Shown: positions 1 through 64,000 of the stretch, piece by piece
Numbering within the stretch: position 1 is the stretch's first letter
How the letters are laid out: every line of letters begins with the position of its first letter
Virus record (IMG/VR): IMGVR_UViG_3300021959_006017
Location: 124,001-188,000 of that record
DNA: 64,000 nucleotides
Strand: one strand, 5' to 3'
The notes under the pieces: generated by a model
The model's input: only the letters and a program-made list of their open reading frames with translations
Database searches by the model: none
Told to the model about the DNA's origin: nothing
Position numbers and translations under genes: made by a program

Positions 1-71
1 CAGACGAAGCAAAACTATGCTTTGACTTTGCTACAAGATTATTTCAAGAGATGGCAGGATTAACAGAATGA
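1..71 (+). CDS. C-terminal end of a probable heme oxygenase (partial, runs off the window start)
   Basis: Frame from nt 3 reads DEAKLCFDFATRLFQEMAGLTE*, like the last helix of heme oxygenases (EA..AF.F...LF.E). Its stop overlaps the next ATG (ATGA, 68-71), and the next gene is a bilin reductase. Confidence 0.65.
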   Translation, partial: DEAKLCFDFATRLFQEMAGLTE

Positions 72-760
72 GTGTTATCTGGGATAGACTTATAGAATGT
101 CAAAATGAAATCATAAATATTTTTAATGAAAAGGCAAAAGAAGTACAAGAAGACGGTCTTGATTATTTTAACCGTCCAGATAGCGGTTGGATTAATCGTG
201 TTTGGTCCAACGATAGTATCAGACGTGCTCACATCGATGTAGTTGACGCTAGAGATACAAAGGGTTTATGGATGATGCATGTATGCATATTTCCAACACT
301 TGACAATCCTGCACCTATATACGGTTTCGATGTAATCGCAGGCAAGAACAAGATGACTGGTGCGTTCCATGACTTTTCACCAAGTGCTGATCCTGACCAC
401 CCTATGATACAAGGTTACTACGAAAGCGTAGAAGACTTTATTCCTAAGAAGCAACGTGAACTGCCTGAGTGGGCTCGCAACATCTTTACAGATAAAATGC
501 TTGCCGCAGGAAATGTAACCACAGAAGAAGAAGCAGTTGCTATTATTGAGATTGCTCTAAACAATCTTCATGCTTATTTTGATGAAGTAGGTCTTACTGA
601 TAAAGAAGGTGATCCGACTATTGTCGCTGCATGTCAAGACTATTACTGTCACAATCAGCAACAGAATCCACACACTCCTAATGTTATGAAAAGTCTAGGG
701 CTTCCTGAAGAAGATGTAGACAAGTTCTGCACAGACATGCTGTTTCCTAAACTAGCATAA
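68..760 (+). CDS. pcyX: Ferredoxin-dependent bilin reductase, PcyA/PcyX type
   Basis: Motifs RRAHIDVVD, LWMMHVCIFP, PIYGFDVIAG, GAFHDFSP, RELPEWA.IF and Q.QNPHTP.VM.SLGL are typical of the PcyA/PcyX group. Confidence 0.85.
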   Translation: MSVIWDRLIECQNEIINIFNEKAKEVQEDGLDYFNRPDSGWINRVWSNDSIRRAHIDVVDARDTKGLWMMHVCIFPTLDNPAPIYGFDVIAGKNKMTGAFHDFSPSADPDHPMIQGYYESVEDFIPKKQRELPEWARNIFTDKMLAAGNVTTEEEAVAIIEIALNNLHAYFDEVGLTDKEGDPTIVAACQDYYCHNQQQNPHTPNVMKSLGLPEEDVDKFCTDMLFPKLA

Positions 761-763
761 ATA
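758..763 (+). promoter_or_regulatory. Late-type promoter motif TAAATA
   Basis: TAAATA in the short gap before the 784 ORF; the motif recurs before most structural genes and resembles T4 late TATAAATA. Confidence 0.55.
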
Positions 764-783
764 CAACATAATAGGAAACCCAC

Positions 784-2418
784 ATGAGATTTGCTGACTT
801 TAAACTTGTAGAAACAAAAATGCTCAAAGAAGAAGCACTGCCTAGTAATGTTATGGCTGCTAAAGAAATGGGCAAAACAAACCCAGCAGGCGATAGAAAA
901 TATGTTATTGCTATCGCAAAAAGCATGAGAGCTAATAAGCCTTTTGCATTTGTTCCACAAGGTAAAACAGTAAAAGCCAAAGAAGGTACTTTTGGTATTA
1001 TTGATAAGATCACTTACAATGGCGCAGAAATGAGTAGCGAAGAATGGGAAACATGGGCAAACAATCCTAAGACAGATGTAGCAGAGATTGTTAAAACTAC
1101 TTTTACTGTTGACGGCGAAGAATATGCTCTTAACAAAATGTGGAAAACAGAAGCAGCAACAGGTGCTATGAGCATTAACAAAGGTGATGCTGCTGAGGCT
1201 ATTCTTGGCGCAAGTATTACAGCAAAGTTTGACAAAGGCGGAAAGCCTATTAAGCCAGTTGACATTGTAAACGTTCTTAAGAACGTTGTTTCACAAGGCA
1301 CAATAGATGGTGAAACTAACTATGAAACCGCAGGCATTGAAGATGATAATTATTTGTTCAAACTAACACTTAATGCTACTTCAATGAAATCATTGAGAAT
1401 GTGGATTGAAGAAGACGATCCAATGGCTGCTCCAAAAGGATTTAAGATTGTTGATGAAGGTGTTGAAGCACAAACTATCAAAGACCTGCAGATGCAAATC
1501 AAAGCAGCAGTAGAATATGCTAATAGAAATGAACGTTGTATTACAGCAGTTGAAAAAGCAAAAGCAGATCCTAAAAAGAACCAAGTTCAAATCCTAAGTG
1601 ACGGCGGCGATGCTACACAGCAAAGTGTAACTAAAGTTGACCTTAAGATCACATATGACGGACAAGTAACTAGACTACTGAGTCTTAAAGCAGGAAGTGT
1701 TAAGCAGTTTGGACAACTAAGTGGTGCTGAATATGAAACCGCAGCAGGCTTCTTTGAAAGTGTTCTTAAGTTTAGATTGCCCGACAAACTAGCAACTACA
1801 TTTGGATTTAAGCCTAGCACAGATCCTGACTACAAAGACTACAACTACGGTAAAGGACCTTTTGAAAAACTATACAGTGAAATGGCTAAACAAGCCACGG
1901 AGTATACAAAGGGTGACAATACGAAAAAAGAATACAAACTAGTACAAAATGTTTATGATGGTATTAACTATCATGCTACTAGAGAAGAAGAAGGTGTAAC
2001 AATGGTTATTCTTTCTCCTAGTGCAAAAGTTGCATACAAAGAACTTGCATTTGACTCAAGATTACTAGCAGCACTAGAACTTTACGATCTACAGGTTATT
2101 AACGAACCTGGACTATCTAATCACAGAATCAGTATTGTAGGAACTTTACTAGGTGAAAAAGCAGAATATGCTCTTGGCAAAGATGGCAAGATGAAAATAC
2201 CTAGCAAGAACGTTCTTGTCCAGCTAAGAACTGCAAAGTCGGGCGGCGCTATTCGTAACCTAGTTGAGATGGGTCCACTATTAAAAGATCTAGCTGACAT
2301 TGAAAAACTAGACAAAGCAGAAGCAGAGCGTAAAAAAGTACAGCAAGAACAGCCTAAAGAAAAGCCAGCTGCTACAGAAAAACCACAACCTGCTAACGAT
2401 CCAAACGCTACCATTTAA
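784..2418 (+). CDS. Hypothetical 544-aa protein, possibly a packaged internal protein with a PD-(D/E)XK-like motif
   Basis: Long ORF with AGGA RBS after TAAATA; contains TKVDLKI...LLSLKAG. Confidence 0.5.
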   Translation: MRFADFKLVETKMLKEEALPSNVMAAKEMGKTNPAGDRKYVIAIAKSMRANKPFAFVPQGKTVKAKEGTFGIIDKITYNGAEMSSEEWETWANNPKTDVAEIVKTTFTVDGEEYALNKMWKTEAATGAMSINKGDAAEAILGASITAKFDKGGKPIKPVDIVNVLKNVVSQGTIDGETNYETAGIEDDNYLFKLTLNATSMKSLRMWIEEDDPMAAPKGFKIVDEGVEAQTIKDLQMQIKAAVEYANRNERCITAVEKAKADPKKNQVQILSDGGDATQQSVTKVDLKITYDGQVTRLLSLKAGSVKQFGQLSGAEYETAAGFFESVLKFRLPDKLATTFGFKPSTDPDYKDYNYGKGPFEKLYSEMAKQATEYTKGDNTKKEYKLVQNVYDGINYHATREEEGVTMVILSPSAKVAYKELAFDSRLLAALELYDLQVINEPGLSNHRISIVGTLLGEKAEYALGKDGKMKIPSKNVLVQLRTAKSGGAIRNLVEMGPLLKDLADIEKLDKAEAERKKVQQEQPKEKPAATEKPQPANDPNATI

Positions 2419-2446
2419 CTAGCACAAAATTCACACATTAATCACA

Positions 2447-2452
2447 TAAATA
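2447..2452 (+). promoter_or_regulatory. Late-type promoter motif TAAATA upstream of the curli-like operon
   Basis: TAAATA followed by a GGAGGG RBS and the ATG at 2471. Confidence 0.55.
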
Positions 2453-2470
2453 CATGTGGAGGGCATCCAC

Positions 2471-2953
2471 ATGAAAAATAGAATAATACTTGCTACAGCT
2501 CTAGCAATCGCTGCAATGAGTGGTGCAGCAGCCGGTGACTTGACTTGGGGCTTTAAAAACCCAGCATTTCATTATGGCAACGGATACAGTACCCATGTGT
2601 TATCCGTTGAGCAATTACAGTATAATCGTAAAAAAGAAATACAAGAAAACGCAGATGCAGAAGCTGCACGACTAGAGCGCGAACTAGAAAACACAACACT
2701 CAACAAGTTTATAAAGAACGTAGAATCTCGTATATATGCACAGCTATCAAAACAGATGGTCGACAGTATGTTTGCAGATTGTACAGATGATACAGGTGCA
2801 ACATGTGCAAGCGCAGGTACAGCAGAAATAGAAGGGTCACAGATTACTTGGCTCAAAGATACTACAACTGGTGAAATTACACTTGAAGTAATAGAAAGCG
2901 ATGGTAGTGTAACAACTATTACAATCCCAGGCGGCGGGGAGTTTAACTTCTAA
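2471..2953 (+). CDS. csgF: Curli assembly protein CsgF-like
   Basis: Signal peptide, then L.WGFKNPAF.GNG and F..NVESRIYAQLSKQ, characteristic of CsgF; directly upstream of csgG. Start placed at the ATG after GGAGGG. Confidence 0.8.
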   Translation: MKNRIILATALAIAAMSGAAAGDLTWGFKNPAFHYGNGYSTHVLSVEQLQYNRKKEIQENADAEAARLERELENTTLNKFIKNVESRIYAQLSKQMVDSMFADCTDDTGATCASAGTAEIEGSQITWLKDTTTGEITLEVIESDGSVTTITIPGGGEFNF

Positions 2954-3747
2954 TGAAACTATTAGCAGTATTATTATCTCTAGCACTAATGACAGGTTGC
3001 ACAAGTATTCCTAGTTCAGTAGAAATAGGCAATCCGCCTAGTGTACAATCATCACCTATACCTATGATGATGAGTGCAGTGCCACCTATTGATGGCAAAA
3101 AGATTACAATCGCAGTTTATCAGTTTATGGATAAAACTGGACAGCGTAAACCAGCAGACAACATTGCTAACTTGAGCAGTGCAGTAACCCAAGGCAGTGA
3201 AGTATGGGTTATTAAAGCACTACAAGAAGTAGGCAACGGAACTTGGTTTGAAGTTGTTGAACGTGTTGGAATGGATCACCTTATTAAAGAACGTCAGTTG
3301 ATTCGCAACACAAGAGAAGTATATGAAAAAGAATTACCGAATGGGCCTACACCTCTTAAACCTATGACATTTGCCGGACTAATCCTCGAGGGCGGAATAG
3401 TCGGGTATGATTCAAACATAGCGGTTGGAGGTGTAGGCGCACGTTATTTGGGAATAGGCGCACAAACAGAGTACAGAGTAGACACAGTTACTATTGTTAT
3501 GCGCTTAGTGAGCGTTAGTACAGGGAAAGTGCTAATGAGTATAGCAACCGAAAAGACAATCGCAAGCTATAGGTCCGGAGCGGACATCTTCAAGTTCTTG
3601 GACTTGGGGACAAAACTCGTTGAATCTGAAGCAGGATACAGCGTAAACGAACCAGTAAACTATGCTGTGAGGGCAGCTATTGAAGCAGGTATAGTTGAAT
3701 TGGTGTACGAAGGAGAAAGGAAGGATCTCTGGGACTTTAAAGAATGA
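2953..3747 (+). CDS. csgG: Curli secretion channel lipoprotein CsgG
   Basis: Lipobox LMTGC; IAVYQFMDKTGQRKP, SSAVTQG, WFEVVER.G..L.KERQLIR, EGGIVGYDSN, NEPV. Confidence 0.92.
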   Translation: MKLLAVLLSLALMTGCTSIPSSVEIGNPPSVQSSPIPMMMSAVPPIDGKKITIAVYQFMDKTGQRKPADNIANLSSAVTQGSEVWVIKALQEVGNGTWFEVVERVGMDHLIKERQLIRNTREVYEKELPNGPTPLKPMTFAGLILEGGIVGYDSNIAVGGVGARYLGIGAQTEYRVDTVTIVMRLVSVSTGKVLMSIATEKTIASYRSGADIFKFLDLGTKLVESEAGYSVNEPVNYAVRAAIEAGIVELVYEGERKDLWDFKE

Positions 3748-3757
3748 GGGCAAATAA

Positions 3758-4504
3758 ATGTTTAAAAGACTACTTTATATAGTCTTGTTCTCCTTTGCGA
3801 TATCTCCAGCTCTGGCTAATGACATTTACATTGAACAAGTAGGTGATACACTAGACTTAGATATTGTACAAGACGGGCAAGGCAACGTCATAGGTACTTC
3901 CACACAGGCAGCAGTGCTTGAAGGAAGTGGTATGACTTTTTCTATCACACAGACAGGAAACTTTAACACAATCGCAGCACAAATCAAAGGTGTAAACTAC
4001 ACTGGTACTTGGGACTTCTCAGGTGACTCGAACACAGTGGACATGCTTTGTGACAGTGTCGGAGGTGTAAACTGTGACGATGTACAAGTTGATATTACTG
4101 TAGGCGGAACAAACCTAAGTGATTCAAATGAGTTTAAGGTTTATGTTGGCGAATCTGCTGACGCTGAAAACTTAGTTGCAAACTTTACAGTTGACGGTGA
4201 CGGCAACGTGTTTGATGTAGATGTAGACGGTACTAATGCAGCTATTACTGTAACCGTTGACAATACAGCAAGCCTTGCATCAGGACCAGGCACAGATAAC
4301 ACACTCACAGGTGCTACAGGTACAACTGGTAATGTTATTGACATTGACGTAGATGGCAACGGATCAGCAGGTCACAGTATTACACTTGACATAACTGGCG
4401 GCGGAAGCAACTATGCAATAACACAAAGTGGCATCAATGACAATACTGTAGATGCTACATTTGATGGTGACGATCAGTCAGTGAATATTACACAAAGCGA
4501 TTGA
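3758..4504 (+). CDS. Secreted curlin-like beta-repeat protein
   Basis: Signal peptide; repeated I.Q.G..N units (IYIEQVGD, IVQDGQGN, ITQTGNFN, ITQSGINDN); follows csgG. Confidence 0.7.
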   Translation: MFKRLLYIVLFSFAISPALANDIYIEQVGDTLDLDIVQDGQGNVIGTSTQAAVLEGSGMTFSITQTGNFNTIAAQIKGVNYTGTWDFSGDSNTVDMLCDSVGGVNCDDVQVDITVGGTNLSDSNEFKVYVGESADAENLVANFTVDGDGNVFDVDVDGTNAAITVTVDNTASLASGPGTDNTLTGATGTTGNVIDIDVDGNGSAGHSITLDITGGGSNYAITQSGINDNTVDATFDGDDQSVNITQSD

Positions 4505-4505
4505 T

Positions 4506-5633
4506 ATGTTAAAACATTTAGTTATTTTATTATCTTTACTCACACTGCCTTCTGGAGCATTTGCTTCTGCAGGGGCCATTGGCGAACTTAAAGGTTCTGG
4601 TGTACTAGAGAGAGATAATGAAGTAATTGAGGGCAACAAAGGCGTCAGTGTCCAAAGTATGGATACTGCCGTCACAGCCAACGGAAGGATGAGGATTGAT
4701 TTTGTTGATGAAACGAGGGTAGATTTAACAGAGCATTCTCGCTTGTTGATTGACGAGTTTGTATACGATCCTGCAAATGATGTTGGCACACTTTCGATCA
4801 AGGCAAGTCTGGGAGGAGTGCGTTATGCTTCAGGGCAAATAGCAAAACGTTATCGCCAGAATGTTAAGATCAAAACACCATCTGCTACAATCGGAGTTAG
4901 AGGAACCGATTTTATTATGTTAGTAGATGAGGCGGGGGGAACAATGGTTACACTACTTCCTTCTTGTGACGTAGATGGGTACTGTTACACAGGAGAAATA
5001 GAAGTAGAAACCGACGCTGGTTTCGTTATCATGAACCAAGCCTTCCAATCAACCATGGTCACACACGGCATGCGACCTCCGTCTCCTCCTCTTGTATTAC
5101 CGCTTAGTGAAAGCGACATCAACAACTTGCTAATACTACGTAAGAAAACTCCTTATGATGAGGAAGAAGATGAAATACGTAGGAAGGCAAAACAGATGTT
5201 TGATTTCTTAGCTATAGACGCACTAGAGTTTGACGAACTAGATAAAGATACACTCGCAGATTCGATCAAAGATATTTGGGTAACAGACTTAGATAGAGGA
5301 GCAGACTATTATTTAGGCGAACTACTACACGATATGATTGATTTGCTTAATCTAGCTCTTGCAGATTTATTTAGAGATCAACTCGACACAGAAAACGAAG
5401 AACTATTTAGACAAAGAGAATACGGATACGATGAAACTACACGTATTACCCTTAACTATTCACAACCTATATTCCACGTACAGCGTAATGACGTAGGAAT
5501 GTATCATACTATTGATCTTAAACTAAACGATCAATACGGCTACACTATTAACATGGAGCAACAGGATGGCGCAGTATACGACTATATGCTGGGCGTTGGT
5601 AGCAACACTATCGATATTACCCAACGTCAGTAA
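4506..5633 (+). CDS. FecR-domain periplasmic protein
   Basis: Signal peptide; D...T.NGR..I.F.DET.V.L.EHS.L and IKTPSATIGVRGTDF are FecR-domain signatures. Confidence 0.85.
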   Translation: MLKHLVILLSLLTLPSGAFASAGAIGELKGSGVLERDNEVIEGNKGVSVQSMDTAVTANGRMRIDFVDETRVDLTEHSRLLIDEFVYDPANDVGTLSIKASLGGVRYASGQIAKRYRQNVKIKTPSATIGVRGTDFIMLVDEAGGTMVTLLPSCDVDGYCYTGEIEVETDAGFVIMNQAFQSTMVTHGMRPPSPPLVLPLSESDINNLLILRKKTPYDEEEDEIRRKAKQMFDFLAIDALEFDELDKDTLADSIKDIWVTDLDRGADYYLGELLHDMIDLLNLALADLFRDQLDTENEELFRQREYGYDETTRITLNYSQPIFHVQRNDVGMYHTIDLKLNDQYGYTINMEQQDGAVYDYMLGVGSNTIDITQRQ

Positions 5634-6252
5634 TGCTAATGACTTATACATCGACCAAGTTGGCGACGATTTCACTTTGGAAATACAACAGCGCAGCCAA
5701 AACAACTATATTAACTTAAACAGTACAGGCGACGGCAACAACGTTACTGTACGCCAAGGTATGCACGATGACGGTACAATAGATGATGACGAAACAGGCG
5801 GGCACGAAGCATACTGGACTGTAACAGGAAATAACAATACAGTTGGCAGTTATCAAACTGACACTAACAGAGGCGGAGGAGGAGGCAATCCGCATCATCT
5901 TGCTAATATTATTGACGGGGATGGCAATACAGTAGAACACATACAAATGGGCAAGGCAGGACACGATGGCTTTATAGAAATAACAGGCGATTCTAACACA
6001 GTAGATTTATATCAAAGAGGCAATGGCGGTGTCAAATGGGCAGACATTGTATTAACAGGCGACGGGCACACAGTAGATGTTGATCAGAGAGGAAGCAACT
6101 CAGCAAGTGCTGAATTAAATTTAACAAACTCAGGGGGTGCATACAACTACACCCTATCTCAAAATGTTACCACAAGCGCAGATAGTATTAGTGTATTCGG
6201 TTCTTGTGCTAACACATCTGGTTGTACGGTTACAGTTAATCGCAACAACTAA
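5566..6252 (+). CDS. Second secreted curlin-like repeat protein
   Basis: Signal peptide; ANDLYIDQVGD start shared with the 3758 ORF; many G..N.V...Q repeats. Confidence 0.7.
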   Translation: MAQYTTICWALVATLSILPNVSNANDLYIDQVGDDFTLEIQQRSQNNYINLNSTGDGNNVTVRQGMHDDGTIDDDETGGHEAYWTVTGNNNTVGSYQTDTNRGGGGGNPHHLANIIDGDGNTVEHIQMGKAGHDGFIEITGDSNTVDLYQRGNGGVKWADIVLTGDGHTVDVDQRGSNSASAELNLTNSGGAYNYTLSQNVTTSADSISVFGSCANTSGCTVTVNRNN

Positions 6253-6278
6253 AAAATATATTTTTGGAGGGCAAAAAA

Positions 6279-6683
6279 ATGAAATATATTCTTACAGTCA
6301 TAGCTCTGATGGTGGCAAGCACCGCATGGGCAAACCCAAACAACGAAGCGATGAAGTCTTGTTTGGCAGAATACAAATACACATCAGATCAGTTTGACAC
6401 ATTTGATTGGAACAAAGCAGCAGCTTGCCATTCAGATTATCGTGTAGGCGTTACCCAAGCAAAGAATGCAGAACTACGTGATTTCCTAAAGCACAACCCA
6501 CGCTATAGAGTGCCAGGACAAAGTCAGAATCGTTGTTGGGGCAAGCCACGTGAAATGCCGTTTGAAAGTGCATACATCAAACAAACACAAGGCGGCTTTG
6601 AAGCAGGTGTAAGTTACAAAGATAAACTACCAGCAGGTTGTTATGAAAATGGACCATGGGATAATCGCGATGTGGAAAACTAG
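6279..6683 (+). CDS. Secreted hypothetical protein (4 Cys)
   Basis: GGAGGG RBS; signal peptide MKYILTVIALMVASTAWA. Confidence 0.6.
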   Translation: MKYILTVIALMVASTAWANPNNEAMKSCLAEYKYTSDQFDTFDWNKAAACHSDYRVGVTQAKNAELRDFLKHNPRYRVPGQSQNRCWGKPREMPFESAYIKQTQGGFEAGVSYKDKLPAGCYENGPWDNRDVEN

Positions 6684-6828
6684 TATTGTAATGGTGACTT
6701 TCCTTTTCCTAATGCTTTATGGCATGTTTGCATATAGCGGCTCAAGTCAGAGGTATTGGGAAAATGTTGGTCCGACATGGGATAAAATGCTAAATCCTTG
6801 TAGTTACGAAGCATGTAACGGCGATTAA
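6643..6828 (+). CDS. Small membrane-anchored hypothetical protein (start uncertain)
   Basis: ORF with one hydrophobic segment filling the gap. Confidence 0.4.
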   Translation: MKMDHGIIAMWKTSIVMVTFLFLMLYGMFAYSGSSQRYWENVGPTWDKMLNPCSYEACNGD

Positions 6829-6858
6829 CACATACTATAATCTGTACAAAAATTACAT

Positions 6859-6913
6859 TAAATATTAATGTAGCAGAGCGTGAGGGCGTTCTATTACAAG
6901 CGAGGGTAACAAC
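6859..6913 (+). promoter_or_regulatory. TAAATA promoter plus structured 5' leader of the autotransporter-like gene
   Basis: TAAATA at 6859-6864; hairpin TGTAGCAGAGCG/CGTTCTATTACA with TGAGGG loop; GAGGG RBS at 6902-6906. Confidence 0.55.
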
Positions 6914-8812
6914 ATGAAAAGAAAACTTCTAGCAGGGGCCGTTCTGGCCGCTCTACTTTCTACAACGGCACTAGCCGACACATCAAGTATGAACGGCAGT
7001 GTAGCCGGAATGGGCATACTTGAAAACGATTATGTTCGTGCAGGAGTAAATGGCACAGCAGGTACATTTGGTAGCGGAGGCGGAACACGCCCGGGACTAC
7101 AATACGATAGCACAGGCACAGGGACATTTCCAGCAGATAGCGCACAAGGTGATTATCTAACACCAGGATCACCATTTGATGGATTCAGTGTTATGGTAGA
7201 TGGCACTAACTACGCAAACAACAACAGCAGCGGAAATGCTATTGATTATGATTCCAGCGGACTAACAGATGGCACAAACAGTTTAACGTGGCGCGGCAAT
7301 GTGCGAGGTATATTTGATATTACAAACACATACACGCTAGGAACTACAAGCGAGTACATTGATATTACATCAGCTATTACAATGGGTACAGCCGCTGATG
7401 ATGTTTGGTTCTCAAGACACATTGACCCAGATGCTATGCCAGAACCAGGGGACACAAGTGCCACAGACAACGTACTAGGCTACGGTGCTATTCCAGATTC
7501 AAATGTTGCGTTTTCAGAAGCAACTACAAGTCGTTATGCTCTAGGACTATATTCAACAGACTCAAACGTAGATGCTGGTATTACAGGATGGACGCAAGAT
7601 GCTGACAGTTATACTGAAAATGATTTTGATCCTTCATCAAATACAAACACAGGCGACAACACCATTGGACTAAGTTGGCACTGGACAAGTGTAGGTGTTG
7701 GTGATATTCTAACAGCAAGTTATGCATACATCTTTGGACCAAGTGCTTTTGATGCTGCTGACACTGCCGTCACAGGCGGAGCTGGAGGCGGAGCTGACAT
7801 TCTTACAGGCGACTTAGAAGATGTTGGTTCAGCTACTGATGCGGCAGAAGGTACATCTACACCTGTGATTACATACAGCGATCCTGTTGTAGACGCAGAC
7901 TTGCCAGTTCTTACACAAACACAAACAACACACGATGCAAGTGAGACTGCAACTGTACAAACTATTGACAGGGAAACTACAACTATTGTTACAACACCAA
8001 TGGAAATCATTACATACACAGACGGTGTTGAAACAGCAAGAACACCTACAGATAGTGTAGCAGTAACAACTGTAACAGATCCAGGTTCGTTCACAGGACG
8101 CATTGATCAAGTAGCAACTGCACAAGACGTTACAAGTTCTGCACTACGCACACTAAACTTTGATACAGTAAGTGGTGTAGGCATGAACAGCAAAATGAAC
8201 AATGGCATGGGCGGAAGTACAAAAGGTTTCCAAGCAGGTGCTAAGAAAGAACTAGAGAACGGTGCAACTGTTGGACTAGGTGGTGCAAGACTAACTAGCT
8301 CACTTGAAGGCAACGGCGATTCAATCGGTACAGACACAACTGCGGTTGCAGTTAGTGTTGAGCGTAACAATGTTGAACTAAGTGTTCGTCATGCAATGAG
8401 CGACTATGACATTTCACGTACAATCGGTGACTTTGCTAACACAGGCAAAACAAGTGGCACAGACACAGCAGTTAGCCTAATGTACTCACCAGAAGGCGAC
8501 AAAGTACGTCCAGTCATTGGTTACACAAGAGGCAAGCGTACAATGGATGGTTACACTGAAGAAGGTTCGATCCAAAGTGCAAGAACTGTTGCTGACTCAA
8601 GTGAAATGTACGGGTACGCAACTATAGGCGGAACTATTGATCTAGGTGCGCTAAATATTACAGCACTACATCACACAGATGGAGTTAATGATGTTATCGT
8701 AGGCGTTGAAAAAGAAACTGGTAAAGTTACATACAATCTTTCAGCACAGCGTTCAATGACAGACCTCGGAAACACTAACTCAGTGTTTGCTGGCATACAG
8801 ATAAAGTTCTAA
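6914..8812 (+). CDS. Autotransporter-like outer-membrane protein (acidic passenger plus C-terminal beta-barrel)
   Basis: Signal peptide; Thr/Asp/Gly-rich passenger; C-terminal amphipathic strands with RPVIGY...DGYTEEG; terminal Phe (GIQIKF). Confidence 0.7.
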   Translation: MKRKLLAGAVLAALLSTTALADTSSMNGSVAGMGILENDYVRAGVNGTAGTFGSGGGTRPGLQYDSTGTGTFPADSAQGDYLTPGSPFDGFSVMVDGTNYANNNSSGNAIDYDSSGLTDGTNSLTWRGNVRGIFDITNTYTLGTTSEYIDITSAITMGTAADDVWFSRHIDPDAMPEPGDTSATDNVLGYGAIPDSNVAFSEATTSRYALGLYSTDSNVDAGITGWTQDADSYTENDFDPSSNTNTGDNTIGLSWHWTSVGVGDILTASYAYIFGPSAFDAADTAVTGGAGGGADILTGDLEDVGSATDAAEGTSTPVITYSDPVVDADLPVLTQTQTTHDASETATVQTIDRETTTIVTTPMEIITYTDGVETARTPTDSVAVTTVTDPGSFTGRIDQVATAQDVTSSALRTLNFDTVSGVGMNSKMNNGMGGSTKGFQAGAKKELENGATVGLGGARLTSSLEGNGDSIGTDTTAVAVSVERNNVELSVRHAMSDYDISRTIGDFANTGKTSGTDTAVSLMYSPEGDKVRPVIGYTRGKRTMDGYTEEGSIQSARTVADSSEMYGYATIGGTIDLGALNITALHHTDGVNDVIVGVEKETGKVTYNLSAQRSMTDLGNTNSVFAGIQIKF

Positions 8813-8813
8813 T

Positions 8814-9143
8814 ATGGACGGAATAATAAGTCTAGGCCTTGCACTATCTTTACACCTCGGCTTCGAGGGTGAGTACAATAGTATTCACCCTCATTTGCGT
8901 TATACAACTGATAGTTATATAGCAGGGGCATACTACAACTCAGAAAGCAAAATAAGCCCATATGTAGGCAAACGATTTGAATATAACGACTTTGGTGTAG
9001 AACTAGGAGCAGTAGGCAACTATTCAGATGCTGATGTTGCACCATATATACGTGGTACTTACAAGCAGTTTTTTGTAGCACCAGGCATAGAAGGCGATAA
9101 CGTAGGAATCGTTTTAGGTATTGAGCTACCAATCGGCAACTAA
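8814..9143 (+). CDS. Small predicted beta-barrel outer-membrane protein
   Basis: Alternating aromatic/Gly beta-strand pattern (IAGAYYNSE, PYVGKRFE, FGVELGAV). Confidence 0.5.
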   Translation: MDGIISLGLALSLHLGFEGEYNSIHPHLRYTTDSYIAGAYYNSESKISPYVGKRFEYNDFGVELGAVGNYSDADVAPYIRGTYKQFFVAPGIEGDNVGIVLGIELPIGN

Positions 9144-9150
9144 ATATTAC

Positions 9151-9220
9151 TGAGGGCGGATGCTGATTGAGATATCATTGCGTTACCCTCGCTTGTTTCA
9201 AAAGTTAGCATTCGCTCTCA
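9151..9220 (+). ncRNA. Hairpin RNA with loop antisense to the RBS/start of the 6914 gene
   Basis: 16-bp stem 9151-9166/9205-9220 plus 8-bp inner stem; 9182-9196 is the exact reverse complement of 6896-6910; TAAATA at 9141-9146. Confidence 0.7.
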
Positions 9221-9241
9221 ACTTTCCCAGCTAAATACATT

Positions 9242-11299
9242 ATGACTAAGTGGATCACACATTGGACAGTAGCCTTTGTTACGGCTGTAATCATGTTACT
9301 AGTGCATTACGGGGATAGCACCATTGTCCAAACAGCTAGGCTCAAGCAATTTGATCTACTACAAAACACAGATGAGCAGATAGTATCCCAGGATATTGCG
9401 GTAGTCGCTATCGATGAAACAGCTATTGAGAAGTACGGTCAATGGCCCTGGAAGCGAGATGTTATAGCAGACATAGTTTGGAAACTTCGAGAAGCAGGTG
9501 CTGGTATCATTGTGATGCCTATATTGTTTTCCGAGCCAGATCGATTGGGCGGAGATATGCAGTTAGCCGAAGCACTTGTAGGGAACGGCGTAGTTATCGC
9601 CCAAACGGGGACTACATCCGGAGTAAACCGCAATGCTGTACCAAGAGGTGTTGCGAAGATAGGAGATCCATTACCGTTCATGTTTGAATGGCCGGGAATG
9701 TTAGGTCCTATACCTCTGCTAGGGGAGAACGTTGATGGTGTGGGTGTGTTGAACACATTCCCTGAAATCGACGGTGTGGTAAGACGTGTACCTCTTCTTA
9801 TGCGTGTTCGGGATGAAACGTATCCGGCTATAGCAGTGGAAGTAATAAGAGTTGCAACAGCAGCACCTTCATATCAAGTTAAGGCTAACGAAGGTGGTAT
9901 TGAAGCTGTAAGAGTTCCTGGATATCCTACTGTGCGAACAGATCCAAATGCACAGATATGGTTGCGTTGGAACAAACAGTTTGAAACTGTAAGTGTTGCA
10001 AATGACGATCTTAACATTGTAGAAGGCAAGACAGTTATACTTGGTATAACAGCAGAAGGTATTGGTGCAACTGTTGGTACACCACAAGGCACACAATACA
10101 GTTATGTTCCTGCCGCGATTACACTACAAACTGTTATAGACGGTGATCAAATAGAACGTCCTTACTGGGCATTACTAGCAGAACTAGCAGCTACGGCAGC
10201 ACTTGGTTTATTATTAGTATTGCTTGCACGTTTCACTCCATATTATGTTGTTGGCGCAGCTATTGTGTTGTTGGGTGGAGGATTAGTATATGGTGCTTTA
10301 TATGCTTGGCAAAACTATTTGTATTTGCTAGACATAACAATGCCAATAGCAACTGTGTTACTTGTAGGTTTACATGCAGTATTCAATAGATTTGTTGCAG
10401 AGTTCTTTGAAAAGCAAAAGATTAAAAAGCAGTTCGAAGGATATGCATCTCCAGCAGTGGTTAAGATACTACAAGAAAATCCAGCACTAATCAAGAACGG
10501 TACTGAGCGTGATATTAGTATTGTGTTTTCAGACTTGCGTGGCTTTACTCCGCTAGGTGAATCGTTTGGCAAAGATGTACAAGGCTTAACACGTATTATG
10601 AACGGTTATATGGATGCTATTACAGAACCTGTGCTTGATGCAGACGGAATGATTATTAAGTATATTGGCGATGCAAGTATGCACATACACAATGCACCAG
10701 TTGATGACGACGATCATCCTAATACCGCAGTTCGTGTAGGGTTACAAATGCTACGAGCAGTGGAGAAGTTTAATGAAGATATTATCATTCCTGAAGGAAG
10801 ACCTCCCGTGGGTATGGGGGCTGGCATCAATACTGGACTTGGATTCTTGGGAGAGATGGGAAGCACCAAAAGACACTCATACGATGTCCTCGGAGATGCA
10901 GTCAGCACAGCCGCACGTATCGAATCAAAATGTAAAGAGTACGGGTGCTTGTTGCTCGTTGGAGGAGACACGGTAGAGCAATGTGATCAAACAGAGTTTT
11001 TCTTTGTTAAAATAGATAGTCTTGTTGCTAAAGGTAAGACAGATGCAGTTGACATTTATACAGTACTAGATAAACCTAAACCACACTATAAATCAAGCAG
11101 ACGTAGACACGACGGCATGCACAAGATGTATCAAGAACGTAGATGGGATGATGCAATAGAAGAGTGCCACAAACTTACTGGACAGTTTGAAGGACGTTTA
11201 GATGGTTACTACGAAATGTGGATTGATCGTTGTAATGAAATGCGCCACAAAGACTTACCAGATGATTGGGATGGCCGTTATATCGCAACTACCAAGTAG
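9242..11299 (+). CDS. CHASE2-domain class III adenylate cyclase
   Basis: CHASE2 motifs (IDE.AIEKYGQWPW.R, DGVVRRVPL), three TM helices, cyclase motifs FSDLRGFT, KYIGDA, G.GINTG and YDVLGDAV..AARIES. Confidence 0.92.
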   Translation: MTKWITHWTVAFVTAVIMLLVHYGDSTIVQTARLKQFDLLQNTDEQIVSQDIAVVAIDETAIEKYGQWPWKRDVIADIVWKLREAGAGIIVMPILFSEPDRLGGDMQLAEALVGNGVVIAQTGTTSGVNRNAVPRGVAKIGDPLPFMFEWPGMLGPIPLLGENVDGVGVLNTFPEIDGVVRRVPLLMRVRDETYPAIAVEVIRVATAAPSYQVKANEGGIEAVRVPGYPTVRTDPNAQIWLRWNKQFETVSVANDDLNIVEGKTVILGITAEGIGATVGTPQGTQYSYVPAAITLQTVIDGDQIERPYWALLAELAATAALGLLLVLLARFTPYYVVGAAIVLLGGGLVYGALYAWQNYLYLLDITMPIATVLLVGLHAVFNRFVAEFFEKQKIKKQFEGYASPAVVKILQENPALIKNGTERDISIVFSDLRGFTPLGESFGKDVQGLTRIMNGYMDAITEPVLDADGMIIKYIGDASMHIHNAPVDDDDHPNTAVRVGLQMLRAVEKFNEDIIIPEGRPPVGMGAGINTGLGFLGEMGSTKRHSYDVLGDAVSTAARIESKCKEYGCLLLVGGDTVEQCDQTEFFFVKIDSLVAKGKTDAVDIYTVLDKPKPHYKSSRRRHDGMHKMYQERRWDDAIEECHKLTGQFEGRLDGYYEMWIDRCNEMRHKDLPDDWDGRYIATTK

Positions 11300-11632
11300 T
11301 TACTTGTTACCTCCGGTGCTATCAAAACCTTGACTAAAACTTTTATACTTATGCAGTAGATCGTCTAAATCGTCTAGATCTTTTTGATCTGCAACTTTCT
11401 TAATATCGCCCTGATATTCTAGTACCATAGATAGTTTGGTGTTTAGTCGTATCATGTCGTTATCTAACATACGTATACGATCAACAAGTTTAATAAGTGT
11501 GCTACTTGCTTCGCCTATCTTAGGATTGATTTCTGTGGTTACCCATTTCCACACATAGAAAATAAAGTATCCCATTCCCATCGCTGCGATGATAGGAAAT
11601 CCATAATCACTAATCGCTGCTGCTATGTCCAT
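11300..11632 (-). CDS. Small membrane protein with GFPI motif and coiled coil (YvrJ/holin-like)
   Basis: N-terminal TM YGFPIIAAMGMGYFI then a heptad region; paralogue of the 11858 ORF. Confidence 0.55.
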   Translation of the reverse strand: MDIAAAISDYGFPIIAAMGMGYFIFYVWKWVTTEINPKIGEASSTLIKLVDRIRMLDNDMIRLNTKLSMVLEYQGDIKKVADQKDLDDLDDLLHKYKSFSQGFDSTGGNK

Positions 11633-11858
11633 TCTTTTTGCCCTCTTCGTATTTCATTAATAATGCATTTACTTGATCAGTTTTACGTAACCAACCACTT
11701 TCGTCTACAATAAAAACATCACCCGGTTTGTATAACCAATGATCTTTGGGCGAACCATCTTTTTGTTTGCCCATTACTTCGCCTTCCCATTCACCTGTTA
11801 CACGAAATGCTTGTCCGTGTAAGCCTGCACTTTCTACTGTATAATCTAACCAAAACAT
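11610..11858 (-). CDS. Hypothetical protein
   Basis: ORF coupled to both neighbours on the minus strand. Confidence 0.55.
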   Translation of the reverse strand: MFWLDYTVESAGLHGQAFRVTGEWEGEVMGKQKDGSPKDHWLYKPGDVFIVDESGWLRKTDQVNALLMKYEEGKKNGHSSSD

Positions 11859-12136
11859 TAGTCTCTCCTTGCATCTTCTTTGCCCTCATTTGCCGCTATC
11901 CTGTCGATATTCGGTCTTACACTAAGAACATAACTAAGCAAAGCATCAATCTTGACTAGGTCATTGTTCATTGTTTGCACTCTATTATCAAGTGCGCCTA
12001 TTATATTCTTGAGGCCGTTTACGCCGCCCGTTACACCTGCAAGAATAAACTTTAGAGTAAGGAAAACAAAGTAACCTGCGGCCAAACTGCCCGCAATCGG
12101 AAACCCTACTTCACCTACTAGTGTTAAAAAATCCAT
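11858..12136 (-). CDS. Small membrane protein with GFPI motif and coiled coil (YvrJ/holin-like)
   Basis: GGAGGG RBS, start MDFLTLVGEVGFPIAG; shares L..R....ND...I with the 11300 ORF. Confidence 0.55.
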   Translation of the reverse strand: MDFLTLVGEVGFPIAGSLAAGYFVFLTLKFILAGVTGGVNGLKNIIGALDNRVQTMNNDLVKIDALLSYVLSVRPNIDRIAANEGKEDARRD

Positions 12137-12160
12137 TGTTTGCCCTCCAATGCTTATACT

Positions 12161-12179
12161 GTATTTATTCACTAAATAC
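12161..12179. promoter_or_regulatory. Back-to-back TAAATA promoters
   Basis: GTATTTA-TTCAC-TAAATAC inverted repeat between divergent genes. Confidence 0.6.
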
Positions 12180-12197
12180 TCTGAAGGGACTCATTAC

Positions 12198-12725
12198 ATG
12201 TTAAAAACTATAGCACTACTTCTTAGTATAGCCACCATTTCTGCTTGCACAGCAAACACTATTCCTTTTAGTGACGATACTACATTACGTTTACCAGAAA
12301 ACAATCCTGTACTTGTAGCATACGAATATTATGGTATGCACGAGTCGACTAACAGAACAGAACTGAGAGAGTTTACAGGAGTAGATCCTAAACGTATAGA
12401 ATGGTGTGCAGCATTTGTTAACAGTGTGCTAAACGAAAGTGGTATTGCAGGATCAGAGAGTATAAGCCAAACACCTCTAATGGCACGTAGTTTTTTACAA
12501 TGGGGAACACCTGTTGCAAAGGAAGATATACGGCCAGGAGATGTAGTTGTATTTCCTCGAGGCAATCAAGGTTGGCAAGGACATGTAGGATTCTTTATAA
12601 AAAAGCATATGGTAGGAAACACTGAGTATTGGCTAATACTTGGTGGCAATCAAAGCAATCGTGTAAGTATTGCTCCTTATGCTGCAAGACGCTCATTAGG
12701 TATTCGCCGTCCAGAATCGACATAA
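12198..12725 (+). CDS. NlpC/P60-CHAP-like (TIGR02594-type) cell-wall peptidase, probable lipoprotein
   Basis: EWCAAFVN, ARSFL.WG, PGDVVVF.RG..WQGHVGF, LGGNQSNRV; N-terminus ends ISAC like a lipobox. Confidence 0.8.
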   Translation: MLKTIALLLSIATISACTANTIPFSDDTTLRLPENNPVLVAYEYYGMHESTNRTELREFTGVDPKRIEWCAAFVNSVLNESGIAGSESISQTPLMARSFLQWGTPVAKEDIRPGDVVVFPRGNQGWQGHVGFFIKKHMVGNTEYWLILGGNQSNRVSIAPYAARRSLGIRRPEST

Positions 12726-12776
12726 AACTTTGTTCAACTATTTTAAATATGTTTACTATTTTGTTTAGGAGACATT

Positions 12777-13115
12777 ATGCCAAAATATGAATACAAGTGT
12801 ATTGATTGTGAAGAACATCATGATCAATGGCACAGTTTTGAGGATGAGCCTCAACCATGTGAACATTGTGGTAGTAGTAACATTAAAAAAGTGATAGGTG
12901 CTCCTGCGATTAGAATGGGTGGTAGACAGTCTATGAGCGTAAGACACACAACTGAAGAAACTTTTGGTCCAGGACCAAAAGGGGGAAGTGCTGCTAAGAT
13001 AGGGCACAGAGAATATTTTCCTGAAGAAGTTTCAGCAAAAAGAAAAGAAGAACAAAAAAAGAGAGATGGCAAAGGAGCAACGGTTATTATGCCAAAAGCC
13101 ATTAAGAAGAAATAG
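12777..13115 (+). CDS. FmdB-family zinc-ribbon protein
   Basis: MP.YEYKC..C ... C..CGS..I.KVI.AP; AGGAG RBS. Confidence 0.75.
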   Translation: MPKYEYKCIDCEEHHDQWHSFEDEPQPCEHCGSSNIKKVIGAPAIRMGGRQSMSVRHTTEETFGPGPKGGSAAKIGHREYFPEEVSAKRKEEQKKRDGKGATVIMPKAIKKK

Positions 13116-13146
13116 CACAAAACTATTATAACTATCTAAATAAAGG

Positions 13147-13197
13147 TTGACAAATCAAGTCCAGTCTGTTATTATAATAATAGAGCTGGACTTTTTT
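13147..13197 (+). promoter_or_regulatory. Sigma70-like promoter overlapped by an intrinsic terminator
   Basis: TTGACA (13147)-N17-TATTAT; stem AAGTCCAG/CTGGACTT followed by a T run. Confidence 0.65.
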
Positions 13198-13210
13198 ATG
13201 AAGGAAATAA

Positions 13211-13780
13211 ATGTTTCAACAACACGAATATTATGATTGGAATGCCCTTATAGACGAACATTCTCGACAAAGAGTTTGTCAGTTTATTAAGCGTGGTATA
13301 GACGAAGGCAACTGGTTTGAAAATAGTCCTAAGTATCAAACAAACTGGAATGTGTTTGGTTCTCCAGGTCCTGACTTTTTGAATCTTAAAATGAGCTTTA
13401 TCTGGAGTGCGTTTGCTTTTATGGGCAAAGAAGTACAAATCAAAAATATTCAAAGTTGGAGTTATATGACTTCATTAAAGGCACCTGAAGATAGAAATAC
13501 ATTATGGCACAACCACAACCACGATGTTACTACAACTACTGTAAGTGGAGTGTACTATCTTCATCTTCCTGATGATGTGGAAGATTTAGAAAGTGCTGGT
13601 ACAGAACTAGCACCGGGTGGTGTAGTCAACACTATGGATGGCCCTAAAGGCGTTGACACATATTTTGCACCGTGGCGTACCGGGCAGTGGATGATTTTTC
13701 CGGGAAAGATTTATCATAGACCCGGCGTCCTACAATCACACAACAATCGGTTTATTATTGCAGCCGACATGGAGTTTTAA
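13211..13780 (+). CDS. Putative 2OG-Fe(II) oxygenase-like protein
   Basis: WHNH...VSGVYYL..P, IFP...YH and R..IA.D pattern of phage 2OG-Fe(II) oxygenases. Confidence 0.6.
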   Translation: MFQQHEYYDWNALIDEHSRQRVCQFIKRGIDEGNWFENSPKYQTNWNVFGSPGPDFLNLKMSFIWSAFAFMGKEVQIKNIQSWSYMTSLKAPEDRNTLWHNHNHDVTTTTVSGVYYLHLPDDVEDLESAGTELAPGGVVNTMDGPKGVDTYFAPWRTGQWMIFPGKIYHRPGVLQSHNNRFIIAADMEF

Positions 13781-14512
13781 ATGAACGAATACACTACTGA
13801 AGAAAATCAAGAACTTATTGAAACACTCAAAGGTCCACGTTATTATCGTATTCAACTTTGGGGATATGGTGGCGAAGCAGAGTACATGGATCTTACAAAA
13901 GAACAGTACGAGTTTTGGCATGCACACCTTGAAGAACACGGTGACGGTGATGCTGTTAACTATTGTGTAAATGCAGAAGATGGTGAGTTTGAATTTGATA
14001 ACCTTAAAGAAGTACCAGAGTTTGCACAGTTTCTAAAAGTAGAAGGTGAAGACTACAGCACAAGTTGGTATGAGTCGGCTACAGGGTTTACACATCAATG
14101 GGGTGTTGATTATAACAATGCTCGACTTACTATTGAAGAAGTTGACAGTGAAGAATACAATGCGAATGTTATTGCAGAAATTGTAGATGGTGAAGACTTA
14201 GCAGATTACATCAATACACTTGACGAAGCAAATAACTATGAACTAGAGCTAACAGAAATGGGCGTAGACGAAGGTGAAGACACACAAGGCGATTATGTAG
14301 CCCAAATGTATAGTGCTGAGAAAGGCACGTTCTTTGACGGCATTATTGAAACTGTAGGTAGTTTTGATCCTAAGAAATTAAAAATCTATACACTTGAGTA
14401 TTTGAACGGTGATGACACTGTGCAAACCATTGATTACGACGGCAAAGAAATTGACAACGGCGGCGGCGACACTAACGGAAAAGGTTATAGTTTTCACGTT
14501 TGGAAGAACTGA
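13781..14512 (+). CDS. Acidic hypothetical protein
   Basis: 243-aa ORF in operon, GGAG RBS. Confidence 0.6.
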   Translation: MNEYTTEENQELIETLKGPRYYRIQLWGYGGEAEYMDLTKEQYEFWHAHLEEHGDGDAVNYCVNAEDGEFEFDNLKEVPEFAQFLKVEGEDYSTSWYESATGFTHQWGVDYNNARLTIEEVDSEEYNANVIAEIVDGEDLADYINTLDEANNYELELTEMGVDEGEDTQGDYVAQMYSAEKGTFFDGIIETVGSFDPKKLKIYTLEYLNGDDTVQTIDYDGKEIDNGGGDTNGKGYSFHVWKN

Positions 14513-14910
14513 TGATAGAAGCAGAAGAACACGCAGTTAAAGAAGGATATCATCAAGAACGTACTATGAGCAAGGCAGCAAGTCTTGCCATGGAACTTTC
14601 TAAGGAAAAGAAAAGACTTCAAACTGAACTTGAAGAACTGCAAGAAGAATTTGACATAGTAAAGCCTACTACTCCTACAGGTACGCCTGACTGGTATGTA
14701 AAGTGGACTGCAACTATTCTAGCTGTAACAGGAGTTTTTCTTATCAGTGCAAACTTCATACTATATGGACAGATAGCATACATAGCAAGTTCTATTGGCT
14801 GGGTGTTTGTAGGAATGGTATGGGGTGATAGAGCTATTATGATTGGTTCGAGTATAAGTGGAACCGCAGTAGCAATGAACCTAGTAGCAGGGTTGGTAAA
14901 TACGATATGA
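14500..14910 (+). CDS. Membrane protein (coiled coil plus 3 TM); start uncertain
   Basis: WYVKW.AT...G hydrophobic C-terminal half. Confidence 0.55.
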   Translation: MEELMIEAEEHAVKEGYHQERTMSKAASLAMELSKEKKRLQTELEELQEEFDIVKPTTPTGTPDWYVKWTATILAVTGVFLISANFILYGQIAYIASSIGWVFVGMVWGDRAIMIGSSISGTAVAMNLVAGLVNTI

Positions 14911-15116
14911 CAGAAAAAGTAAACATTACATCAATATACAAAGTAGAAGATATTTTCCAAGACGATCCAGATGACGAAAATATGACTATTATGACAATCC
15001 CAGAAGAGGTACTACGTGCCAAAGGCTGGGGAGAAGGTACCCGCATCAAAGTAGAAGTTGGTGATCAAGGAACTTTAATCATTACCGAAATAAAGGACAC
15101 AGATGGCCAAGAATGA
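14907..15116 (+). CDS. AbrB/MazE-like small DNA-binding protein
   Basis: [23 protein letters not shown] resembles the AbrB/SpoVT signature. Confidence 0.55.
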
Positions 15117-15321
15117 TGACCTTATAGAGCTTGAGGGCACTATTAATGATGTTCTTCCAAATCAAATGTTTAAAGTAGAACTTGACAATGGTCATTTAGT
15201 AACCTGTTATACAGGCGGAAAAATGCGTCAATTTCGCATAAGATTAGTCCAAGGAGACAGGGTAAGAGTTGAAATGACACCCTATGATCTCGAAAAAGGC
15301 CGTATTATCTTTAGATTATAG
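15103..15321 (+). CDS. infA: Translation initiation factor IF-1
   Basis: MAK.D.IE.EG.I..VLPN.MF.V.L.NGH....GKMR..IR...[17 protein letters not shown]. Confidence 0.96.
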
Positions 15322-15336
15322 TACTAAAGTTTACGG

Positions 15337-15392
15337 TTGACAAACCCTCTTTTAGACACTATACTATATGTATAGACAATGAGGAGAGGGTT
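15337..15392 (+). promoter_or_regulatory. Sigma70-like promoter whose spacer is complementary to the downstream RBS
   Basis: TTGACA (15337)-N17-TATACT; AACCCTCTTTT (15343-15353) pairs with AGGAGAGGGTT (15382-15392). Confidence 0.65.
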
Positions 15393-15692
15393 ATGAAACT
15401 CGCAGACTTTGAAAAGATATCAACTACAGTGCCTAATGGCATTCAAGTTGTACTTGACTTTGACAAATACCATTTAAGCATTGTACAGAGTGATTTCTCC
15501 TACGGAGGCACAAGAGGACTTTATGAAATCGGTGTCTTTGCCGCACAAGACGGTGTTGCATCAGATATGGTTAAACTACCAGGCATTACAGCAGAGTACG
15601 ATACTATTAAAGGCTTCTTGACAGAAGCTGATGTTGATGCTATTATTAAAAAAATGTACACAATCACTAAGAAAGATCCTGTTCAAGTATGA
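15393..15692 (+). CDS. Hypothetical phage protein
   Basis: Strong RBS; SYGG..GLYEI.V motif common in phage early ORFs. Confidence 0.6.
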   Translation: MKLADFEKISTTVPNGIQVVLDFDKYHLSIVQSDFSYGGTRGLYEIGVFAAQDGVASDMVKLPGITAEYDTIKGFLTEADVDAIIKKMYTITKKDPVQV

Positions 15693-16120
15693 TCACAGTA
15701 AGCGGCGGCAGCGCAAGACAACGTCAGTATGTTGAAAGCATGATTGAGTTTGCATGGCGTACTCTTATGCCACGTAAGAAGAATCTTAACATCGAAGTAA
15801 AGCTCAAAGACCTTAAAGGCGATGCATATGGTTATTGTCTAGCAGAAACTTATAACGACTTTGAACTTGAGATTCACAGTAAAATGCGTCTTCGTCGCTT
15901 GCTAGAAACTGTTGCACATGAAATGGTACATGTTAAGCAGTATGCTCGCAAAGAACTTATGAACGATCATGATTGGTTAGGTAAAACATACAATCCTAAA
16001 AAGGTATCCTATTGGGATTTGCCTTGGGAAATAGAAGCACACGGTCGTGAAGTAGGATTGTTTGTTCGTTGGTGCGAAGAAAATAAACTTGGCGGCAAGA
16101 GCTGGACACAAGATTCATAA
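15689..16120 (+). CDS. HEXXH zinc metallopeptidase-like protein
   Basis: TVAHEMVHVKQY and PWEIEA. Confidence 0.7.
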   Translation: MITVSGGSARQRQYVESMIEFAWRTLMPRKKNLNIEVKLKDLKGDAYGYCLAETYNDFELEIHSKMRLRRLLETVAHEMVHVKQYARKELMNDHDWLGKTYNPKKVSYWDLPWEIEAHGREVGLFVRWCEENKLGGKSWTQDS

Positions 16121-16128
16121 GGAACGCT

Positions 16129-17034
16129 ATGAAACCTCTGTATATATGGGCAGGCGGAAAAAATAAAATGATACCTAAGTACTTGGAAAGTCCAAGTATT
16201 CCTACTTCTGGATATGATACATATGTAGAACCGTTCTTCGGCGGTGGCGCTATGATGATTTGGGTAAAAGAAAACTGTCCAGACGTAAAGCGTTTTGTAC
16301 TTAATGATGTTAAAGAAGAAATAGTAGGCATCTATACTGCTATTAAAAACGACTTAGATCCATTCTTAGTTAGACTTGATGCATTATCTAAACAATATTT
16401 GCCTTTAGAAAAAGATGATCGTAAAAAAATGTATTATGATTTACGAGATGAATATACACAAAACTGGACACAGTGGACACGAACACAAGAAGCGGCTACA
16501 TTATATTTCTTAATGAAGACAGCCTTTAATGGCATTTGGCAAGAAACAAAAACTAGTAATGGCAGATTTGCTACACCTTCAGGATTGTTAAATCATACTA
16601 CTAAGGTATATGACAAAGATAATGTATTAGAATGGCACAACTTTTTACAAAGTGTTGACATATATTGCGGTGATTGGAAAGATGCTTGCAAGAATGTTGA
16701 AGAACGTGCTTTTTATTTTATGGATCCTCCGTACCGTGACAGCTTTACAAGTTATGGAGAAGGATTTACAGATCAAGATCACGCAGATCTTATAAAGTTT
16801 TGTTGCGATAAAGATAGACAAGGCGATTATGTGTTTTATTGTAATAGAGACGATGCAGATGATGGGTTCTTTGATACTCATCAACAACAGTTAAGCAAAC
16901 AAAACTACAGTATAAAATATACAGCAGGACGTAGAGCAACCGAAAAAGACGGTGAAAGAACTGCAAAATCTGCTAAAGAAATCCTTTTATATAGCCCTAA
17001 AATACAGCCGATTTTTAATAAACTTTTTGATTGA
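16129..17034 (+). CDS. dam: DNA adenine methyltransferase (Dam/D12 class)
   Basis: WAGGK, YVEPFFGGGA, FNG and DPPY motifs. Confidence 0.9.
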   Translation: MKPLYIWAGGKNKMIPKYLESPSIPTSGYDTYVEPFFGGGAMMIWVKENCPDVKRFVLNDVKEEIVGIYTAIKNDLDPFLVRLDALSKQYLPLEKDDRKKMYYDLRDEYTQNWTQWTRTQEAATLYFLMKTAFNGIWQETKTSNGRFATPSGLLNHTTKVYDKDNVLEWHNFLQSVDIYCGDWKDACKNVEERAFYFMDPPYRDSFTSYGEGFTDQDHADLIKFCCDKDRQGDYVFYCNRDDADDGFFDTHQQQLSKQNYSIKYTAGRRATEKDGERTAKSAKEILLYSPKIQPIFNKLFD

Positions 17035-17060
17035 CAAATGATTAAATGATGCTATACTAT
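17031..17060 (+). promoter_or_regulatory. Sigma70-like early promoter
   Basis: TTGACA then TATACT/TACTAT at 16-18 nt spacing. Confidence 0.6.
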
Positions 17061-17092
17061 TATTAATAGTTAGGCAAAAAGAGAGGCACAAA

Positions 17093-17809
17093 ATGATGGC
17101 ATTTCAAACCAAAGACGTACTACCGCTTAAGACTGTAAAACTTACAGATGCACTTGCTGTTGCATATGCGGCTTATCGTATTAACAAAGAAACTTATATC
17201 AAAGATATTCGTCGTTTTGAAGAGTCTCCTCCACAGTTTCCTAACAAAGATTTAGTTCGTCATTACTATGACACTAAAAAAGGTGTCGAATGGGTTCCTA
17301 CAGATTTTGAAATGTTTGAGCCTATTGAAGAAGATTATGCTAAGGTAACAGAAGCACTTAAATGGATGAAGCGTTATGTAATGCTTGGCTTAGGTGATCT
17401 TGACGACTTTAAACGTCAAATGGTTGAAGAACTAACACAAAGCGAAGTGCCTGTAAAGGGTATGGGTCGTATTGCCTTTGCTCCAGAGTTCGTTAAACGT
17501 GATATGCACGAAAACGGTCTTAAGAAAGAGATTCGTATCGAATACCGTGATAGCCAACATATTGGAAAAGAAAAAGATCCTGTAGATTGTGTTGTTAAGA
17601 TCCTTGACAAGCGTTACAGCGTACAGTGGGAGTCATACAACTTCACTGCTGTTACTACAGATGGTAATCTTGTTTCATACATGAACAAGTTTGATCAAGA
17701 GATTGGTAGCATGAAGCGCATCAAAGCCAAAGTAAAATCACAAACTAAGAATCGTTTGTTTGATGCAAACGAAACACGTCTTAACTACGTTAAACTTTAT
17801 AAGGTATAA
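17093..17809 (+). CDS. Hypothetical protein with possible C-terminal OB-fold
   Basis: GAGG RBS; C-terminal beta-rich segment ending ETRLNYVK. Confidence 0.55.
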   Translation: MMAFQTKDVLPLKTVKLTDALAVAYAAYRINKETYIKDIRRFEESPPQFPNKDLVRHYYDTKKGVEWVPTDFEMFEPIEEDYAKVTEALKWMKRYVMLGLGDLDDFKRQMVEELTQSEVPVKGMGRIAFAPEFVKRDMHENGLKKEIRIEYRDSQHIGKEKDPVDCVVKILDKRYSVQWESYNFTAVTTDGNLVSYMNKFDQEIGSMKRIKAKVKSQTKNRLFDANETRLNYVKLYKV

Positions 17810-17811
17810 CA

Positions 17812-18066
17812 ATGGCACGTAAATACACAAAGCGTTATTTGAAACCTACAGCGTTTGAACCTAAAGACTCTATCTTTGAAGGTATTGTTTGGACGGTAGA
17901 AGGTAGCAAAAAAGGCTCTAGTTATAATGTAACACTGCACGACAAAGGCTTTGAGTGTGACTGCACAGGATTTACATTTCATGGAAAGTGCAAACATTCT
18001 AAGTCTGTACTAGAACGTGTAGAACAAGCAGTTAATAATAATGTACCAAAATATAGGATGATTTAA
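17812..18066 (+). CDS. SWIM zinc-finger protein
   Basis: Y.V......C.C.GF..GKCKH. Confidence 0.75.
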   Translation: MARKYTKRYLKPTAFEPKDSIFEGIVWTVEGSKKGSSYNVTLHDKGFECDCTGFTFHGKCKHSKSVLERVEQAVNNNVPKYRMI

Positions 18067-18067
18067 A

Positions 18068-18280
18068 ATGGAACTTTGGATAAATGAACTTTGGCTACTA
18101 GGCACTGCGATAGTGTTTACTTGGGTAGGTATATTTATGAGTAAGTGGAGAGCTGTCAGCGGCACCGAAATAGTGATTGATAGTTTGATTGATCAAGGAT
18201 TTTTGAAAACTAAAGGCTCTGGCGAGAATATGGAAATCATCAAATGGCGTGATTGGTGCGATGATCAAAATTCAGGGTAA
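18068..18280 (+). CDS. Small membrane protein
   Basis: One TM segment; operon position. Confidence 0.5.
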   Translation: MELWINELWLLGTAIVFTWVGIFMSKWRAVSGTEIVIDSLIDQGFLKTKGSGENMEIIKWRDWCDDQNSG

Positions 18281-18869
18281 TATCCCAAGAGAAGTTATTG
18301 TTGCATGTAGCGGAGGAGTTGACAGCATGGCAGTTGTTGACTTTCTCCGCCGCAACCACGATGTAACTGCTTTTTATTTCGACCATGGTACAGAACATGG
18401 CTTCAAAGCCTTAAGATTTTTAGAAGAATACTATTCTGGATCAGATGTACAACTTCTTACACGTAGAATACAAAACAAAGAAGTCCCCAAAGGTATTAGT
18501 CAAGAAGAACACTGGCGAAACGAGAGGTACGAATGGCTACATTTTTTAGCTAAAGACGGACAGGTGATTACATGTCATCATCTAGACGATTGTGTAGAAA
18601 CTTGGGTATGGTCAAGTATGCACGGATCTAGTTCTACTATTCCATATCGTAATACAGATGTTATCCGACCGTTTAGATTAAATAGAAAAAGAGAGTTTGA
18701 AATGTGGTGTCATCTGCATAATGTACCTTACGTAGAGGATGACAGCAACAAAGATTTACGTTATACTAGAAACTATATTAGACATGAGATGATGCCTCAT
18801 GTACTTAAAGTAAATCCAGGCATTCATAAGATGCTTAAGAAAAAGATGATAGCTGAGGTTATTGAATGA
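18261..18869 (+). CDS. tilS: tRNA(Ile)-lysidine synthetase-like PP-loop ATPase (catalytic domain only)
   Basis: VACSGGVDSM, FDHG, R.ERY, T.HH.DD..ET, IRP, ED.SN....TRN.IRH..MP. Confidence 0.85.
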   Translation: MIKIQGNIPREVIVACSGGVDSMAVVDFLRRNHDVTAFYFDHGTEHGFKALRFLEEYYSGSDVQLLTRRIQNKEVPKGISQEEHWRNERYEWLHFLAKDGQVITCHHLDDCVETWVWSSMHGSSSTIPYRNTDVIRPFRLNRKREFEMWCHLHNVPYVEDDSNKDLRYTRNYIRHEMMPHVLKVNPGIHKMLKKKMIAEVIE

Positions 18870-19246
18870 AGATCGGACTTAGTCTATCTCGTTGTATGCG
18901 AGATATTTTAGAAGAGCGTGTAGACATAAATGATGTGCTGGTTATTATTGCCCGCACAGATATCGACCCACACAATGACAATCACTGGAGTCAAATCTGG
19001 GAAGGTTATTTGTATGGCGGACTTAGCCATCCTGAATGGGCAGGACTAGAAGATAGACAAAAGGCTATGCATGACATACTAATAGAGTTATATGACTCGG
19101 GCAAACTACATCAACCGCGACAGTTTAAAGCACACCCGCAACGTATGCCTTACTATTGGTTAGAGTGTTTTGTGCCCCCAGAAGAAATGAATCCTGCACA
19201 GCAGAAAGCGTGGGATAACTATAAACTTATAACGGATTTAGCATAA
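18866..19246 (+). CDS. Hypothetical protein
   Basis: Coupled ORF with GAGG RBS. Confidence 0.55.
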   Translation: MKIGLSLSRCMRDILEERVDINDVLVIIARTDIDPHNDNHWSQIWEGYLYGGLSHPEWAGLEDRQKAMHDILIELYDSGKLHQPRQFKAHPQRMPYYWLECFVPPEEMNPAQQKAWDNYKLITDLA

Positions 19247-19434
19247 TGTACGCTATAATGGTATGCCTTGATGGCAAGGACGATTGGATTTATATTACTA
19301 AGCAAACAGAACACTGTTGGGACTTGCAACCTGAACTGTTTGAAGATGCAGAGGAAGCAATGGAGTTTGCAAAAAAGTTTCAACTCCCTGACAAACCTGA
19401 AAACGTAATGGTGGTAGATTATTATGAAGACTGA
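19246..19434 (+). CDS. Hypothetical protein
   Basis: TAATG coupling to the previous ORF. Confidence 0.5.
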   Translation: MYAIMVCLDGKDDWIYITKQTEHCWDLQPELFEDAEEAMEFAKKFQLPDKPENVMVVDYYED

Positions 19435-19582
19435 TAAAGTCACTCGTGTTGAAGTAATAGACGAAACGGGTCGTGCATATGTAAAGTATCTTGAGGATGA
19501 TCAAGAAGTTGTATGTGGTTTACAAGATGATGAAAGAACGCTGAAAGTGTTTATCAATAGGAAACAGGACAATGAAGATTAA
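19424..19582 (+). CDS. Hypothetical 52-aa protein (not in ORF track)
   Basis: MKTDKVTRVEVIDETGRAYVKY...DDERTLKVFINRKQDNED*; fills the gap and overlaps both neighbours. Confidence 0.55.
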   Translation: MKTDKVTRVEVIDETGRAYVKYLEDDQEVVCGLQDDERTLKVFINRKQDNED

Positions 19583-20147
19583 AATTTCAAACTATCCCAA
19601 TAGACTTATGTCTCGATTCCATACTCGTTATATGGACAAGAAGTATGGCTATGTAGACTGGCCTAAAGAACAAACACAATTCGAACGCAGTCTTGAATGG
19701 CTGGAAGATCGTGTACAAAGCGTGTACAACGTGTTTAACTGGCTATGGTTTGATAGACGCACAGGACAGAAAGAAAAGATACATATTGATCCGTGGGACA
19801 CTTGGAGCATGGATCATACCCTTGCTCCTATCATCTTACCTATGCTTGTACAACTAAAGGAAACTAAGCACGGTGCTCCTAATGTAGATCCAAAGGATGT
19901 TCCTAAAGAACTACGCCCAAAGAAACAAGATGTTCTTAAGTATAAAGAGATTGGTGAAACTGACGACAAGTTCTTTGAACGTTGGGATTGGGTAATGGAC
20001 GAAATGATATACGCATTTGACTGTAAAGCAAACAAAGACGATGTGTTTATGCGTATCAAAGATGAAGACGAGATGCAAAAAGAACAAGAAAGAATATCTA
20101 ACGGCTTCCGTTTGTTTGGCAAATACTATGAAGCATTATGGGACTAA
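19572..20147 (+). CDS. Hypothetical phage protein
   Basis: D.WDTWSMD.TLA.II.PML.QLK and G.RLFGKYY..LWD, a motif pattern seen in T4-like phage ORFs. Confidence 0.6.
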   Translation: MKIKISNYPNRLMSRFHTRYMDKKYGYVDWPKEQTQFERSLEWLEDRVQSVYNVFNWLWFDRRTGQKEKIHIDPWDTWSMDHTLAPIILPMLVQLKETKHGAPNVDPKDVPKELRPKKQDVLKYKEIGETDDKFFERWDWVMDEMIYAFDCKANKDDVFMRIKDEDEMQKEQERISNGFRLFGKYYEALWD

Positions 20148-20150
20148 CTT

Positions 20151-20597
20151 ATGAAGATTGAACATAATCCACACTTTGATGTAGGTATTATTACAGAGCA
20201 TTATTCAAAAAAAGACGGTGAGCCTGTACACTATGTTTGCACTACAGACTTGAATGCAAGTGATGTGCCTGTAGACGTTTACTATAGAGCTACACCTCAT
20301 CCACAGTTTGGCAATCGTTACTTTGGCTTATACCACGATCATGTGCGTGGACACATGATGATTACAAACGCTGACATTGTAGAGTCACTTGAGTTTGGTA
20401 TGATTCGTGTAGACGGTAAGTACTATTACAGCCAATCACACCATGACTACAAAGTAGTAGGTGATAAAATGATTGATGGCGGCCGGGCATATATTAGAAG
20501 TAGTCATGGGTGTGACGTTGTAATGCGAATAATCAAAGGAAAGTTCATTGCTAAGGATGTTGATGACTTCATAGAAATAGGAGGATGTTGTCAATAA
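20151..20597 (+). CDS. Hypothetical protein
   Basis: S.S.HDY......IDGGR.Y motif; operon position. Confidence 0.55.
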   Translation: MKIEHNPHFDVGIITEHYSKKDGEPVHYVCTTDLNASDVPVDVYYRATPHPQFGNRYFGLYHDHVRGHMMITNADIVESLEFGMIRVDGKYYYSQSHHDYKVVGDKMIDGGRAYIRSSHGCDVVMRIIKGKFIAKDVDDFIEIGGCCQ

Positions 20598-20683
20598 TGA
20601 CTTGGGAAGAACTTGTATATGGAACTGCTTTTATAGCATTAGGAATGTTATGGATTTATGTGAAAGGACAAGAAGATGAGTAA
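20597..20683 (+). CDS. 28-aa single-TM peptide (not in ORF track)
   Basis: AGGAGG RBS, TAATG coupling; MTWEELVYGTAFIALGMLWIYVKGQEDE*. Confidence 0.45.
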   Translation: MTWEELVYGTAFIALGMLWIYVKGQEDE

Positions 20684-21825
20684 TCATGAAAAAACTGGGC
20701 TCGAGTTTGAAGATGCTTTAGGCGAAAGCGATTTTGGGCTTATCATTTGCAGCAAAACAGGTAGATTAAAAGGACTTTGGATTCCGGAAGGACAAGTCGA
20801 AGATAATGTACCACAGACTATTGTAGATGTGTGTGTGGATTACTTCGGTGTTGATCCGAATGAAAAAGAAATGTTACACTAATGACACCGCAGGAAATAT
20901 TTGAATATAAGCAAAGATGGAAAACTAGTGCATACATAGTACATGTACACAGTGATTTAGATATTCAATGCAAAGATTGGTGTCGCAGACATCTGCAAAG
21001 ACACGAATGGAGTATGGACACGTATACGGATGTCTACAGTCATACTTTTTATTTTGAACATGACATCCACGGAAAAGAGTTTGCCCAAGAATTTTTTGAA
21101 TGGGTAGATAAGGGAAGGTCATGACACCAGAAGAAAGAACAAATCTTATAAACCAGTTAGTTGCACTATCAAAAGAAAATATGGAACAATCTGTAAAATC
21201 CTTGATAGAACCAGCAGAAATGGAACATGCTCTAAGACAAATGGCAGAGAATGTAGTAGAACAAATAGTTAACCTACAAGATAATGAAAGACTTATTGTT
21301 TGTATGGCTACTATGACAAAGTTATTAGTTGAAAACTATATTTTAAATGCGAGGCTAAATGCAAAATGACATGTTTGAAGTGGACGATGAAGCACTTCGT
21401 AATCTTGTAATACTAGCAAAAGAATGTGAAGCAGTTGATCCTATTAATTGGGACGAGTTAAACATCACTGAAGAACAAGCCTATATAATGATGGCAGCCC
21501 ATGTCCTTGAAATGGAAAGAAATCACTTGACAGATGGCGCAATCATTGTTAAACTATTAGTTGAGAACTTTGTATTAAACCTTAAACTGTTAGGAAAAAA
21601 ATGAGAACTATTGTAGACAATAAAGCAATGCTTACAAACACAAAGAGTGATGTAAGTGTTGAAGCAGAAGTTGATAACTTTCGCGAAGGACAGAAGTTTG
21701 ATGCTTTTATAGCAACTAATAAGATTCCTATGAAATGGAATGGTAAGATTTATGTAGGAAATATGCACGGCATGGAGTTTATTTCGGAAGGTCCTGTCGT
21801 GCGTCAAATCAAGGAAGGAAGATAA
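20676..21825 (+). CDS. Run of five small coupled hypothetical ORFs (20676-20882, 20882-21124, 21121-21369, 21359-21604, 21601-21825)
   Basis: Overlapping start/stop codons; the 21121 and 21359 ORFs share a KLLVEN..LN..L ending and look paralogous. Confidence 0.55.
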
Positions 21826-22019
21826 TGGTAGAACCAGTTGATGTAAGTAAAAAACATTTTTACATAAGTCTAGTAAAAAGTTTTATTAGGTTCGGCGCCG
21901 GCGGCGCATTAATATGGGGAGGTATGGTTAGTGCATGGGCATATAATCCATATCCTTTAATGTTTGCAGGCGGACTTTTGATTATAGCTGAAATATTAGG
22001 AATTGCGGAGGAACTTTAA
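21825..22019 (+). CDS. Small 2-TM membrane protein
   Basis: [11 protein letters not shown]...AEILGI.EEL; hydrophobic. Confidence 0.55.
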
Positions 22020-22633
22020 TGCCACTAATACCAATGGTAGTCGAGCAAGAATCTCGAGGAGAACGTTCATACGACATTTATAGTCGTTTGATGAAAGATC
22101 GTATTGTAATGCTTCAAGGAGTTGTTGAAGACTACAGTGCAAACCTTATTGTAGCACAGTTACTATACTTGAATAGTATTGCTGAAGATAAGCCTGTTAA
22201 AATGTTTATTAACTCTCCTGGTGGTAGTGTAACAGCAGGACTTGCTATCTACGACACTATGCAGTTTGTAAAATGTCCTGTTCATACTTATGTAATGGGT
22301 CAGGCAGCAAGTATGGGTAGTTTCTTAGCACAAGCAGGACAAGCAGGTAAGCGTTTTGTACTGCCAGAGTCACGTACAATGATTCATCGTGTAAGCTCAG
22401 GTACTCCTGGTACTAAAGGCAGTGTACATGTACAAGAACTAGAGTTTGAAGATGCTAAACGACACTTTGAAGAAAGCAAGCGTCTTAATGAACGCTTGAC
22501 TGAACTTTATGTTAAACACAATACAAAAGGCAAAACATACGAAGAACTGTTTGAAACTATGAAGTTTGACACGTTCTTATCAGCACAAGAAGCAGTAGAC
22601 AACGGATTTGCAGATAAAGTTGTTGAAAAATGA
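22019..22633 (+). CDS. clpP: ATP-dependent Clp protease proteolytic subunit
   Basis: [49 protein letters not shown]. Confidence 0.96.
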
Positions 22634-22971
22634 CGGATGGGACAGAATCTTCGGTCAGCGGCACAGTAGCAGCACTCAAGGGGATACCTCTGAAAGCAGA
22701 ACTAAAGACTCTGCTAGAACAAAACGTTCTAGTAGTTGACTTTACTAAGCTCAATGGTGACAAACGTGTTATGACGTGTACACTTAGAGAAGATATGAAG
22801 CCCCGTGCTACTAAAGATGATGCTATGAGTCAAAAGAAAGTTCGTGAAATATCAGATGCTGTAGTAAGTGTTTGGGACGTAAACGCAAAAGGCTGGCGCA
22901 GTTTTCGTTATGAACGTGTTAATACAGTAAACATCGTTGACGAATATGAGCAAGAATGGTATAACGTATGA
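22630..22971 (+). CDS. T4-like SH3/WYL-fold small protein
   Basis: V.FTK.NG..RVM.CTL and VWD....WRSFR. Confidence 0.6.
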
Positions 22972-23660
22972 GTACTCTTTGGTTATATGGTGATAGTTTT
23001 ACAGAGCCGTCAGGATTAGATTATGATCACGATTTATGGTGGGAACAACTTGCAGATAAGTTAGGAGTGACTAAGGTAGTTAATCAGGCACGAAGTGGGT
23101 TGCCTAATAGTTTCATTGCACTAAAACTAGGAGAAGACCTGCCTAAAATAAAACCTGATGATCATGTGTTTTTACAACTTACAGATCAAGACAGAGTATG
23201 GTTGTTTGAAAAAGAACCTCGCTTGAGCAACTTTAGAAACTTGTCAGAAAAAGATAATCATCTTACCAAAGCACAACAAAAAGCATTGAAAGAATATACA
23301 GTTCATTTCTTTAATCCAACACAAAACCAGGTTATTAGAGAACTAACAAAGTTTTTTGCTTTAGGAGCAACACGAGCTAACACAAGAGTATTAGATGCAT
23401 TTGACTTTATGGCAGGTGTTGACGGTACACTTGTAGAAGTTAGTATCAACGAATATGTGGGTGATACTGTTGCAGAACGACAACGTAATATGGACAAAGA
23501 TTGGCGGTTAGGTGAAGGCGAAAAACGGCCTAACCATTTATCCCCAAACAATCATGCTATATTAGCAGATAAAGTTTACAACTGGTTTACTAAGTCGAAC
23601 TATATGCTAGACTTAACCACAGATTTTGAAAAAAAGTTCTTGACAATACCAGCTAAGTAG
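22968..23660 (+). CDS. SGNH/GDSL-like hydrolase-fold protein
   Basis: LYGDSFT, N.A.SG..N and NHLS..NH..LA. Confidence 0.55.
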   Translation: MSTLWLYGDSFTEPSGLDYDHDLWWEQLADKLGVTKVVNQARSGLPNSFIALKLGEDLPKIKPDDHVFLQLTDQDRVWLFEKEPRLSNFRNLSEKDNHLTKAQQKALKEYTVHFFNPTQNQVIRELTKFFALGATRANTRVLDAFDFMAGVDGTLVEVSINEYVGDTVAERQRNMDKDWRLGEGEKRPNHLSPNNHAILADKVYNWFTKSNYMLDLTTDFEKKFLTIPAK

Positions 23661-23668
23661 TATATTAT
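23640..23668 (+). promoter_or_regulatory. Sigma70-like early promoter
   Basis: TTGACA-N17-TATTAT. Confidence 0.6.
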
Positions 23669-23695
23669 AGTAAAACAACAGGTAAGGAGTATGAA

Positions 23696-24148
23696 ATGAA
23701 GAATTTATTGTTAGCAGGAGTTGCCGCCTTAACTTTGGTCGCTGCACCTGCATACGCTAATAGCGTAGATGCGAGGATTACAGACAAGTATGAAACTGTC
23801 ACAAAACGTATTCCTCATACGGAACAGATTTGTCGTACTGTAGACGTACCTATCTACGGCAATGTAGGCGGCGGTGCTAGTGGCGCTGACGTACTAGGTG
23901 GTATGATCCTTGGCGGACTTATTGGTAAGGGTGCTACAGGTAAAGACAACGGCGCGGCGGCTGGCGCAGTTATTGGTGGTATGATTGCTGCTGATAAAGG
24001 CCAGAAGCAAGGTGTAGTTGGCTACCGTCAGGAAACACGTTGTGAGAATCAAACAACATACACAACTAAAACACAGGAAGTGTACAGTCATAGTGTTATT
24101 ACTTGGACTGAAAATGGTGAAACTTACAGCTTGCGTTTCCAAAGATGA
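23696..24148 (+). CDS. Glycine-zipper 2TM envelope protein (YcfJ-like)
   Basis: Signal peptide; GG.I.GG.IG......G.A.GAVIGG flanked by two Cys. Confidence 0.75.
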   Translation: MKNLLLAGVAALTLVAAPAYANSVDARITDKYETVTKRIPHTEQICRTVDVPIYGNVGGGASGADVLGGMILGGLIGKGATGKDNGAAAGAVIGGMIAADKGQKQGVVGYRQETRCENQTTYTTKTQEVYSHSVITWTENGETYSLRFQR

Positions 24149-24523
24149 ACGATAAAAAATGGTCCTCAGGAACATACAGAATAGTATATAAAAACTATCC
24201 TACATATTCCTGGGGGCTAACCCCCCAACAATCAATATACGAAAACGATTCAATGATGGAAGCAATAGAACGTGCTATAGACGGAATGGATCGTTATCCA
24301 GATGCAGAAGCAATAATCAAAAAGGTTATGAATGGAACAGCCGAATGAACTCGAACTGCTCATTTTAGAAGATTTAAAAGAATGGGTTGAAACAAACTTA
24401 TTAGAAGGAAAAAGTTGGGAAGAACATTTTGATGTTCTAAAACCTAAAGAATATAGCAAACGTTTAGACGAAGTCATGGAAGTATATTGGAAGGATCACA
24501 TCTTTCCTATTGGCAAGTACTAA
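24145..24523 (+). CDS. Two small hypothetical ORFs (24145-24348, 24332-24523)
   Basis: Coupled ORFs continuing the operon. Confidence 0.45.
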
Positions 24524-24531
24524 ATAGAGAT

Positions 24532-24595
24532 TAAAGCACACTCTGCTCACTGTATAACAGAAGCAACAGATCTGATAAACTGGGAGTGTGTTTTA
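24532..24595 (+). ncRNA. Candidate structured RNA at the head of tRNA cluster 1
   Basis: 13-bp closing stem 24532-24544/24583-24595 enclosing two short hairpins; TAAATA at 24521-24526. Confidence 0.4.
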
Positions 24596-24598
24596 TTA

Positions 24599-24687
24599 GG
24601 AGGATGGGCAGGACGGTAATGCAGCGGATTGCTAATCCGTACTACGTGAATAGCGTAGAGTGGGTTCGACTCCCACATCCTCCGCCA
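24599..24687 (+). tRNA. tRNA-Ser(GCT)
   Basis: Acceptor GGAGGAT/ATCCTCC, anticodon arm GCGGA-TT-GCT-AA-TCCGT, long variable arm, GTTCGA, encoded CCA. Confidence 0.93.
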
Positions 24688-24690
24688 CTT

Positions 24691-24764
24691 GCGGCATTGG
24701 TGTAGTGGTAACATGCGAGCCTTCCAAGCTCTTGTCACCGGTTCGAATCCGGTATGCCGCTCCA
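24691..24764 (+). tRNA. tRNA-Gly(TCC)
   Basis: Acceptor GCGGCAT/ATGCCGC, loop CT-TCC-AA, U73, CCA. Confidence 0.93.
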
Positions 24765-24776
24765 TAAGGAGAAGAT

Positions 24777-24971
24777 ATGTTTTTTGGAATAGCTCTTATC
24801 GCAGGATTGTTCGTCTACGATAATCAAGAGTTTTTTAATACAGTAGAACAAAACATTGAGGATGGTTTTACTTGGGAGTATGTTGGTAAACAAGATCCAG
24901 CAGGACAACCAGCTGTAACCGTCCTTGACGGCCAAAACAACGAAGTCATTTATTTCAAAATGACTAAGTAA
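24777..24971 (+). CDS. Small membrane-anchored protein inside tRNA cluster 1
   Basis: AAGGAG RBS; hydrophobic N-terminus. Confidence 0.6.
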   Translation: MFFGIALIAGLFVYDNQEFFNTVEQNIEDGFTWEYVGKQDPAGQPAVTVLDGQNNEVIYFKMTK

Positions 24972-24976
24972 AATAC

Positions 24977-25052
24977 GCTGGTTTAGCTCAGTTGGTAGAG
25001 CAGGGGTTTTGTAAACCTCAGGTCGGGAGTTCGAGTCTCTCAACCAGCACCA
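24977..25052 (+). tRNA. tRNA-Thr(TGT)
   Basis: Acceptor GCTGGTT/AACCAGC, loop TT-TGT-AA, CCA. Confidence 0.93.
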
Positions 25053-25056
25053 TAAT

Positions 25057-25141
<85 letters not shown>

Positions 25142-25164
25142 ACATCGAGTACACACCACAAACC

Positions 25165-25192
25165 AAATAGGGCCATAAGGCCCTATTTTTTT
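25165..25192 (+). terminator. Intrinsic terminator after tRNA cluster 1
   Basis: AAATAGGGCC-ATAA-GGCCCTATTT followed by further Ts. Confidence 0.85.
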
Positions 25193-25309
25193 GACTAAAT
25201 ACATATGAGACAAGACAGTAATAAGAACAAGACGCAGTAGAAATAACAACCCTCCCGCCCTAATATTAGATACAAACTTCCTCAAATATAAACACTAACA
25301 AGGAAAAAC

Positions 25310-25510
25310 ATGAGTAATCAAGGAAAAGTAAAATGGTTCGATGCCACTAAAGGTTTTGGATTTATCGCTACCGAAGACAAAGATATCTTCGTACACATTT
25401 CAGCAGTAGAAGCCGCAGGCTTACGACAGTTGAATGAAGGCGATACTGTACGGTTTGAAACACAGGATGGTCCAAAAGGTCCTTCTGCTATAAACTTAAC
25501 AGTCAACTAG
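25310..25510 (+). CDS. cspA: Cold-shock domain protein
   Basis: GKVKWF...KGFGFI and DIFVHISA. Confidence 0.95.
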   Translation: MSNQGKVKWFDATKGFGFIATEDKDIFVHISAVEAAGLRQLNEGDTVRFETQDGPKGPSAINLTVN

Positions 25511-25539
25511 TAGAAATACAAATAATTGTTAAAAAGTGG

Positions 25540-25568
25540 TTGACAAACCGGAATAAATAAAGTATAGT
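25540..25568 (+). promoter_or_regulatory. Sigma70-like promoter of the leader-peptide/tRNA cluster 2 unit
   Basis: TTGACA (25540-25545)-N17-TATAGT (25563-25568); the spacer also contains a TAAATA. Confidence 0.75.
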
Positions 25569-25598
25569 ATATACATACTAAGAAATAAGGATTTTAAC

Positions 25599-25661
25599 AT
25601 GTTCAAGACTAACACAACAAATATTACTTGTTGGCCATCACGAAAGTGGGGTATGTCTTGA
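25599..25661 (+). CDS. Putative attenuator leader peptide MFKTNTTNITCWPSRKWGMS
   Basis: AAGGA RBS at 25587-25591; codons 11-14 are TGT TGG CCA TCA; the 3' end overlaps the antiterminator arm. Confidence 0.75.
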   Translation: MFKTNTTNITCWPSRKWGMS

Positions 25662-25726
25662 CGTGACTTTTTAAAAAGTTATTTTAGACAAAGCCCCCAA
25701 GCAGCAATGTAAGGGGGCTTTTTTTT
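25648..25726 (+). terminator. Attenuator: mutually exclusive antiterminator and intrinsic terminator
   Basis: Terminator AAGCCCCC (25691-25698)/GGGGGCTT (25713-25720) plus T run to 25726. Antiterminator GGGGT-A-TGTCT (25648-25658) pairs with AGACA-AA-GCCCC (25686-25697). Confidence 0.8.
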
Positions 25727-25796
25727 ATGGAGAAAGGAAAAATGACTGATAGTGAATATTGGCGATGGATGAAATCGCAAGTTGAATAAAGTTTTT

Positions 25797-25870
25797 GTCG
25801 GTGAAGTGTTATGGTAGCACGGCGGTCTCCAAAACCGCAAGCCGGGGTTCGACTCCCTGCACCGATGCCA
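25797..25870 (+). tRNA. tRNA-Trp(CCA)
   Basis: Acceptor GTCGGTG/CACCGAT, GCGGT-CT-CCA-AA-ACCGC, G73, CCA. Confidence 0.92.
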
Positions 25871-25948
25871 CGGAGTGTAGCTTAGTCTGGCTAAAGCGCC
25901 TGGTTTGGGACCAGGAGATCGTAGGTTCGAATCCTACCATTCCGACCA
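25871..25948 (+). tRNA. tRNA-Pro(TGG)
   Basis: Acceptor CGGAGTG/CATTCCG, anticodon loop with TGG in CCTGG-TT-TGG-GA-CCAGG, CCA; abuts tRNA-Trp with no spacer. Confidence 0.93.
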
Positions 25949-25950
25949 AT

Positions 25951-26040
25951 GGAGAGTTGGCAGAGCGGTTTAATGCACTGGTCTTGAAAACCAGCGAAGG
26001 TGAAAGCCTTCCGAGAGTTCGAATCTCTCACTCTCCGCCA
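25951..26040 (+). tRNA. tRNA-Ser(TGA)
   Basis: Acceptor GGAGAGT/ACTCTCC, CTGGT-CT-TGA-AA-ACCAG, long variable arm, CCA. Confidence 0.94.
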
Positions 26041-26044
26041 TTAT

Positions 26045-26119
26045 GTGAGCGTGGCAGAAAGGTTATGCAACGGATTGCAAATCCGTTTTATGCAAGTTCG
26101 AATCTTGTCGCTCACTCCA
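26045..26119 (+). tRNA. tRNA-Cys(GCA)
   Basis: Acceptor GTGAGCG/CGCTCAC, ACGGA-TT-GCA-AA-TCCGT, U73, CCA. Confidence 0.92.
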
Positions 26120-26126
26120 TTTTCGG

Positions 26127-26156
26127 TTGACATTTTCAAAATAGATGTTATATTAT
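26127..26156 (+). promoter_or_regulatory. Sigma70-like early promoter
   Basis: TTGACA followed by TG-T-TATATT/TATTAT; it marks the end of the four-tRNA unit. Confidence 0.6.
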
Positions 26157-26181
26157 ATGTATAGTAACAAACGAGGGCGTT

Positions 26182-26700
26182 ATGTCAGATATTTGGTTAA
26201 TCAGCGACACACACTTCAACCACAAAGGTATCCTTACATTTAACGATTATGCAGGTAAGCCGACTAGACAGTTTTCTAGTGTAGACGAAATGAACCAATG
26301 CATGTTAGATAACTGGAACGACACAGTTAAAGACGGTGATACAGTTATCCACTGTGGCGATGTTCTTTTTGGTGAAAACAAAGTTACTTGGTTAGAAAAC
26401 AACTTTATGAAGTTGCCAGGCAAGAAAAGACTTGTATTAGGCAACCACGATAATGTAAAGTTTTTAGCACCGTTCTTTAAGGACATCCAGTTATGGTTAG
26501 AACTGCCTGGTAGTGTTATTGCAACTCACACTCCGTTGCACCCTACTACACTTGCAGAAAAGCATAGATGGGGTGATGCACCGATACTGAACGTACACGG
26601 ACATATTCACAGTAATCCTTCACCAGAAGGACCTTACAAGTGTGTTTGTGTAGAGCAAATAGGGTTTAAGCCCATAAACATTGATGAAGTTAGGGGTTGA
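26182..26700 (+). CDS. Calcineurin-like metallophosphoesterase
   Basis: SDTHF.H, GD, GNHD, H.P and HGHIH motifs. Confidence 0.9.
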   Translation: MSDIWLISDTHFNHKGILTFNDYAGKPTRQFSSVDEMNQCMLDNWNDTVKDGDTVIHCGDVLFGENKVTWLENNFMKLPGKKRLVLGNHDNVKFLAPFFKDIQLWLELPGSVIATHTPLHPTTLAEKHRWGDAPILNVHGHIHSNPSPEGPYKCVCVEQIGFKPINIDEVRG

Positions 26701-26725
26701 CAAATCCCTAACTTTTTAGTATAAT
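26687..26725 (+). promoter_or_regulatory. Terminator hairpin carrying the -35 box of the ligase promoter
   Basis: AAGTTAGGGGTT-GACA-AATCCCTAACTT-TTT; TTGACA (26697)-N17-TATAAT (26720). Confidence 0.7.
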
Positions 26726-26758
26726 ATATACATAATGAGGCATTAGAAAGAGGCACAC

Positions 26759-28066
26759 ATGAGAACACAACCGGACGCAATCATTAGACAGTTAGAGATT
26801 CATCCTAGTCGTCTAAACAAAGAAGCAATCATCCAATCAGCATATGACGAAGGCTTGCCAGAGTTTTTTGAAGGTGTTGCTATGGCACTGGACGCACTTG
26901 TTACGTTTGGTGTTAAGCAAGTACCAGAGCGTTCAGATGTATTGAGTGGACAAGGGCTTGATTGGAAAGTGTTTGTTGAGCTTGCCGAAAAACTACAAAA
27001 CCGTGAACTAACAGGACATGCGGCACGTGATGCTATTGAACTAGCAATGAGTGTTGCTACTACTTGGCAGTGGAACGATTGGTATCGCCGTATCCTTATT
27101 AAAGATTTACGTTGCGGTGTAAGTGAAAAAACTGTAAACAAAGTAGTACCGGGTACTGTTCCTGTGTTCACTTGTAGTCTTGCACATGACAGTGCCAAGC
27201 ACGAAAAGAAGATGACTGGCAAGAAGCAGATTGAAATCAAACTTGATGGTGTTCGTGTTATCACAATCATCCAAGGTAACAAAGTAGAGATGTTTAGCCG
27301 CAACGGGAAACAGTTTCACAACTTTGGACACATCATTGAAGAACTAGAAGCAGTAATCAAAGATTACCCTGTACCATATCCGCTAGTACTAGACGGCGAA
27401 GTGATGAGTTCAGACTTCCAAGACCTTATGAAGCAGGTACATCGCAAAGATGGAAAGCAAAGCACTGACGCTGTACTACATTTGTTTGACACAATTCCAC
27501 TAGATTGTTTCAAAGCAGGTTCGTGGGATAAGCCACAGAGCTTCCGTAGTGCTATTACCAAGCATTGGGTAGAGGAGCATAAGAGCGTTTTAAAGCATGT
27601 ACAAGCGTTGGATTGGGAAACAGTAGACTTAGACACTGCTGAAGGACAAAAACGCTTTGTAGAGCTTAATAAAGCGGCTGTAGACGGTGGTTACGAAGGA
27701 GTTATGATTAAGGACGTTGATGCTCCTTATGAATGCAAACGAACTCATGCATGGCTTAAAGCAAAGCCGTTCATTGAGGTAACATTAGAGGTTAAAGATG
27801 TTGAAGAAGGAACAGGAAGAAACGAAGGACGCCTTGGCGCATTGGTATGCGTTGGAAACGACGATGGAAGAATGGTCCAAGTCAATTGCGGGAGCGGGTT
27901 TAGTGACAGCGATCGCGATAGTTTTTGGAATAGTCGTAGCGATCTTATTGGGCAACTTGTAGAGGTTAGAGCAGATGCTATTACACAAAATCAAGACGGT
28001 ACTTATTCGCTTCGTTTCCCAAGGTTCAAAACCTTCCGCGGATTCGAAGTTGGCGAAAAACTCTAA
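26759..28066 (+). CDS. ATP-dependent DNA ligase
   Basis: E.KLDGVR, LDGE, EGVMIK, Y.CKR...WLK.K and SLRFPRF motifs. Confidence 0.95.
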   Translation: MRTQPDAIIRQLEIHPSRLNKEAIIQSAYDEGLPEFFEGVAMALDALVTFGVKQVPERSDVLSGQGLDWKVFVELAEKLQNRELTGHAARDAIELAMSVATTWQWNDWYRRILIKDLRCGVSEKTVNKVVPGTVPVFTCSLAHDSAKHEKKMTGKKQIEIKLDGVRVITIIQGNKVEMFSRNGKQFHNFGHIIEELEAVIKDYPVPYPLVLDGEVMSSDFQDLMKQVHRKDGKQSTDAVLHLFDTIPLDCFKAGSWDKPQSFRSAITKHWVEEHKSVLKHVQALDWETVDLDTAEGQKRFVELNKAAVDGGYEGVMIKDVDAPYECKRTHAWLKAKPFIEVTLEVKDVEEGTGRNEGRLGALVCVGNDDGRMVQVNCGSGFSDSDRDSFWNSRSDLIGQLVEVRADAITQNQDGTYSLRFPRFKTFRGFEVGEKL

Positions 28067-28089
28067 CATAGTACGTTGGGACTTAGAAC

Positions 28090-28329
28090 GTGAAGGCTAA
28101 GTATATTCTTCATGAGTTTACAATGGGCGATGTAGAAGATCCTGAGATCTATCTAGCAGAACCTGTGTACCAATGGCAGCAAACTAAAGAAGGTAAGTGG
28201 TGTATGGAAAATGCAGAAGATCCTACTTACCACATCAACCCAGATTATGCAGGAATGGGATACCGTATAACTATTACTGGGTTACTATCAGATAAGCATG
28301 CTACGTTTTGGGCACTCAAAAAGGCTTGA
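28090..28329 (+). CDS. Hypothetical protein
   Basis: F.MGDVEDPEIY.A.P..WQ.T..G.W.M. Confidence 0.55.
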   Translation: MKAKYILHEFTMGDVEDPEIYLAEPVYQWQQTKEGKWCMENAEDPTYHINPDYAGMGYRITITGLLSDKHATFWALKKA

Positions 28330-28354
28330 CTTTATTCATTAACGACTATATACT
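28326..28354 (+). promoter_or_regulatory. Sigma70-like early promoter
   Basis: TTGACT-N17-TATACT, then hairpin CTAACAA/TTGTTAG touching the AGGAG RBS. Confidence 0.6.
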
Positions 28355-28380
28355 AACAAAACATTGTTAGGAGAACATAC

Positions 28381-29673
28381 ATGGCACTTCCAAGAGCAAA
28401 GAAAAAAGCACCAAGAGCAGCCCCTCGTGTAAAGCGTGGCGGCAAACTAACGTCACCCGGTTGGGAAGGCTGGGAACAATGGGAAGGTGATCAAATACAT
28501 CGCCATAGAGAAACCTGCCGTCAGTTCTACTACGATAACTTTAAACCTGCTGACTTACATGCTTTCACCTTTAAGTGGATGGCACAGTCGGGCGAATACA
28601 CAAAAGAACAGATTAAACATGCAAAAGCCGCTCCTAGTTATATTCTAAGTATTACTGCTGGTATTAGTTCTGCACAACTGCTTGATGGTGCTCCTGACTA
28701 TGTAGAAAAAGAAAATGCTTATTGGGAAAGTCTTCCAGGCACAATGGGAAGTAAACGCCCTGTCAGTGATTTTATCAAAGACCGACTTGAAAAGGCTATT
28801 GAAGCGGGATCAAAAGTTGTTGAAGTTAAGAAAGAAGAAGAAAAAGAAAAAGCAAATGTATATGTTCCTAGCATCCAAGAACGACTACGAGAACAAGCTC
28901 TAATACAAAGCGAAGCAATTGATGATTGGCTAGAAGGATATATTGCAGATCCTGACACGTTTGATCCTAAAGGATTTGACTTTAAAAAACATTTCAGCGA
29001 CAAAGGTGTAACACAAGCACACGCTCGCAAACTAAAAGGTTTTTATGAAAACTTACTCGACGACTATGACGAACTCGAACGTATGCCGACTGCTGGTCAG
29101 CTCAAAAAAATGGACGAAACTACAGCAGACCTATGGATGCAACTCAAAGAAGGCTATGTTCACGTTAAGAAAGCCGACATCAAAAAGTATCGCTCGGCTA
29201 TTTCAGAACTACGAACAGCACTAGACTTTGTTATCGAAAGTGCTAAAGCAACACGTAAACCACGTAAAGCAAAACCTAAGAGTGCTACTAAACTTGTTGA
29301 GAAGTTGAAGTTCCTAAAAGTTGATGAAAAATACAAACTTGCAAGTGTTGATCCCGCTCAGATTTTAGGCGCAAATGAACTTTGGGTATTCAATGTTAAA
29401 ACACGCAAACTAGGCAAGTATGTTGCTAGTAACATTGATCCTAAGGGTATGAACAGAGATGGTAGTGGTTTACAAGTAAAAGGTACAACTATTATAGGTT
29501 ATGATGAAGCACAAAGTATACAAAAGACATTGCGTAAGCCAGATGTACAGCTCAAAGAGTTTAAAGATGCAGGCAAGGTTAAACTACGCAAGTTCTTAGA
29601 AGAAATCCCAACAACTGATACAAAATTAAACGGAAGATGCAACCCTGATACTGTGTTACTGAAGATATCTTAA
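28381..29673 (+). CDS. Hypothetical 430-aa basic protein (T4-like phage type)
   Basis: AGGAG RBS; C-terminal LWVFN.KTRKLGKY, VKGTT..G.D...S.QKTLRKP. Confidence 0.6.
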   Translation: MALPRAKKKAPRAAPRVKRGGKLTSPGWEGWEQWEGDQIHRHRETCRQFYYDNFKPADLHAFTFKWMAQSGEYTKEQIKHAKAAPSYILSITAGISSAQLLDGAPDYVEKENAYWESLPGTMGSKRPVSDFIKDRLEKAIEAGSKVVEVKKEEEKEKANVYVPSIQERLREQALIQSEAIDDWLEGYIADPDTFDPKGFDFKKHFSDKGVTQAHARKLKGFYENLLDDYDELERMPTAGQLKKMDETTADLWMQLKEGYVHVKKADIKKYRSAISELRTALDFVIESAKATRKPRKAKPKSATKLVEKLKFLKVDEKYKLASVDPAQILGANELWVFNVKTRKLGKYVASNIDPKGMNRDGSGLQVKGTTIIGYDEAQSIQKTLRKPDVQLKEFKDAGKVKLRKFLEEIPTTDTKLNGRCNPDTVLLKIS

Positions 29674-29683
29674 TAAATACAGT

Positions 29684-30565
29684 ATGACACAAATTAATAC
29701 ATCTGACCTTGACCGTGCAATCCAAGATTTGGGCAAATCCATTGGCGATATAGTTAATCGCGCCCTTACTGTAGACGACATGCGTATGCAGTCTTTAACT
29801 TCTGTAGAGTTTAATGCAGAAGGTGAAAACAGTATATATGGCAAAGGACTACAATGGAGAGGCGCAGGTCCTACAAAGCAACTTGTTTATAGAGCAAATC
29901 CAGATCGAATTTGGTCTAGCGAAAGCATAGACATAAACGCAGGTGCTAGTTATATGATTGCTAATACTCCAGTTATTAGTCAGTCAGAACTAGGCAGTAG
30001 TATTAGAAGTTCAAGTCTTGTTAAAGTTGGAACACTTGATAACTTAAAAACAAGCGGCAACTTATCTATAGACGGATATATTCATTATAATAGCAATAGT
30101 GAAGCACTAGGTATTGGAACAGATGCACCAAATGGTAAACTTAGTATTGCAACACTAGACAGTGAGTTTATTGTTGATACAGAATCGAGAGCAGTTAAAC
30201 TTGGAACTTGGACAACCGACGATCTAAAAATTGTAACAGACGATACAACTAGACTTACTATTCGTGCAAACGGAAATATTGATTTAGGTGATTCTGAAGG
30301 AACAGATTCTAAAGTAAGTGTACACGGACGTTTGGGCGTTGGCGTAAACAATATAGAAGAAGGTGTAAGTATAAGCACTAGTGGACCAGTTAAGTTTGAA
30401 AACAAAAAGTTTATGAACGGAACAGGAATACCAGACTCTGGATCTTTTAGACAAGGTGATATTGTCTGGAACGAGAATCCTATTCCAACTGGGTATGTAG
30501 GATGGATTTGTGTTAGAACAGGAACTCCTGGAGAGTGGAAGCCATTTGGACAAATAGGAAAGTAA
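29684..30565 (+). CDS. Tail-fibre-like virion protein, paralogue 1
   Basis: SSL.KVGTL.NL repeats, LGIGT.AP, C-terminal GDIVWN..P...GYVGW.C...GTPGEWKPFG; TAAATA at 29674. Confidence 0.6.
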   Translation: MTQINTSDLDRAIQDLGKSIGDIVNRALTVDDMRMQSLTSVEFNAEGENSIYGKGLQWRGAGPTKQLVYRANPDRIWSSESIDINAGASYMIANTPVISQSELGSSIRSSSLVKVGTLDNLKTSGNLSIDGYIHYNSNSEALGIGTDAPNGKLSIATLDSEFIVDTESRAVKLGTWTTDDLKIVTDDTTRLTIRANGNIDLGDSEGTDSKVSVHGRLGVGVNNIEEGVSISTSGPVKFENKKFMNGTGIPDSGSFRQGDIVWNENPIPTGYVGWICVRTGTPGEWKPFGQIGK

Positions 30566-30566
30566 T

Positions 30567-31694
30567 ATGGAACACGTAAACGATACACTTGCAAAACTTA
30601 AAGAGTCGTTAGACGGTGTTCATAGTGCAGTAGAAAAGATTGCACTAAAACCTGCTGAGAAGCCAGAGTTTAAAAATAATGAAATAAGCGGCGATAAGAT
30701 ACACGGCGGACGCATCACACAGTTTAGTAGTGTAGGTATTAAAGATGAAGCTACAAAACAAGTAGTAGCAATAAAAGACGACGGCTTAATCACAGACCAT
30801 ATCTACCTTAGAACACTAAGAAACAAAGATGGTGTACAAGTACTGGGCGGTCTTAAAGTACAAGGTGATATCACAGCAAAAAGTTTACACGTTGATGAAC
30901 TAACTGCTGATATACGCAACGAACGTTCTAGCCCACTAGAGTTTACAGCAGATGATTCAGGCCTGTATGGCAAAGGTCTTGTATGGAAGGGCGATGGTCC
31001 GTCTAAATCTTTTGTATATCGTGCTAATCCGGATCGTATTTGGTCAAGTGAAAGCATTGACTTAAACAGAGGCAATGCGTATAAGATTGATAACATTGAT
31101 GTGCTAACTGTTGATACACTAGGCACAAGCATACGTAAAAGTAGCCTAACACAAGTAGGAACACTCAACAATCTACGCACAACAGGCAACCTTAGCATTG
31201 ATGAGTTTATTATCTATGACGCAGACAGTCAGCGCATAGGTTTTGGTACTGATGCTCCGAATGGAAATATCAGTGTAACAAGTTACGAAACAGAGTTTGT
31301 TATTGATGTTGAATCAGAAGCAACTAAGATTGGTAACTGGACAACAGATGATCTACAGATTGTTACAGACAACACAACTAGACTTACAGTTAAAGCAAAC
31401 GGTAAGATAGACTTCGGACGCAGTGGACGTAACGATGCACGAGTAAGTGTGTTTGGTAAACTGGGCGTAGGTGTAAACAACGTAGGAGAAGGCGTTACAT
31501 TCTCAAGTGCAGGCACCATTGAAATAGCCGGCACAAAAATCATGACAGGAACAGAAGTTCCGACAAACAGTACATTTAGACAAGGTGATGTTATGTACAA
31601 TACAAACGCAGTAGCAACAGGTTATGTTGGTTGGGTTTGTGTGCGTGACGGAACACCAGGTGAATGGAAGCCTTTCGGCGCAATATCTGCTTAA
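30567..31694 (+). CDS. Tail-fibre-like virion protein, paralogue 2
   Basis: Shares VYRANPDRIWSSESID, GNWTTDDL.IVTD.TTRLT and GTPGEWKPFG with the 29684 ORF. Confidence 0.6.
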   Translation: MEHVNDTLAKLKESLDGVHSAVEKIALKPAEKPEFKNNEISGDKIHGGRITQFSSVGIKDEATKQVVAIKDDGLITDHIYLRTLRNKDGVQVLGGLKVQGDITAKSLHVDELTADIRNERSSPLEFTADDSGLYGKGLVWKGDGPSKSFVYRANPDRIWSSESIDLNRGNAYKIDNIDVLTVDTLGTSIRKSSLTQVGTLNNLRTTGNLSIDEFIIYDADSQRIGFGTDAPNGNISVTSYETEFVIDVESEATKIGNWTTDDLQIVTDNTTRLTVKANGKIDFGRSGRNDARVSVFGKLGVGVNNVGEGVTFSSAGTIEIAGTKIMTGTEVPTNSTFRQGDVMYNTNAVATGYVGWVCVRDGTPGEWKPFGAISA

Positions 31695-31756
31695 AGCTCT
31701 AGTATAATAATATTACAACTGCCTATAAATATTTTGTACAGGCAGGAGAAAGGCAT

Positions 31757-32038
31757 ATGAACAAAACAAAAAAAGAAGTAAACCGTTGGCGACAAGCAGC
31801 CACCGTATTGGCTTTTACAGCACTAGGCTTAATAGCATTTTCATATTGGATAGGCACAGACACTTGGATAAAGTGTGTTATGGTATTAGTTACATCTGTA
31901 TTTTTTGCGACAGGCATAATATGGTGGTATTGGGTACTTAATCAAATATCACAGTTCGCAAAATATATCGCAAGTCTTAAAGACGTTATCCGCGAACTCA
32001 AAGAAGATCTCAAAAATATTAGAAAAGGTTTAGACTGA
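31757..32038 (+). CDS. 2-TM membrane protein with C-terminal coiled coil
   Basis: TATAAATA at 31724-31731, AGGAG RBS, two hydrophobic helices. Confidence 0.6.
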   Translation: MNKTKKEVNRWRQAATVLAFTALGLIAFSYWIGTDTWIKCVMVLVTSVFFATGIIWWYWVLNQISQFAKYIASLKDVIRELKEDLKNIRKGLD

Positions 32039-34057
32039 AGTTAAGTCAACTGGCACAGCATAGAACGTGCAACCTGTTATTGAGAAGGTTGCATTGCCGT
32101 CGGTGTTTTCTGCATTACTAAAACTAAAACTTTTAGTAGATCCTGAAGTAGTAATCAACCAAGAGTGTTCACCTCTAGATGTTCCACTAACAGAAATACC
32201 ACCAGTGCTATTAAAAGCAAACAAACTATCTTTTGATGCAGTACCGTCTACACTCCAAGTAGAGCTAAAGGTGCCGCCACTTGAGTTATGTGAGTAGTTA
32301 AAACTAGATGTTTCATGGAATATTTGCATATGTGTTCCTGGAGTATCTAGTGTAACACTAAAACTACCCGAAGTTCTAGTTATAAGAGAACCTTCTGGTA
32401 CAGCACTAATACCAGTAAGTGCTGATCCGTCAATAGCAGGAAGTGCTCCTGATAAGTTAGCCGCAGGTATTACACTGTTTACGCCATCAACAAGAAGTGT
32501 ACTATCATCGCCGTACACGCTACCTTCTACATCACCATCAAGATTAGCATCTATAACACCTAACTCTTTTATAACCATAGTTCCCGACTCGTTAGGTATT
32601 TCGATTGTAGCATCTTGTATTGGTTCAATAGCGAACAGTGTCGTTTCAAAACTGTCATTATTAGTACCTTCAAATCTAATAACATCAGAGAATGTTGTAG
32701 GCACACTCACGGTTGCAAAAGTATTGTATACACTTAGTTGTGGTGAGCCTGATCCTACCATAACTTGCAAGTTAGGCGATCCAGTGTCCGAGTTAACAGC
32801 CAGTTCGTATCCTGATGTTAGATATTTTTTAACTTCAAATCTTGGTGTGTTACCAGTATCTTGTATTAAAAAAGGATCTGCACTAGTTAGTGTTAAAGAT
32901 GTTGTGTCAACATCGCCAACAATTTTTCCAGTTACACTGTCGACTAATAGTCCGCTGTCATCTGCAAACACACTACCATTAATGTCACCATCTACATTAC
33001 CAGTAACGTTGCCTGTTAGTGCAGCATTAAATGTTCCGTTAATTGTAGTTGTGTTGCCAACTTTACCAATAGTAACATTGCCAGTAGTTGCACCTGTGCC
33101 AATTTCTACTGTGCCAGTTGCAGCGCCATTAATGCCAACGCCAGCAGTTGAAGTAATATTAATACCACTATCACTTACTGTTACATCACCTGATGATGCG
33201 TCACCTAATGATACTGTGCCGCTTGTGCCTCTGTAGATATTTAAGTTAGCACTGTCTCTACCTTGTACTGTAGTAGTAACCACTTCTATGTTGTCAACAT
33301 CGCCGACAACTTTGCCATTTACACTGTCTACTAATACTGTACTATCGTCTGCAAATACTGACCCTATTATATCAACTGTTGCTGTGCCCGATGGTCTCCA
33401 AATACCTGATTGATAAGTTAAAACTCGGCCTTCGGCAGCACCGTCTGTTTCTACATCTAGTAGTTCTGCAAGTTGTGTTCTTGGAAAATATTCACCTGTA
33501 GCAACACCGCCACTTGAGTATGAGCTAAATCCTGTTCCGTCTACACTTGCTGTAAGTTCGTCATCGCTATAAAGTGCAAAAGTAGTACTAGTAAGAATAT
33601 CTGCATAGTATTCGTTACCATTAAGTTGTGTCATTCCTACAACATCTGTAATAGTTACAGGTGTACCTTCAGAGAATGAATGTGCTGCACTAGTTGTGAT
33701 TACAACTGGATTTGTTTGTGTAGCATTTAATATTGCTTTGCTAGAACCACCAACGGTAGCCGTAATAATTAGTTCTGAATCACTGTTTCTTACAACACTA
33801 ATGTTTGAACCAGCTCGTATTTCAATGCCAGTATAGTTTGAGTTTACATCATTTAAACGTAACTCGGTTGTTCCAACTGGAACAGATAGTTGATAATCAA
33901 CATCTATTTCAAAACTATCTCCTCCTTCACTAGGATTAAACGCTACACCGTCACTTCTAGTAATAGTTAGTGTATCGCCTATATCGTCAGCAGTAAGTGT
34001 TACTCCGTCTGGTTGGAGAAGTATTTTTCGAAATGTATCTACGTATGCTACGCCCAT
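32030..34057 (-). CDS. Tail-fibre-like structural protein with FCCH-like beta domain and GSVFADDS repeats
   Basis: ATQTNPVVITT..AH....G..V.I..V.GM..LNG; three GSV(F/Y).DDS..LVD units; minus-strand TAAATA at 34089-34094. Confidence 0.6.
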   Translation of the reverse strand: MGVAYVDTFRKILLQPDGVTLTADDIGDTLTITRSDGVAFNPSEGGDSFEIDVDYQLSVPVGTTELRLNDVNSNYTGIEIRAGSNISVVRNSDSELIITATVGGSSKAILNATQTNPVVITTSAAHSFSEGTPVTITDVVGMTQLNGNEYYADILTSTTFALYSDDELTASVDGTGFSSYSSGGVATGEYFPRTQLAELLDVETDGAAEGRVLTYQSGIWRPSGTATVDIIGSVFADDSTVLVDSVNGKVVGDVDNIEVVTTTVQGRDSANLNIYRGTSGTVSLGDASSGDVTVSDSGINITSTAGVGINGAATGTVEIGTGATTGNVTIGKVGNTTTINGTFNAALTGNVTGNVDGDINGSVFADDSGLLVDSVTGKIVGDVDTTSLTLTSADPFLIQDTGNTPRFEVKKYLTSGYELAVNSDTGSPNLQVMVGSGSPQLSVYNTFATVSVPTTFSDVIRFEGTNNDSFETTLFAIEPIQDATIEIPNESGTMVIKELGVIDANLDGDVEGSVYGDDSTLLVDGVNSVIPAANLSGALPAIDGSALTGISAVPEGSLITRTSGSFSVTLDTPGTHMQIFHETSSFNYSHNSSGGTFSSTWSVDGTASKDSLFAFNSTGGISVSGTSRGEHSWLITTSGSTKSFSFSNAENTDGNATFSITGCTFYAVPVDLTSV

Positions 34058-34107
34058 CAAGTTTTCCAATAAAAATGTTTTCTTAACGTATTTATTTAAA
34101 TATAGCT

Positions 34108-34698
34108 ATGTTAGTTATCGGCAATGGCGAAAGCCGCAGTAAAGTAGACCTGGAAAAAATTCAAGATAAAAAGATCGGATGTAATGCTATCCTTAGAGAT
34201 ACTAAGGTAGATCATTTAGTATGTGTAGATAAACGTATGCTAAAAGAAGCACTTAACAGCTCTTACCATAAAAATACAAAAGTATATACACGCAAAGATT
34301 GGTGGGTACAACATAGACTTGAAAAGAACATAAAACCAGTTCCAGAACTGCCTTATGTGAGTAATGACCGTTGGGATTTGCCTTGGCATTGGGGAGCAGG
34401 ACCATACGCTGTATTATTGGCATGTAACCTAGCAGAAGACATAAAACTTGTAGGTTTCGATTTGTACAGTAAAGACGGTAAACTAAACAACATGTATAAA
34501 GATACAGAAAACTATGGTATGTCACATAAACGTGCAATAGATCCCAGGTATTGGATACATCAAATAGGAGTACTAGTTGACCTTTATAGCGATAAAAACT
34601 TTACTGTATATGCTGAAGAAGATTGGAAGTTGCCTACATTCTGGAATAAACCTAATCTAAAGGTTGACAAGATAAGTAACATATACTATAATACATAG
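34108..34698 (+). CDS. Glycosyltransferase/MAF-like Rossmann protein
   Basis: VIGNGESR, GCNA..RD, L.CVD, I.LVGFDL. Confidence 0.55.
   Translation: MLVIGNGESRSKVDLEKIQDKKIGCNAILRDTKVDHLVCVDKRMLKEALNSSYHKNTKVYTRKDWWVQHRLEKNIKPVPELPYVSNDRWDLPWHWGAGPYAVLLACNLAEDIKLVGFDLYSKDGKLNNMYKDTENYGMSHKRAIDPRYWIHQIGVLVDLYSDKNFTVYAEEDWKLPTFWNKPNLKVDKISNIYYNT
34664..34692 (+). promoter_or_regulatory. Sigma70-like promoter of queD
   Basis: TTGACA (34664)-N17-TATAAT (34687), perfect consensus. Confidence 0.8.
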
Positions 34699-34707
34699 TA
34701 TGAATAC

Positions 34708-34750
34708 AGTGGTCTTATATGCTCATCCCACTTTAAATACTCTGCGCATC
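34708..34750 (+). promoter_or_regulatory. Candidate preQ1-I-like pseudoknot in the queD leader
   Basis: AGTGG/CCACT stem, loop ending CTCATC, TTAAATA tail; loop ATGC can pair with downstream GCAT. Confidence 0.4.
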
Positions 34751-34775
34751 AAACTTACTCACGAGGAGGCAAGAG

Positions 34776-35225
34776 ATGGGTAAACATTACAGTACTAAAC
34801 ACTACGGACACAACATTGGCTTATCAGCAGTGTTCCGTCAACCTAACGCAGATCATTCACACTGTCATCTGCTACACGGATACAGTCTAGCATTTACATT
34901 TACATTTGGATGCGATCATCTAGACAATAAAAACTGGGCAGTAGACTTTGGTGGACTAAAACCTTTGAAGGCATGGCTTGAAGATAGTTTTGATCACAAG
35001 GTAGCAGTTGATATTGCGGATCCTCACAAGCAAGATCTTTATGAATTGCAAGATAAAGGACTTTGTGAAATTAGGGAGTTTGATGGTGTTGGTGCAGAAA
35101 AGTTTGCAGAACACGCATTTAACTATGCAAATGGTCTAATTCGACAGACAACAAACAATCGTTGCTACTGTGTACGAGTAGAGTGTGCAGAGCACGGAGC
35201 AAACTCAGCTATCTACGAGGCATGA
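34776..35225 (+). CDS. queD: 6-carboxy-tetrahydropterin synthase / PTPS family
   Basis: HC.LLHGYS, WAVDFGGLK, FDHK, G.E.FA, E...NSA.Y. Confidence 0.85.
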   Translation: MGKHYSTKHYGHNIGLSAVFRQPNADHSHCHLLHGYSLAFTFTFGCDHLDNKNWAVDFGGLKPLKAWLEDSFDHKVAVDIADPHKQDLYELQDKGLCEIREFDGVGAEKFAEHAFNYANGLIRQTTNNRCYCVRVECAEHGANSAIYEA

Positions 35226-35226
35226 C

Positions 35227-36078
35227 TTGGTTAAAAAGTATTATTCCGGAGAAACTAAAGAGCATCGTAAAGCACGAAAAGCTCTAGAAAAAGCGCAGAA
35301 AAGTGCGGAAACTCACGAAAATTTGCCGCAAGAAAGTGTGGCTCCGGTCATGAAACCTCATGGACATAAAGACAAATATATTGTTTGTTTAAAATGGGGT
35401 AACAAATATGATGCATCTTATGTAAACAATCTCTACAATATGGTCAAGCGTAACTGTACGCTTGACTACGAGTTTGTTTGCTTTACTGATAATACCTCAG
35501 GCATTAATGAAGAAATAAGAACAGAACCTATCCCCCAAATACCTGGTATGAAAGGAGCAATAGGTTGGTGGTATAAACCTATGTTCTTTAACAGTAAGTT
35601 TCCATTACGGGGAACTTTGCTATATTTTGACTTAGATGTTATTATCTTTAGAAACATAAACAACCTGTTTACATATAAGCCGGGTGAGTTTATTATATGT
35701 AGAGATTTTAATAGATTTGTTATTAAAAACTACCAAAAGTTTAACTCAAGTGTATTTCGTATCGATAGCGGGCAACACAGAAATGTCTATGACGATTTTG
35801 TAAGAAACCCAAGCGATCCTATTAGACGCTGGCATGGAGATCAAGACTGGATACGGGCACAGATTAAAAAAGATTTTAATTTTTGGCCAGAAGAATGGAT
35901 ACAAAGTTATAAATGGGAAATGCGTGGAAAACCTAGAATGGTTGGTGCAAAAGGTAAAAGAGATTTTGAAAAACCAGGTGATCCTAAAATATTAGATGAT
36001 ACAAATGTAGCAGTATTCCATGGAGATCCTAATCCGCATTATTGTAAAGATTTATGGGTAAGGGAAAACTGGAAATGA
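35227..36078 (+). CDS. GT-A glycosyltransferase-like protein (start uncertain)
   Basis: CLKWG.KY...YVN.L, F.CFTD, WW.K..F, YFDLDV, NSSV, GDQDW, VFHG.P.P. Confidence 0.75.
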   Translation: MVKKYYSGETKEHRKARKALEKAQKSAETHENLPQESVAPVMKPHGHKDKYIVCLKWGNKYDASYVNNLYNMVKRNCTLDYEFVCFTDNTSGINEEIRTEPIPQIPGMKGAIGWWYKPMFFNSKFPLRGTLLYFDLDVIIFRNINNLFTYKPGEFIICRDFNRFVIKNYQKFNSSVFRIDSGQHRNVYDDFVRNPSDPIRRWHGDQDWIRAQIKKDFNFWPEEWIQSYKWEMRGKPRMVGAKGKRDFEKPGDPKILDDTNVAVFHGDPNPHYCKDLWVRENWK

Positions 36079-36107
36079 TTGACACAATACAACAAAGGCA
36101 GTATAAT
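36079..36107 (+). promoter_or_regulatory. Sigma70-like promoter giving a probably leaderless uvsE mRNA
   Basis: TTGACA-N17-TATAAT with the ATG 5 nt after the -10 box. Confidence 0.7.
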
Positions 36108-36112
36108 AAACT

Positions 36113-37240
36113 ATGGACTTAAAATTTACAACAGCAGGTGATTTCTTGAAGGCACAACAAAAACGCATAGGCTTTGCATGCAAGTACATGCATCCAGATC
36201 AAACACAAAAGAAAAAGTTGCTAGAAGAAATTCAGCGACCACTAAATACTCGCAGTACAACAGTACAGTGGCTGAATCGACAGACACGTGATGTTGCTGA
36301 AGAACGCTTGTGGGATATTATGGTACATAATATCGCAAGCTATGGGAGATTGATTGAGTATGTTGGAAGCCTTCCTGAAGAGTTACGTATGGTACGATTG
36401 GGCTCTGATGTTCTTCCTGTTTATACCGAGCCTACTTGGTGCTATTTTTGGCAGCGTCAAGATGTACGTGCATATGCGGAAAGAGAGTTTGCCAAAGTCG
36501 GAGACACAGCCAGACGCTTGGATGTTAGACTCTCCATGCACCCAGGACAATTTACAGTCCTTGCTTCGGATAATGAGGAAATAGTTGAGAGGAGCATAGA
36601 AGAATTTGAATATCACACCGATGTCTTGCGCTGGATGGGATACGGCCGTACCTTCCAAGACTTTAAATGCAATGTACACATATCGGGTCGAAAAGGTCCA
36701 CAAGGCATCAAAGACGCCCTCAAGAGACTCTCGCCCGAAGCACGAAACACTATCACGATCGAGAACGACGAAAACAAGTGGGGACTTGAACACAGCCTCG
36801 AACTTGCAGACGATGTCGCACTCGTACTTGACATACACCATCACTGGTGCCGTGAAGGAGAATACATTCAACCCACCGACGATAGATTTGCTCGCGTGAT
36901 TGACAGCTGGCGTGGTGTGCGTCCTGTTATTCATTACAGTGTCTCACGTGAAGATTGTTTGGTAAACTTCCCCAAAGGCAAACGTCCTAACATGACAAAT
37001 TTGCTAGAACAAGGATACAAGAAAGCAAAACTACGAGCGCACAGTGATTATATGTGGAATCGTGCAGTCAACAACTGGGCACTTGAATTCCTTGATTATG
37101 CAGATATCATGGTAGAGTCTAAATGTAAGAATCTTGCAAGTATCGAGCTATATAAATACTATACGGAGAGTAAGCACTATGAGTTACCTAAACAAAATGT
37201 ACAGCAGAAAGTCACAGGACCAGACCCAATCATCATCTAA
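36113..37240 (+). CDS. uvsE: UV-damage endonuclease UvsE/UVDE
   Basis: RIGFAC, R..SD..P, RLSMHPGQF.VL.S, IENDE, VLDIHHH, HYS, RAHSD, DIMVE.K.K. Confidence 0.92.
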   Translation: MDLKFTTAGDFLKAQQKRIGFACKYMHPDQTQKKKLLEEIQRPLNTRSTTVQWLNRQTRDVAEERLWDIMVHNIASYGRLIEYVGSLPEELRMVRLGSDVLPVYTEPTWCYFWQRQDVRAYAEREFAKVGDTARRLDVRLSMHPGQFTVLASDNEEIVERSIEEFEYHTDVLRWMGYGRTFQDFKCNVHISGRKGPQGIKDALKRLSPEARNTITIENDENKWGLEHSLELADDVALVLDIHHHWCREGEYIQPTDDRFARVIDSWRGVRPVIHYSVSREDCLVNFPKGKRPNMTNLLEQGYKKAKLRAHSDYMWNRAVNNWALEFLDYADIMVESKCKNLASIELYKYYTESKHYELPKQNVQQKVTGPDPIII

Positions 37241-37445
37241 TAAAAATCCTAATAGAGTATTAGGTGGGTTGCGTGGACAAGGTGCAGACATGATGACTGT
37301 ACTGGGAGAAGACGGTACACAGCATACTATTCCGTCACAAAAATATGTACAAGGCCTAGAAGAAAAGATTCGCACACAAGATGCACGCCTTACTAGACTT
37401 GAACAACAACTAAGGAGAGTAAACCGTGATACAAAAATGGATTAA
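37179..37445 (+). CDS. Hypothetical coiled-coil protein
   Basis: TATAAATA at 37151 inside uvsE, GGAG RBS, ATG at 37179. Confidence 0.55.
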   Translation: MSYLNKMYSRKSQDQTQSSSNKNPNRVLGGLRGQGADMMTVLGEDGTQHTIPSQKYVQGLEEKIRTQDARLTRLEQQLRRVNRDTKMD

Positions 37446-37590
37446 TGCTCGTATTAAAGAACGTACTACACTAGACGGAGTTATTCTAGTAGTAGCAGGA
37501 GTATCCTTTTTAATCTTCAAGCCTATTGCAGCATTAGCAGCATATGCAGCTATTCTGTATGGTGCTTGGACTATTTGGAAAAGCGAATAA
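37426..37590 (+). CDS. 54-aa 2-TM membrane protein (not in ORF track)
   Basis: AAGGAG RBS, GTG start; MIQKWINARIKERTTLDGVILVVAG...LYGAWTIWKSE*. Confidence 0.6.
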   Translation: MIQKWINARIKERTTLDGVILVVAGVSFLIFKPIAALAAYAAILYGAWTIWKSE

Positions 37591-37878
37591 CTATAGTTTA
37601 CCAATAGGAAGGTTTGAACTAGCAGGCATATCCCACATTTGCTTCTTTTCAACACCCTTCTTTTGTGCAAACTTTTTACTATCGCAATCTTTACAAACGT
37701 GGAAGTAGTTATTGGATATCCGTTTAGGATCCATACTTCCACGTTCTCTTATAAACTCTGTACCACAACTATCGCATAGCATCGCTACATAGGTTTTATA
37801 GCGGTAATATGCATGTTCTGTGCCTAGTTTACTAGTACGCACATGCCGGGTTTGCTTTTTAAATTCTTTTAAGAACAT
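37591..37878 (-). CDS. Zinc-binding hypothetical protein
   Basis: CDSC...F.R and C..C motifs; ATG 5 nt after a minus-strand TAAATA. Confidence 0.6.
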   Translation of the reverse strand: MFLKEFKKQTRHVRTSKLGTEHAYYRYKTYVAMLCDSCGTEFIRERGSMDPKRISNNYFHVCKDCDSKKFAQKKGVEKKQMWDMPASSNLPIGKL

Positions 37879-37938
37879 ACATATATTTACATTAAGATTA
37901 TAAAACTGTTCGATAAATACATTGATGAAGGAGCAAAA

Positions 37939-38304
37939 ATGAGCATTTGTACACTTACAGAAGCCGCAAAAACACAAATCAACACTATATGTGAAGAAAA
38001 TGATTGCTTTGCTGTAACACTAAACCTAAAAGGTGGCGGTTGCGCAGGGTTTGAATACGAATGGGGAACTATTGGTAGCCCAACAGAAGTACAACCTAAT
38101 GATATTCATATGCAAACCGGTGGTAGCGGCAACTTTGTAATAGGCGCACATAGCATAATGTTCCTAATGGGCACTGAAATAGATTATAAAAAAGATATTA
38201 TAGGTGCAATGTTTGAGATTAAAAACCCTAACGCACAGTCTAGCTGCGGTTGCGGCGTTAGTGTAAACTTTGATATGGATAAACTAAGCCAGCCAGCGAT
38301 ATAA
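37939..38304 (+). CDS. A-type Fe-S carrier (IscA/SufA/HesB)
   Basis: LT.AA, GGGCAGFEY, GT.IDY, NPNA.SSCGCG.S. Confidence 0.92.
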   Translation: MSICTLTEAAKTQINTICEENDCFAVTLNLKGGGCAGFEYEWGTIGSPTEVQPNDIHMQTGGSGNFVIGAHSIMFLMGTEIDYKKDIIGAMFEIKNPNAQSSCGCGVSVNFDMDKLSQPAI

Positions 38305-38317
38305 TTTGGAGTAAAAT

Positions 38318-41300
38318 ATGGCAAGACAAGATATTGATATTGGTGTATCAGGTAACGACGGAACCGGTGATAGTATTCGTGAATCCTTTCGTAAGGTAAA
38401 CGAAAACTTTCAAGAAATATATGCGGTTTTTGGGATCGGTGGACAGATTAGTTTTACTGATCTAAGTGACACTCCAGACACATATGAAGGTAACGAAAAT
38501 AAAGTTCCTTTAGTTAAGTCAGACGGTAGTGGTCTTAACTTACTTGAACTAGCATCTGACAACAGCCTAGACGGCTCACCTGATACTATTGGATTTGATT
38601 TTAGTGTAGATGGTAAAGTTATTCTTAAACAGCTTGTTTCAAGAGTTGCAAACGATCCGGAACCAACACTAGCTGGTCCACTAGACGCTGCTACACAGCC
38701 TATTGCAAACGTTACAGTTAGTCAAGCAGCAATTGATACTTTTAACTCTGTGCATGGTACAGACTTAACTATTAGTGACCTTGTTATTAACAAGAGTTTT
38801 GCAGACAGAAACTACCAAGAAAAGAAAGTTGCAGGCGGCGGATTACGTCTAGGTGATGAGCCTACAGATACTAGCGAGTATGTATTATCAACTGACTCTA
38901 TAAGTTTAGGAAACCTACAAGTTCCTGGTCATGGATTAAGTGATGCATATATTGGTGCTCCATTTTTCTTTAATAGTACAGGTACTGATCCATTTGGTGT
39001 TACTAGCGGAGGTACATATTACTTAGGTATTCCAGACGGTGACGAACTTTCATTATACGAAAGTGAAGAAGATGCACTTACAGGCACAGGCAGAATACTT
39101 CTAGCCGGTGGCTCAGGAACATTCACTATTACAGACGGTGCATATGACGACGAACTAGAAGGTTTTTGGTTATCAAACGTTGCTGTTCCACGAAAAAGCC
39201 TTGTAAGACGTCAAGGGGACTCAATGACAGGTCCTTTAAATCTATCAGATCATCCAGGCGAACTTGCTGGTAAAGGCTTGCCAAATGGTCCTGATGATTT
39301 ACAAGCAGCAACAAAACTTTATGTAGATAATGCTGCCGCTTCAAGTACAGTTAACTTGTATGTAAGTACAGCAGGTAGCGACAGTCAAGAGTTTACGCCA
39401 GACGGAAAAGAAGGACGTAACCCAGCATATGCATATAGAACTGTTAATGCTGCATGTCAAAAAGCAGAAGAAATAATTTTATCAGCTCCGCCTGAACCAG
39501 GTCCATATCAGCAAACAATGACTTTTGCCAATGGCGAAGACAATGGTACAGTTTTAACATCAGGTATTACTAGCACTATTGTCGGTCGTGCAGCAGCAAG
39601 AGCACTTATTTTAGAAAATAAAGAATGGGTAGCAAAAGAAGTTACCGGTTATATTGATGCTACATATCCAGAGTTTAGTGAAAGTTATGACACTGCTATA
39701 TGCGAAAGAGATGTTCAGCTTATTCTTGAAGCAGTAAGTTTAGATATTTTACTAGGTAATAACGCAAACTATCTATCACGTTACTCAGGACTACAATATT
39801 ATTCTAACGCAAGTGGACAGGTTGCTATTGGTGTTCAAAAAGCATACACTATTGCAGGTATTGAATATGCAAAAACACTAGTTAGAGATTATGTTCTTAC
39901 AAACACAGCACCTCCTACATCATATCAAAGTCGTGTAGAACAGTACATTGAGCCTGCTATTATTCCAGATAGCGCAGCAGACTCAGCTGCTGAAGCAAAG
40001 TTTGACATTGTTATAGATGTTATTAATAATGGTCCTCTTAATGCTCCTAGCATTGTTGACGGTTCAACAACTTATAAAATTAATATCTCTAATGGTAACA
40101 ACGGTTTTATAGATCAAGCTAATCCAGAAAATACAGACATTATTCCAGGTAAAGTTATTAGAGGTAAAAACTCTGGTGCTATTGGACGTATCATTGACTA
40201 CAAGCACGAGTCAGGTGATAGGGCTGTTAGTGTGCCAGAGACGGACGAAACTGAAGTTCAACTTCTTATTCCAAGAGAGTTTGAAGTAGGTGAAGAATTA
40301 GAATATGGAAACTATGTTGTAAGTACACAGATTAGTGTTAGAATCGAAAGCGGTATCTACGAAGAAGATTTACCTATTAGAGTTCCAGCTAACGTGTCTA
40401 TCAAAGGCGACGAGTTTAGACGAGTTATTATACGTCCGAAGGATCGTGTATCGCAATCACGTTGGGCAAATACATTCTTCTATCGTGATGCAGAGTTTGA
40501 TGGACTAGTATTAGGAAAGTCATCAATAGAAACGTTAAACTATGAACCTTCTATTGATCCACTAAGAACCGCAGGTACTTATACTATTTCTAATAATGAT
40601 TATACGTCTAGCGAACTTGGTAAAGATGCTGAGTTTGAAATAACAGTAAGTGCAAGTGGTGCTATTAACGATATTACTATAACAAATGAAGGTCAAGATT
40701 GGCAAGCAGGCGAAGTTATAACTGTTACTGATGCTGTGCTAGGCGGTGGCGGCGGTGCCGAATATGTATTCCGGGTCGCAACAGTACCAAATGGTATTAA
40801 GTACATTAACCCATTAACTGACGAAGTAGATGGTTACTTTGGTTATCATTACTTGCTTAAACCAGATAATGTAAAAAACATAGGCGCTGGTTATACAAAC
40901 GTTGGCAACTGGGATACAGCAGCTTTAGTCTTAGATGATAACAGAGAGTTTATACAAGAACAAGTTGTAAACTATGTAGAAACAACTTATCCTGCACTCA
41001 TCGGTTCTCCAAACTACAGCAGAACAAAATGTTCTCGAGATACAGGACTTATTGTTGATGCACTAGTTAAGGATCTACGCACCGGCGGCAACGAGTTTGC
41101 ACTAGAAGCACAAGGTGAATACTATGCAGGTGCAGTGAAAGCTGGTACAGAAACAGAAACTGTTGCAGGTATAGATCATATCTATACTATTGCAAATAAA
41201 CTTATTCTAGGTGAAGCACCGACTACACTTTATGGTCCAAGTGGAGCATCACCTATACGCCCAGGTAATAGTGGTGAAAACTTAGAATATGATTATGATT

Positions 41301-44300
41301 TATTCAATGGAAGTGCAGAACCCGATGAATGGGTTGCTGATAACGTATATCGTGTTGGTAATGTTGTCTACTATACATTTGCTGGCGTTGACAGATATTA
41401 TCAATGTAAGATCGAAAACCGCTCAGGCAATACTTTTGACTCAGCAGAAATCAATGCTTACTGGAGTGAAATCGACGGTATAGATACTGTTATTGATAAT
41501 CTAATAGATACTATTACTTTTGCATTTGATTCGAACTATAACCCACCGTTGAGAAACGACGAGATGGATGTGTTCTTAATGAATGATGCTACTATCTTAC
41601 GTAACATTACAGGACAAGGACACGGCGGCTTCCAAATGGTGCTTGACCCAGAAGGACAAATTCTAACTAAATCACCATACTGTCAGACTGGTACAGGTTT
41701 TGCAAAGAGTCTTAACAAACAAGTATTCCATGGAGGATTGTTTGTTGACGCATTTGTTGGTAACTCCGCAGTACAAGTTACAGAACGTGTAGATGGAGAT
41801 CCGTTTAGACTTAGAGTACAAAGTTTGGGTAGCCAATCTGATCCTCAAGGATTGTTTGTAAGACGTCCGCAAACACCTTGTGCGTTCTATATAGACGGCA
41901 GACGTTTCCAAGTTAATGCTGTAACACTTTATGATCCAGACTTTGGTACAGCAGAACTTATACTTGATAGAAGTTCTAATGATAGTAATGGATTCCAAGG
42001 TTTAACATCAGAACTTGCAACAGGGGTTGATTTAGATTCAATCGGCGATTTTAGTTTTAATGAAGAAAAATGCGAAAGAGATTCTAACTACATTGTTGAA
42101 GGTGTTGCACTTGACACAGTATTAGGTACTAACTACTTTGCTGTATACAATGGTCTTGCATATCATAGAGGAAATATAGCAGAAGTAGTTATTGATGACC
42201 AGCTTGCACAAACTACAGGTGCTTATGAAGCAGGTAGAGACAGAACACTACTTATTACAGAAGTTGCAGCAGACACTGATGTAGTTAACAGAGTTACAGC
42301 AGCTTATAATGAAGTAAATGATATAATCACTAACGGTCCTACATCTGCAGATGCAGTAACATTTACTGATACTGGTGTTACTGATAAAACCTATGCTAGA
42401 ACACTATTGCAAGCAAACCGAGATTTTATTGCAAGTGAAATCACAGACTTTATTACTGCAAACTATCCAAGTTTAACATACGACAGTGCAAAATGCGAAA
42501 GAGATGTAAAATACATTGTAGACGCTGTAAGTTTTGACATCCAATATCAAACTAACTTAGGTTCTAAACTAGCAGCAAGATCTTATTTTGACGATGGTGT
42601 TGCTGTAAAACCAACAGAACAAAGAGCTCCAACAGTTGCAGCATATCAAGAACTTGCAACTATAATGCAGCAGGTCGTCCAAGAAACATATGCAGGACAA
42701 ACTCTAACAGGTAATCCTGCAACAGCAACAGAAGGACTAGAAGCAGCAGGCTTAGTAGAAGTTATTTATGATGTTATTGATGAAGATTCATTAGTTAACT
42801 TACCTGCAGATATTACACCTGACAACACTTGGACAGATGTAAAGTATATTTCTGCTTATGAAGCTATATTAACTACACAAGCAACTATAGTAAATAAGAT
42901 AATCCAAAGCATAGATGCTCCATTACCTATTACACTACAAACAGCAGGTAACAGATCAATCCTAGGTAACGACTTTACACAGATTAACGACCAAGGATAC
43001 GGACTCGTTGCAGTCAACGGTGCTCTATCAGAAATGGTTAGTATGTTTACATACTATTGCTGGACATCATACTATGCTAAGAATGGTTCAGAGATTAGAT
43101 CACTGACAGGTTCTTCATGTTATGGTGAATACGGGCTTGTTGCTGAAGGTTCAGATCCAAATGAAATTCCAGACAGTGTATTACTTGCACAAGATATGGT
43201 TGAAAGTGCAAGAGTATTTGATGCTGATGTTGTACTTTATCTAACAGATAGGGTTAGACTACAAGCAGGAGATCAAATCGAACAGGTAACTTCTCTAGCA
43301 ACAGGTACGATTGCTGTAACTACAGCAGACTTAGATGATAGTACAGTTGAAGACGGTCCACAGACACCAGGAAGTAAAATAATATATCTAACTGGTGTAG
43401 AAGGAGCGTTTGATACAACAGGAGAACTACAGATTACAGGTCCTATAACAGGAGACTCAACTGTTACTGCACTCGGACCAAACAGTGTCCCTACAGATGT
43501 TGATTCAACAGGTTATGGTAATAACAAAGAAAACTTGTTCTGCTATGCATACGACTTTAAAGTAAATCCATCAAATAGATCAGAGTTTGATGTATATCAT
43601 CCAAGTGTTCCTACTCTTGCTAGATACGAAGCAGCAAGTTCTAACCTTGCAGGTCACACTGTAGGTGAGTACAAAGATGTTGGTGTAGGTGGTAATATTA
43701 CTCCGTTATCGAGCACATTTGCAGACGTAGGTGCTCTTGATGGATTGTTTGACGTACAAAAAACTATTGCTTATGGATATACTGCTACTATTTCAAACGG
43801 TGGCGAGGCATACACTGTAGGTGACCAATGGGTAGTAAGTGGTGCAGACTTAGGAGGTGTATCTCCTGATAATGATTGTACTATTACTGTTACTGAAGTA
43901 GACGAAGGAACTGGCTCAGGGCTTGGTGTTATATCAGAAGTTAGGCTGAGCGGCGATATTTGGCAAGAAACAAGCACTCCTATGTATGACGGTAGAGTTT
44001 TTAAACTTAACTTTAGTACAAGTGATGCACAGTTTAGTACAAGCGGGTTACTTGCAGATGTACCATGGGGTACACTTATCCAATATAGAAGAAACCAAGC
44101 ACATATTATAAGCGACTTAGCAAGACCAGATGTGTTAAGTATTCGTCCATCAACTGCTGTTGTATTTGATGAAAACCCAACACAGATTTATCGTTCAATC
44201 AGCTTCCTAAACAGTGATAGTATAGGAGTTGAACTACCACAAGGTACACTGCAAGCAGGATTTGATGAAGGTTATGATTATATCAGGATGCTTGTTAATA

Positions 44301-47122
44301 CTGCAAAAGCTCAAGAAACTGCACTTGCAGGATTAGGTACAACAAAAGGTAATACACCAGGCGATGTTGTAATAGCTGTTCAAGCAACACTAGATTCAAA
44401 CGAAATATTCCGTCTAAACAACAATGCTAGAACACCCGAAGCAAATAGACCTGTAGGCTGGACTCAATCATCTCTTCAGGAAGCTCCAATCTTTGTGTGG
44501 CAAGGTAAAAAACACTTCGTTTATAATGCTAGAGGTGTAGATGCTACAGATACAATCGTACCAATAGCAGAAGATAACGAATACATTATTGTTGATATTT
44601 CAGATATTGATACTATTAACCAAACAGATGCAACAGGCATTTACTCAACTCTTGTATTAGGTTCGGTTACAACTACATTACGTGCAGGTTTGAGAGCAGG
44701 AGCACCTGGTGATGTTACAGTTAATATCTCAACATGTCGTGCTACATCACATGACTTCCTTGATGTTGGAACTGGAGGTTTTAACGATTCAAACTATCCA
44801 AACGTAATCTTTGGTGAACCTGCAGATAAAAACTCTGCTAATGAAGTCGATGAACGTGGTAAAGGGCGTGTGTTCTATGTAAGTACAGACCAAAACGGTA
44901 TCTTTAGAGTTGGTAGATTCTTTAGCGTTGACCAAGGTACTGGTACAGTTACATTTGCTGCGAGTATTGCGCTGTCAGATGTTGACGGTCTAGGCTTTAA
45001 ACGTGGTGTTGTTGTTACTGAGTTTTCAACTGATACAGCAATGACAGATAACGCTGCTGATACAGTTCCAACAGAACTTGCTGTACGTGGGTACATTAAC
45101 AGACGTTTAGGATATGATGTAAACGGTAATCCTGTTTCCAATAAACTAGGACCAGGTGTGCTTGCTCCAAACGGTGCTGTTCCGATGACAGACGATTTGA
45201 ATGCGGCAGGTAATCAAGTTACAAACTTAGGAACACCTACTTCAGACTCTGATGCAGCAACTAAATCTTATGTAGATGACTTCTTAGGAAATCAAGATGA
45301 GATAAAAGATTTACGTTCAGTAACATATAATAGCGACCAGGTTGTTGAAGGACAACTTCTAGTTAAAACAGAGTATAAAAAACTTATTGTAGATGCAGGA
45401 TCAGTTACAGGCCCAGGAACATTTACAAGAGGACAAAGTATAAGTGGTTCAATAACAGGTGCTACAGGTACTATTGTTGACGTAATAGAAAGACAGGGTG
45501 TAGAAGGTGATATTCTTGAAATTATCTTTACTCCAGTAACAGGAGAGTTTAGTGATGGTAAGCCGATAGGATCATCACCAGATCCAGACGTTATTATTGT
45601 AACTGGTATTTGTCAAGCATTATGTATAGACGGTCCAGTTGATGAATGGGCAAATGGTGTATTTGATGCTGACAGTGATATTACTATAGGTACTAATAGA
45701 GAATCAAGTGATGGATTTGTAAGCGATCGATATACAACACTCAACTTCCAACTAAGCTCTGATAGTATTGTAAACAGTGATATTTCAGCTACAGCAGCTA
45801 TTGCACAAAGTAAGTTGAATATGAATGCTGCATCAACTAGAAATAGCCCTACTGGAATAAGTCAAAGTGATCTAGGCTTAGCAGCATTTGATAGTGATAT
45901 ATTTACTAATACAACTGGTTGGGTGACTATTGAAGACGGACAACTTTCTTTGAATAAGATACAGCGTATTCAAGACGGATATGTATTAGGTAACTGGAGC
46001 GGTGATAGTTCAGATAATGATATCGACGAACTACCATTCAGCACAGTTATCCAAGAAGGTGGCGGGCTTGCAGATGCAGACTTTGAACCAGCAAGTTTAG
46101 TTGCTGTTTCAGCTGATCCAGGAGAAGCATTAATAAAAACAGCTCCGGGAATATATGGTATAACAAACGTAACTAAAACTGGTGAAGTTAATAGTATTGT
46201 TAAAACTGATAATGCTGGTAGTATTCAAGTTAACTCGCTAATACTTGGAGGTGACCCAACTTACGAAATCTTAGGATTGGATACAACAACTATTGTGTTC
46301 AAAACACCTGCACAAGGTGAAATACTAAGAGCAGTAGGTACAACTGGTGCAGTTGCAACAGGCCCTGATGTTGAAATACCAGGATCAGTTAATATTGGAT
46401 CAACTGGTGTTACTGAAAGTACACTTCAAAATACTTCAAACTTTAACGGTGAAGCAAGTTTAGCAGTTGATTGGATATACAGTAGTTTTATTGAAGCAGC
46501 AGGCGAAAAAGGTTCTGCTTCAACAGGTGTTGCAATAGGTGCAAATACTGGTAAAACTGTTGCAGGCGAAGTAGGTATTGTTACAGCAGATACAGCAACA
46601 AGCTCTAGCTTTGTACCGTTTACATTTAGTTCAACAGGTGTATTACCTGATGTTGATGATACTTATGATATCGGTAGTGCAACACTAAAATATAAAGATG
46701 TATACGCTACAAGATTCCGTGGTACTGCTACCGAATCATATTACGCTGACTTGGCAGAAAACTACACAGCTGATGCAGACTATGAGCCAGGTACTGTACT
46801 AGTATTTGGCGGTGATGCAGAAGTTACGGTATGTTCAAGCAAAGGCGATCACAGAGTTGCTGGAGTTGTTACAACTAATCCAGCGCACTTAATGAATGCA
46901 GAACTTGAAGGCGAAAACGTTACTGGCATTGCACTACAAGGTCGTGTGCCTTGTAAGGTAATCGGCACTGTTGTAAAAGGAGATTTGCTTGTGTCAAGTG
47001 CTGTTCCAGGATATGCGATTGTTAATAATAATCCAGCAGTAGGAACAGTAATAGGTAAAGCACTAGAATCTAAAGATACTGACGAACGTGGCATTATTGA
47101 AGTAGTAGTAGGAAAGCACTAA
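38318..47122 (+). CDS. 2934-aa virion structural protein (tail fibre/baseplate-associated) with C-terminal chaperone-like domain
   Basis: N-terminal gp9/gp10-like I.IG..GNDGTGDS.R.F.K.N.NF; repeated Y...KC.RD...IV.A modules; D.ATK.YVD fibre motifs; C-terminal YADLAE.Y......GTV...AL.GRVPCKV.G...KGD.L. Confidence 0.75.
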   Translation: MARQDIDIGVSGNDGTGDSIRESFRKVNENFQEIYAVFGIGGQISFTDLSDTPDTYEGNENKVPLVKSDGSGLNLLELASDNSLDGSPDTIGFDFSVDGKVILKQLVSRVANDPEPTLAGPLDAATQPIANVTVSQAAIDTFNSVHGTDLTISDLVINKSFADRNYQEKKVAGGGLRLGDEPTDTSEYVLSTDSISLGNLQVPGHGLSDAYIGAPFFFNSTGTDPFGVTSGGTYYLGIPDGDELSLYESEEDALTGTGRILLAGGSGTFTITDGAYDDELEGFWLSNVAVPRKSLVRRQGDSMTGPLNLSDHPGELAGKGLPNGPDDLQAATKLYVDNAAASSTVNLYVSTAGSDSQEFTPDGKEGRNPAYAYRTVNAACQKAEEIILSAPPEPGPYQQTMTFANGEDNGTVLTSGITSTIVGRAAARALILENKEWVAKEVTGYIDATYPEFSESYDTAICERDVQLILEAVSLDILLGNNANYLSRYSGLQYYSNASGQVAIGVQKAYTIAGIEYAKTLVRDYVLTNTAPPTSYQSRVEQYIEPAIIPDSAADSAAEAKFDIVIDVINNGPLNAPSIVDGSTTYKINISNGNNGFIDQANPENTDIIPGKVIRGKNSGAIGRIIDYKHESGDRAVSVPETDETEVQLLIPREFEVGEELEYGNYVVSTQISVRIESGIYEEDLPIRVPANVSIKGDEFRRVIIRPKDRVSQSRWANTFFYRDAEFDGLVLGKSSIETLNYEPSIDPLRTAGTYTISNNDYTSSELGKDAEFEITVSASGAINDITITNEGQDWQAGEVITVTDAVLGGGGGAEYVFRVATVPNGIKYINPLTDEVDGYFGYHYLLKPDNVKNIGAGYTNVGNWDTAALVLDDNREFIQEQVVNYVETTYPALIGSPNYSRTKCSRDTGLIVDALVKDLRTGGNEFALEAQGEYYAGAVKAGTETETVAGIDHIYTIANKLILGEAPTTLYGPSGASPIRPGNSGENLEYDYDLFNGSAEPDEWVADNVYRVGNVVYYTFAGVDRYYQCKIENRSGNTFDSAEINAYWSEIDGIDTVIDNLIDTITFAFDSNYNPPLRNDEMDVFLMNDATILRNITGQGHGGFQMVLDPEGQILTKSPYCQTGTGFAKSLNKQVFHGGLFVDAFVGNSAVQVTERVDGDPFRLRVQSLGSQSDPQGLFVRRPQTPCAFYIDGRRFQVNAVTLYDPDFGTAELILDRSSNDSNGFQGLTSELATGVDLDSIGDFSFNEEKCERDSNYIVEGVALDTVLGTNYFAVYNGLAYHRGNIAEVVIDDQLAQTTGAYEAGRDRTLLITEVAADTDVVNRVTAAYNEVNDIITNGPTSADAVTFTDTGVTDKTYARTLLQANRDFIASEITDFITANYPSLTYDSAKCERDVKYIVDAVSFDIQYQTNLGSKLAARSYFDDGVAVKPTEQRAPTVAAYQELATIMQQVVQETYAGQTLTGNPATATEGLEAAGLVEVIYDVIDEDSLVNLPADITPDNTWTDVKYISAYEAILTTQATIVNKIIQSIDAPLPITLQTAGNRSILGNDFTQINDQGYGLVAVNGALSEMVSMFTYYCWTSYYAKNGSEIRSLTGSSCYGEYGLVAEGSDPNEIPDSVLLAQDMVESARVFDADVVLYLTDRVRLQAGDQIEQVTSLATGTIAVTTADLDDSTVEDGPQTPGSKIIYLTGVEGAFDTTGELQITGPITGDSTVTALGPNSVPTDVDSTGYGNNKENLFCYAYDFKVNPSNRSEFDVYHPSVPTLARYEAASSNLAGHTVGEYKDVGVGGNITPLSSTFADVGALDGLFDVQKTIAYGYTATISNGGEAYTVGDQWVVSGADLGGVSPDNDCTITVTEVDEGTGSGLGVISEVRLSGDIWQETSTPMYDGRVFKLNFSTSDAQFSTSGLLADVPWGTLIQYRRNQAHIISDLARPDVLSIRPSTAVVFDENPTQIYRSISFLNSDSIGVELPQGTLQAGFDEGYDYIRMLVNTAKAQETALAGLGTTKGNTPGDVVIAVQATLDSNEIFRLNNNARTPEANRPVGWTQSSLQEAPIFVWQGKKHFVYNARGVDATDTIVPIAEDNEYIIVDISDIDTINQTDATGIYSTLVLGSVTTTLRAGLRAGAPGDVTVNISTCRATSHDFLDVGTGGFNDSNYPNVIFGEPADKNSANEVDERGKGRVFYVSTDQNGIFRVGRFFSVDQGTGTVTFAASIALSDVDGLGFKRGVVVTEFSTDTAMTDNAADTVPTELAVRGYINRRLGYDVNGNPVSNKLGPGVLAPNGAVPMTDDLNAAGNQVTNLGTPTSDSDAATKSYVDDFLGNQDEIKDLRSVTYNSDQVVEGQLLVKTEYKKLIVDAGSVTGPGTFTRGQSISGSITGATGTIVDVIERQGVEGDILEIIFTPVTGEFSDGKPIGSSPDPDVIIVTGICQALCIDGPVDEWANGVFDADSDITIGTNRESSDGFVSDRYTTLNFQLSSDSIVNSDISATAAIAQSKLNMNAASTRNSPTGISQSDLGLAAFDSDIFTNTTGWVTIEDGQLSLNKIQRIQDGYVLGNWSGDSSDNDIDELPFSTVIQEGGGLADADFEPASLVAVSADPGEALIKTAPGIYGITNVTKTGEVNSIVKTDNAGSIQVNSLILGGDPTYEILGLDTTTIVFKTPAQGEILRAVGTTGAVATGPDVEIPGSVNIGSTGVTESTLQNTSNFNGEASLAVDWIYSSFIEAAGEKGSASTGVAIGANTGKTVAGEVGIVTADTATSSSFVPFTFSSTGVLPDVDDTYDIGSATLKYKDVYATRFRGTATESYYADLAENYTADADYEPGTVLVFGGDAEVTVCSSKGDHRVAGVVTTNPAHLMNAELEGENVTGIALQGRVPCKVIGTVVKGDLLVSSAVPGYAIVNNNPAVGTVIGKALESKDTDERGIIEVVVGKH

Positions 47123-47254
47123 TGGATAAACCTAAAGTAGATAAACTAGTTAAGACAAACCAGATGAAAGCTAGTAACGATACAAAAAATCCGCAGGAGC
47201 GTCAAGCGGTCCTGCAAAATAACATTCTTAGAATAAGAGTACAAGGGGCACCAA

Positions 47255-47884
47255 ATGGCAAGACAAACAATTAATATTGGTACAAGTGCAAACAAAGGAG
47301 ATGGTGATCCGTTACGTACTGCATTTGATAAAATAAATGACAACTTTGCAGAACTGTATGCAGGTAACAATGTTGATCCTGCAAATACAGCTACTAACTT
47401 AGTTCCGGATACAGATGGCACAAGAGATTTAGGAAGTGTAACCCAACGTTGGGCAGACGCACACATTAAGGATTTCATTTATTTAAATGGTGCTAGGATT
47501 GAAGTTGATGGTAATGGTGTTTTACTTGTAAATGGTAGTGGAGCAAGTCAACGTGCAGATGTTGTAGGTGACATATTTGGACAAGATAGTTCAAAAACTT
47601 TCGATTCAAATACAAACACATTCTACGGTAACTTTATAGGAACAGTAGCAGCAGATGATAGTACAGTTATTGTGGACGGTGTTAACGGAGAACTATATGG
47701 TAACTTAAATGGTACTTTAGTAGGAAACGTTACAGGTAATGTTGTAGGAGATCTTACAGGAGATGTTAACTATGCACCTGCAAATGCAGCACAATGGGAT
47801 ACACCTCGTCCAACAACACTTGCAGAAGCAATAGATAAGTTAGCAACGGCGGTATATGCACTAAACGGTAACACTCCGATATAA
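47255..47884 (+). CDS. Short fibre/baseplate protein with gp9/gp10-like N-terminus
   Basis: INIGT.AN.G.GDPLR.AF.KIN.NF.ELY; G.V.ADDS repeat. Confidence 0.7.
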   Translation: MARQTINIGTSANKGDGDPLRTAFDKINDNFAELYAGNNVDPANTATNLVPDTDGTRDLGSVTQRWADAHIKDFIYLNGARIEVDGNGVLLVNGSGASQRADVVGDIFGQDSSKTFDSNTNTFYGNFIGTVAADDSTVIVDGVNGELYGNLNGTLVGNVTGNVVGDLTGDVNYAPANAAQWDTPRPTTLAEAIDKLATAVYALNGNTPI

Positions 47885-47916
47885 CGATAAATACAGTAAG
47901 TAACAGGATTTAGAGA

Positions 47917-50547
47917 ATGGCAAATAGATTTCCACTGGTAATTGATACAACAGACGGTAATAAACTTAAAGAGTTACCGGCGGGAGACAATCTCGACCTA
48001 AGAGAAAACAGTATTGTAAGAGTACAAGATGTTAATGCACTTGGTACAATTAATGCTGCTGATATCACAGTAAATGGTAACAGACTAGTTGCCCAAAACT
48101 TTATTGATCTAACAGACACACCGGCAGATTATGTTGACTCTGCAGACAAGTTTGTAAAAGTAAATGCTACTGGTGATGGACTAGAGTTTAGACCGTTTAG
48201 TGATATTGGTAACATTGAAGTTGAAGAAATAGAAGTTGGTACTAGAATAGTTCCGGCTGCACCAAACATAGTTGATATAGGTACAACAGGTCTTTATTTT
48301 AATAGAGTTGTAGCAAACGAGTTTATGGGAGATTTAATCTCCGGTACTGAAGAGAGAGTTTTTAATGCTGCTACAGGTAAGATTAGTTATGCTGCACTAG
48401 AAGGTGCTCCTACACAAGTTTCAGAATTTGAAAACGATGTTGGTTACTTACTTGCAGAAGATTTAGATAGCAGTTTATCAGGGCTTTTTGATGAAGGTGC
48501 TACATTTGATACTGACATAAGAGGATCGGTATTCGGCGATGACTCTTCTATGATAGTAGATGGTGTTGCATCTGAAGTTGTAGGCGTTGTAAATAATACA
48601 ACTATAACTACAGTTAACCTTACAGCAACAACAGCAACGTTAACCACAAGTATATCAGATCAATATATAGGACCAATAGATAACGATGTTATTATAAATG
48701 CACAAAATAACTATGATATTGTTATAGGTGAAGAAAATACAGGCAACACTATTATACACAATGCTGAAGCAGATGACTTTACATTTGAAAGCGGATTAGG
48801 TATTGCAGAACTAAATGCTGTCGCAGACTTATTATTAAAAGCAGGCAACAGAATAAGGGTAGTAGACACTCCAGTACGCTTTGCTAGATTTACAGATGCA
48901 GAAGCAGCATTAGTAGTTGCACAAAACGGTGATGTTATTTACAACACTGATCAAAATAGATTGCAGATATATCAAAATGATGCATGGATAGATTTACACA
49001 AAGGCGAGTTTGACGGTAACGTAACAACAGCAACAGGTGAATCAAACTTTAATGACGTTGTTATTGCAGGCGACTTAACTGTACAAGGTACAACTACAAG
49101 CGTTGAAACAACAAATACAACTATAAGCGACAATGTAATCGTACTTAATAACGGTGAAACAGGCGCAGGTATTACTAACACAACTGCTGGTATTGAAATA
49201 GACAGAGGTTCTGCTGCAAACGTAACTTTCGTATATGATGACAGTATTGACAAGTGGACACTTGGAACAGAAAGATTAGTAGCAGCAACATTCGAAGGCG
49301 ATTTGATAGGTAACGTAACCGGTGATGTTACAGGAGATGTTACAGGCGACTTAACAGGTGATGTTACAGGTAACGTAACTGCTAGTTCTGGAACAAGTAC
49401 ATTTACAGATGTTTCAGTTACAGGATCAATCACAGTTGATGGCGCACTTGAAGCAGCAGCATACAAAGGTACTTTTGTAGGTGACGATAGTACAATACTT
49501 GTTGACGGTGTTAACAACCAAATAACAGGTGACTTGTACGGCTCTATTAGAGGCTATAACTGGATGTACGGTGGTGATGCTATATTGTCTATTGTACACG
49601 GCGGAGCACCAGATGATGGTATTATTAGAGTTCTTGCTACAGGCGATGTGCGTATAACTTCATCAAATAGAAATGTTGACATTGAAGCAACAACTGGTGT
49701 TATTAACTTAAACAGCAACGTAAATGCAAAAACAATTACAGGTGACTTAATAGGATCAGTCTTTGGTGATGATAGTACTCCTATTATAGATGCTGTTAAC
49801 GGAACACTAAGTGGTAACTTAACTGGCAACGTAACAGGAAACGTAACTGGTAACATTGATAATACTACATTAGATATAGGTGTAGACGATGCTACTGCAA
49901 TCACAATAGGCAACAGCGGAAGTACAACTACAGTAGAAGGTACTATCCAGTTTACAAATGCATTGATTGCAAACAACTTAAAAGCAGATGATAGTATTAG
50001 TATTACTACAAACGGACTTACATCAGGCGAAGCTATTAGTATTGGCCCAGGAGGCTCAAATACATTTATTAACTTAACTGCAACAAACATTAGATTCTTT
50101 GGGAACATAACAAATAATATTAATGCTACAGCAGGTATAACAGGTGATTTAAAAGGTAGTGTTGTTGCAGATGATAGCACAGTTATTATTGACGGTGTTA
50201 GCGGAACAGTATATAAAGCAAATATTGAAGGTGCAACAAACTGGGATACAGCATACAGTTGGGGCGATCACAGTACAGTTGGTTACTTACAAGACGGTGG
50301 ATCATTTACAGGTGATGTAAAAGGTAGTGTGTTTGCAGATGACTCAAGTGTAATGGTTAACGCTGTTGACTTTACAATGACGAGTGACTTGCTTACTCTA
50401 ACACCGCTGAATGCAGAACCTACAAATCCTGTAAATGGCATGATAGCAGTAGCAGATGGTACTGGTTGGGATCCGCATACTACAGGTGTAAACACAATGA
50501 CAGTATACTTAGGCGGCGCTTGGAGACAAATAGCAAGTGCTGTATAA
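47917..50547 (+). CDS. Tail-fibre-like structural protein
   Basis: G(N/D)(V/L)TG repeats, five GSV(F/V).DDS-type units, LTV.GTTT.V.T.N..I.DN...LN..E; TAAATA at 47888. Confidence 0.7.
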   Translation: MANRFPLVIDTTDGNKLKELPAGDNLDLRENSIVRVQDVNALGTINAADITVNGNRLVAQNFIDLTDTPADYVDSADKFVKVNATGDGLEFRPFSDIGNIEVEEIEVGTRIVPAAPNIVDIGTTGLYFNRVVANEFMGDLISGTEERVFNAATGKISYAALEGAPTQVSEFENDVGYLLAEDLDSSLSGLFDEGATFDTDIRGSVFGDDSSMIVDGVASEVVGVVNNTTITTVNLTATTATLTTSISDQYIGPIDNDVIINAQNNYDIVIGEENTGNTIIHNAEADDFTFESGLGIAELNAVADLLLKAGNRIRVVDTPVRFARFTDAEAALVVAQNGDVIYNTDQNRLQIYQNDAWIDLHKGEFDGNVTTATGESNFNDVVIAGDLTVQGTTTSVETTNTTISDNVIVLNNGETGAGITNTTAGIEIDRGSAANVTFVYDDSIDKWTLGTERLVAATFEGDLIGNVTGDVTGDVTGDLTGDVTGNVTASSGTSTFTDVSVTGSITVDGALEAAAYKGTFVGDDSTILVDGVNNQITGDLYGSIRGYNWMYGGDAILSIVHGGAPDDGIIRVLATGDVRITSSNRNVDIEATTGVINLNSNVNAKTITGDLIGSVFGDDSTPIIDAVNGTLSGNLTGNVTGNVTGNIDNTTLDIGVDDATAITIGNSGSTTTVEGTIQFTNALIANNLKADDSISITTNGLTSGEAISIGPGGSNTFINLTATNIRFFGNITNNINATAGITGDLKGSVVADDSTVIIDGVSGTVYKANIEGATNWDTAYSWGDHSTVGYLQDGGSFTGDVKGSVFADDSSVMVNAVDFTMTSDLLTLTPLNAEPTNPVNGMIAVADGTGWDPHTTGVNTMTVYLGGAWRQIASAV

Positions 50548-50572
50548 TAAATATATTAAATAGGAAAAACAA

Positions 50573-52432
50573 ATGAGCGAAAGAGAATATATTGTTACGT
50601 TAAAGAAAGGTGTAGACTACACTGCATTTAATGCAGAAATGATTGCTACAACTGGCGCAGGTGACATACCAGGTAGAAGTGTTACGGTTGCTAACGCTCG
50701 TCCAGCATCACAGCGTAATACACACTATATGCTTACTGATGCAGAAGCAACAGCACTTAACAATGATGCAAGAGTAGTTGCATGCGAGTTACGTCCAGAT
50801 CTAAGAGATGACATTGAACTAGTCCGTTTCGCTCAACAGACTGGTGATTTTAGTAAGACTGAAGATACACGTGGTGAATATGTTAACTGGGGATTGCGTA
50901 GAGTTAACGAAATAAACAATCCTTACTTTGGATATAGCATTTCAGGAGGATACAACTACACACTTGACGGTACAGGTGTAGACATTGTTATCCAAGACAG
51001 TGGTTTACAAATAGATCATCCTGAGTTCCAAGATAGTTCAGGTACTACACGAGTAGTACAACAAGACTGGTATAGCGGATTCAGTGGCGGCGGATCTATG
51101 CCAACAGAACACTACACTGATTATGACGGACACGGTACTCACTGTGCAGGGATTGCAGCAGGTAAAACATATGGTTGGGCTAAAAATGCACGTATCTATG
51201 CTGTAAAAGTTAATGGCTTACAAGGAGCGAGTGATCCTAACAGCGGTATTCCAATCACAAATGTTTTTGATGTTATTAAAGAATGGCATGCAGCTAAAGC
51301 AGTTGACCCTGTTACTGGCGCAAAACGTCCGACTATTGTTAATATGAGTTGGGGATACACGTCTGCTTTTGCAAACATCACTGGAGGAGAATATAGAGGA
51401 ACTCCTTGGACAGGCACTGCTAGAGATACTGCTAAAGGTATGGTAGGAAATTTAGTTAGCGGACTTTATAGATATCCTACAAGAGTTGCTTCTGTAGATA
51501 CAGATGTTGAAGAACTAATCGATGCAGGAGTACATGTTTGTATTGCCGCAGGTAACTACAAACAAAAGATTGATGTAGATGGTGGCGCTGACTATGACAA
51601 CTACTTTACAAGTAGCCTATACGGAACAAGATACTATCATAGAGGAGGATCACCGTATGGCCAAGAAGCATTTATTGTAGGCAATATTGATACTGATCTT
51701 GCAAGCAATGGTAGAGAACAAAAAGCAACTAGTTCAGAAACAGGCCCGGGTGTAAATGCATGGGCTCCGGGGACTAGAATCTTTAGTAGTTTAAGTACAA
51801 CTACAGCATATACTAGTGGACCATATCCACTAGACAGCGATTTTAATATTGGTAGCTTAGGTGGTACTTCAATGGCTTCTCCACAAGTAGCAGGTGTACT
51901 TGCATTATGGTTGCAAGTAAATCCAGGTGCAACTCCTGCACAAGCTCTTAGTTATTTTAAAAGTAGCTCTAAAACAGATAGAGTATATCAAACAGCAAAC
52001 AACGATACAGACTACACAGACAATAGAAGTTTATTAGGTTCTAGTAACAGATTTCTTTGGAATAAGTTTAACCGTAAAACTCAACTTTCTATCGGAAGTG
52101 TATTTACAGAAGCAGAAACAGATACTAGTATAATAAAAACTTACTCTTTGGCTTCGAGTGCAGCAAGTGTAAATGAAGGTGATAGTTTTACTATTACTTT
52201 AACTACAACAAATGTTCCAGATGATACTGTTATAAACTACGGTATTACTGGTGTTTCTAGCGGAGATATCGGCGTACCACTAGACGGAACATTTACTGTA
52301 TCATCTGACTCAGCAACAGCAGATTTTACAGTGTCAGCTGACACAACACTAGAAGGTGCAGAAACTTTTACTATGACATTAGAAGGCATAAATGTTTCAG
52401 TTAGTGTAACTATAAATGATACTAGTACATAA
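50573..52432 (+). CDS. Subtilisin-like S8 serine protease with C-terminal Ig/Calx-beta-like domain
   Basis: Catalytic motifs VI.DSG, HGTHCAG, AAGN and GTSMASPQVAG. Confidence 0.92.
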   Translation: MSEREYIVTLKKGVDYTAFNAEMIATTGAGDIPGRSVTVANARPASQRNTHYMLTDAEATALNNDARVVACELRPDLRDDIELVRFAQQTGDFSKTEDTRGEYVNWGLRRVNEINNPYFGYSISGGYNYTLDGTGVDIVIQDSGLQIDHPEFQDSSGTTRVVQQDWYSGFSGGGSMPTEHYTDYDGHGTHCAGIAAGKTYGWAKNARIYAVKVNGLQGASDPNSGIPITNVFDVIKEWHAAKAVDPVTGAKRPTIVNMSWGYTSAFANITGGEYRGTPWTGTARDTAKGMVGNLVSGLYRYPTRVASVDTDVEELIDAGVHVCIAAGNYKQKIDVDGGADYDNYFTSSLYGTRYYHRGGSPYGQEAFIVGNIDTDLASNGREQKATSSETGPGVNAWAPGTRIFSSLSTTTAYTSGPYPLDSDFNIGSLGGTSMASPQVAGVLALWLQVNPGATPAQALSYFKSSSKTDRVYQTANNDTDYTDNRSLLGSSNRFLWNKFNRKTQLSIGSVFTEAETDTSIIKTYSLASSAASVNEGDSFTITLTTTNVPDDTVINYGITGVSSGDIGVPLDGTFTVSSDSATADFTVSADTTLEGAETFTMTLEGINVSVSVTINDTST

Positions 52433-52441
52433 GGATTAATA

Positions 52442-53140
52442 ATGGCAGTACAACTAATAAACATAGGTAATGTTGCAAATGATGGTACAGGTGATGATCT
52501 AAGAGAAGCATTTATCAAAGTAAACCAAAACTTTGAAGAGCTTGATCTAAGAGATGACGAAAAAACTACAGGTAGTAATCTTGGGCCAGACGGCGAAGGT
52601 CTTTTTGCAAATAGAATCAACTATGATCTACAGTTTAAAAAAATCGTAGGCGGAGATAACATTACACTTACTGCTACAGATAATAATATTACTATAAGTA
52701 GTGAAAGCACACTTACAATAGCAAGTGATTCTGGAGATACTGACTTAGTTGGATCTACTACTTTGAATATTTTAGGCGGAGACGGAATAAGCACATCTGC
52801 TACAGATAATACTCTTACAATCACAAATGATTATAATGCAGAACTAGTAGAAGATCTTACACCCCAACTAGGTGGCAATCTAGATGCACAAGGGTTCAAC
52901 CTTACAAATGTTGGAAATATAGATGCAGCACAAGTATCTGGTTCGTTTGTAGGTAACTTAACAGGACTAGTACACGGTTACGATATGAGAGATTGGGCAA
53001 GCTGGAACGAAGGTTGGGACTTTGGTGCTGTTTCAGAAGATTATACTAGTGCTATACAGTTTATCGTTGCAAACACAGCCGTTGATTTCGGTAGCTTTAG
53101 TGCTCCAGCAGTAGGTAATGTAGATTTAGGAAGTATTTGA
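52442..53140 (+). CDS. Fibre/baseplate protein with gp9/gp10-like N-terminus
   Basis: INIGNVANDGTGDDLREAF.KVNQNF; D.TPQLGGNLD fibre motif. Confidence 0.7.
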   Translation: MAVQLINIGNVANDGTGDDLREAFIKVNQNFEELDLRDDEKTTGSNLGPDGEGLFANRINYDLQFKKIVGGDNITLTATDNNITISSESTLTIASDSGDTDLVGSTTLNILGGDGISTSATDNTLTITNDYNAELVEDLTPQLGGNLDAQGFNLTNVGNIDAAQVSGSFVGNLTGLVHGYDMRDWASWNEGWDFGAVSEDYTSAIQFIVANTAVDFGSFSAPAVGNVDLGSI

Positions 53141-53173
53141 TTCCGATAAATACTACTGTAGAAGGAATCACGT

Positions 53174-56100
53174 ATGGCCAATCCCGATAGTTTATGGAGT
53201 ATCCAAACAGGTAAAAAGATTGCAACACTGATCGAAAGATCTAATGTTAATCTTTTACTCCCGTTAAATGTAAATATCCCAAGTACAGTTAAAATTATAA
53301 CAGGATCCTTGCCTGCCGGGTTAAGATTATCAGCAGACGGAAAGTTTATTGAAGGCACAGTTTACGAAGTAGCTTATAATACTACAAGTAAGTTTGTATT
53401 AAGGGCAGAATATCAAGGTCAGTTTGAAGATAGAACTGTACAGATAGATGTAAGCGGACCTGATGACCCTGTATGGCAAACAAACGAAGGGTTATTACCA
53501 GTAGGAAGTAATCAATCTTTGTTTATACTTGATAACGAGCAAGTTGACTTTCAACTACAAGCAACAGATACTGATCTAAGTGCAGGCGATATTTTAGAAT
53601 ATTTTATAGCAGAAGGAGACGGCGAGCTTCCTCCAGGCATTACGCTATCTTTAGATGGAAAACTTACAGGTATAGTAGAACCTCTATTAAGTTTAGATAA
53701 AAGGTATCAAGCAGGAGGCTATGACGGTGCGCCGTATGGAGCACTTCCTGCAGATTATGGCACAATATCTTCAAATGGTTATGGTAGTTTCTTTTACGAT
53801 ACTGTAGATTTTGATTACAACGAACCAGTTGTTAATCCTAGAAAACTTAATAGATTTTATCCTTTTAGAGTAACTGTTACAGACGGCGAAAACTTTGTTA
53901 AACGAGAGTTTAAAATATATCTTGTCGGCGATGATTATTTAAAAGCAGATAACACTATTATGCAAGCAGGAACAGGAGTGTTTACTGCTGATACAACTAA
54001 TGTTAGAACTCCAGTTTGGCTTACACCTAGAGACTTAGGATTTAAACGTGCTAATAACTATACTACAATCAACTTAGATATTATTGATAATCCAAACTTA
54101 GAAGGTGTAGTAACATATACATTAGATAGTACAAACGATGACGGTACTCCTAGCATATTACCTCCAGGGACTTCACTAGATAGTCAAAGCGGAGAAATAG
54201 TTGGTCGTATTCCGTACCAACCAGCAATAACAAAAGATTATAAGTTTACTGTTAGAGCAACAAGAATAACAACAGATTTAGATACTGTTTCTATTAATGC
54301 CAACTACTATGAAGATACTTTGTTAGGTAAAGATAACTTTAAAATTTATAAAATAGATTTAACTGGCGATATCGACGGTATAAACGATTTATTAGAGCTT
54401 ATTGGTAGAGACATACTTTTAGAAAATAGAACGTATAGAGTAACCAACGTTGATGCTAGAAATACTGATTATGACATTATTTTCTTAGATAGTACTTTAT
54501 CTCCTAGCATCAGTTTAATAACTAGCAGAACTGCACTTAAAAATCAAGATGCTGTTTTTGTTAATAGATTAAACGAATCTCAAAAAGAAAAGTACAGAGG
54601 ACGTACTATACGTCTTAGTGACAGTGAAGCATATGTTATAAATGATATTGTTCCTTATATAGAATGGGACATTCAACAAGTAACCCCGGGTAATGATCAA
54701 ATATATCCGAACGGATCTCCAAGAAGAATGGAAGCAGGAACAAACTATTTCTTAGGAGATCTTGTCATTTACGGAACAGAAGTAGGTGGCAATGATAGAG
54801 TTTACAGGGCAACATTTACTCATAACTTAGAAGCTCAAACTGATCCTGTAACAGAAGTTCCAATCACAGTAGATGGTGTTGTACAAGTTGTCTTTAATCC
54901 TGCTAACTGGACTGAAGTAGTTGAAAACCCAGATGATCTATCACTGTCTGATAGAGTTCTTGCACTTAAACAATCTTTAGAAGCAGCATACGGACACACA
55001 GCATATGTAGATGTATTTAATCAGCAAAACTGGAGATTACGCATTCCTAGTACAAGTTTAAGTAGAATCGCAAAAAATATTGAGCAGTTCTTCTTACTAG
55101 GCGATGATAGTACAAGAATGAAAATCACTACAGTTAGAGATAATGAAGACAGAATAAAGTTTGATGTAAATCTTTCTACACAATTTAACCAAGGACGAAA
55201 CATAGGTATTGCACTATTTAGAAATGAAGGATTTGTAGAAAATGTTATTGTTGCAGCAAATGACGAAGTAGATATTCCAAGCACATCTAAAACTTTTGAG
55301 ATTAAAGTTATAGGAGAAATAGACAGTAATATATCTTGGATAACAGCAGCAGATCTTGGAACTATACGTGCAAACTTCAACAGCTACTTAAAAGTAGTAG
55401 CAGAAACTACAGTTCCAGATAGTCCTATGATTTATACATTAAAGTCGGGTAAACTTCCTTTTGGTATGCAACTAAGTTATAACGGAGATATTACCGGTAA
55501 TCCTAGACAATACCAAACTAGCGAAGGACTTGGTCTTACAATATTTGATAATAAGGCAGTAACATTCGATGGCTTTATTCCGGGCGATACTTCCTTTGAC
55601 AGAAGATATAACTTTACTATTGAAGCTCGTGATAGATTTGGATATACAGCAATAGAAAGAGAGTTTACACTTTTAGTTGAAGATTTAGACAATACTGTGT
55701 ATACAGACATATATGCAAAACCGTTAATCCCTGCAGAACAAAGAACTGCATTTAGAAACTTTACTAGTAATCCGGACATATTTCCACCAAATAGCATTTA
55801 TCGTCCAAACGATCCTTCGTTCGGTGTTAAAACAAGTTTAGAAATGCTAGTATATGCAGGTATAGAAGCAAAAACTATTGAAAACTTTGTAGCGGCAGCA
55901 GCTAAAAACCATAAAAGAAAAACTTACGCAGTTGGTGAGATAAAAAGTGCTAAAGCTATTGAACCAGGAACTACCGACACTGTTTATGAAGTTGTATACT
56001 TAGAAGTTGTAGATCCTAGTCAGCCTACTACAGGAAAAACAAGAAAAAGTTTTAGCATAGAAAACAAAAAGAAACTTACTGTTGACAGTATACAGTATGC

Positions 56101-56704
56101 TCTTAAAGATGACGAAACTAGAACTGGTGCAGGTTATGAACTATTACCAGTGTATGGTAGAGCTCAAGTAAGATTTATTTACGCTGAAGACGGAAAGATA
56201 ATAGTAGAAACTAGAGATAGTGATGTACTACTCGATGTTGACAATGCAGATTTTGAACTTGATTTAAGAGTAGGCGAAGATGCAGTTATAAGATTACAAC
56301 AATCAGATTCAGAACCTTATAGATTCCGTCCAGATACTAATACAATAAAAACAGACAGTGATGCAATCAAAGTAAGTCAAAGCAATGATAATGTGAGATA
56401 TATATCTAACATAGACAATATGCGAGACAATATAAAAGCAATAGGAAAAAATGAAAGAAACTATTTACCACTATGGATGCGTACATCACAAGAAGGGTTT
56501 CAAGAGCTTGATTATGTAACTGCTATTCCTATTTGTTATGTTAAACCGGGTGAAGCAGAAAACGTAATAGATAATATAACCAATAGTGGATTTGATTTTA
56601 GACAGTTTAATATTGATATTGATCGTTATATTGTTAAAAGAACTGACGATTATGAAACTGAACAATACATTCTTTTTGCAAACTATGCATACAATGTAGG
56701 ATAA
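53174..56704 (+). CDS. Baseplate wedge-like structural protein with putative Ig domains
   Basis: Repeated G.LP.G..L...G...G units; C-terminal LPLWMRT.Q and F....IDRY; TAAATA at 53147. Confidence 0.6.
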   Translation: MANPDSLWSIQTGKKIATLIERSNVNLLLPLNVNIPSTVKIITGSLPAGLRLSADGKFIEGTVYEVAYNTTSKFVLRAEYQGQFEDRTVQIDVSGPDDPVWQTNEGLLPVGSNQSLFILDNEQVDFQLQATDTDLSAGDILEYFIAEGDGELPPGITLSLDGKLTGIVEPLLSLDKRYQAGGYDGAPYGALPADYGTISSNGYGSFFYDTVDFDYNEPVVNPRKLNRFYPFRVTVTDGENFVKREFKIYLVGDDYLKADNTIMQAGTGVFTADTTNVRTPVWLTPRDLGFKRANNYTTINLDIIDNPNLEGVVTYTLDSTNDDGTPSILPPGTSLDSQSGEIVGRIPYQPAITKDYKFTVRATRITTDLDTVSINANYYEDTLLGKDNFKIYKIDLTGDIDGINDLLELIGRDILLENRTYRVTNVDARNTDYDIIFLDSTLSPSISLITSRTALKNQDAVFVNRLNESQKEKYRGRTIRLSDSEAYVINDIVPYIEWDIQQVTPGNDQIYPNGSPRRMEAGTNYFLGDLVIYGTEVGGNDRVYRATFTHNLEAQTDPVTEVPITVDGVVQVVFNPANWTEVVENPDDLSLSDRVLALKQSLEAAYGHTAYVDVFNQQNWRLRIPSTSLSRIAKNIEQFFLLGDDSTRMKITTVRDNEDRIKFDVNLSTQFNQGRNIGIALFRNEGFVENVIVAANDEVDIPSTSKTFEIKVIGEIDSNISWITAADLGTIRANFNSYLKVVAETTVPDSPMIYTLKSGKLPFGMQLSYNGDITGNPRQYQTSEGLGLTIFDNKAVTFDGFIPGDTSFDRRYNFTIEARDRFGYTAIEREFTLLVEDLDNTVYTDIYAKPLIPAEQRTAFRNFTSNPDIFPPNSIYRPNDPSFGVKTSLEMLVYAGIEAKTIENFVAAAAKNHKRKTYAVGEIKSAKAIEPGTTDTVYEVVYLEVVDPSQPTTGKTRKSFSIENKKKLTVDSIQYALKDDETRTGAGYELLPVYGRAQVRFIYAEDGKIIVETRDSDVLLDVDNADFELDLRVGEDAVIRLQQSDSEPYRFRPDTNTIKTDSDAIKVSQSNDNVRYISNIDNMRDNIKAIGKNERNYLPLWMRTSQEGFQELDYVTAIPICYVKPGEAENVIDNITNSGFDFRQFNIDIDRYIVKRTDDYETEQYILFANYAYNVG

Positions 56705-56730
56705 ATATGTGTAAGGATATGGAATAAACA

Positions 56731-58242
56731 ATGAGTGGTATATTAGGAACACACGATTTAACAGGCGGCGTTACACAGTCAATTTACGCTTGTGACACTG
56801 ATCAGTTTACAACTGCAAACATTAGTCTTTGTAATAGGCATAATGTTGCTGTTAAAGTAACACTTGCAATCACAGATGCAGAAAATGCATTTGATGATGC
56901 ACGTTATATAGAATACGAAACTGAACTAAAACCTAAAGGTGTTTTAGAACGCACAGCGGTTATTGTTCCAGTTGGAAAGTTTATTACAGTATTAAGTACA
57001 CACAATGCAGTTTCAGCAGCAGCATGGGGTATAAGAGCAGGTAATACTGTTTCAGTAAGTGCTATTACAGATGCAACAGATGCAGTAGCACCTACATTTA
57101 TTGTAAACACAGTGGCATTTTTACCGGGCGCATTAACAAATACCCAACTTGAAACTAACGAGATAGGTGCAGTAACTTTTGAACTGACAGCAGGAACACT
57201 TCCTACAGGACTATCACTTACTTCAGATGGAGTAGTCACAGGAACAACTGATGCAGCTGATTACGGAATATACGCTGTTACAATAACAGCGACTGATCAA
57301 AGTGGAAATAGCACAGCTAACACTGTTAGTATAGGACCTGGGTTGAAAGGTGTTGCAACTTCAGGAGATTTATCTCACATCTTTTTAGGATCTGGATCAA
57401 CTCCTGGTGTAATTTCAGCAGAGCATAATCCTACTCTTTCTGGTTACGGTTATGATGATATTACATGGATACCAGATACTAATATTACTTGTGATATTTA
57501 CTGTTGGGGCGCAGGCGGCGGCGGCACTAGAAGAACTGCTGCTATAACAGGAGGACCCGGTGGCTTTTCAAGTGGTAGATATACATTTACCAGCGGCACA
57601 ACTTATAAAATTGTTGTCGGGGGTGCAGGCGAAGCAGGAGACGAAACGCCTGCTACTAATACTATATATAATGGAGCAGCAACGGGCGGCGGAACAGCAG
57701 GCGGAAACTCTAGCGCCGATTCCGACGGCGGTGGTGGTGGAGGATATACAGGTATATTTGAAACTAGTGTAGCAGTTGGTAATGCTATTATTATTGCAGG
57801 AGCCGGAGGCGGCGGAACAGGAGACACCGCCTATGGTGGTGGTGGTGGTGGCAACACCGGCGGAGATGGTTCTAACGGAGCTAGAGGCGGCGACGGCGGC
57901 ACCCAAAGTGCTGGTGGTGCGCAAGGTACTGATGGTACAGCGGGCACAGCAGGCGCGGCACTATTAGGCGGCAATGGCGGATCTGGTGGCGGAACATCAG
58001 AAGGTGCTGGCGGTGGCGGTGGCTACTATGGCGGTGGTGGTGGCGGATCGACAGGTCCAGGCGCCGGCGGCGGTGGATCTGGATATATCGGCGGTACTGG
58101 GCTCACTAATGGTGTAACTACACAATCTGGAACCAACACAACACCTGCACAGTCAAGCAATGCCTTTTATATAGATGGTGTAGCAGTAGGCGGCAACCAA
58201 AACAGAGGCGGCGGCGGTCTTATAGTTCTTGTAGAAGTATAA
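56731..58242 (+). CDS. Virion protein with Ig domain and glycine-rich C-terminal domain
   Basis: GTLPTGLSL..G..TG; WGAGGGG, GGGGGY.GGG and GGGGSGY. Confidence 0.7.
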   Translation: MSGILGTHDLTGGVTQSIYACDTDQFTTANISLCNRHNVAVKVTLAITDAENAFDDARYIEYETELKPKGVLERTAVIVPVGKFITVLSTHNAVSAAAWGIRAGNTVSVSAITDATDAVAPTFIVNTVAFLPGALTNTQLETNEIGAVTFELTAGTLPTGLSLTSDGVVTGTTDAADYGIYAVTITATDQSGNSTANTVSIGPGLKGVATSGDLSHIFLGSGSTPGVISAEHNPTLSGYGYDDITWIPDTNITCDIYCWGAGGGGTRRTAAITGGPGGFSSGRYTFTSGTTYKIVVGGAGEAGDETPATNTIYNGAATGGGTAGGNSSADSDGGGGGGYTGIFETSVAVGNAIIIAGAGGGGTGDTAYGGGGGGNTGGDGSNGARGGDGGTQSAGGAQGTDGTAGTAGAALLGGNGGSGGGTSEGAGGGGGYYGGGGGGSTGPGAGGGGSGYIGGTGLTNGVTTQSGTNTTPAQSSNAFYIDGVAVGGNQNRGGGGLIVLVEV

Positions 58243-58272
58243 TTTAACTAAATGAAAATGTAAGGATAAAAT

Positions 58273-58881
58273 ATGGCAAGTTCAATAATAAGCACAACAT
58301 TAGATGCGAACTATCCTGTAGCTGGTGTTGATAATGATACCCAAGGATTTCGTGATAACTTTCAAATCATTAAAGATGGTTTAACAACAGCAGCAAGTGA
58401 AATAACATCGTTGCAGAACAATACTGCAAAACTAAACGAATCAAACGATTTTAACGGTACAAATATTTCAGATGCTAATCTTGTAACAAATACCGAGCAA
58501 TATCATAACATCGGTACAGTTATTAGTGACCAAAACATTAGTTTCTTAAATGGTCATTATCAAGTAATGACTATTAATCCAGCAGATAATGATATTACAT
58601 TTACCCTAGCTGATTGGCCTGATAGAGATGGACTTGCAAAAATAACTGTCCAGATTAGTACACTATCAAAAGACCCAGAGCCAGAAGTAGATCAAACTAT
58701 TACATGGTTATCAGCAGGCGGCGGCACAATCAAGGCTAGCCAAAATTTTCCTAGCCCATTTGTTTTAAACACTGCTACAAACGATGTTGATGATGGTGGT
58801 CCAGCTATTATTGAGTTTTGGACTTACAATCAAGGAACAACTGTTTTTGCTAACTATTTAGGTAGATTTAACGCAATCTAA
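58273..58881 (+). CDS. Hypothetical virion protein
   Basis: D.NYPVAG.DND.QGFRDNF..IK..L..A..EI..LQ; lies at the end of the structural block. Confidence 0.55.
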   Translation: MASSIISTTLDANYPVAGVDNDTQGFRDNFQIIKDGLTTAASEITSLQNNTAKLNESNDFNGTNISDANLVTNTEQYHNIGTVISDQNISFLNGHYQVMTINPADNDITFTLADWPDRDGLAKITVQISTLSKDPEPEVDQTITWLSAGGGTIKASQNFPSPFVLNTATNDVDDGGPAIIEFWTYNQGTTVFANYLGRFNAI

Positions 58882-59117
58882 TGCATCCATTTATAAACAA
58901 CTTATCAGAACTAAGCGACAACGAAGTAGAAGAAAAAATATTTCTACTTCAACGCCGCTTTTTTCAAACTTCTAATCCAGATCTACAAGGGCAAATCCAA
59001 CTTGCTCTTGACACGTATAAACAAGAAATAAACACAAGAAGAGCTCTAGCAGCCCAACGTCAAAAAGATCAACAAGACGGTAATAAAGGTCTTGACAATC
59101 TTATAAATGTATCGTAA
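58881..59117 (+). CDS. Hypothetical protein
   Basis: TAATG coupling; 78 aa. Confidence 0.55.
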   Translation: MHPFINNLSELSDNEVEEKIFLLQRRFFQTSNPDLQGQIQLALDTYKQEINTRRALAAQRQKDQQDGNKGLDNLINVS

Positions 59118-59120
59118 AAT
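59092..59120 (+). promoter_or_regulatory. Sigma70-like promoter, probably leaderless transcript
   Basis: TTGACA-N17-TAAAAT; ATG 6 nt downstream. Confidence 0.65.
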
Positions 59121-59126
59121 ACATTA

Positions 59127-59684
59127 ATGCTTATGAAAACAGACGAACTAGGTATACCACGATTCTCTAACCGCGATCTTATCGATATGATCTATAGCGG
59201 CAATGCTGACAAAGTACACGTTGTACTATGTAGCGAATCTGACGAAATTGACAAGTTCAATAGTGCAATGGAAGAACAAGGTATGAATCCATTGCAAAGG
59301 TATATTCCACTAGATGTAGATCAAAAGACATTTGACGGTGTATGTCAAGGTGAATGGTTTATGCCACAAGAGTATAAAGAACTTAATCCTAACAAATGGC
59401 TTGAAGCAAAACTAATGGAAAAACTACAAATAGAAGATCCTGTGGCGTTGCGTGATACACAAGAATGGATCCGTGTAACCGAAGAACTTACAGAATATTC
59501 TGCTCGTGGTATGTATCCATTATTACAATATATGATATATTTGGTAGACTTTATGCGTGAGAACGATATTGTATGGGGTGTAGGACGTGGATCAAGTGTG
59601 GCTAGTTATGTGTTATACTTAATAGGTGTACACAAAATAAACTCAATCCAATATGGCCTAGATTGGCGTGAGTTCCTTCGATAA
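59127..59684 (+). CDS. DNA polymerase III alpha (DnaE)-like N-terminal fragment
   Basis: R..EEL......, LVD.MR...I.WGVGRGSSVASYVLYLIG...I....YGL...EFL matches the DnaE GRGS region; the ORF ends before the D-x-D motif. Confidence 0.8.
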   Translation: MLMKTDELGIPRFSNRDLIDMIYSGNADKVHVVLCSESDEIDKFNSAMEEQGMNPLQRYIPLDVDQKTFDGVCQGEWFMPQEYKELNPNKWLEAKLMEKLQIEDPVALRDTQEWIRVTEELTEYSARGMYPLLQYMIYLVDFMRENDIVWGVGRGSSVASYVLYLIGVHKINSIQYGLDWREFLR

Positions 59685-59711
59685 ATAAGTACGTAGTTTA
59701 AGGAGTCTATA

Positions 59712-60095
59712 ATGGCGAAAAATAACCAAGTTAAAGCACAGCATAGAAGTATGCGTGGTAAAATAGTAGATATGGATCTACTAAGAAAAAGAAATGAGCT
59801 TACACCAGCAGTAGGTAATGCTCGTGTAAATGCACGTGGTGACGAACTAGGACCAGGCGGAAAGATTATCCGCAAAGCAGATGATCGTGTACGCGAACAT
59901 TATAAAGTAGCGGGTAAAGTTCGTAGCAGTTCGGGTCGTGCAAAAGCAAAAGCAGACGAAGTTGTTTCAACACCAGAAGAAACTGTTGCTATCACTGAAG
60001 AAGTTTCTGTAGAAGAACAAGCAGAACTTGAAGCAATGGATGAAGAATGGGTTGAAGACAAAGAAGGAAATTTTGTACCTAAGAGCGAGGCATAA
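59712..60095 (+). CDS. Hypothetical protein
   Basis: TAAATA at 59682, AAGGAG RBS; G..VDM..L...NE..PAVGN..VNARGD.LG.GG. Confidence 0.6.
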   Translation: MAKNNQVKAQHRSMRGKIVDMDLLRKRNELTPAVGNARVNARGDELGPGGKIIRKADDRVREHYKVAGKVRSSSGRAKAKADEVVSTPEETVAITEEVSVEEQAELEAMDEEWVEDKEGNFVPKSEA

Positions 60096-60506
60096 ATGGC
60101 AGTACACTTACAAAAGTTCAAAGGAAATTTAAAAGCAATAGGGGACCGTGTGTTAGTTACCGATATGTATTTTGGTGAACAAAAAACAGCAAGCGGCCTT
60201 ATCATTAACAACGATGACGGGACCACACGTGGCATTTACCCACGTTGGGGCAGAGTATATTCAAAAGGTTCAAGAAACGAAGACATCTATGAAATCGGTG
60301 ATTGGATCTTAATCGAACACGGTCGTTGGACTCGTGCAATGGCATTAGAAACAGATGATGGCGAACTTGAAGTAAGAATGGTAGACAGTGAATGTGTACT
60401 AGCATATAGTAAAGAAAAGCCGGATGATGTACAGATTGGTGCAGAGTACAACGATGGTGCTCATGCAACTATTGATCCAACTAACTTTATGGGACAACAG
60501 CATTAA
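60096..60506 (+). CDS. groES: GroES-like co-chaperonin
   Basis: L.AI.DRVLV......E.KT.SGLII, G.V...G, .GD..L. Confidence 0.75.
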   Translation: MAVHLQKFKGNLKAIGDRVLVTDMYFGEQKTASGLIINNDDGTTRGIYPRWGRVYSKGSRNEDIYEIGDWILIEHGRWTRAMALETDDGELEVRMVDSECVLAYSKEKPDDVQIGAEYNDGAHATIDPTNFMGQQH

Positions 60507-60865
60507 TGACAAATCCATTTAAAGATATTGACACGTTTGGTTCTGCGTGTGACCAAGAACCAAGTGAAGCAAACTATAAAATGTATCTTAGTTTGATCAA
60601 AGAAGAGTACGAAGAACTACAAGAAGCAGTCGAAGCAAATGACACTGTAGAACAACTTGATGCACTTGTTGATATTCTTGTTGTTACTATGGGTGCGATC
60701 CGTGCCGCAGGTTGGGACGGAGAAGGTGCTTGGAAAGAAGTAATGGACACAAACTTTGCTAAGATTGATCCAGACACAGGCAAAGTTCGCAAACGTGAAG
60801 ACGGCAAAGTGCTAAAGCCGGAAGGCTGGAAGGCTCCAGAACTTGCACAGTTTATAGGAGATTGA
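60506..60865 (+). CDS. MazG-like/PRA-PH NTP pyrophosphohydrolase
   Basis: LI.EE..EL.EA, D..E..DAL.D...V..G, EV...N..K, REDGKVLKP.GW..P. Confidence 0.85.
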   Translation: MTNPFKDIDTFGSACDQEPSEANYKMYLSLIKEEYEELQEAVEANDTVEQLDALVDILVVTMGAIRAAGWDGEGAWKEVMDTNFAKIDPDTGKVRKREDGKVLKPEGWKAPELAQFIGD

Positions 60866-60866
60866 T

Positions 60867-61550
60867 ATGAATACAAGAACTATGACAGGTGCAGCATACG
60901 ATGAATATTTACGGCAGTTTATGCTGGCCCTTTATAACTATACAGCACTAGGCTTAGGTATTACTGGTGTTGTTGCATACCTTACATATGCAAGTGGATT
61001 AATGTTTGCTATGGGTGGGTTAATGTGGGTATTTGTTTTTGCACCTTTGGGGATGATCCTTTACTGGAGTTTTGCAGGACAAAACTGGTCGTTTGAAAGC
61101 ACACGGATGTTTTACTTGATCTTTACAGCAGTAATGGGTGTAAGTATGAGTACGATATTTGCTGTATATACAGCTATGAGTATTGCACAAGTATTTTTTA
61201 TTACTGCTGCAACATTTGCAAGTGCTAGTCTGTACGGATACACTACCAAGAAAGATCTTAGCGGTTGGGGTAGTTTCTTACTAGTAGGATTGATTGGTAT
61301 TATTATTGCAAGTATTGTAAACATCTTTATGCAAAGTAGTGCAATGATGTTTACTATTAGTGTATTAGGCGTCTTAATATTTACCGGCCTCACTGCATAC
61401 GATACACAAAGAGCAAAGACCACTTTTCTTAGTGGAATGCTAGGTACAGAAGAACTAGCAAAGTTTGCTATTTCAACAGCGTTAAGTTTATATCTAAACT
61501 TTGTCAATATGTTCCAAATGCTACTAAGTTTATTAGGCAATCGAGAATAA
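60867..61550 (+). CDS. Bax inhibitor-1/YccA family membrane protein
   Basis: Seven hydrophobic segments; FFITAA.F...SLYGYTTK.DLS, F.GLTAYDTQ, AL.LYL.F.NMF. Confidence 0.93.
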   Translation: MNTRTMTGAAYDEYLRQFMLALYNYTALGLGITGVVAYLTYASGLMFAMGGLMWVFVFAPLGMILYWSFAGQNWSFESTRMFYLIFTAVMGVSMSTIFAVYTAMSIAQVFFITAATFASASLYGYTTKKDLSGWGSFLLVGLIGIIIASIVNIFMQSSAMMFTISVLGVLIFTGLTAYDTQRAKTTFLSGMLGTEELAKFAISTALSLYLNFVNMFQMLLSLLGNRE

Positions 61551-61556
61551 AAACAC

Positions 61557-61604
61557 TTGACTCCTTAGCATTTATACGCTATAATATGTATAAAGCTAAG
61601 GAGT
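61557..61604 (+). promoter_or_regulatory. Sigma70-like promoter inside a hairpin that sequesters the next RBS
   Basis: TTGACT-N17-TATAAT; ACTCCTTAGC (61560-61569)/GCTAAGGAGT (61595-61604) plus TTTATAC/GTATAAA. Confidence 0.75.
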
Positions 61605-61608
61605 TTTC

Positions 61609-61767
61609 ATGAAAATAACAAATCAAACAGCAGGTATTGGTACTACGGGTGCTACAGGGTTAACACTCATGATACTACATACCACAGGATATCTCACAGG
61701 TTGGGCATGGCCTTTACTGTATGTATTCTTAATAATCGCAGGTATTGGACAAGAGAATAGGAAATAA
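61609..61767 (+). CDS. 52-aa membrane protein (not in ORF track)
   Basis: AAGGAG RBS; MKITNQTAGIGTTGATGLTLMILHTTGYLTGWAWPLLYVFLIIAGIGQENRK*. Confidence 0.6.
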   Translation: MKITNQTAGIGTTGATGLTLMILHTTGYLTGWAWPLLYVFLIIAGIGQENRK

Positions 61768-61768
61768 T

Positions 61769-62308
61769 ATGGCAACTCATGCAATGATCGACTTAGAAAC
61801 ACTAGACACAAAACCTAGTTGTACTATTCTAAGTTTAGGTGCAGTAAAGTTTGACCCTATGTCAGATTCAGAACCTCATAGTGAACTTTACTTTAAGATT
61901 AATATCGACGAACAGAGTCAACTAGGACGTACTGTTAGTGATGACACTATTAAATGGTGGAGTCAGCAAGATCCTAAAGCACAAGAAGAAGCATTTAGCG
62001 AACACGGCCGTGTTGGTGTAGAAACTGTAGCGAACGAACTAACCAAATGGATTCATAATACTGATGTTATTTGGGGACATGGATATGGATTTGACATTAC
62101 AATCTTAGAAGATTATTTCCGTATGTTAAAGCGTCCTATTCCGTGGCAGTTTTGGCAAGTGCGAGACAGTCGTACATTGTTTAGTGCAATGAAGAACGGA
62201 GATCCTCGCAAGGGTATGCAAACAGATCTTCACAATGCGCTTGCGGATGCATACTATCAGGCTAAATCAGTACAAATGGCATATAAAGAATTAGGAATAA
62301 CTCGATGA
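61769..62308 (+). CDS. DEDDh 3'-5' exonuclease (DexA/Rv2179c-like)
   Basis: MIDLETL, W..G..FD..IL, RD.RT, HNALADA. Confidence 0.88.
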   Translation: MATHAMIDLETLDTKPSCTILSLGAVKFDPMSDSEPHSELYFKINIDEQSQLGRTVSDDTIKWWSQQDPKAQEEAFSEHGRVGVETVANELTKWIHNTDVIWGHGYGFDITILEDYFRMLKRPIPWQFWQVRDSRTLFSAMKNGDPRKGMQTDLHNALADAYYQAKSVQMAYKELGITR

Positions 62309-63219
62309 AAGAACTATGGGTAGAAAAGTATCGTCCAAAGACAGTAGACGGTTATGTGTTTCGTGATGATGCACAACGCAATCAGGTAAAGACATGGATA
62401 AAAGACAAAACAATCCCGCACTTGCTGTTCTCAGGCAACGCAGGTATAGGAAAAACTACCCTGGCAAAGCTATTATTCAACGAGTTAGACGTGAACGATC
62501 TAGACGTCTTGGAAATCAACGCTAGTCGTACGAACAGTGTAGATGACGTTCGCGATAAGATTGTAAACTTTGTACAGATGATCCCATTTGGGGACTTCAA
62601 GGTGGTACTACTAGATGAGGCTGATTACTTATCTCCAAACGCACAAGCCGCACTTCGTGGAGTTATGGAAGAATATCATACTACTGCTCGTTTTATTCTT
62701 ACCTGTAATTATCCTAACAGGATTATTCCTGCTATTCACAGTCGTTGTCAAGGCTTCCATATTGCCAAAATCGATCAGACAGAGTTTACAGCAAGGGTTG
62801 CAGAGATTCTTATAACAGAAGGTGTTACTCCAGACTTAGATACATTAGACACATATGTGAAAGCAACTTATCCAGACTTGCGCAAATGTATCAATATGGT
62901 GCAAATGAACAGTACAAACGGACAGTTACTTGCACCAAACGAAGGTGATACAGGAGACAGTGACTGGAAACTAGAAATGGTTGAGCTGTTTAAAGCAGGT
63001 AAGATCCAAGATGCACGTAAACTACTGTGCGGTGCTATTCGTCCAGAAGAAATGGAAGAAGTTTATCGTTGGTTGTATGACAACATTGAACTGTTCGGAA
63101 CTGAGGAACAACAGGATCAAGCAGTACTAACTATTAAGCAGGGTATGGTTGATCATACCCTAGTAGTTGATCCGGAGATTAATCTAGCGGCAACATTGAT
63201 TAGATTAGCGAGACTTTAA
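62305..63219 (+). CDS. Clamp loader AAA+ subunit (T4 gp44/RFC-like)
   Basis: LWVEKYRP, G.AG.GKTT, EINAS, LDEAD, SRC, PD.RK..N. Confidence 0.93.
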   Translation: MKELWVEKYRPKTVDGYVFRDDAQRNQVKTWIKDKTIPHLLFSGNAGIGKTTLAKLLFNELDVNDLDVLEINASRTNSVDDVRDKIVNFVQMIPFGDFKVVLLDEADYLSPNAQAALRGVMEEYHTTARFILTCNYPNRIIPAIHSRCQGFHIAKIDQTEFTARVAEILITEGVTPDLDTLDTYVKATYPDLRKCINMVQMNSTNGQLLAPNEGDTGDSDWKLEMVELFKAGKIQDARKLLCGAIRPEEMEEVYRWLYDNIELFGTEEQQDQAVLTIKQGMVDHTLVVDPEINLAATLIRLARL

Positions 63220-64000
63220 TGATCAATCCTTTATTATACCTTTATCTTCATATACCTCGAACAGGTGGCACAACATTTCAGTGGAGTGTTGGACATCCGG
63301 GCGACAAAGAAAATGATAGACATTTAGCACACTATCTTTATGTAGACAGTTGGTCAGAAACAGCATACGAAGACTGGCTTGTTCCTACACTTAGCAAAAG
63401 AACAAAAGAACAACAGCAAAAACTTAAAATAATGAGTGGTCACAGTGTGTTTTGTAATAGCCATAGATGGCTTAGAGAAAAACGTGAGCCCAGATATATT
63501 ACAACTGTAAGACATCCTATTGAAAGACTGTTGAGCGACTTTAACTATAGATATGTAAAACAACACTATTGTCAAGATCCAGCACTTTTTAGTAGATGCG
63601 CACCAAGAAGTGACGAACACGCTATTAGACAAAAGAAAAACGTAGAAGATTATGACACACTTTATGAGTTTTATCAAGACAACAGTTTTCAACACAACAT
63701 TCAATGTAAATGGATAATTAAAAGTTTTCTAACATACGAAAACGACATATGGAAGGCACACAAAGATTATATATACGGTCCTGACACAGGTATAGCAAAC
63801 GACGAAGCAATACCTATGACATGGCCAGACTGGTGCAGATATGAAAGTGGCATTGATTGGCACGAGTTTTTACAAAGTTTAATGGATCGTATGTGGTGGA
63901 TTGGTACAACAGAAACACTAGCAAAAGATATTCCTGCGTTTTGTAAGCATTCAGGGCTTGAAAACACTTATGAGAAAACAAATGAAAGTAAGTTGCAGTA
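63219..64000 (+). CDS. Sulfotransferase-family protein (partial, runs off the window end; not in ORF track)
   Basis: TAATG coupling; LYLHIPRTGGTT (PAPS loop), SGH and YIT.VRHPIERLLS.FNY. Confidence 0.75.
   Translation, partial: MINPLLYLYLHIPRTGGTTFQWSVGHPGDKENDRHLAHYLYVDSWSETAYEDWLVPTLSKRTKEQQQKLKIMSGHSVFCNSHRWLREKREPRYITTVRHPIERLLSDFNYRYVKQHYCQDPALFSRCAPRSDEHAIRQKKNVEDYDTLYEFYQDNSFQHNIQCKWIIKSFLTYENDIWKAHKDYIYGPDTGIANDEAIPMTWPDWCRYESGIDWHEFLQSLMDRMWWIGTTETLAKDIPAFCKHSGLENTYEKTNESKLQ

Follow-up and report, generated by a model that had tools for sequence, protein, structure and literature searches.

Pairing of a 3' sequence with the ribosome-binding site of its own mRNA is an established kind of mechanism (icaR, the hok fold-back and T7 gene 1.2), although very few bacterial or phage mRNAs are well supported as being regulated by pairing between their own 5' and 3' ends; these are icaR, hok, hbs and T7 gene 1.2. 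In the hok/sok system of plasmid R1, the full-length mRNA is kept from being translated by folding of its 3' end back onto its 5' end (fbi-tac pairing). As hok is transcribed, local hairpins are the first to form; fbi pairs with tac and not with the Shine-Dalgarno sequence directly, and trimming of the 3' end activates the mRNA. For T7 gene 1.1/1.2, Saito and Richardson are said to have described, in 1981 (Cell 27:533), a sequence near the mRNA 3' end that pairs with an upstream ribosome-binding site and depresses translation; the inhibition is reportedly linked to an RNase III hairpin, and cleavage at the canonical site is said to relieve or modulate it. To our knowledge, no covarying family has been described for this T7 pairing. 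Small RNAs of the MicF, MicC and SdhX type, which are porin regulators acting in trans or sRNAs derived from 3'UTRs, use an RNA seed to occlude the ribosome-binding site of an outer-membrane protein mRNA; they carry their own 3' terminator, are encoded away from the target, pair imperfectly and have several targets. Distant sequences resembling an anti-Shine-Dalgarno, located hundreds of nucleotides downstream, also pair with ribosome-binding sites and repress in vivo (PMC12697547). In Bacillus subtilis, contacts between the 5' and 3' UTRs of hbs tune mRNA decay, and a far pyrimidine-rich anti-Shine-Dalgarno sequence lowers translation and stability (PMC12697547, PMC5737220). In Staphylococcus aureus, an anti-Shine-Dalgarno motif in the icaR 3'UTR blocks initiation and creates an RNase III site (PMC3868564).

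Here we examined a locus in an uncultured T4-like marine myophage. The window, by which we mean the whole stretch of 64,000 nucleotides that was analysed, carries a tRNA cluster and sigma-70-like early promoters, and TAAATA motifs precede its structural genes; eight tRNAs are its sole Rfam matches at gathering thresholds. The original prediction, made from this stretch, was that a hairpin RNA presents a loop antisense to the ribosome-binding site and start codon of an autotransporter gene 2.3 kb upstream. The relevant features are given below by their positions in the window.

6859-6864, + strand: TAAATA, a T4-type late-promoter-like motif with a predicted transcript start at about 6870; the same hexamer stands before structural genes.
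6870-6897, + strand: HP1, the 5'-terminal leader hairpin with a GAGG loop (-11.9 kcal/mol, z -2.67).
6896-6917, + strand: the target segment, composed of a 15-nt exact match (6896-6910), a 3-nt internal loop and AUGA (6914-6917), from a reverse-complement scan, a repeat finder and duplex prediction.
6914-8812, + strand: autotransporter-like gene of 632 aa, with a signal peptide, a beta passenger domain, a helix (residues 399-412) and a 12-strand barrel (419-630), from an AF2 model and Foldseek.
8814-9143, + strand: gene for a PagP-like small outer-membrane barrel of 109 aa (phrog_3600, E 2.6e-6).
9141-9146, + strand: TAAATA, 4 nt before the base of HP2, which might serve as a second late promoter; about 11 of 19 sequence types have it exactly, and the others with one mismatch.
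9151-9220, + strand: HP2, the 3' stem-loop, with a 17-bp outer, a 7-bp inner and a 3-bp apical stem and the loop UUACCCU at 9183-9189, from the minimum free energy (MFE) fold, covariation and a covariance model.
9175-9219, + strand: the anti-leader strand of HP2, with an anti-AUG (9175-9178), an anti-Shine-Dalgarno core (9182-9196) and a distal 3' arm (about 9213-9219); predicted duplex -46.1 kcal/mol.
9232-9237, + strand: a late-promoter-like TAAATA that abuts the start codon of the gene downstream, with 4 nt between motif and ATG.
9242-11299, + strand: CHASE2-nucleotide cyclase gene (Pfam CHASE2 and Guanylate_cyc), downstream context outside the element.

The locus resembles icaR in that its anti-Shine-Dalgarno sequence is located past the last stop codon, on the same strand and presumably in the same transcription unit, and pairs with the Shine-Dalgarno region of its own mRNA. 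As in icaR, the pairing is specific to that region, and here it appears to be evolutionarily maintained, as judged by cognate energies, register permutation and a wobble path (see below). It differs from icaR in extent, the icaR motif being the 7-nt UCCCCUG whereas the phage core spans 14-20 nt and the pairing of the whole leader 25-40 bp; in that a competing hairpin, its 5' arm resembling the leader, sequesters the phage antisense strand; and in that the phage case is a two-cistron late operon known from sequence alone. With hok/sok the locus shares pairing of the 3' end with the 5' end, predicted for every full-length phage mRNA that was folded, but the operon encodes an autotransporter and a PagP-like barrel rather than a small toxin, and it has neither a mok-like overlapping frame nor evidence of a Sok-like antisense promoter. 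The T7 gene 1.2 pairing spans hundreds of nucleotides, not thousands, and bears no sequence relationship to the phage element. Far-downstream anti-Shine-Dalgarno sequences are generally selected against in genes, whereas the one in the phage appears to be positively maintained, is extended, and is placed in a dedicated hairpin. Unlike RNAs of the MicF type, the phage element has as its sole extended target the leader of its own operon, and it is not followed by a U-tract. We found no description of the phage element in the literature. What is new, on comparative evidence, is a conserved and apparently covarying family in uncultured T4-like marine phages, putatively antisense to an entire leader at a distance of more than 2 kb, as well as the packaging of the antisense strand in a competitor hairpin with predicted control of a phage-borne autotransporter operon.

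The CHASE2 cyclase of the window is 62% identical to its homologue in Methylophilales phage Melnitz and 47% identical to that in Pelagibacter phage HTVC008M, and in both of these phages the cyclase gene lies directly 3' of a curli-type module (CsgF, CsgG, curlin-repeat and FecR proteins). The module was described but left unexplained in a survey of pelagimyophages, which treats the curli genes but neither this autotransporter gene nor the hairpin element, and late-promoter prediction is reported there to fail in this group (PMC7029224). Between the curli-type module and the cyclase gene, the window has three extra ORFs, namely an ORF of 139 aa and the genes for the 632-aa and 109-aa proteins, and the autotransporter cassette is missing from Melnitz and HTVC008M. 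The extra DNA relative to Melnitz begins about 600 nt to the left of the leader arm and includes 6253-6860. Searches of GenBank phages by blastn with the region and by tblastn with the autotransporter gave no match; the cyclase alone ties the window to Melnitz and HTVC008M.

The 632-aa protein had no match in Pfam or PHROG. Its AF2 model (pLDDT 78) contains the hallmarks of a type Va autotransporter, with a signal peptide, a passenger domain, and a linker helix inside a C-terminal 12-strand barrel, and the top Foldseek matches of the model were the translocators of NalP (TM 0.65 on target), EstA, BrkA, EspP and AIDA-I. Judged by fold alone, the product models as a type Va autotransporter, and at that level the label given to the gene in the original prediction holds. 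The 109-aa gene starts 1 nt past the autotransporter stop codon and lacks a Shine-Dalgarno sequence of its own; for these reasons its translation is likely to be coupled to that of the autotransporter gene. HP2 follows this second cistron, with its base 8 nt past the last stop codon and upstream of the next promoter-like motif. The hairpin therefore marks the end of the operon, and not the end of the autotransporter gene, which it does not follow directly.

Folding of the + strand of 9144-9241 gave a single hairpin of -32.6 kcal/mol (z -5.16, with none of 200 shuffles as good), and the - strand of the HP2 region folded no better than background (z -0.74). The outer stem pairs 9151-9167 with 9204-9220 over 17 bp, including G-U pairs; the inner stem pairs 9168-9174 with 9194-9200 over 7 bp and closes 19 nt; and an apical stem of 3 bp (9180-9182 with 9190-9192) presents the 7-nt loop. 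This fold bears out the two-stem hairpin that had been proposed, and the positions given for it, including TAAATA at 9141-9146, are correct. A covariance model built from the hairpins of relatives scored the window HP2 at 61.3 bits; Rfam 15 gave no match on 6800-9300 up to E = 5. HP2 was rejected as an intrinsic terminator: its stem is followed in the window by ACUUUCCC and not by a run of U, most sequence types likewise have no U-tract, and a terminator scan called no site at 9151-9230. A small ORF inside HP2 (9160-9234, 24 codons) was rejected as a coding element, as it is not conserved in relatives. The - strand contains no conserved ORF or promoter, and a 12-codon ORF on that strand is absent from relatives.

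The leader is about 44 nt long, with the Shine-Dalgarno sequence GAGGG at 6902-6906, 7 nt before the ATG at 6914. Nearly all homologous leaders have an aligned TAAATA at 38-55 nt before the ATG, and the copy at 6859-6864 presumably acts as a late promoter. HP1 begins at the predicted start site, and when the window leader was folded alone, HP1 formed while the Shine-Dalgarno sequence and the AUG stayed single-stranded. Other leader types have analogous small hairpins with different stems. The exactness of the TAAATA upstream of HP2, and its spacing of 3-7 nt from the HP2 base, were read by eye in 19 sequence types; in about 8 of these the motif is degenerate (TAAGTA, TAAATG, TAACTA). On the other side of the hairpin, most sequence types have HP2 followed by TAAATAC-N4-5-ATG. 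From this arrangement of motifs, the leader and HP2 would share one transcript.

The sequence ACAAGCGAGGGTAAC at 6896-6910 is the exact reverse complement of 9182-9196, as the original prediction had stated. The further complementarity that it had noted, of TCAT at 9175-9178 with ATGA at 6914-6917, was recovered by a repeat finder, which widens the match to 22 nt at 86% (pair I23). With up to two mismatches allowed, 6896-6910 and 9182-9196 are the sole two matches for ACAAGCGAGGGTAAC in the window (expected 0.13). A match of this length on a ribosome-binding site had also been called unlikely by chance, a claim that stood only in part. The window has 44 exact inverted pairs that are 12 nt or longer and no more than 6 kb apart. 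The 15-nt match is the longest of them and is therefore, taken alone, only suggestive; its significance comes from its apparent conservation in relatives. Duplex prediction for the window also paired the distal 3' arm (about 9213-9219) with 6876-6881, and the full-length MFE fold paired 6876-6910 with 9182-9219. The proposed antisense relationship to the ribosome-binding site and start codon was thus confirmed, but the complementarity covers nearly the whole leader and not the ribosome-binding site alone.

The autotransporter gene is alone among the 41 genes of the window in having such a downstream partner. None of the other 40 leaders has a comparable one, and on this ground we rejected the possibility that the pairing is a general habit of the leaders of this phage. 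GAGGGTAA was found just once, and no other window gene has an extended match. Exact 15-mer and 17-mer scans of IMG/VR returned, beyond the contig itself and the family of locus L099, only chance matches or matches to ordinary ribosome-binding sites.

We collected homologues by protein-guided scans of IMG/VR and JGI metagenomes, which took in 80 of about 230 metagenomic relatives, and examined at least about 74 distinct homologous loci. A 3' hairpin matching the leader was present in at least about 25 of these loci, which fall into at least 10 sequence types and come from numerous metagenomes of marine and estuarine origin. The autotransporters of the roughly 25 element-bearing loci, which come from many samples, are 56-100% identical in amino-acid sequence to the window protein. 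The distance from the autotransporter stop codon to the hairpin is about 40 nt; with an intervening 109-aa cistron it rises to 345-369 nt, and in one locus (L087) it is 156 nt. Each hairpin contains a perfect complement of 9-20 nt to its own leader (13-20 nt in most types), whereas controls from coding sequence or the same strand gave 6-8 nt. The matched sequences vary by type, as in CCATAACGAGGGTAAC, TCCGAAGCGAGGGTAC, TCTGTCAACTTAGTGAGGGT, TTCAGTGAGGGTGACA and GTTTATTTGGTGAG, and wobble intermediates occur; every type presents its anti-Shine-Dalgarno sequence in a loop of 7 nt on a stem of 3-6 bp. Together, these comparisons argue that the match between leader and 3' end is maintained in relatives through compensatory changes, so that the complementarity proposed for the window is kept in homologous loci, with compensatory and wobble changes among them.

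Whichever gene follows, the element closes the autotransporter operon at its 3' end and never changes strand; where a translationally coupled second cistron exists, the element is placed after it. The gene downstream of the hairpin differs by locus (the cyclase gene, other late genes, or an early-promoter region), and the hairpin therefore travels with the autotransporter operon, within which the order of the autotransporter and PagP-like genes also varies among relatives. Among the loci searched, the covariance model detected HP2 solely beside autotransporter genes, and it found no HP2 in Melnitz, in HTVC008M, or in loci holding the 109-aa gene alone. The last result led us to reject assignment of the element to the 109-aa gene. 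HP2 was likewise rejected as a leader belonging to the cyclase gene, since it also precedes other genes and is absent where the cyclase gene has no autotransporter neighbour. A bacterial origin of the element was rejected as well: the two homologues found in genomic sequences, one in Pseudotabrizicola and one on a MAG contig, lack a leader match and carry ordinary terminators. More distant relatives without HP2 (L088, L135, L081 and L107) have an ordinary terminator hairpin at the same position. The presence of the element is patchy on the protein tree, requiring 9 changes. One locus, L096, is a recent recombinant in which an HP2 of the L093 type stands behind a foreign, non-matching leader, suggesting that the leader match is dispensable in the short term.

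Across loci, duplex prediction divided the pairing into three blocks: the perfect core; the extreme 3' arm of the hairpin with the 5' part of the leader, including HP1; and, often, the start codon, which sits beyond an internal loop of 2-3 nt. Combined, these blocks amount to 25-40 bp and take up nearly the whole leader. Cofolding of the leader with the element was better than folding the two separately by 7 to 34 kcal/mol in all 25 loci, and full-length MFE folds (2.0-2.35 kb) paired 24-39 leader nucleotides with the last 110 nt in 7/7 lineages tested. The mean duplex energy was -43.9 kcal/mol for cognate pairs versus -32.9 kcal/mol for non-cognate pairs, and the cognate partner was the best in 9 of 11 type representatives. 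Measured against windows of their own coding sequence, element loci reached z values of -4.6 to -12.4, and nearly all others fell between 0 and -3.6. Eight of these other loci scored -4.0 to -5.5; their duplexes are weak, at -19 to -29 kcal/mol, and no element was seen in the ones inspected.

Selection on the pairing was assessed in several ways. In an alignment-free register of ten positions upstream of the invariant GAGG/CCUC anchor, taken without gaps, 75.5% of positions were paired versus 58.2 +/- 3.2% after permutation (maximum 69.5% in 2000 permutations, kinship ignored), and most positions showed several Watson-Crick pair types. At one position, three close relatives trace a wobble path from C-G (L099) through U:G (L095) to U-A (L097). 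Owing to G-U pairs, the + strand gives the stabler duplex in 18 of 25 loci (p = 6e-4, kinship ignored), and HP2 is likewise more stable on the + strand across loci (p = 0.02, kinship again ignored). For the HP2 stem itself, a hand-registered structure on a MAFFT alignment, with shuffle and slide controls, had 76.2% of cells paired versus 61.6 +/- 1.5 when shuffled; its covariation score was 0.418 versus 0.211 for shuffled alignments (0/500 as high) and 0.10-0.20 with the partners slid. When RNAalifold was run on the MAFFT alignment as it stood, the consensus was weak. The loci are related, and the permutation and Wilcoxon tests overstate their independence. These tests take no account of relatedness; the stronger argument comes from how many distinct types there are and from the wobble intermediates.

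We propose, with a probability of roughly 0.6, that HP2 and the leader form a two-state RNA switch by which the mRNA shuts off its own translation through pairing of its 5' and 3' ends. In the ON state, HP1 and HP2 would each be folded locally, leaving the Shine-Dalgarno sequence GAGGGUAAC and the AUG single-stranded and the anti-Shine-Dalgarno sequence exposed as the 7-nt loop. In the OFF state, the 3' arm of HP2 would leave its own 5' arm and pair with the leader, opening HP1 and burying the ribosome-binding site in an interrupted duplex of 25-40 bp with a perfect core of 14-20 bp. This state would block initiation on the autotransporter gene and, via coupling, on the PagP-like cistron too, and the long duplex is a plausible RNase III substrate. 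The antisense strand would be transcribed last, about 2.3 kb after the ribosome-binding site, and for that reason ribosomes would load mainly during synthesis of the mRNA, while the completed mRNA would silence itself. Such self-silencing would cap the output of an outer-membrane protein in late infection. The scheme agrees with the findings on icaR (PMC3868564) and with the in vivo pairing of distant anti-Shine-Dalgarno-like sequences with ribosome-binding sites (PMC12697547). The transcript ends, the translational repression, the role of RNase III and the timing logic are presumed parts of this scheme.

Energetically, the panhandle is predicted to be preferred over separate hairpins. HP2, however, is itself very stable (-32.6 kcal/mol), and it could therefore be kinetically trapped in the closed form and never exchange strands. 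Action in cis rather than in trans is most likely, given the constant strand and the placement at the operon 3' end whatever gene follows, as well as the panhandle in each of the seven full-length folds. Between the two readings offered by the original prediction, a hok-like fold-back of the completed mRNA is favoured, and a free-standing small RNA of the MicF kind is weaker on account of the absent U-tract and a TAAATA that is exact in only about 11 of 19 types.

An action in trans nevertheless merits consideration. HP2 could exist as a separate RNA, released from the 3'UTR by processing or heading a late transcript of the downstream gene that starts at the TAAATA just before the hairpin, and pair with other autotransporter mRNAs, nucleating from the UUACCCU presented in its loop in a MicF-like or RNAIII-like manner or as crosstalk between mRNAs. 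A 7-nt loop on a stem of 3-6 bp, found in every type, is a typical design for antisense nucleation, and in about 11 of 19 types a separate transcript could start from an exact TAAATA placed 3-7 nt before HP2, an arrangement that parallels promoter and HP1 at the leader. The covariation fits pairing in trans equally well, and cis and trans have not been told apart even for icaR (PMC3868564). This reading nevertheless seems unlikely to us. Such an RNA would have no U-tract terminator to bound it, its candidate promoter is degenerate in about 8 of the 19 types, the hairpin never occurs away from the 3' end of the autotransporter operon in the loci searched and its strand is constant, and in the window no other gene offers an extended match, GAGGGTAA being a single occurrence. 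A more specific form of the idea, which we regard as quite doubtful, is that HP2 is also the 5' end of a separate late transcript, so that the leader of the cyclase mRNA would be antisense to the autotransporter mRNA and silence it in trans. If this were true, late-gene mRNAs of the phage would form a circuit coupling an enzyme of nucleotide signalling with a surface protein, the proportion of the two products being governed by how HP2 and the leader exchange strands.

Two further explanations would remove the regulatory meaning of the match. HP2 could be chiefly a 3'-end structure, such as an exonuclease barrier, a processing site or an insulator of late units, with the leader match as a by-product of inverted duplication. 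Ordinary terminator hairpins do occupy exactly the same position in L088, L135, L081 and L107 and also in bacterial homologues, HP2 sits between the operon stop codon and the next late-promoter-like motif, and its outer stem would by itself be enough as a protective hairpin. A by-product match should decay, yet a perfect core of 13-20 nt persists in most of at least 10 diverged types; changes have occurred on both sides of the core, with wobble intermediates; the pairing also reaches HP1 and the AUG; and fresh, repeated duplications would not recreate the same three-part hairpin. We therefore hold this explanation to be very unlikely. At the level of DNA, the imperfect inverted repeats of about 40 bp could be the ends of a mobile or invertible cassette (of the TIR, MIC or invertase type), or a recombination or cruciform site. 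The absence of the autotransporter cassette from Melnitz and HTVC008M, the variable gene order with the PagP-like gene, and the frequent recombination to which the protein tree and L096 point are all compatible with this, and crossing-over inside such repeats would likewise homogenize the two arms. However, the arms diverge among relatives yet stay complementary, where protein-binding ends would keep their sequence, and the G-U pairs make the + strand duplex and hairpin the better ones. In addition, the inverted orientation was seen in no contig (about 25 loci), and each genome window has one copy only. The DNA that Melnitz lacks takes in 6253-6860 as well and is not delimited by the repeats, and the left arm consists of a working Shine-Dalgarno sequence with its start codon. 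An invertible DNA segment, a TIR or a cassette of the T4 PeSL type was rejected given the one orientation, the single copy and the diverging complementary arms; HP2 is probably not a DNA-level repeat, and a feature of this kind would in our judgement be highly improbable.

This is a natural family, with about 25 loci and at least 10 types, in which evolution has already run the compensatory-mutation experiment, and for anti-Shine-Dalgarno pairing over more than 2 kb the family supplies matched and mismatched pairs of leader and 3' end, including the natural mismatch in L096. TAAATA becomes a candidate late-promoter motif for a group in which late-promoter prediction failed (PMC7029224). The autotransporter gene also adjoins the curli/cyclase module of these phages, itself still unexplained. 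Together, these observations indicate, at the level of sequence comparison, that T4-like marine phages related to Melnitz and the pelagimyophages tightly limit the expression of an acquired outer-membrane autotransporter.

The phage-borne autotransporter and the 109-aa PagP-like barrel gene (window 6914-9143) are flanked by a curli-type module and a CHASE2 cyclase. Neither gene of this pair is present in the phages Melnitz and HTVC008M. The order of the pair varies among relatives, with the small barrel gene lying downstream of the autotransporter in the window and upstream of it in other relatives (L025/L163 5571-7818). The source contigs are 343 kb (Ga0222715_10000005) and 237 kb (IMGVR_UViG_3300021959_006017) in length, the Melnitz and HTVC008M genomes being much shorter at 141-147 kb; the source contig may represent either a larger relative of these phages or an assembly concatemer. 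The sole clear cellular homologue of the autotransporter, at 45% identity, is encoded by the Rhodobacterales genome of Pseudotabrizicola formosa (NZ_PJOM01000005.1), in a locus where an ordinary terminator is present and no match to the leader was found.

One homologous locus, L096 (1058-3412), arose by natural recombination: it encodes an autotransporter protein and carries a 3' hairpin that are almost identical to those of L093, and its leader and first ~12 codons are derived from another, L171-like lineage, so that the hairpin no longer matches its own leader.

Two small open reading frames overlap the 3' hairpin in the window:

9160-9234, + strand, 24-codon ORF inside the hairpin
9178-9140, - strand, 12-codon ORF behind the mirrored Shine-Dalgarno sequence

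Neither ORF is conserved among the relatives.

An unusual ribosome-binding site, composed of GAGGG(C/T) followed by 7 nt and ATG, recurs among the genes of this module (window 2459, 3746, 6267 and 6902). An additional, unpaired copy of GAGGGC lies within the leader-hairpin loop (window 6882), and another copy (window 9152) is located where the 3' hairpin begins on its 5' side. These two copies could serve as Shine-Dalgarno-like decoys or ribosome standby sites.

Elsewhere, the window includes the following features:

15335-15374, 25538-25577 and 26695-26734, repeated block of family D13, GGTTGACAAA...TATA(C/A)TAT
24599-26116, + strand, cluster of 8 tRNA genes
38318-58242 and 32030-34069 (- strand), very large repeat-rich ORFs of 2934, 876, 619, 1176 and 503 aa

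The D13 blocks are strong sigma-70-type early promoters. Internal GDxxG-type repeat units are common to the large ORFs and also occur in a - strand ORF. The ORFs probably encode fibre or adhesin proteins.

The hexamer TAAATA, a candidate late-promoter motif, appears repeatedly on the + strand just 5' of structural and other genes (window 758, 2447, 6859, 47888, 50548, 50557, 53147 and 56702). According to a published survey, late-promoter prediction failed for pelagimyophages (PMC7029224). In most relatives, TAAATAC-N4-5-ATG is found 3' of the hairpin, and in three genes of the window the ATG follows TAAATA by only 4-5 nt (9232-9244, 29674-29686 and 34097-34110). Should TAAATA be the late promoter, such late mRNAs would be leaderless or nearly so.

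Follow-up and report, generated by a model that had tools for sequence, protein, structure and literature searches.

A putative leader-peptide attenuator upstream of a tRNA gene cluster in an uncultured marine phage

We analyzed a 64,000-nt stretch of DNA (hereafter the window; positions 124,001 to 188,000 of IMG/VR record IMGVR_UViG_3300021959_006017) from an uncultured marine phage, in which a short open reading frame and an intrinsic terminator lie between a promoter and four tRNA genes. The features of the locus are as follows.

25540 to 25568 (+), sigma-70-type promoter, TTGACA-N17-TATAGT, with a transcript that probably starts near 25575
25587 to 25591 (+), Shine-Dalgarno sequence AAGGA, 7 nt before the start codon
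25598 to 25609 (+), region 1, the start codon and codons 2-4 (CATGT, CAAGAC), which pairs with the end of the ORF as the anti-antiterminator arm
25599 to 25661 (+), leader ORF of 20 codons plus TGA, encoding MFKTNTTNITCWPSRKWGMS
25629 to 25640 (+), control codons 11-14, TGT (Cys), TGG (Trp), CCA (Pro) and TCA (Ser), one for each downstream tRNA
25646 to 25665 (+), region 2, the last ORF codons, the stop codon and 4 nt beyond (GTGGGGTATGTCTTGACGTG), which can pair with region 1 and the Pro/Ser codons, or with region 3
25663 to 25682 (+), inner hairpin, GTGACTTT paired with AAAGTTAT, which caps the antiterminator
25686 to 25698 (+), region 3, AGACAAAGCCCCC, both the 3' arm of the antiterminator and the 5' arm of the terminator
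25690 to 25726 (+), intrinsic terminator, a 9-bp G+C-rich stem with an inner 3-bp helix, followed by U8
25727 to 25796 (+), 70-nt spacer with no promoter-like site
25797 to 25870 (+), tRNA-Trp (CCA)
25871 to 25948 (+), tRNA-Pro (TGG)
25951 to 26040 (+), tRNA-Ser (TGA)
26045 to 26119 (+), tRNA-Cys (GCA)
26127 to 26156 (+), next promoter, which drives the metallophosphoesterase gene and marks the end of the regulated unit

A sequence-only reading of this locus had described five elements, namely the promoter, the RBS and 20-codon ORF, a strong terminator, an alternative helix that takes the 5' arm of the terminator, and four tRNAs followed by a new promoter. The observation holds, as each of these elements was found in the sequence as described. 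Both promoters match the consensus at 11 of 12 positions, and the four tRNAs were called by both ARAGORN and Rfam. The terminator stem pairs 25690-25698 with 25713-25721 and folds at -19.2 kcal/mol; a simple terminator scan missed it because its loop is 14 nt, but folding finds it. In the alternative helix, GGGGT (25648-25652) pairs with GCCCC (25693-25697), TGTCT (25654-25658) with AGACA (25686-25690), and the inner stem GTGACTTT (25663-25670) with AAAGTTAT (25675-25682). This structure is the minimum-free-energy fold once the 3' arm of the terminator is left out and a ribosome is placed at the Trp codon, and at -19.7 kcal/mol it is about as stable as the terminator.

Among the 127,978 12-mers on both strands of the window, TGT-TGG-CCA-TCA is the only run of four adjacent triplets that covers the four cognate codon sets. 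With the codon frequencies of this phage, the expectation is 8e-7 per 4-codon window, or 1.4e-5 for the 17 windows of the ORF, which is lower than the chance of about 2e-4 estimated in the sequence-only reading. We also observed two features that this reading had missed. A further conserved helix, present in the minimum-free-energy fold, pairs the start codon and codons 2-4 (25598-25609) with the last codon, the stop codon and 4 nt beyond (25655-25665). Furthermore, the 70-nt spacer between the terminator and tRNA-Trp, which most relatives lack, carries a second micro-ORF (25727-25789) with a GGAG RBS (25742-25789, MTDSEYWRWMKSQVE), whose peptide core EYWR(W/Y)M is conserved in three other lineages.

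Absence of the ORF or of the codon/anticodon match from related phages had been put forward as grounds for rejecting the interpretation; the comparison with relatives came out in its favour. The ORF, terminator and competing helix are conserved as one module in at least 124 distinct phage contigs from IMG/VR and JGI metagenomes, and the module is common in coastal and estuarine metagenomes. In 25 aligned relatives, TTGAC and the -10 TA..T of the promoter are invariant or nearly so. The ORF is kept open and in frame at six different lengths (17, 18, 19, 20, 21 and 22 codons) in 117-124 relatives, with an ATG or GTG start and always the same stop position. An RBS match lies 5-10 nt before the start in 117 of 124 relatives, with a mode of 7 nt. 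The Trp codon is invariant in the family, and tRNA-Trp is the first tRNA after the leader in essentially every relative. Region 2 is nearly invariant in relatives and occurs once in the window, and the inner hairpin is conserved in the alignments.

A separate promoter between 25727 and 25796 had likewise been named in advance as an outcome that would count against attenuation. No promoter-like site was found in this interval of the window. In most relatives, the U-tract of the terminator abuts tRNA-Trp with a gap of 0-2 nt, so the tRNAs can only be made by read-through, which removes this objection for the family. Furthermore, a strong terminator directly upstream is specific to Trp-led clusters, as it was found for 136 of 139 of them compared to 5 of 185 other tRNA clusters in the same loci.

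To examine covariation of the helices, we first computed an RNAalifold consensus on a MAFFT alignment, which recovered the terminator and two small hairpins but not the long-range helices. We therefore compared the duplex energies of each module's own arms with those of mixed arms. Own arms paired better for the start:stop helix (-11.9 vs -9.2 kcal/mol) and for the terminator (-15.0 vs -11.6 kcal/mol), and 0 of 1000 permutations reached the observed values in either case. The alignment also revealed 26 sequences with a double compensatory change at one pair of the terminator. ATG starts always go with TGA and Y-R-U-G after the stop, whereas GTG starts always go with TAA and C-R-C-G. In 114 relatives, the mean region 2:3 duplex energy is -12.2 kcal/mol. 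In contrast, covariation of the antiterminator could not be shown because both arms are nearly invariant (own and mixed arms, -12.15 and -11.99 kcal/mol).

Folding with part of the leader blocked, a check that had been suggested along with the original observation, reproduced the trp-type geometry in silico. In the window, the antiterminator is predicted with the ribosome A site at codons 2-13, its probability drops to 0.14 at codon 14, and it is 0 beyond. In 114 modules, P(antiterminator) is 0.97 with the A site at Trp, then 0.69, 0.47 and 0.14 at Trp+1, +2 and +3, and about 0 from Trp+4. Thus, stalling up to the Trp codon is predicted to free the antiterminator, and a ribosome further along masks it. 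With the full transcript at equilibrium the terminator always wins, so the model depends on kinetics. Without a ribosome, the antiterminator is predicted (mean P 0.88 across the family, 0.51 in the window), suggesting that an untranslated leader reads through rather than terminates, unlike trp superattenuation.

We next asked whether leader codons co-vary with the downstream tRNA set, as the sequence-only reading had proposed to test in related genomes. Of the non-Trp, non-Met tRNAs in these clusters, 152 of 173 have a cognate in-frame codon in their own leader, compared to 118.7 +/- 4.0 for permuted clusters (z 8.3). Without Cys and Pro, the match is 50 of 70 against 26.5 (z 6.7), and at the amino-acid level it is 160 of 173 (z 7.1). 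Frames +1 and +2 give z from -0.3 to -3.0, and nucleotide-level hitch-hiking was rejected because out-of-frame triplets show no positive association. Random windows of the same length from long ORFs in the same loci match only 52 of 163 tRNAs, with z about 0, against 145 of 163 for the leader, and codon-usage hitch-hiking was therefore rejected as an explanation. Phylogenetically independent pairs, on a tree that rests on about 200 nt, give 28.5 in the same direction as the tRNA change, 3.3 opposite and 41.2 unchanged (sign test p = 2e-5). Codons matched to cluster tRNAs lie from Trp-10 to Trp+4, mostly Trp-7 to Trp+4, and never later, the same limit as the structural permissive window.

Single-codon switches track tRNA swaps between relatives (L numbers denote individual loci): Cys to Gly (L082 and L192), Pro to Ser (L022 and L023, L187 and L004), a CGT codon with Arg(ACG) (L196, L094), GAA with Glu (L094), TAT with Tyr (L008, L275), TTT with Phe (L218), GAT with Asp (L236), and ATA with Ile(TAT) (L082, L022). 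However, the Gly cases use GGT, which a UCC anticodon reads only by extended wobble. The match is one-directional and not strictly one-to-one, and the exact four-for-four correspondence of the window is the tidy end of a looser rule in which Trp is the only invariant partner. Leaders keep Cys, Pro or Ser codons in 29, 49 and 39 loci, respectively, whose cluster lacks that tRNA, and these codons persist where tRNA-Trp alone follows. Conversely, about 11% of cluster tRNAs have no leader codon; Arg(GCG) never does, and most Glu and both Ala tRNAs lack one. The Pro codons also form an RNA hairpin with the GGGG of region 2, hence part of their conservation may be structural.

Together, these observations support the earlier interpretation of the locus as a ribosome-mediated transcription attenuator, with the corrections given above, and we consider this reading probable (roughly 0.72). 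In this view, RNA polymerase transcribes the 20-codon leader from the promoter at 25540 and a ribosome follows it. If the ribosome reaches the last codons or the stop, its footprint would cover region 2, region 3 would pair with region 4, the terminator would form, and a leader RNA of about 150 nt would be released. If the ribosome is held at or before the Cys-Trp-Pro(-Ser) codons, or if no ribosome loads, region 2 would be free to pair with region 3, and the polymerase would run on into tRNA-Trp, Pro, Ser and Cys. The slow-decoding codons in the leader would be those read by the tRNAs behind it, so that output of the cluster would be tied to how well those codons are being decoded, and the phage tRNAs would shut off their own synthesis once they accumulate.

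The elements, their conservation, the covariation of helices, the conserved position of the permissive window and the frame-specific co-variation between codons and tRNAs rest directly on our analyses, whereas we infer that termination is decided kinetically, that stalling actually occurs at single codons, and what physiological trigger matters. All evidence is computational, and the dependence of read-through on leader translation and on the supply of cognate charged tRNA was not measured. Classical attenuators use runs of the same codon, whereas here each amino acid usually appears once or twice, and sensitivity to any one tRNA may therefore be low. The purpose proposed in the sequence-only reading, a response to starvation or a counter-measure against anticodon nucleases, is likewise inference; the trigger (starvation, host tRNA loss or feedback) is untested, and no expression or host data could be obtained. 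Four salt-marsh metatranscriptome runs hold only a related csp gene and tRNAs of other organisms. One low-depth contig joins the leader to tRNA-Trp in a relative, but it is not usable as expression evidence, DNA carry-over cannot be excluded, and metatranscriptome contigs gave no usable coverage of the leader.

Other explanations appear less likely. The element could be a general translation-capacity gate that terminates only when a closely coupled ribosome translates the whole leader, so that any global slowdown, such as host shut-off, ribosome shortage or late infection, gives read-through and the particular codons matter little. The predicted antitermination of the untranslated leader, the equal effect of stalling at any codon from 2 to the Trp codon in the model, the occurrence of each amino acid only once or twice, and the retention of the same Cys-Trp-Pro core whatever the cluster holds are consistent with this unlikely alternative. 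However, it does not predict the frame-specific and locus-specific co-variation of leader codons with tRNA identity, nor an invariant Trp codon paired with a universal tRNA-Trp. Still less likely, the promoter, ORF and terminator could form an independent gene for a 20-aa peptide or a roughly 150-nt sRNA, the tRNAs being made by constitutive leakage through the terminator. The unit has the look of an sRNA or small-protein gene, the terminated RNA folds very stably (-44.7 kcal/mol, z -4.3), its ends are strongly conserved at the nucleotide level, and attenuator leader peptides and RNAs can act in trans, for example peTrpL (PMC7298713). Nevertheless, such a gene gives no reason for the tie to tRNA-Trp in essentially every case, for a terminator that abuts the tRNA, for central codons that track the tRNA set, or for the complementarity of region 2 to the terminator arm, although a trans function could exist in addition to attenuation.

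We regard two further possibilities as remote. Nascent-peptide arrest by the conserved W-P-P or W-C-P-P peptide, in response to a small molecule or to EF-P status as in TnaC- or SecM-type arrest peptides, would leave no part for tRNA supply. Trp is invariant and followed by Pro or Pro-Pro in nearly all leaders, and Pro-Pro motifs are slow to translate. However, the window itself has W-P-S and other leaders have W-P-L, W-C-L-S or W-C-G-C, flanking residues vary freely and follow tRNA content, and the conserved C-terminal residues are explained by RNA pairing. The least likely alternative is constitutive transcription of the tRNAs from an internal promoter, TTGACG-N16-TATTTT at 25658-25685, or from promoter elements overlapping the terminator, in which case the leader and terminator would only end upstream transcription. 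This site was listed by the promoter scan with 9 of 12 matches, and TTGAC in GTCTTGAC is conserved in the lineages with an ATG start. Yet the match is weak, its predicted start falls inside the 5' arm of the terminator so that its transcripts would still contain the terminator, lineages with a GTG start have TTAAC there, and terminator loops are not conserved, hence no -10 element is maintained.

A bolder reading, about as likely as not, is that these modules are a phage-borne family of programmable multi-codon attenuators. The leader would be a short list of the codons served by the tRNA cargo behind it, rewritten by single-codon changes whenever tRNA genes are gained, lost or swapped. The phage would then measure, codon by codon, whether the infected cell can still decode, for example after host tRNA decay or cleavage by anticodon nucleases, and would top up exactly those tRNAs with built-in negative feedback. 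This would be the first attenuator known to regulate tRNA genes themselves, and a natural OR-gate sensor of tRNA availability.

Why phages carry tRNA genes is a long-standing question, and proposed answers include codon-usage compensation, replacement of degraded host tRNAs and escape from anticodon nucleases. A cis-regulator that reads the very codons served by the cargo tRNAs would show that at least one phage lineage treats part of its tRNA set as an on-demand resource, since its other tRNA clusters lack the device. Read-through of a 150-nt leader would report which tRNA becomes limiting during infection, and the element offers a compact natural part for building sensors of tRNA availability. 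It would extend leader-peptide attenuation in two ways, as the regulated product is an RNA of the translation machinery and several different single control codons replace a run of one. The evolutionary record, in which single-codon edits track tRNA swaps, is an unusually clear case of co-evolution between a regulator and its cargo.

The tryptophan operon leader of Enterobacteria (trpL, Rfam RF00513) and the his, thr, leu, ilv and pheA leader-peptide attenuators share with the module a promoter-proximal short ORF with an RBS and internal control codons, four RNA segments that form mutually exclusive 1:2, 2:3 and 3:4 helices, and an intrinsic terminator before the regulated genes. The last reliable control codon lies about 16 nt before region 2, as in trp, and a ribosome at the stop codon masks region 2. 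However, in these systems the regulated genes encode biosynthetic enzymes rather than tRNAs, and the control codons form a run of one amino acid instead of one each of several; the present element, moreover, is in a phage. There is no sequence homology, as the Trp_leader model scores 25.1 bits at 25623-25726 against a gathering score of 41, with most of the score coming from the terminator. The Phe, His and Thr leaders score 16-23 bits, and the sub-threshold Rfam hits, to the Trp, Phe and His leaders, ctRNA and PyrR, are driven by the terminator; the element belongs to no known RNA family. The pheST leader (pheM) of E. coli also controls part of the decoding apparatus for the amino acid of its control codons, forming a feedback loop on translation capacity, but it regulates an aminoacyl-tRNA synthetase, has one amino-acid specificity and is chromosomal. 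This system was not included in our tests.

T-box riboswitches also decide between termination and antitermination according to the status of specific tRNAs, and their specifier changes with the regulated gene. They bind uncharged tRNA directly through a specifier codon and the T-box loop, without a ribosome or an ORF, and no T-box hit appeared in Rfam scans of the locus at E-value thresholds of 1 and 10. The proline-codon leaders mgtL and mgtP of Salmonella and arrest peptides such as TnaC are short leader ORFs in which Pro or Trp positions decide the downstream RNA structure or Rho access. They respond to Mg2+/proline or free tryptophan, regulate transporters or tryptophanase, and show no co-variation with tRNA genes.

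Large lytic phages such as T4 and T5 likewise carry clusters of closely packed tRNA genes among early genes with strong sigma-70 promoters. Our literature searches, which did not cover subscription-only sources, found no report of a leader-peptide attenuator in front of such clusters, nor of an attenuator in front of tRNA genes. A scan of 185,579 bacterial and archaeal genomes gave 11 hits, all of which were chance matches without the leader context. The ligase of this phage is at most 37% identical to that of any cultured phage, and PHROG scans of ten large proteins mostly returned 'unknown function', which did not identify the phage lineage or its host. A DNA search of 50,697 GenBank phage records matched only the tRNAs, indicating that no cultured phage among them carries the module. 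In that search, the Pro and Ser tRNAs of the window were about 80% identical to the T4 Pro-Ser pair.

All of the elements named in the sequence-only reading are present in the sequence, so that its observation holds. They are as follows.

25540-25568, plus strand: promoter TTGACA-N17-TATAGT, matching the consensus at 11 of 12 positions.
25587-25591: ribosome-binding site AAGGA, 7 nt before the ATG at 25599.
25599-25661: ORF of 20 codons encoding MFKTNTTNITCWPSRKWGMS.
25690-25698 paired with 25713-25721: 9-bp G+C-rich terminator stem with an inner 3-bp helix and a U8 tract.
25797-26119: tRNA-Trp(CCA), Pro(TGG), Ser(TGA) and Cys(GCA), called by both ARAGORN and Rfam.
26127, plus strand: the next promoter.

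A simple terminator scan missed the terminator because its loop is 14 nt, but folding recovered it at -19.2 kcal/mol. The alternative helix is exactly as had been described: GGGGT pairs with GCCCC, TGTCT with AGACA, and the inner stem GTGACTTT with AAAGTTAT, at -19.7 kcal/mol, so that the two structures are about equally stable. Furthermore, TGT-TGG-CCA-TCA is the only one of the 127,978 12-mers in the window, on both strands, whose four triplets cover the four cognate codon sets. With the codon usage of this phage, the chance of such an occurrence is 1.4e-5 for an ORF of this size.

No cultured phage shares the region beyond the tRNAs themselves, and the window is identical to part of a 236,751-bp IMG/VR contig. 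A very large ORF of 2,934 aa (38318-47122, plus strand) sits in a block of large genes, two neighbours of which have weak PHROG hits to virion, tail-fibre, baseplate or protease families. The phage has no close cultured relative. To collect relatives, we used two approaches that are blind to the control codons and to the tRNA set. The phosphoesterase gene located downstream gave 80 loci, and a motif at the 3' end of the leader was searched in IMG/VR and in JGI/ENA metagenomes. Together, these searches gave 226 parsed modules, of which 114-124 are distinct, from marine, estuarine and salt-marsh samples (individual loci are designated L followed by a number below). In contrast, a scan of 185,579 bacterial and archaeal genomes returned only chance matches, and the module therefore looks restricted to phages.

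Conservation of the leader ORF in relatives had been proposed beforehand as a test of the attenuator, and alignments of the relatives showed that the whole unit is kept: the -35 and -10 elements, the RBS, an ATG or GTG start, an ORF of 17-22 codons that always ends at the same stop, the region GGGG-UAUGUCUU-stop, an inner hairpin, and the terminator. By strict criteria, 117 of 124 distinct modules have an RBS, a start codon and an in-frame ORF, while the other seven also have an open frame but with a more distant or weaker RBS.

Expression of the tRNAs from a separate promoter located after the terminator had been singled out in advance as an outcome that would count against attenuation. Two findings address this possibility. 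In most relatives, the U-tract is 0-2 nt from the first base of tRNA-Trp, and the 70-nt spacer of the window is a lineage-specific insert. Furthermore, within the same loci, a strong terminator directly upstream was found at 136 of 139 Trp-led clusters but at only 5 of 185 other tRNA cluster starts. Therefore, these tRNAs can only be expressed by reading through a terminator, and this arrangement is specific to this cluster. In the window itself, two further clusters, Ser(GCT)-Gly(TCC) and Thr(TGT)-Leu(TAG) (24599-25141, plus strand), have no leader or upstream terminator and are followed by a bidirectional terminator at 25165-25188; in this view, only the Trp-led cluster is gated.

The interval between the terminator and tRNA-Trp contains additional elements. 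In the window, a second micro-ORF with a GGAG RBS (25727-25789, plus strand) encodes MEKGK-MTDSEYWRWMKSQVE, with two Trp codons. Its core EYWR(W/Y)M is conserved at the peptide level in three other lineages (L194, L236 and L255), and it could be a small protein or a second translational checkpoint. In L041 (3680-3770) and about 30 other relatives, the same position as the 70-nt spacer is occupied by a 77-96 nt element with a 10-bp closing stem (ACTACACTAC with GTAGTGTAGT) and three internal hairpins. This is a cloverleaf-like predicted fold at -25.8 kcal/mol (z -2.85), which ARAGORN does not call as a tRNA and which has no Rfam hit.

In the full leader, the minimum-free-energy fold closes the ORF on itself. 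CATGT (25598-25602) pairs with ACGTG (25661-25665), and CAAGAC (25604-25609) pairs with GTCTTG (25655-25660), while a local hairpin pairs the Pro/Ser codons with the GGGG of region 2 (the last ORF codons, the stop codon and 4 nt beyond) and the terminator follows. The start:stop helix covaries, as each module's own arms pair at -11.9 kcal/mol, a value reached by 0 of 1000 permutations, compared to -9.2 kcal/mol for mixed arms. All 86 ATG leaders have TGA (or TAG) followed by Y-R-U-G, and all 28 GTG leaders have TAA followed by C-R-C-G. The terminator arms covary as well, whereas the antiterminator arms are too conserved to show covariation.

To test, as had been suggested, how blocking part of the leader would alter its folding, we modelled a ribosome as a stretch forced to stay unpaired, from 12 nt before to 14 nt after the first base of the P-site codon, and folded the transcript as it exists just before the 3' arm of the terminator is made. 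In the window, the antiterminator has a probability of 0.89-1.00 with the A site at codons 2-13, 0.14 at codon 14, and 0 from codon 15 to the stop. Across 114 distinct modules, the mean probability is 0.97 at the invariant Trp codon, 0.69, 0.47 and 0.14 at Trp+1 to Trp+3, respectively, and about 0 beyond. The Trp codon therefore sits at the last reliably permissive position, about 16 nt before region 2, which is the spacing of the E. coli trp leader. We observed two differences from trp. With the whole transcript at equilibrium the terminator always wins, so that the decision must be kinetic, and an untranslated leader is predicted to antiterminate, with a mean probability of 0.88 across the family and 0.51 in the window. 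In this model, efficient translation of the entire leader is what would switch the cluster off.

The clusters behind the leader are very fluid. Trp may stand alone or be followed by Cys, by Pro, by Pro-Ser-Cys, by Pro-Tyr-Cys, by Gln-Cys, by Cys-Met-Ile, by Pro-Cys-Glu-Arg, and by many other combinations. tRNA-Trp comes first in 99 of 100 distinct combinations, and the Trp codon is invariant in the leader. The one apparent 'Cys only' case, L136 (minus strand), contains a tRNA-Trp(CCA)-like sequence missed by ARAGORN in the 76 nt between the terminator and tRNA-Cys. In L300, the order is Cys then Trp.

To examine whether the leader codons track the other tRNAs, which had been proposed as a check in related phages, we applied conservative wobble rules. 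Our results show that 152 of 173 tRNAs (non-Trp, non-Met) have a cognate codon in their own leader, compared to 118.7 +/- 4.0 when clusters are permuted among leaders (z 8.3). When Cys and Pro were also left out, 50 of 70 matched compared to 26.5 +/- 3.5 (z 6.7). In contrast, triplets in the other two frames of the same sequences gave z of -1.9 and -0.3, and -3.0 and -2.8. Likewise, windows of the same length drawn at random from long ORFs of the same loci matched 52 of 163, with z about 0, whereas the leaders of those loci matched 145 of 163. These last two controls exclude nucleotide hitch-hiking and shared codon usage as explanations.

Furthermore, we built a tree from the promoter, the post-ORF region and tRNA-Trp, leaving out the leader codons. 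Phylogenetically independent pairs that differ in a cluster tRNA showed the leader codon changing the same way 28.5 times, the opposite way 3.3 times, and not at all 41.2 times (sign test, p = 2e-5). The matched codons lie from Trp-10 to Trp+4, mostly Trp-7 to Trp+4, and never further on, which coincides with the predicted structural permissive window. Individual switches are easy to read. ATA-ATA-TGT-TGG goes with Pro-Cys-Ser-Ile, and ATA-ATA-GGT-TGG with Pro-Gly-Ser-Met-Ile. CCA-CCA becomes CCA-TCA when tRNA-Ser(TGA) is present, in two separate pairs. CGT appears with Arg(ACG), GAA with Glu, TAT with Tyr, TTT with Phe and GAT with Asp.

The rule runs in one direction and is imperfect. Every cluster tRNA is represented in the leader in 83 of 100 loci, and in 12 of 19 for four-tRNA clusters. 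Conversely, leaders keep Cys, Pro or Ser codons in 29, 49 and 39 loci, respectively, whose cluster lacks that tRNA, and the same leader can precede different clusters. Arg(GCG) is never represented in the leader, and most Glu and both Ala tRNAs are not. The Gly cases use GGT, and the Pro codons also serve as an RNA arm. Therefore, the perfect, contiguous four-for-four match emphasized by the sequence-only reading is the clean end of a statistical rule, not a law.

The interpretation proposed from the sequence alone, a leader-peptide attenuator, is thus supported, with that qualification. We consider the best explanation to be a leader-peptide attenuator that gates a Trp-led tRNA cluster (probability of about 0.7). 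The layout of the unit, its conservation and the co-variation of codons with tRNAs were observed, whereas the role of the element as a feedback sensor for decoding of the codons read by those tRNAs is inferred. What triggers the switch in nature is not addressed by any data here, and candidates are amino-acid starvation, loss of host tRNAs during infection, anticodon nucleases, or simple homeostasis of the phage tRNAs. Four alternatives appear unlikely without being dismissed. A non-specific translation-capacity gate is the most serious, as it is compatible with the folding model but not with the codon co-variation. An independent small gene with a leaky terminator, a nascent-peptide arrest element and an internal promoter retain still smaller likelihoods.

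Mechanistically, this would be a trp/his-type attenuator, yet it is not a member of any Rfam leader family, as Trp_leader scores 25.1 bits against a threshold of 41. Its closest parallels in logic are the pheST leader and the T-box. Full-text literature searches, from which most subscription journals were absent so that prior work is not excluded, found no description of an attenuator in front of tRNA genes, in phages or in cells.

Four salt-marsh metatranscriptomes contain only a related csp gene and tRNAs from other organisms, and one low-depth contig links the leader of a relative to tRNA-Trp, which neither supports nor refutes the model. In the window, a cold-shock-protein-like gene of 66 aa (25310-25510, plus strand) lies directly upstream of the leader, with no terminator before the leader promoter, so that its transcripts should also run into the attenuator. 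A csp 90-99% identical to this gene is abundant in salt-marsh metatranscriptomes but continues into different flanking sequence. In many relatives (L003, L008, L011, L016, L018, L020 and L072), the place of the csp gene is taken by a conserved ORF of about 30 aa with two CxxC motifs (MEDKYCIDR..FHCPHCG..) that ends inside the -35 element of the leader promoter. Finally, the window carries a string of near-consensus TTGACA-N17-TATAAT promoters at 23640, 25540, 26127 and 26697 (plus strand), each in front of a short transcription unit, respectively a 150-aa protein, the leader and tRNAs, a metallophosphoesterase, and an ATP-dependent DNA ligase, an organization typical of an early region that relies on host sigma-70.

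Follow-up and report, generated by a model that had tools for sequence, protein, structure and literature searches.

The DNA stretch analysed here (the window) comprises 64,000 nucleotides of the IMG/VR virus record IMGVR_UViG_3300021959_006017, positions 124,001 to 188,000, a record of 236,751 bp that is estimated to be 67 % complete. The sequence is found in estuary and marine metagenomes. Within the window, an ORF coding for a PTPS/QueD-like protein is preceded by a leader for which a preliminary description, made from the sequence alone, had proposed a preQ1-I-like riboswitch candidate. All elements named in that description, a consensus sigma-70 promoter, a 5-bp stem with a 15-nt loop starting with T and ending in CTCATC, a TTAAATA tail and a downstream stretch complementary to the loop with one mismatch, were found to be present, and the observation thus proved correct.

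The queD-like gene and its leader

The features of the locus are as follows:

34108..34698: upstream ORF, the 3' end of which contains the promoter
34664..34692 (+): sigma-70 consensus promoter, TTGACA at 34664-34669, a 17-nt spacer and TATAAT at 34687-34692; inferred transcription start about 34699-34701
34708..34712 (+): P1 5' strand (AGUGG), pairing with 34728-34732
34713..34718 (+): loop 1 (UCUUAU), of which positions 2-3 (CU) are invariant in relatives
34719..34725 (+): P2 5' strand, a variable core AUGC, an invariant U (the mismatch partner), then CA
34726..34727 (+): loop 2 (UC); C34727 is an invariant unpaired C directly 5' of the P1 3' strand, in the position of the preQ1-I specificity base
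34728..34732 (+): P1 3' strand (CCACU)
34733..34742 (+): loop 3 (UUAAAUACUC), A-rich, ending in an invariant A-Y-U-C
34743..34749 (+): P2 3' strand, UG, an invariant C (the mismatch partner), then the variable core GCAU
34743..34782 (+): predicted alternative hairpin that sequesters the start region
34764..34769 (+): Shine-Dalgarno sequence AGGAGG, 6 nt before the ATG
34776..35225 (+): queD-like gene (149 aa, PTPS family), the putatively regulated gene

The promoter matches the sigma-70 consensus at 12 of 12 positions and belongs to a class that is strongly enriched in the window, with 13 sites having at most one mismatch against 1.0 expected. The same promoter is located upstream of the motif in most marine relatives. 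A transcription start near 34700, about 8 nt before P1, is therefore a reasonable inference. The encoded protein matches Pfam PF01242 (1.3e-12) and PHROG 2389 'QueD-like' (1.9e-38). However, it scores only 34.8 bits against the cut-off of 89.25 bits of the NCBIfam QueD (6-carboxytetrahydropterin synthase) equivalog TIGR03367, and in a weak alignment to E. coli QueD (3qn0) two of the canonical zinc-binding histidines align to F and Y. It can thus be placed in the wider PTPS fold, but not in the QueD equivalog family. A 27-codon uORF at 34700-34783 was considered as a conserved leader peptide, but it does not keep its frame in relatives.

The same virus record encodes FolE, directly followed by a QueE-like radical-SAM protein, and a phosphoribosyltransferase is encoded 1.7 kb upstream of this pair. 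No QueC, TGT/DpdA or further radical-SAM protein was detected in the record with Pfam. Three relatives of 343-357 kb, 96-100 % complete, also harbour FolE, QueD-like and QueE-like genes, but no QueC or TGT/DpdA detectable with Pfam, although very divergent DpdA forms could escape the Pfam model. A full preQ0 route is thus not supported.

Conservation and covariation of the pseudoknot

Taken alone, the leader in the window cannot be told from chance. Its minimum free energy is -14.7 kcal/mol against -14.5 ± 3.0 kcal/mol for shuffled sequences (z -0.06), and single-sequence stability was therefore not used as evidence. The motif exceeds chance only by comparison with relatives. Two scans of IMG/VR, which holds more than 600 QueD-like loci, with QueD-like proteins returned 80 loci each, at 83-100 % amino acid identity, and their upstream regions showed a conserved element whose two stems differ between loci in a compensatory way. 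A covariance model of this element (R1) hits once per locus, directly upstream of the queD-like start, in 71 of the first 80 loci and in 79 of the second 80, about 150 related phage contigs together. Of the first 80, eight lack the motif and have short plain leaders, and one is cut at the contig end; loci L025, L052, L058, L061, L065 and L079 (L numbers denote individual loci of the comparison) are relatives with such plain leaders. In the virus record holding the window R1 finds the motif once. A further R1 hit in this record, at 72034-72065 (E 0.02), lacks the UCUGC element and P2 and is noise, and no copy was found at folE or queE.

Both helices covary. On the model alignment of 86 distinct sequences, with both helices written as a pseudoknot, 87.2 % of cells pair against 68.5 ± 0.9 in shuffles, 189 cells carry compensatory changes on both sides against 70 ± 6, and the covariation score is 0.474 against at most 0.136 when partners are slid by 1-3 columns. 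The first 37 sequences gave the same picture. MAFFT alignments misplaced P1 or P2 by one column in some rows, and the pair statistics are therefore based on covariance-model alignments and an anchored parse; the misaligned rows remaining in the larger model alignment count as unpaired, which is conservative. The anchored parse of 88 distinct cores yielded 19 distinct P1 and 48 distinct P2 helices. The three inner P1 pairs are 100 % Watson-Crick, with AU, UA and CG alternatives, and the closing pair is G-C in 88 of 88 cores. The 4-pair core of P2 is 91.8 % paired against 55.6 % when strands are shuffled, a value reached by 0 of 2000 shuffles. Compensatory changes occur in 10 of 12 pairs, and in the core pairs G.U outnumbers A.C 23 to 6, as expected for an RNA read from this strand.

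The preliminary description's P2 of seven pairs with one mismatch is upheld. After the variable core of 4-5 bp follows a U.C mismatch in 87 of 88 cores, then an invariant C-G pair and then a pair (34725-34743 in the window) that is A-U in 81 cores and changes on both sides to G-C in 7, with no exception. Loop 1 is 3-10 nt long in relatives and its first base is A in 42 cores, U in 30 and C in 16. Loop 2 is UC in 45 cores, AC in 29, CC in 6, UUC in 5 and CUC in 3. Loop 3 is 10 nt long in 64 cores and 6 nt in 24 cores, and ends in ACUC or AUUC in all cores. The invariant unpaired bases, CU in loop 1, the last C of loop 2 and UC at the end of loop 3, all lie at the P1/P2 junction, where a pocket would be expected. 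In the commonest marine form, however, P1 has only 3-4 pairs and an alternative register exists.

Comparison with described RNA families

No Rfam 15 family, including preQ1-I, -II and -III, matched the motif. There was no hit at gathering score in the window or in 20 related loci, no relevant hit at E<=10 on 34600-34850 (251 nt) of the window or on positions 2880-3020 of locus L006, and none at E<=1 on four further variants; the only rows were chance hits at E of 2 or more (JPX_2, freshwater-2, Mu-gpT-DE and AbsR28). A 2024 review of the preQ1 family lists three classes and five motifs (PMC11625349). With preQ1-I (RF00522) the phage motif shares a small H-type pseudoknot in the leader of a queuosine/7-deazaguanine pathway gene, a 5-bp P1 closed by G-C, an unpaired C, mostly preceded by U or A, directly before the P1 3' strand, an A-rich loop 3 and a ligand site expected at the P1/P2 junction. 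It differs from preQ1-I in its size of 41-48 nt rather than about 34, in its loop 1 with an invariant CU instead of the U or UU of preQ1-I, in lacking the conserved U as first base of loop 1 and the adenine at the 3' end of loop 3 that contacts the ligand in preQ1-I, and in a longer P2 with an invariant U.C mismatch (PMC11625349). Furthermore, in preQ1-I the P2 3' strand holds part of the Shine-Dalgarno sequence or aptamer folding favours a terminator (OFF switch), whereas here the Shine-Dalgarno sequence lies 15 nt beyond P2 in the window, no terminator follows, and the start codon follows P2 by 13-35 nt in all but two of 101 distinct leaders. PreQ1-II (RF01054) and preQ1-III (RF02680) may sense the same pathway and are also pseudoknotted, but these are HLout pseudoknots of about 80-100 nt with four or more helices and U-A-U base triples (PMC11625349), while the present motif has two helices. 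Membership of preQ1-I, -II or -III is thus not supported, although the motif resembles a preQ1-I pseudoknot in architecture.

Two other systems are of interest for comparison. In translational ON riboswitches such as the add adenine riboswitch, as is inferred for the phage motif, the 3' strand of the aptamer is shared with a helix that buries the Shine-Dalgarno and AUG region and is released by ligand binding; the add aptamer is a three-way junction rather than a pseudoknot. The T4 gene 32 mRNA leader carries an H-type pseudoknot at its 5' end that is involved in translational control, but this element is bound by a protein (gp32), has no competing start-codon helix and shows no sequence relation to the motif.

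A second covariance model (R2) was run on samples of 151 genomes each from Pseudomonadota, Bacteroidota and Cyanobacteriota. The only real hits were on phage-like contigs of one MAG, the Cyanobacteriota sample gave none, and one weak Pseudomonadota hit (L188) lacks P2 and lies in a repeat region. Since only part of the prefilter candidates were scored and the sensitivity of the screen is limited, this means that the motif was not found outside phage-like contigs in those searched. Close QueD relatives in GTDB genomes were found at 12 loci, all in MAGs of unrelated phyla and probably mis-binned phage contigs, giving no host signal. Literature searches for a fourth preQ1 class, a preQ0 riboswitch or phage queD riboswitches found no description of the motif in the library searched, and no RNA runs were found to hold the sequence.

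A putative translational switch and its alternatives

In the minimum-free-energy fold of the window's leader, the P2 3' strand and the bases after it pair with the start region: 34743-45 with 34780-82, 34747-50 with 34775-78 (which includes the AUG), 34754-56 with 34771-73 and 34758-60 with 34766-68 (part of the Shine-Dalgarno sequence). This hairpin scores -10.8 kcal/mol against -4.1 for the P2 duplex, and it cannot coexist with P2. The same design recurs in the other leader types, with different sequences. Cognate pairs of the flank after P2 and the start region average -8.28 kcal/mol against -6.83 for non-cognate pairs, reached by 0 of 2000 permutations, and clear paired changes exist: CAUC/GAUG in the window becomes CAUA/UAUG in L057, and AUUG/CAAU in L104/L128 becomes AUCUU/AAGAU in L093. 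Locking the aptamer lowers the computed cost of opening the RBS from 7.3 to 4.0 kcal/mol on average, and by more than 1 kcal/mol in 89 of 98 leaders. However, a control with shuffled aptamer letters gives 6.55 kcal/mol against 7.32 for the native sequence, so that the energy argument alone is weak and the covariation carries the claim. In freshwater relatives an 11/12 sigma-70 promoter with a TG extension lies between aptamer and RBS, so some transcripts would lack the motif.

We read the 42-nt pseudoknot (34708-34749) as the aptamer of a riboswitch-type cis regulator of translation, belonging to an RNA family found, in everything searched here, only in relatives of this roughly 350-kb jumbo phage. 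The analysis itself establishes the fold, the covariation of both helices, the five invariant unpaired junction bases with the U.C mismatch in P2, and the co-varying complementarity between the P2 3' strand with its following bases and the start-codon region. Ligand binding, the identity of the ligand and the direction of regulation are inferred. In this view, the more stable hairpin 34743-34782 would form without ligand and bury the AUG and part of the Shine-Dalgarno sequence. A small ligand with a guanine-like face, possibly a 7-deazaguanine such as CDG, preQ0 or preQ1, or guanine, or a pterin intermediate, would lock P1 and P2 as the RNA is made, withhold the P2 3' strand from the sequestering hairpin and turn translation ON. 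That the pseudoknot is real and conserved is virtually certain, and that it is a cis regulator of queD-like translation is very likely. That it is a metabolite-binding riboswitch is somewhat more likely than not, and ligand-ON logic only slightly so; an ON switch on a biosynthetic gene has no precedent among preQ1 riboswitches. The interpretation in the preliminary description, feedback by a pathway metabolite through a preQ1-I-like aptamer on a phage 7-deazaguanine pathway, is therefore only partly supported: the pseudoknot is tied to the queD-like gene and has preQ1-I-like traits, but the competing start-codon helix points to activation rather than end-product feedback repression.

Several alternatives were weighed. 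A very divergent true preQ1-I riboswitch, binding preQ1 or preQ0 in the same pocket and repressing queD, would agree with the shared architecture and with the position before a que-pathway gene. This is considered unlikely, given the absence of an RF00522 match for any variant, the variable first base of loop 1, loop 3 ending in UC, the extra 3-position segment of P2 with its mismatch, the lack of a Shine-Dalgarno sequence in P2 or of a following terminator, and a pairing competition that predicts ON. The pseudoknot may instead be the operator of a phage or host RNA-binding protein acting as translational repressor or activator, as in the T4 gene 32 leader. Indeed, covariation proves structure and not a ligand, the motif is confined to one phage lineage, as expected for a phage-specific protein partner, and in L110 the motif and its leader also precede another ORF. 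However, the very small size, the invariant unpaired bases clustering at the helix junction, the linkage to one metabolic gene with one occurrence per genome and the built-in mutually exclusive helix are typical of riboswitches, and no candidate protein partner was identified, so that this also appears unlikely.

A ligand-independent leader, setting a fixed translation level or mRNA stability or responding to temperature or Mg2+, would fit the relatives that do without the motif and the absence of a demonstrated ligand. It is regarded as improbable, since two mutually exclusive and separately covarying pairings of the same strand, together with invariant unpaired junction bases, are hard to explain without a switch and an effector. 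Least probable is a chance stem-loop, or conservation of DNA signals only, either a late promoter at TAAATA, raised as a caveat in the preliminary description, or the -35 box and spacer of a promoter. The single-sequence fold is not significant and in freshwater relatives loop 3 coincides with a -35 box, but the compensatory changes, including G.U pairs, contradict this reading. The T4-type late promoter box TATAAATA occurs twice in the 64 kb against 6 expected, loop 3 varies among relatives in a way a promoter box would not, and in the window no -10 box follows the motif; the late-promoter caveat thus finds no support.

Riboswitches are seldom reported in phages, and the three preQ1 classes known in 2024 are all bacterial OFF switches (PMC11625349). 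It is possible, though tentative, that the motif represents a new riboswitch class, so far specific to a clade of roughly 350-kb aquatic phages, that binds a 7-deazapurine, guanine-like or pterin metabolite and switches translation of the queD-like gene ON; with a 7-deazaguanine ligand it would be the first ON-type switch for that pathway. If the motif proves to be a riboswitch, it would be a well-supported new aptamer family carried by phages, showing that phages evolve their own metabolite sensing for auxiliary metabolic genes, and would provide a very small (about 42 nt) new fold variant for RNA-ligand studies and synthetic ON switches. Even with a protein partner, it is a clean covariation-supported regulatory RNA with a defined switching helix. 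The ligand of such a riboswitch would also show what the FolE/QueD-like/QueE-like set makes in these phages without detectable QueC and TGT/DpdA; the exact reaction of the QueD-like protein may differ from that of QueD. For such a gene set a precedent exists: Cellulophaga phage phiST has the CDG pathway without QueC and carries 7-deazaguanine in its DNA (PMC10516641). Synechococcus phage BUCT-ZZ01, the nearest cultured relative for these genes, has QueE, a purine phosphoribosyltransferase, QueD and FolE in one block, with no room for a leader before QueD.

Neighbouring genes and promoters

The stretch around the queD-like gene was found to harbour several further features:

9242-11296 (+): ORF of 685 aa in which a CHASE2 sensor domain (2.8e-38) is fused to an adenylate/guanylate cyclase domain (1.2e-15)
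24599-26116 (+): cluster of eight tRNA genes
35347-36075: glycosyltransferase-like gene (PHROG 1962), downstream of queD
36113-37240: UvdE UV-endonuclease gene with its own perfect promoter, downstream of queD
38318-47122: ORF of 2934 aa, downstream of queD

The CHASE2-cyclase fusion is an unusual signalling protein for a phage. Sigma-70 consensus promoters are strongly enriched throughout the window, with 13 sites showing at most 1 mismatch against 1.0 expected, and perfect sites are located at 26697, 34664 and 36079. In contrast, the T4-type late box TATAAATA is under-represented, at 2 against 6 expected. A 27-codon uORF (34700-34783, + strand) spans the whole leader and ends overlapping the queD ATG, but its frame is not kept in close relatives, indicating that it is probably not functional.

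The QueD-like protein and its pathway

The QueD-like protein (34776-35225) scores 34.8 bits, against a cut-off of 89 for the QueD equivalog. In an alignment to E. coli QueD, which is weak, two of the three Zn-binding histidines align to F and Y, and the reaction of this protein may therefore differ from that of canonical QueD. Outside the window, on contig C1 of the virus record (G000:C1:221556-224945; 5557-9433 in locus L087), genes for a phosphoribosyltransferase (PF00156, 5.5e-13), FolE and a QueE-like radical-SAM protein lie together, while near-complete relatives lack any QueC or TGT detectable with Pfam. This hints at a CDG-type pathway, possibly feeding a nucleotide through the transferase.

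Variation of the leader among relatives

One freshwater relative (locus L110) carries the motif and its leader twice, at 634-675 and 1431-1472. The first copy precedes an ORF of 236 aa without a Pfam hit, which is the usual upstream neighbour of queD there. The leader behaves as a movable regulatory cassette. In L164 (1455-1483), and in the other freshwater-type leaders, an 11/12 sigma-70 promoter with a TG extension overlaps the motif. Loop 3 doubles here as the -35 box and the -10 box lies between the predicted aptamer and the RBS, so that some transcripts would lack the aptamer.

Eight related loci (L025, L026, L052, L058, L061, L065, L076 and L079) have the same QueD-like gene but no motif, and in these the promoter or coding sequence runs almost directly into the RBS. 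They represent natural deletion variants that are useful as controls. A divergent copy in locus L031 (2931-2971) keeps P1 and the UCG/CGC pair, but 7 extra bases separate that segment from the complementary P2 3' strand. It may be a degenerate or variant aptamer.
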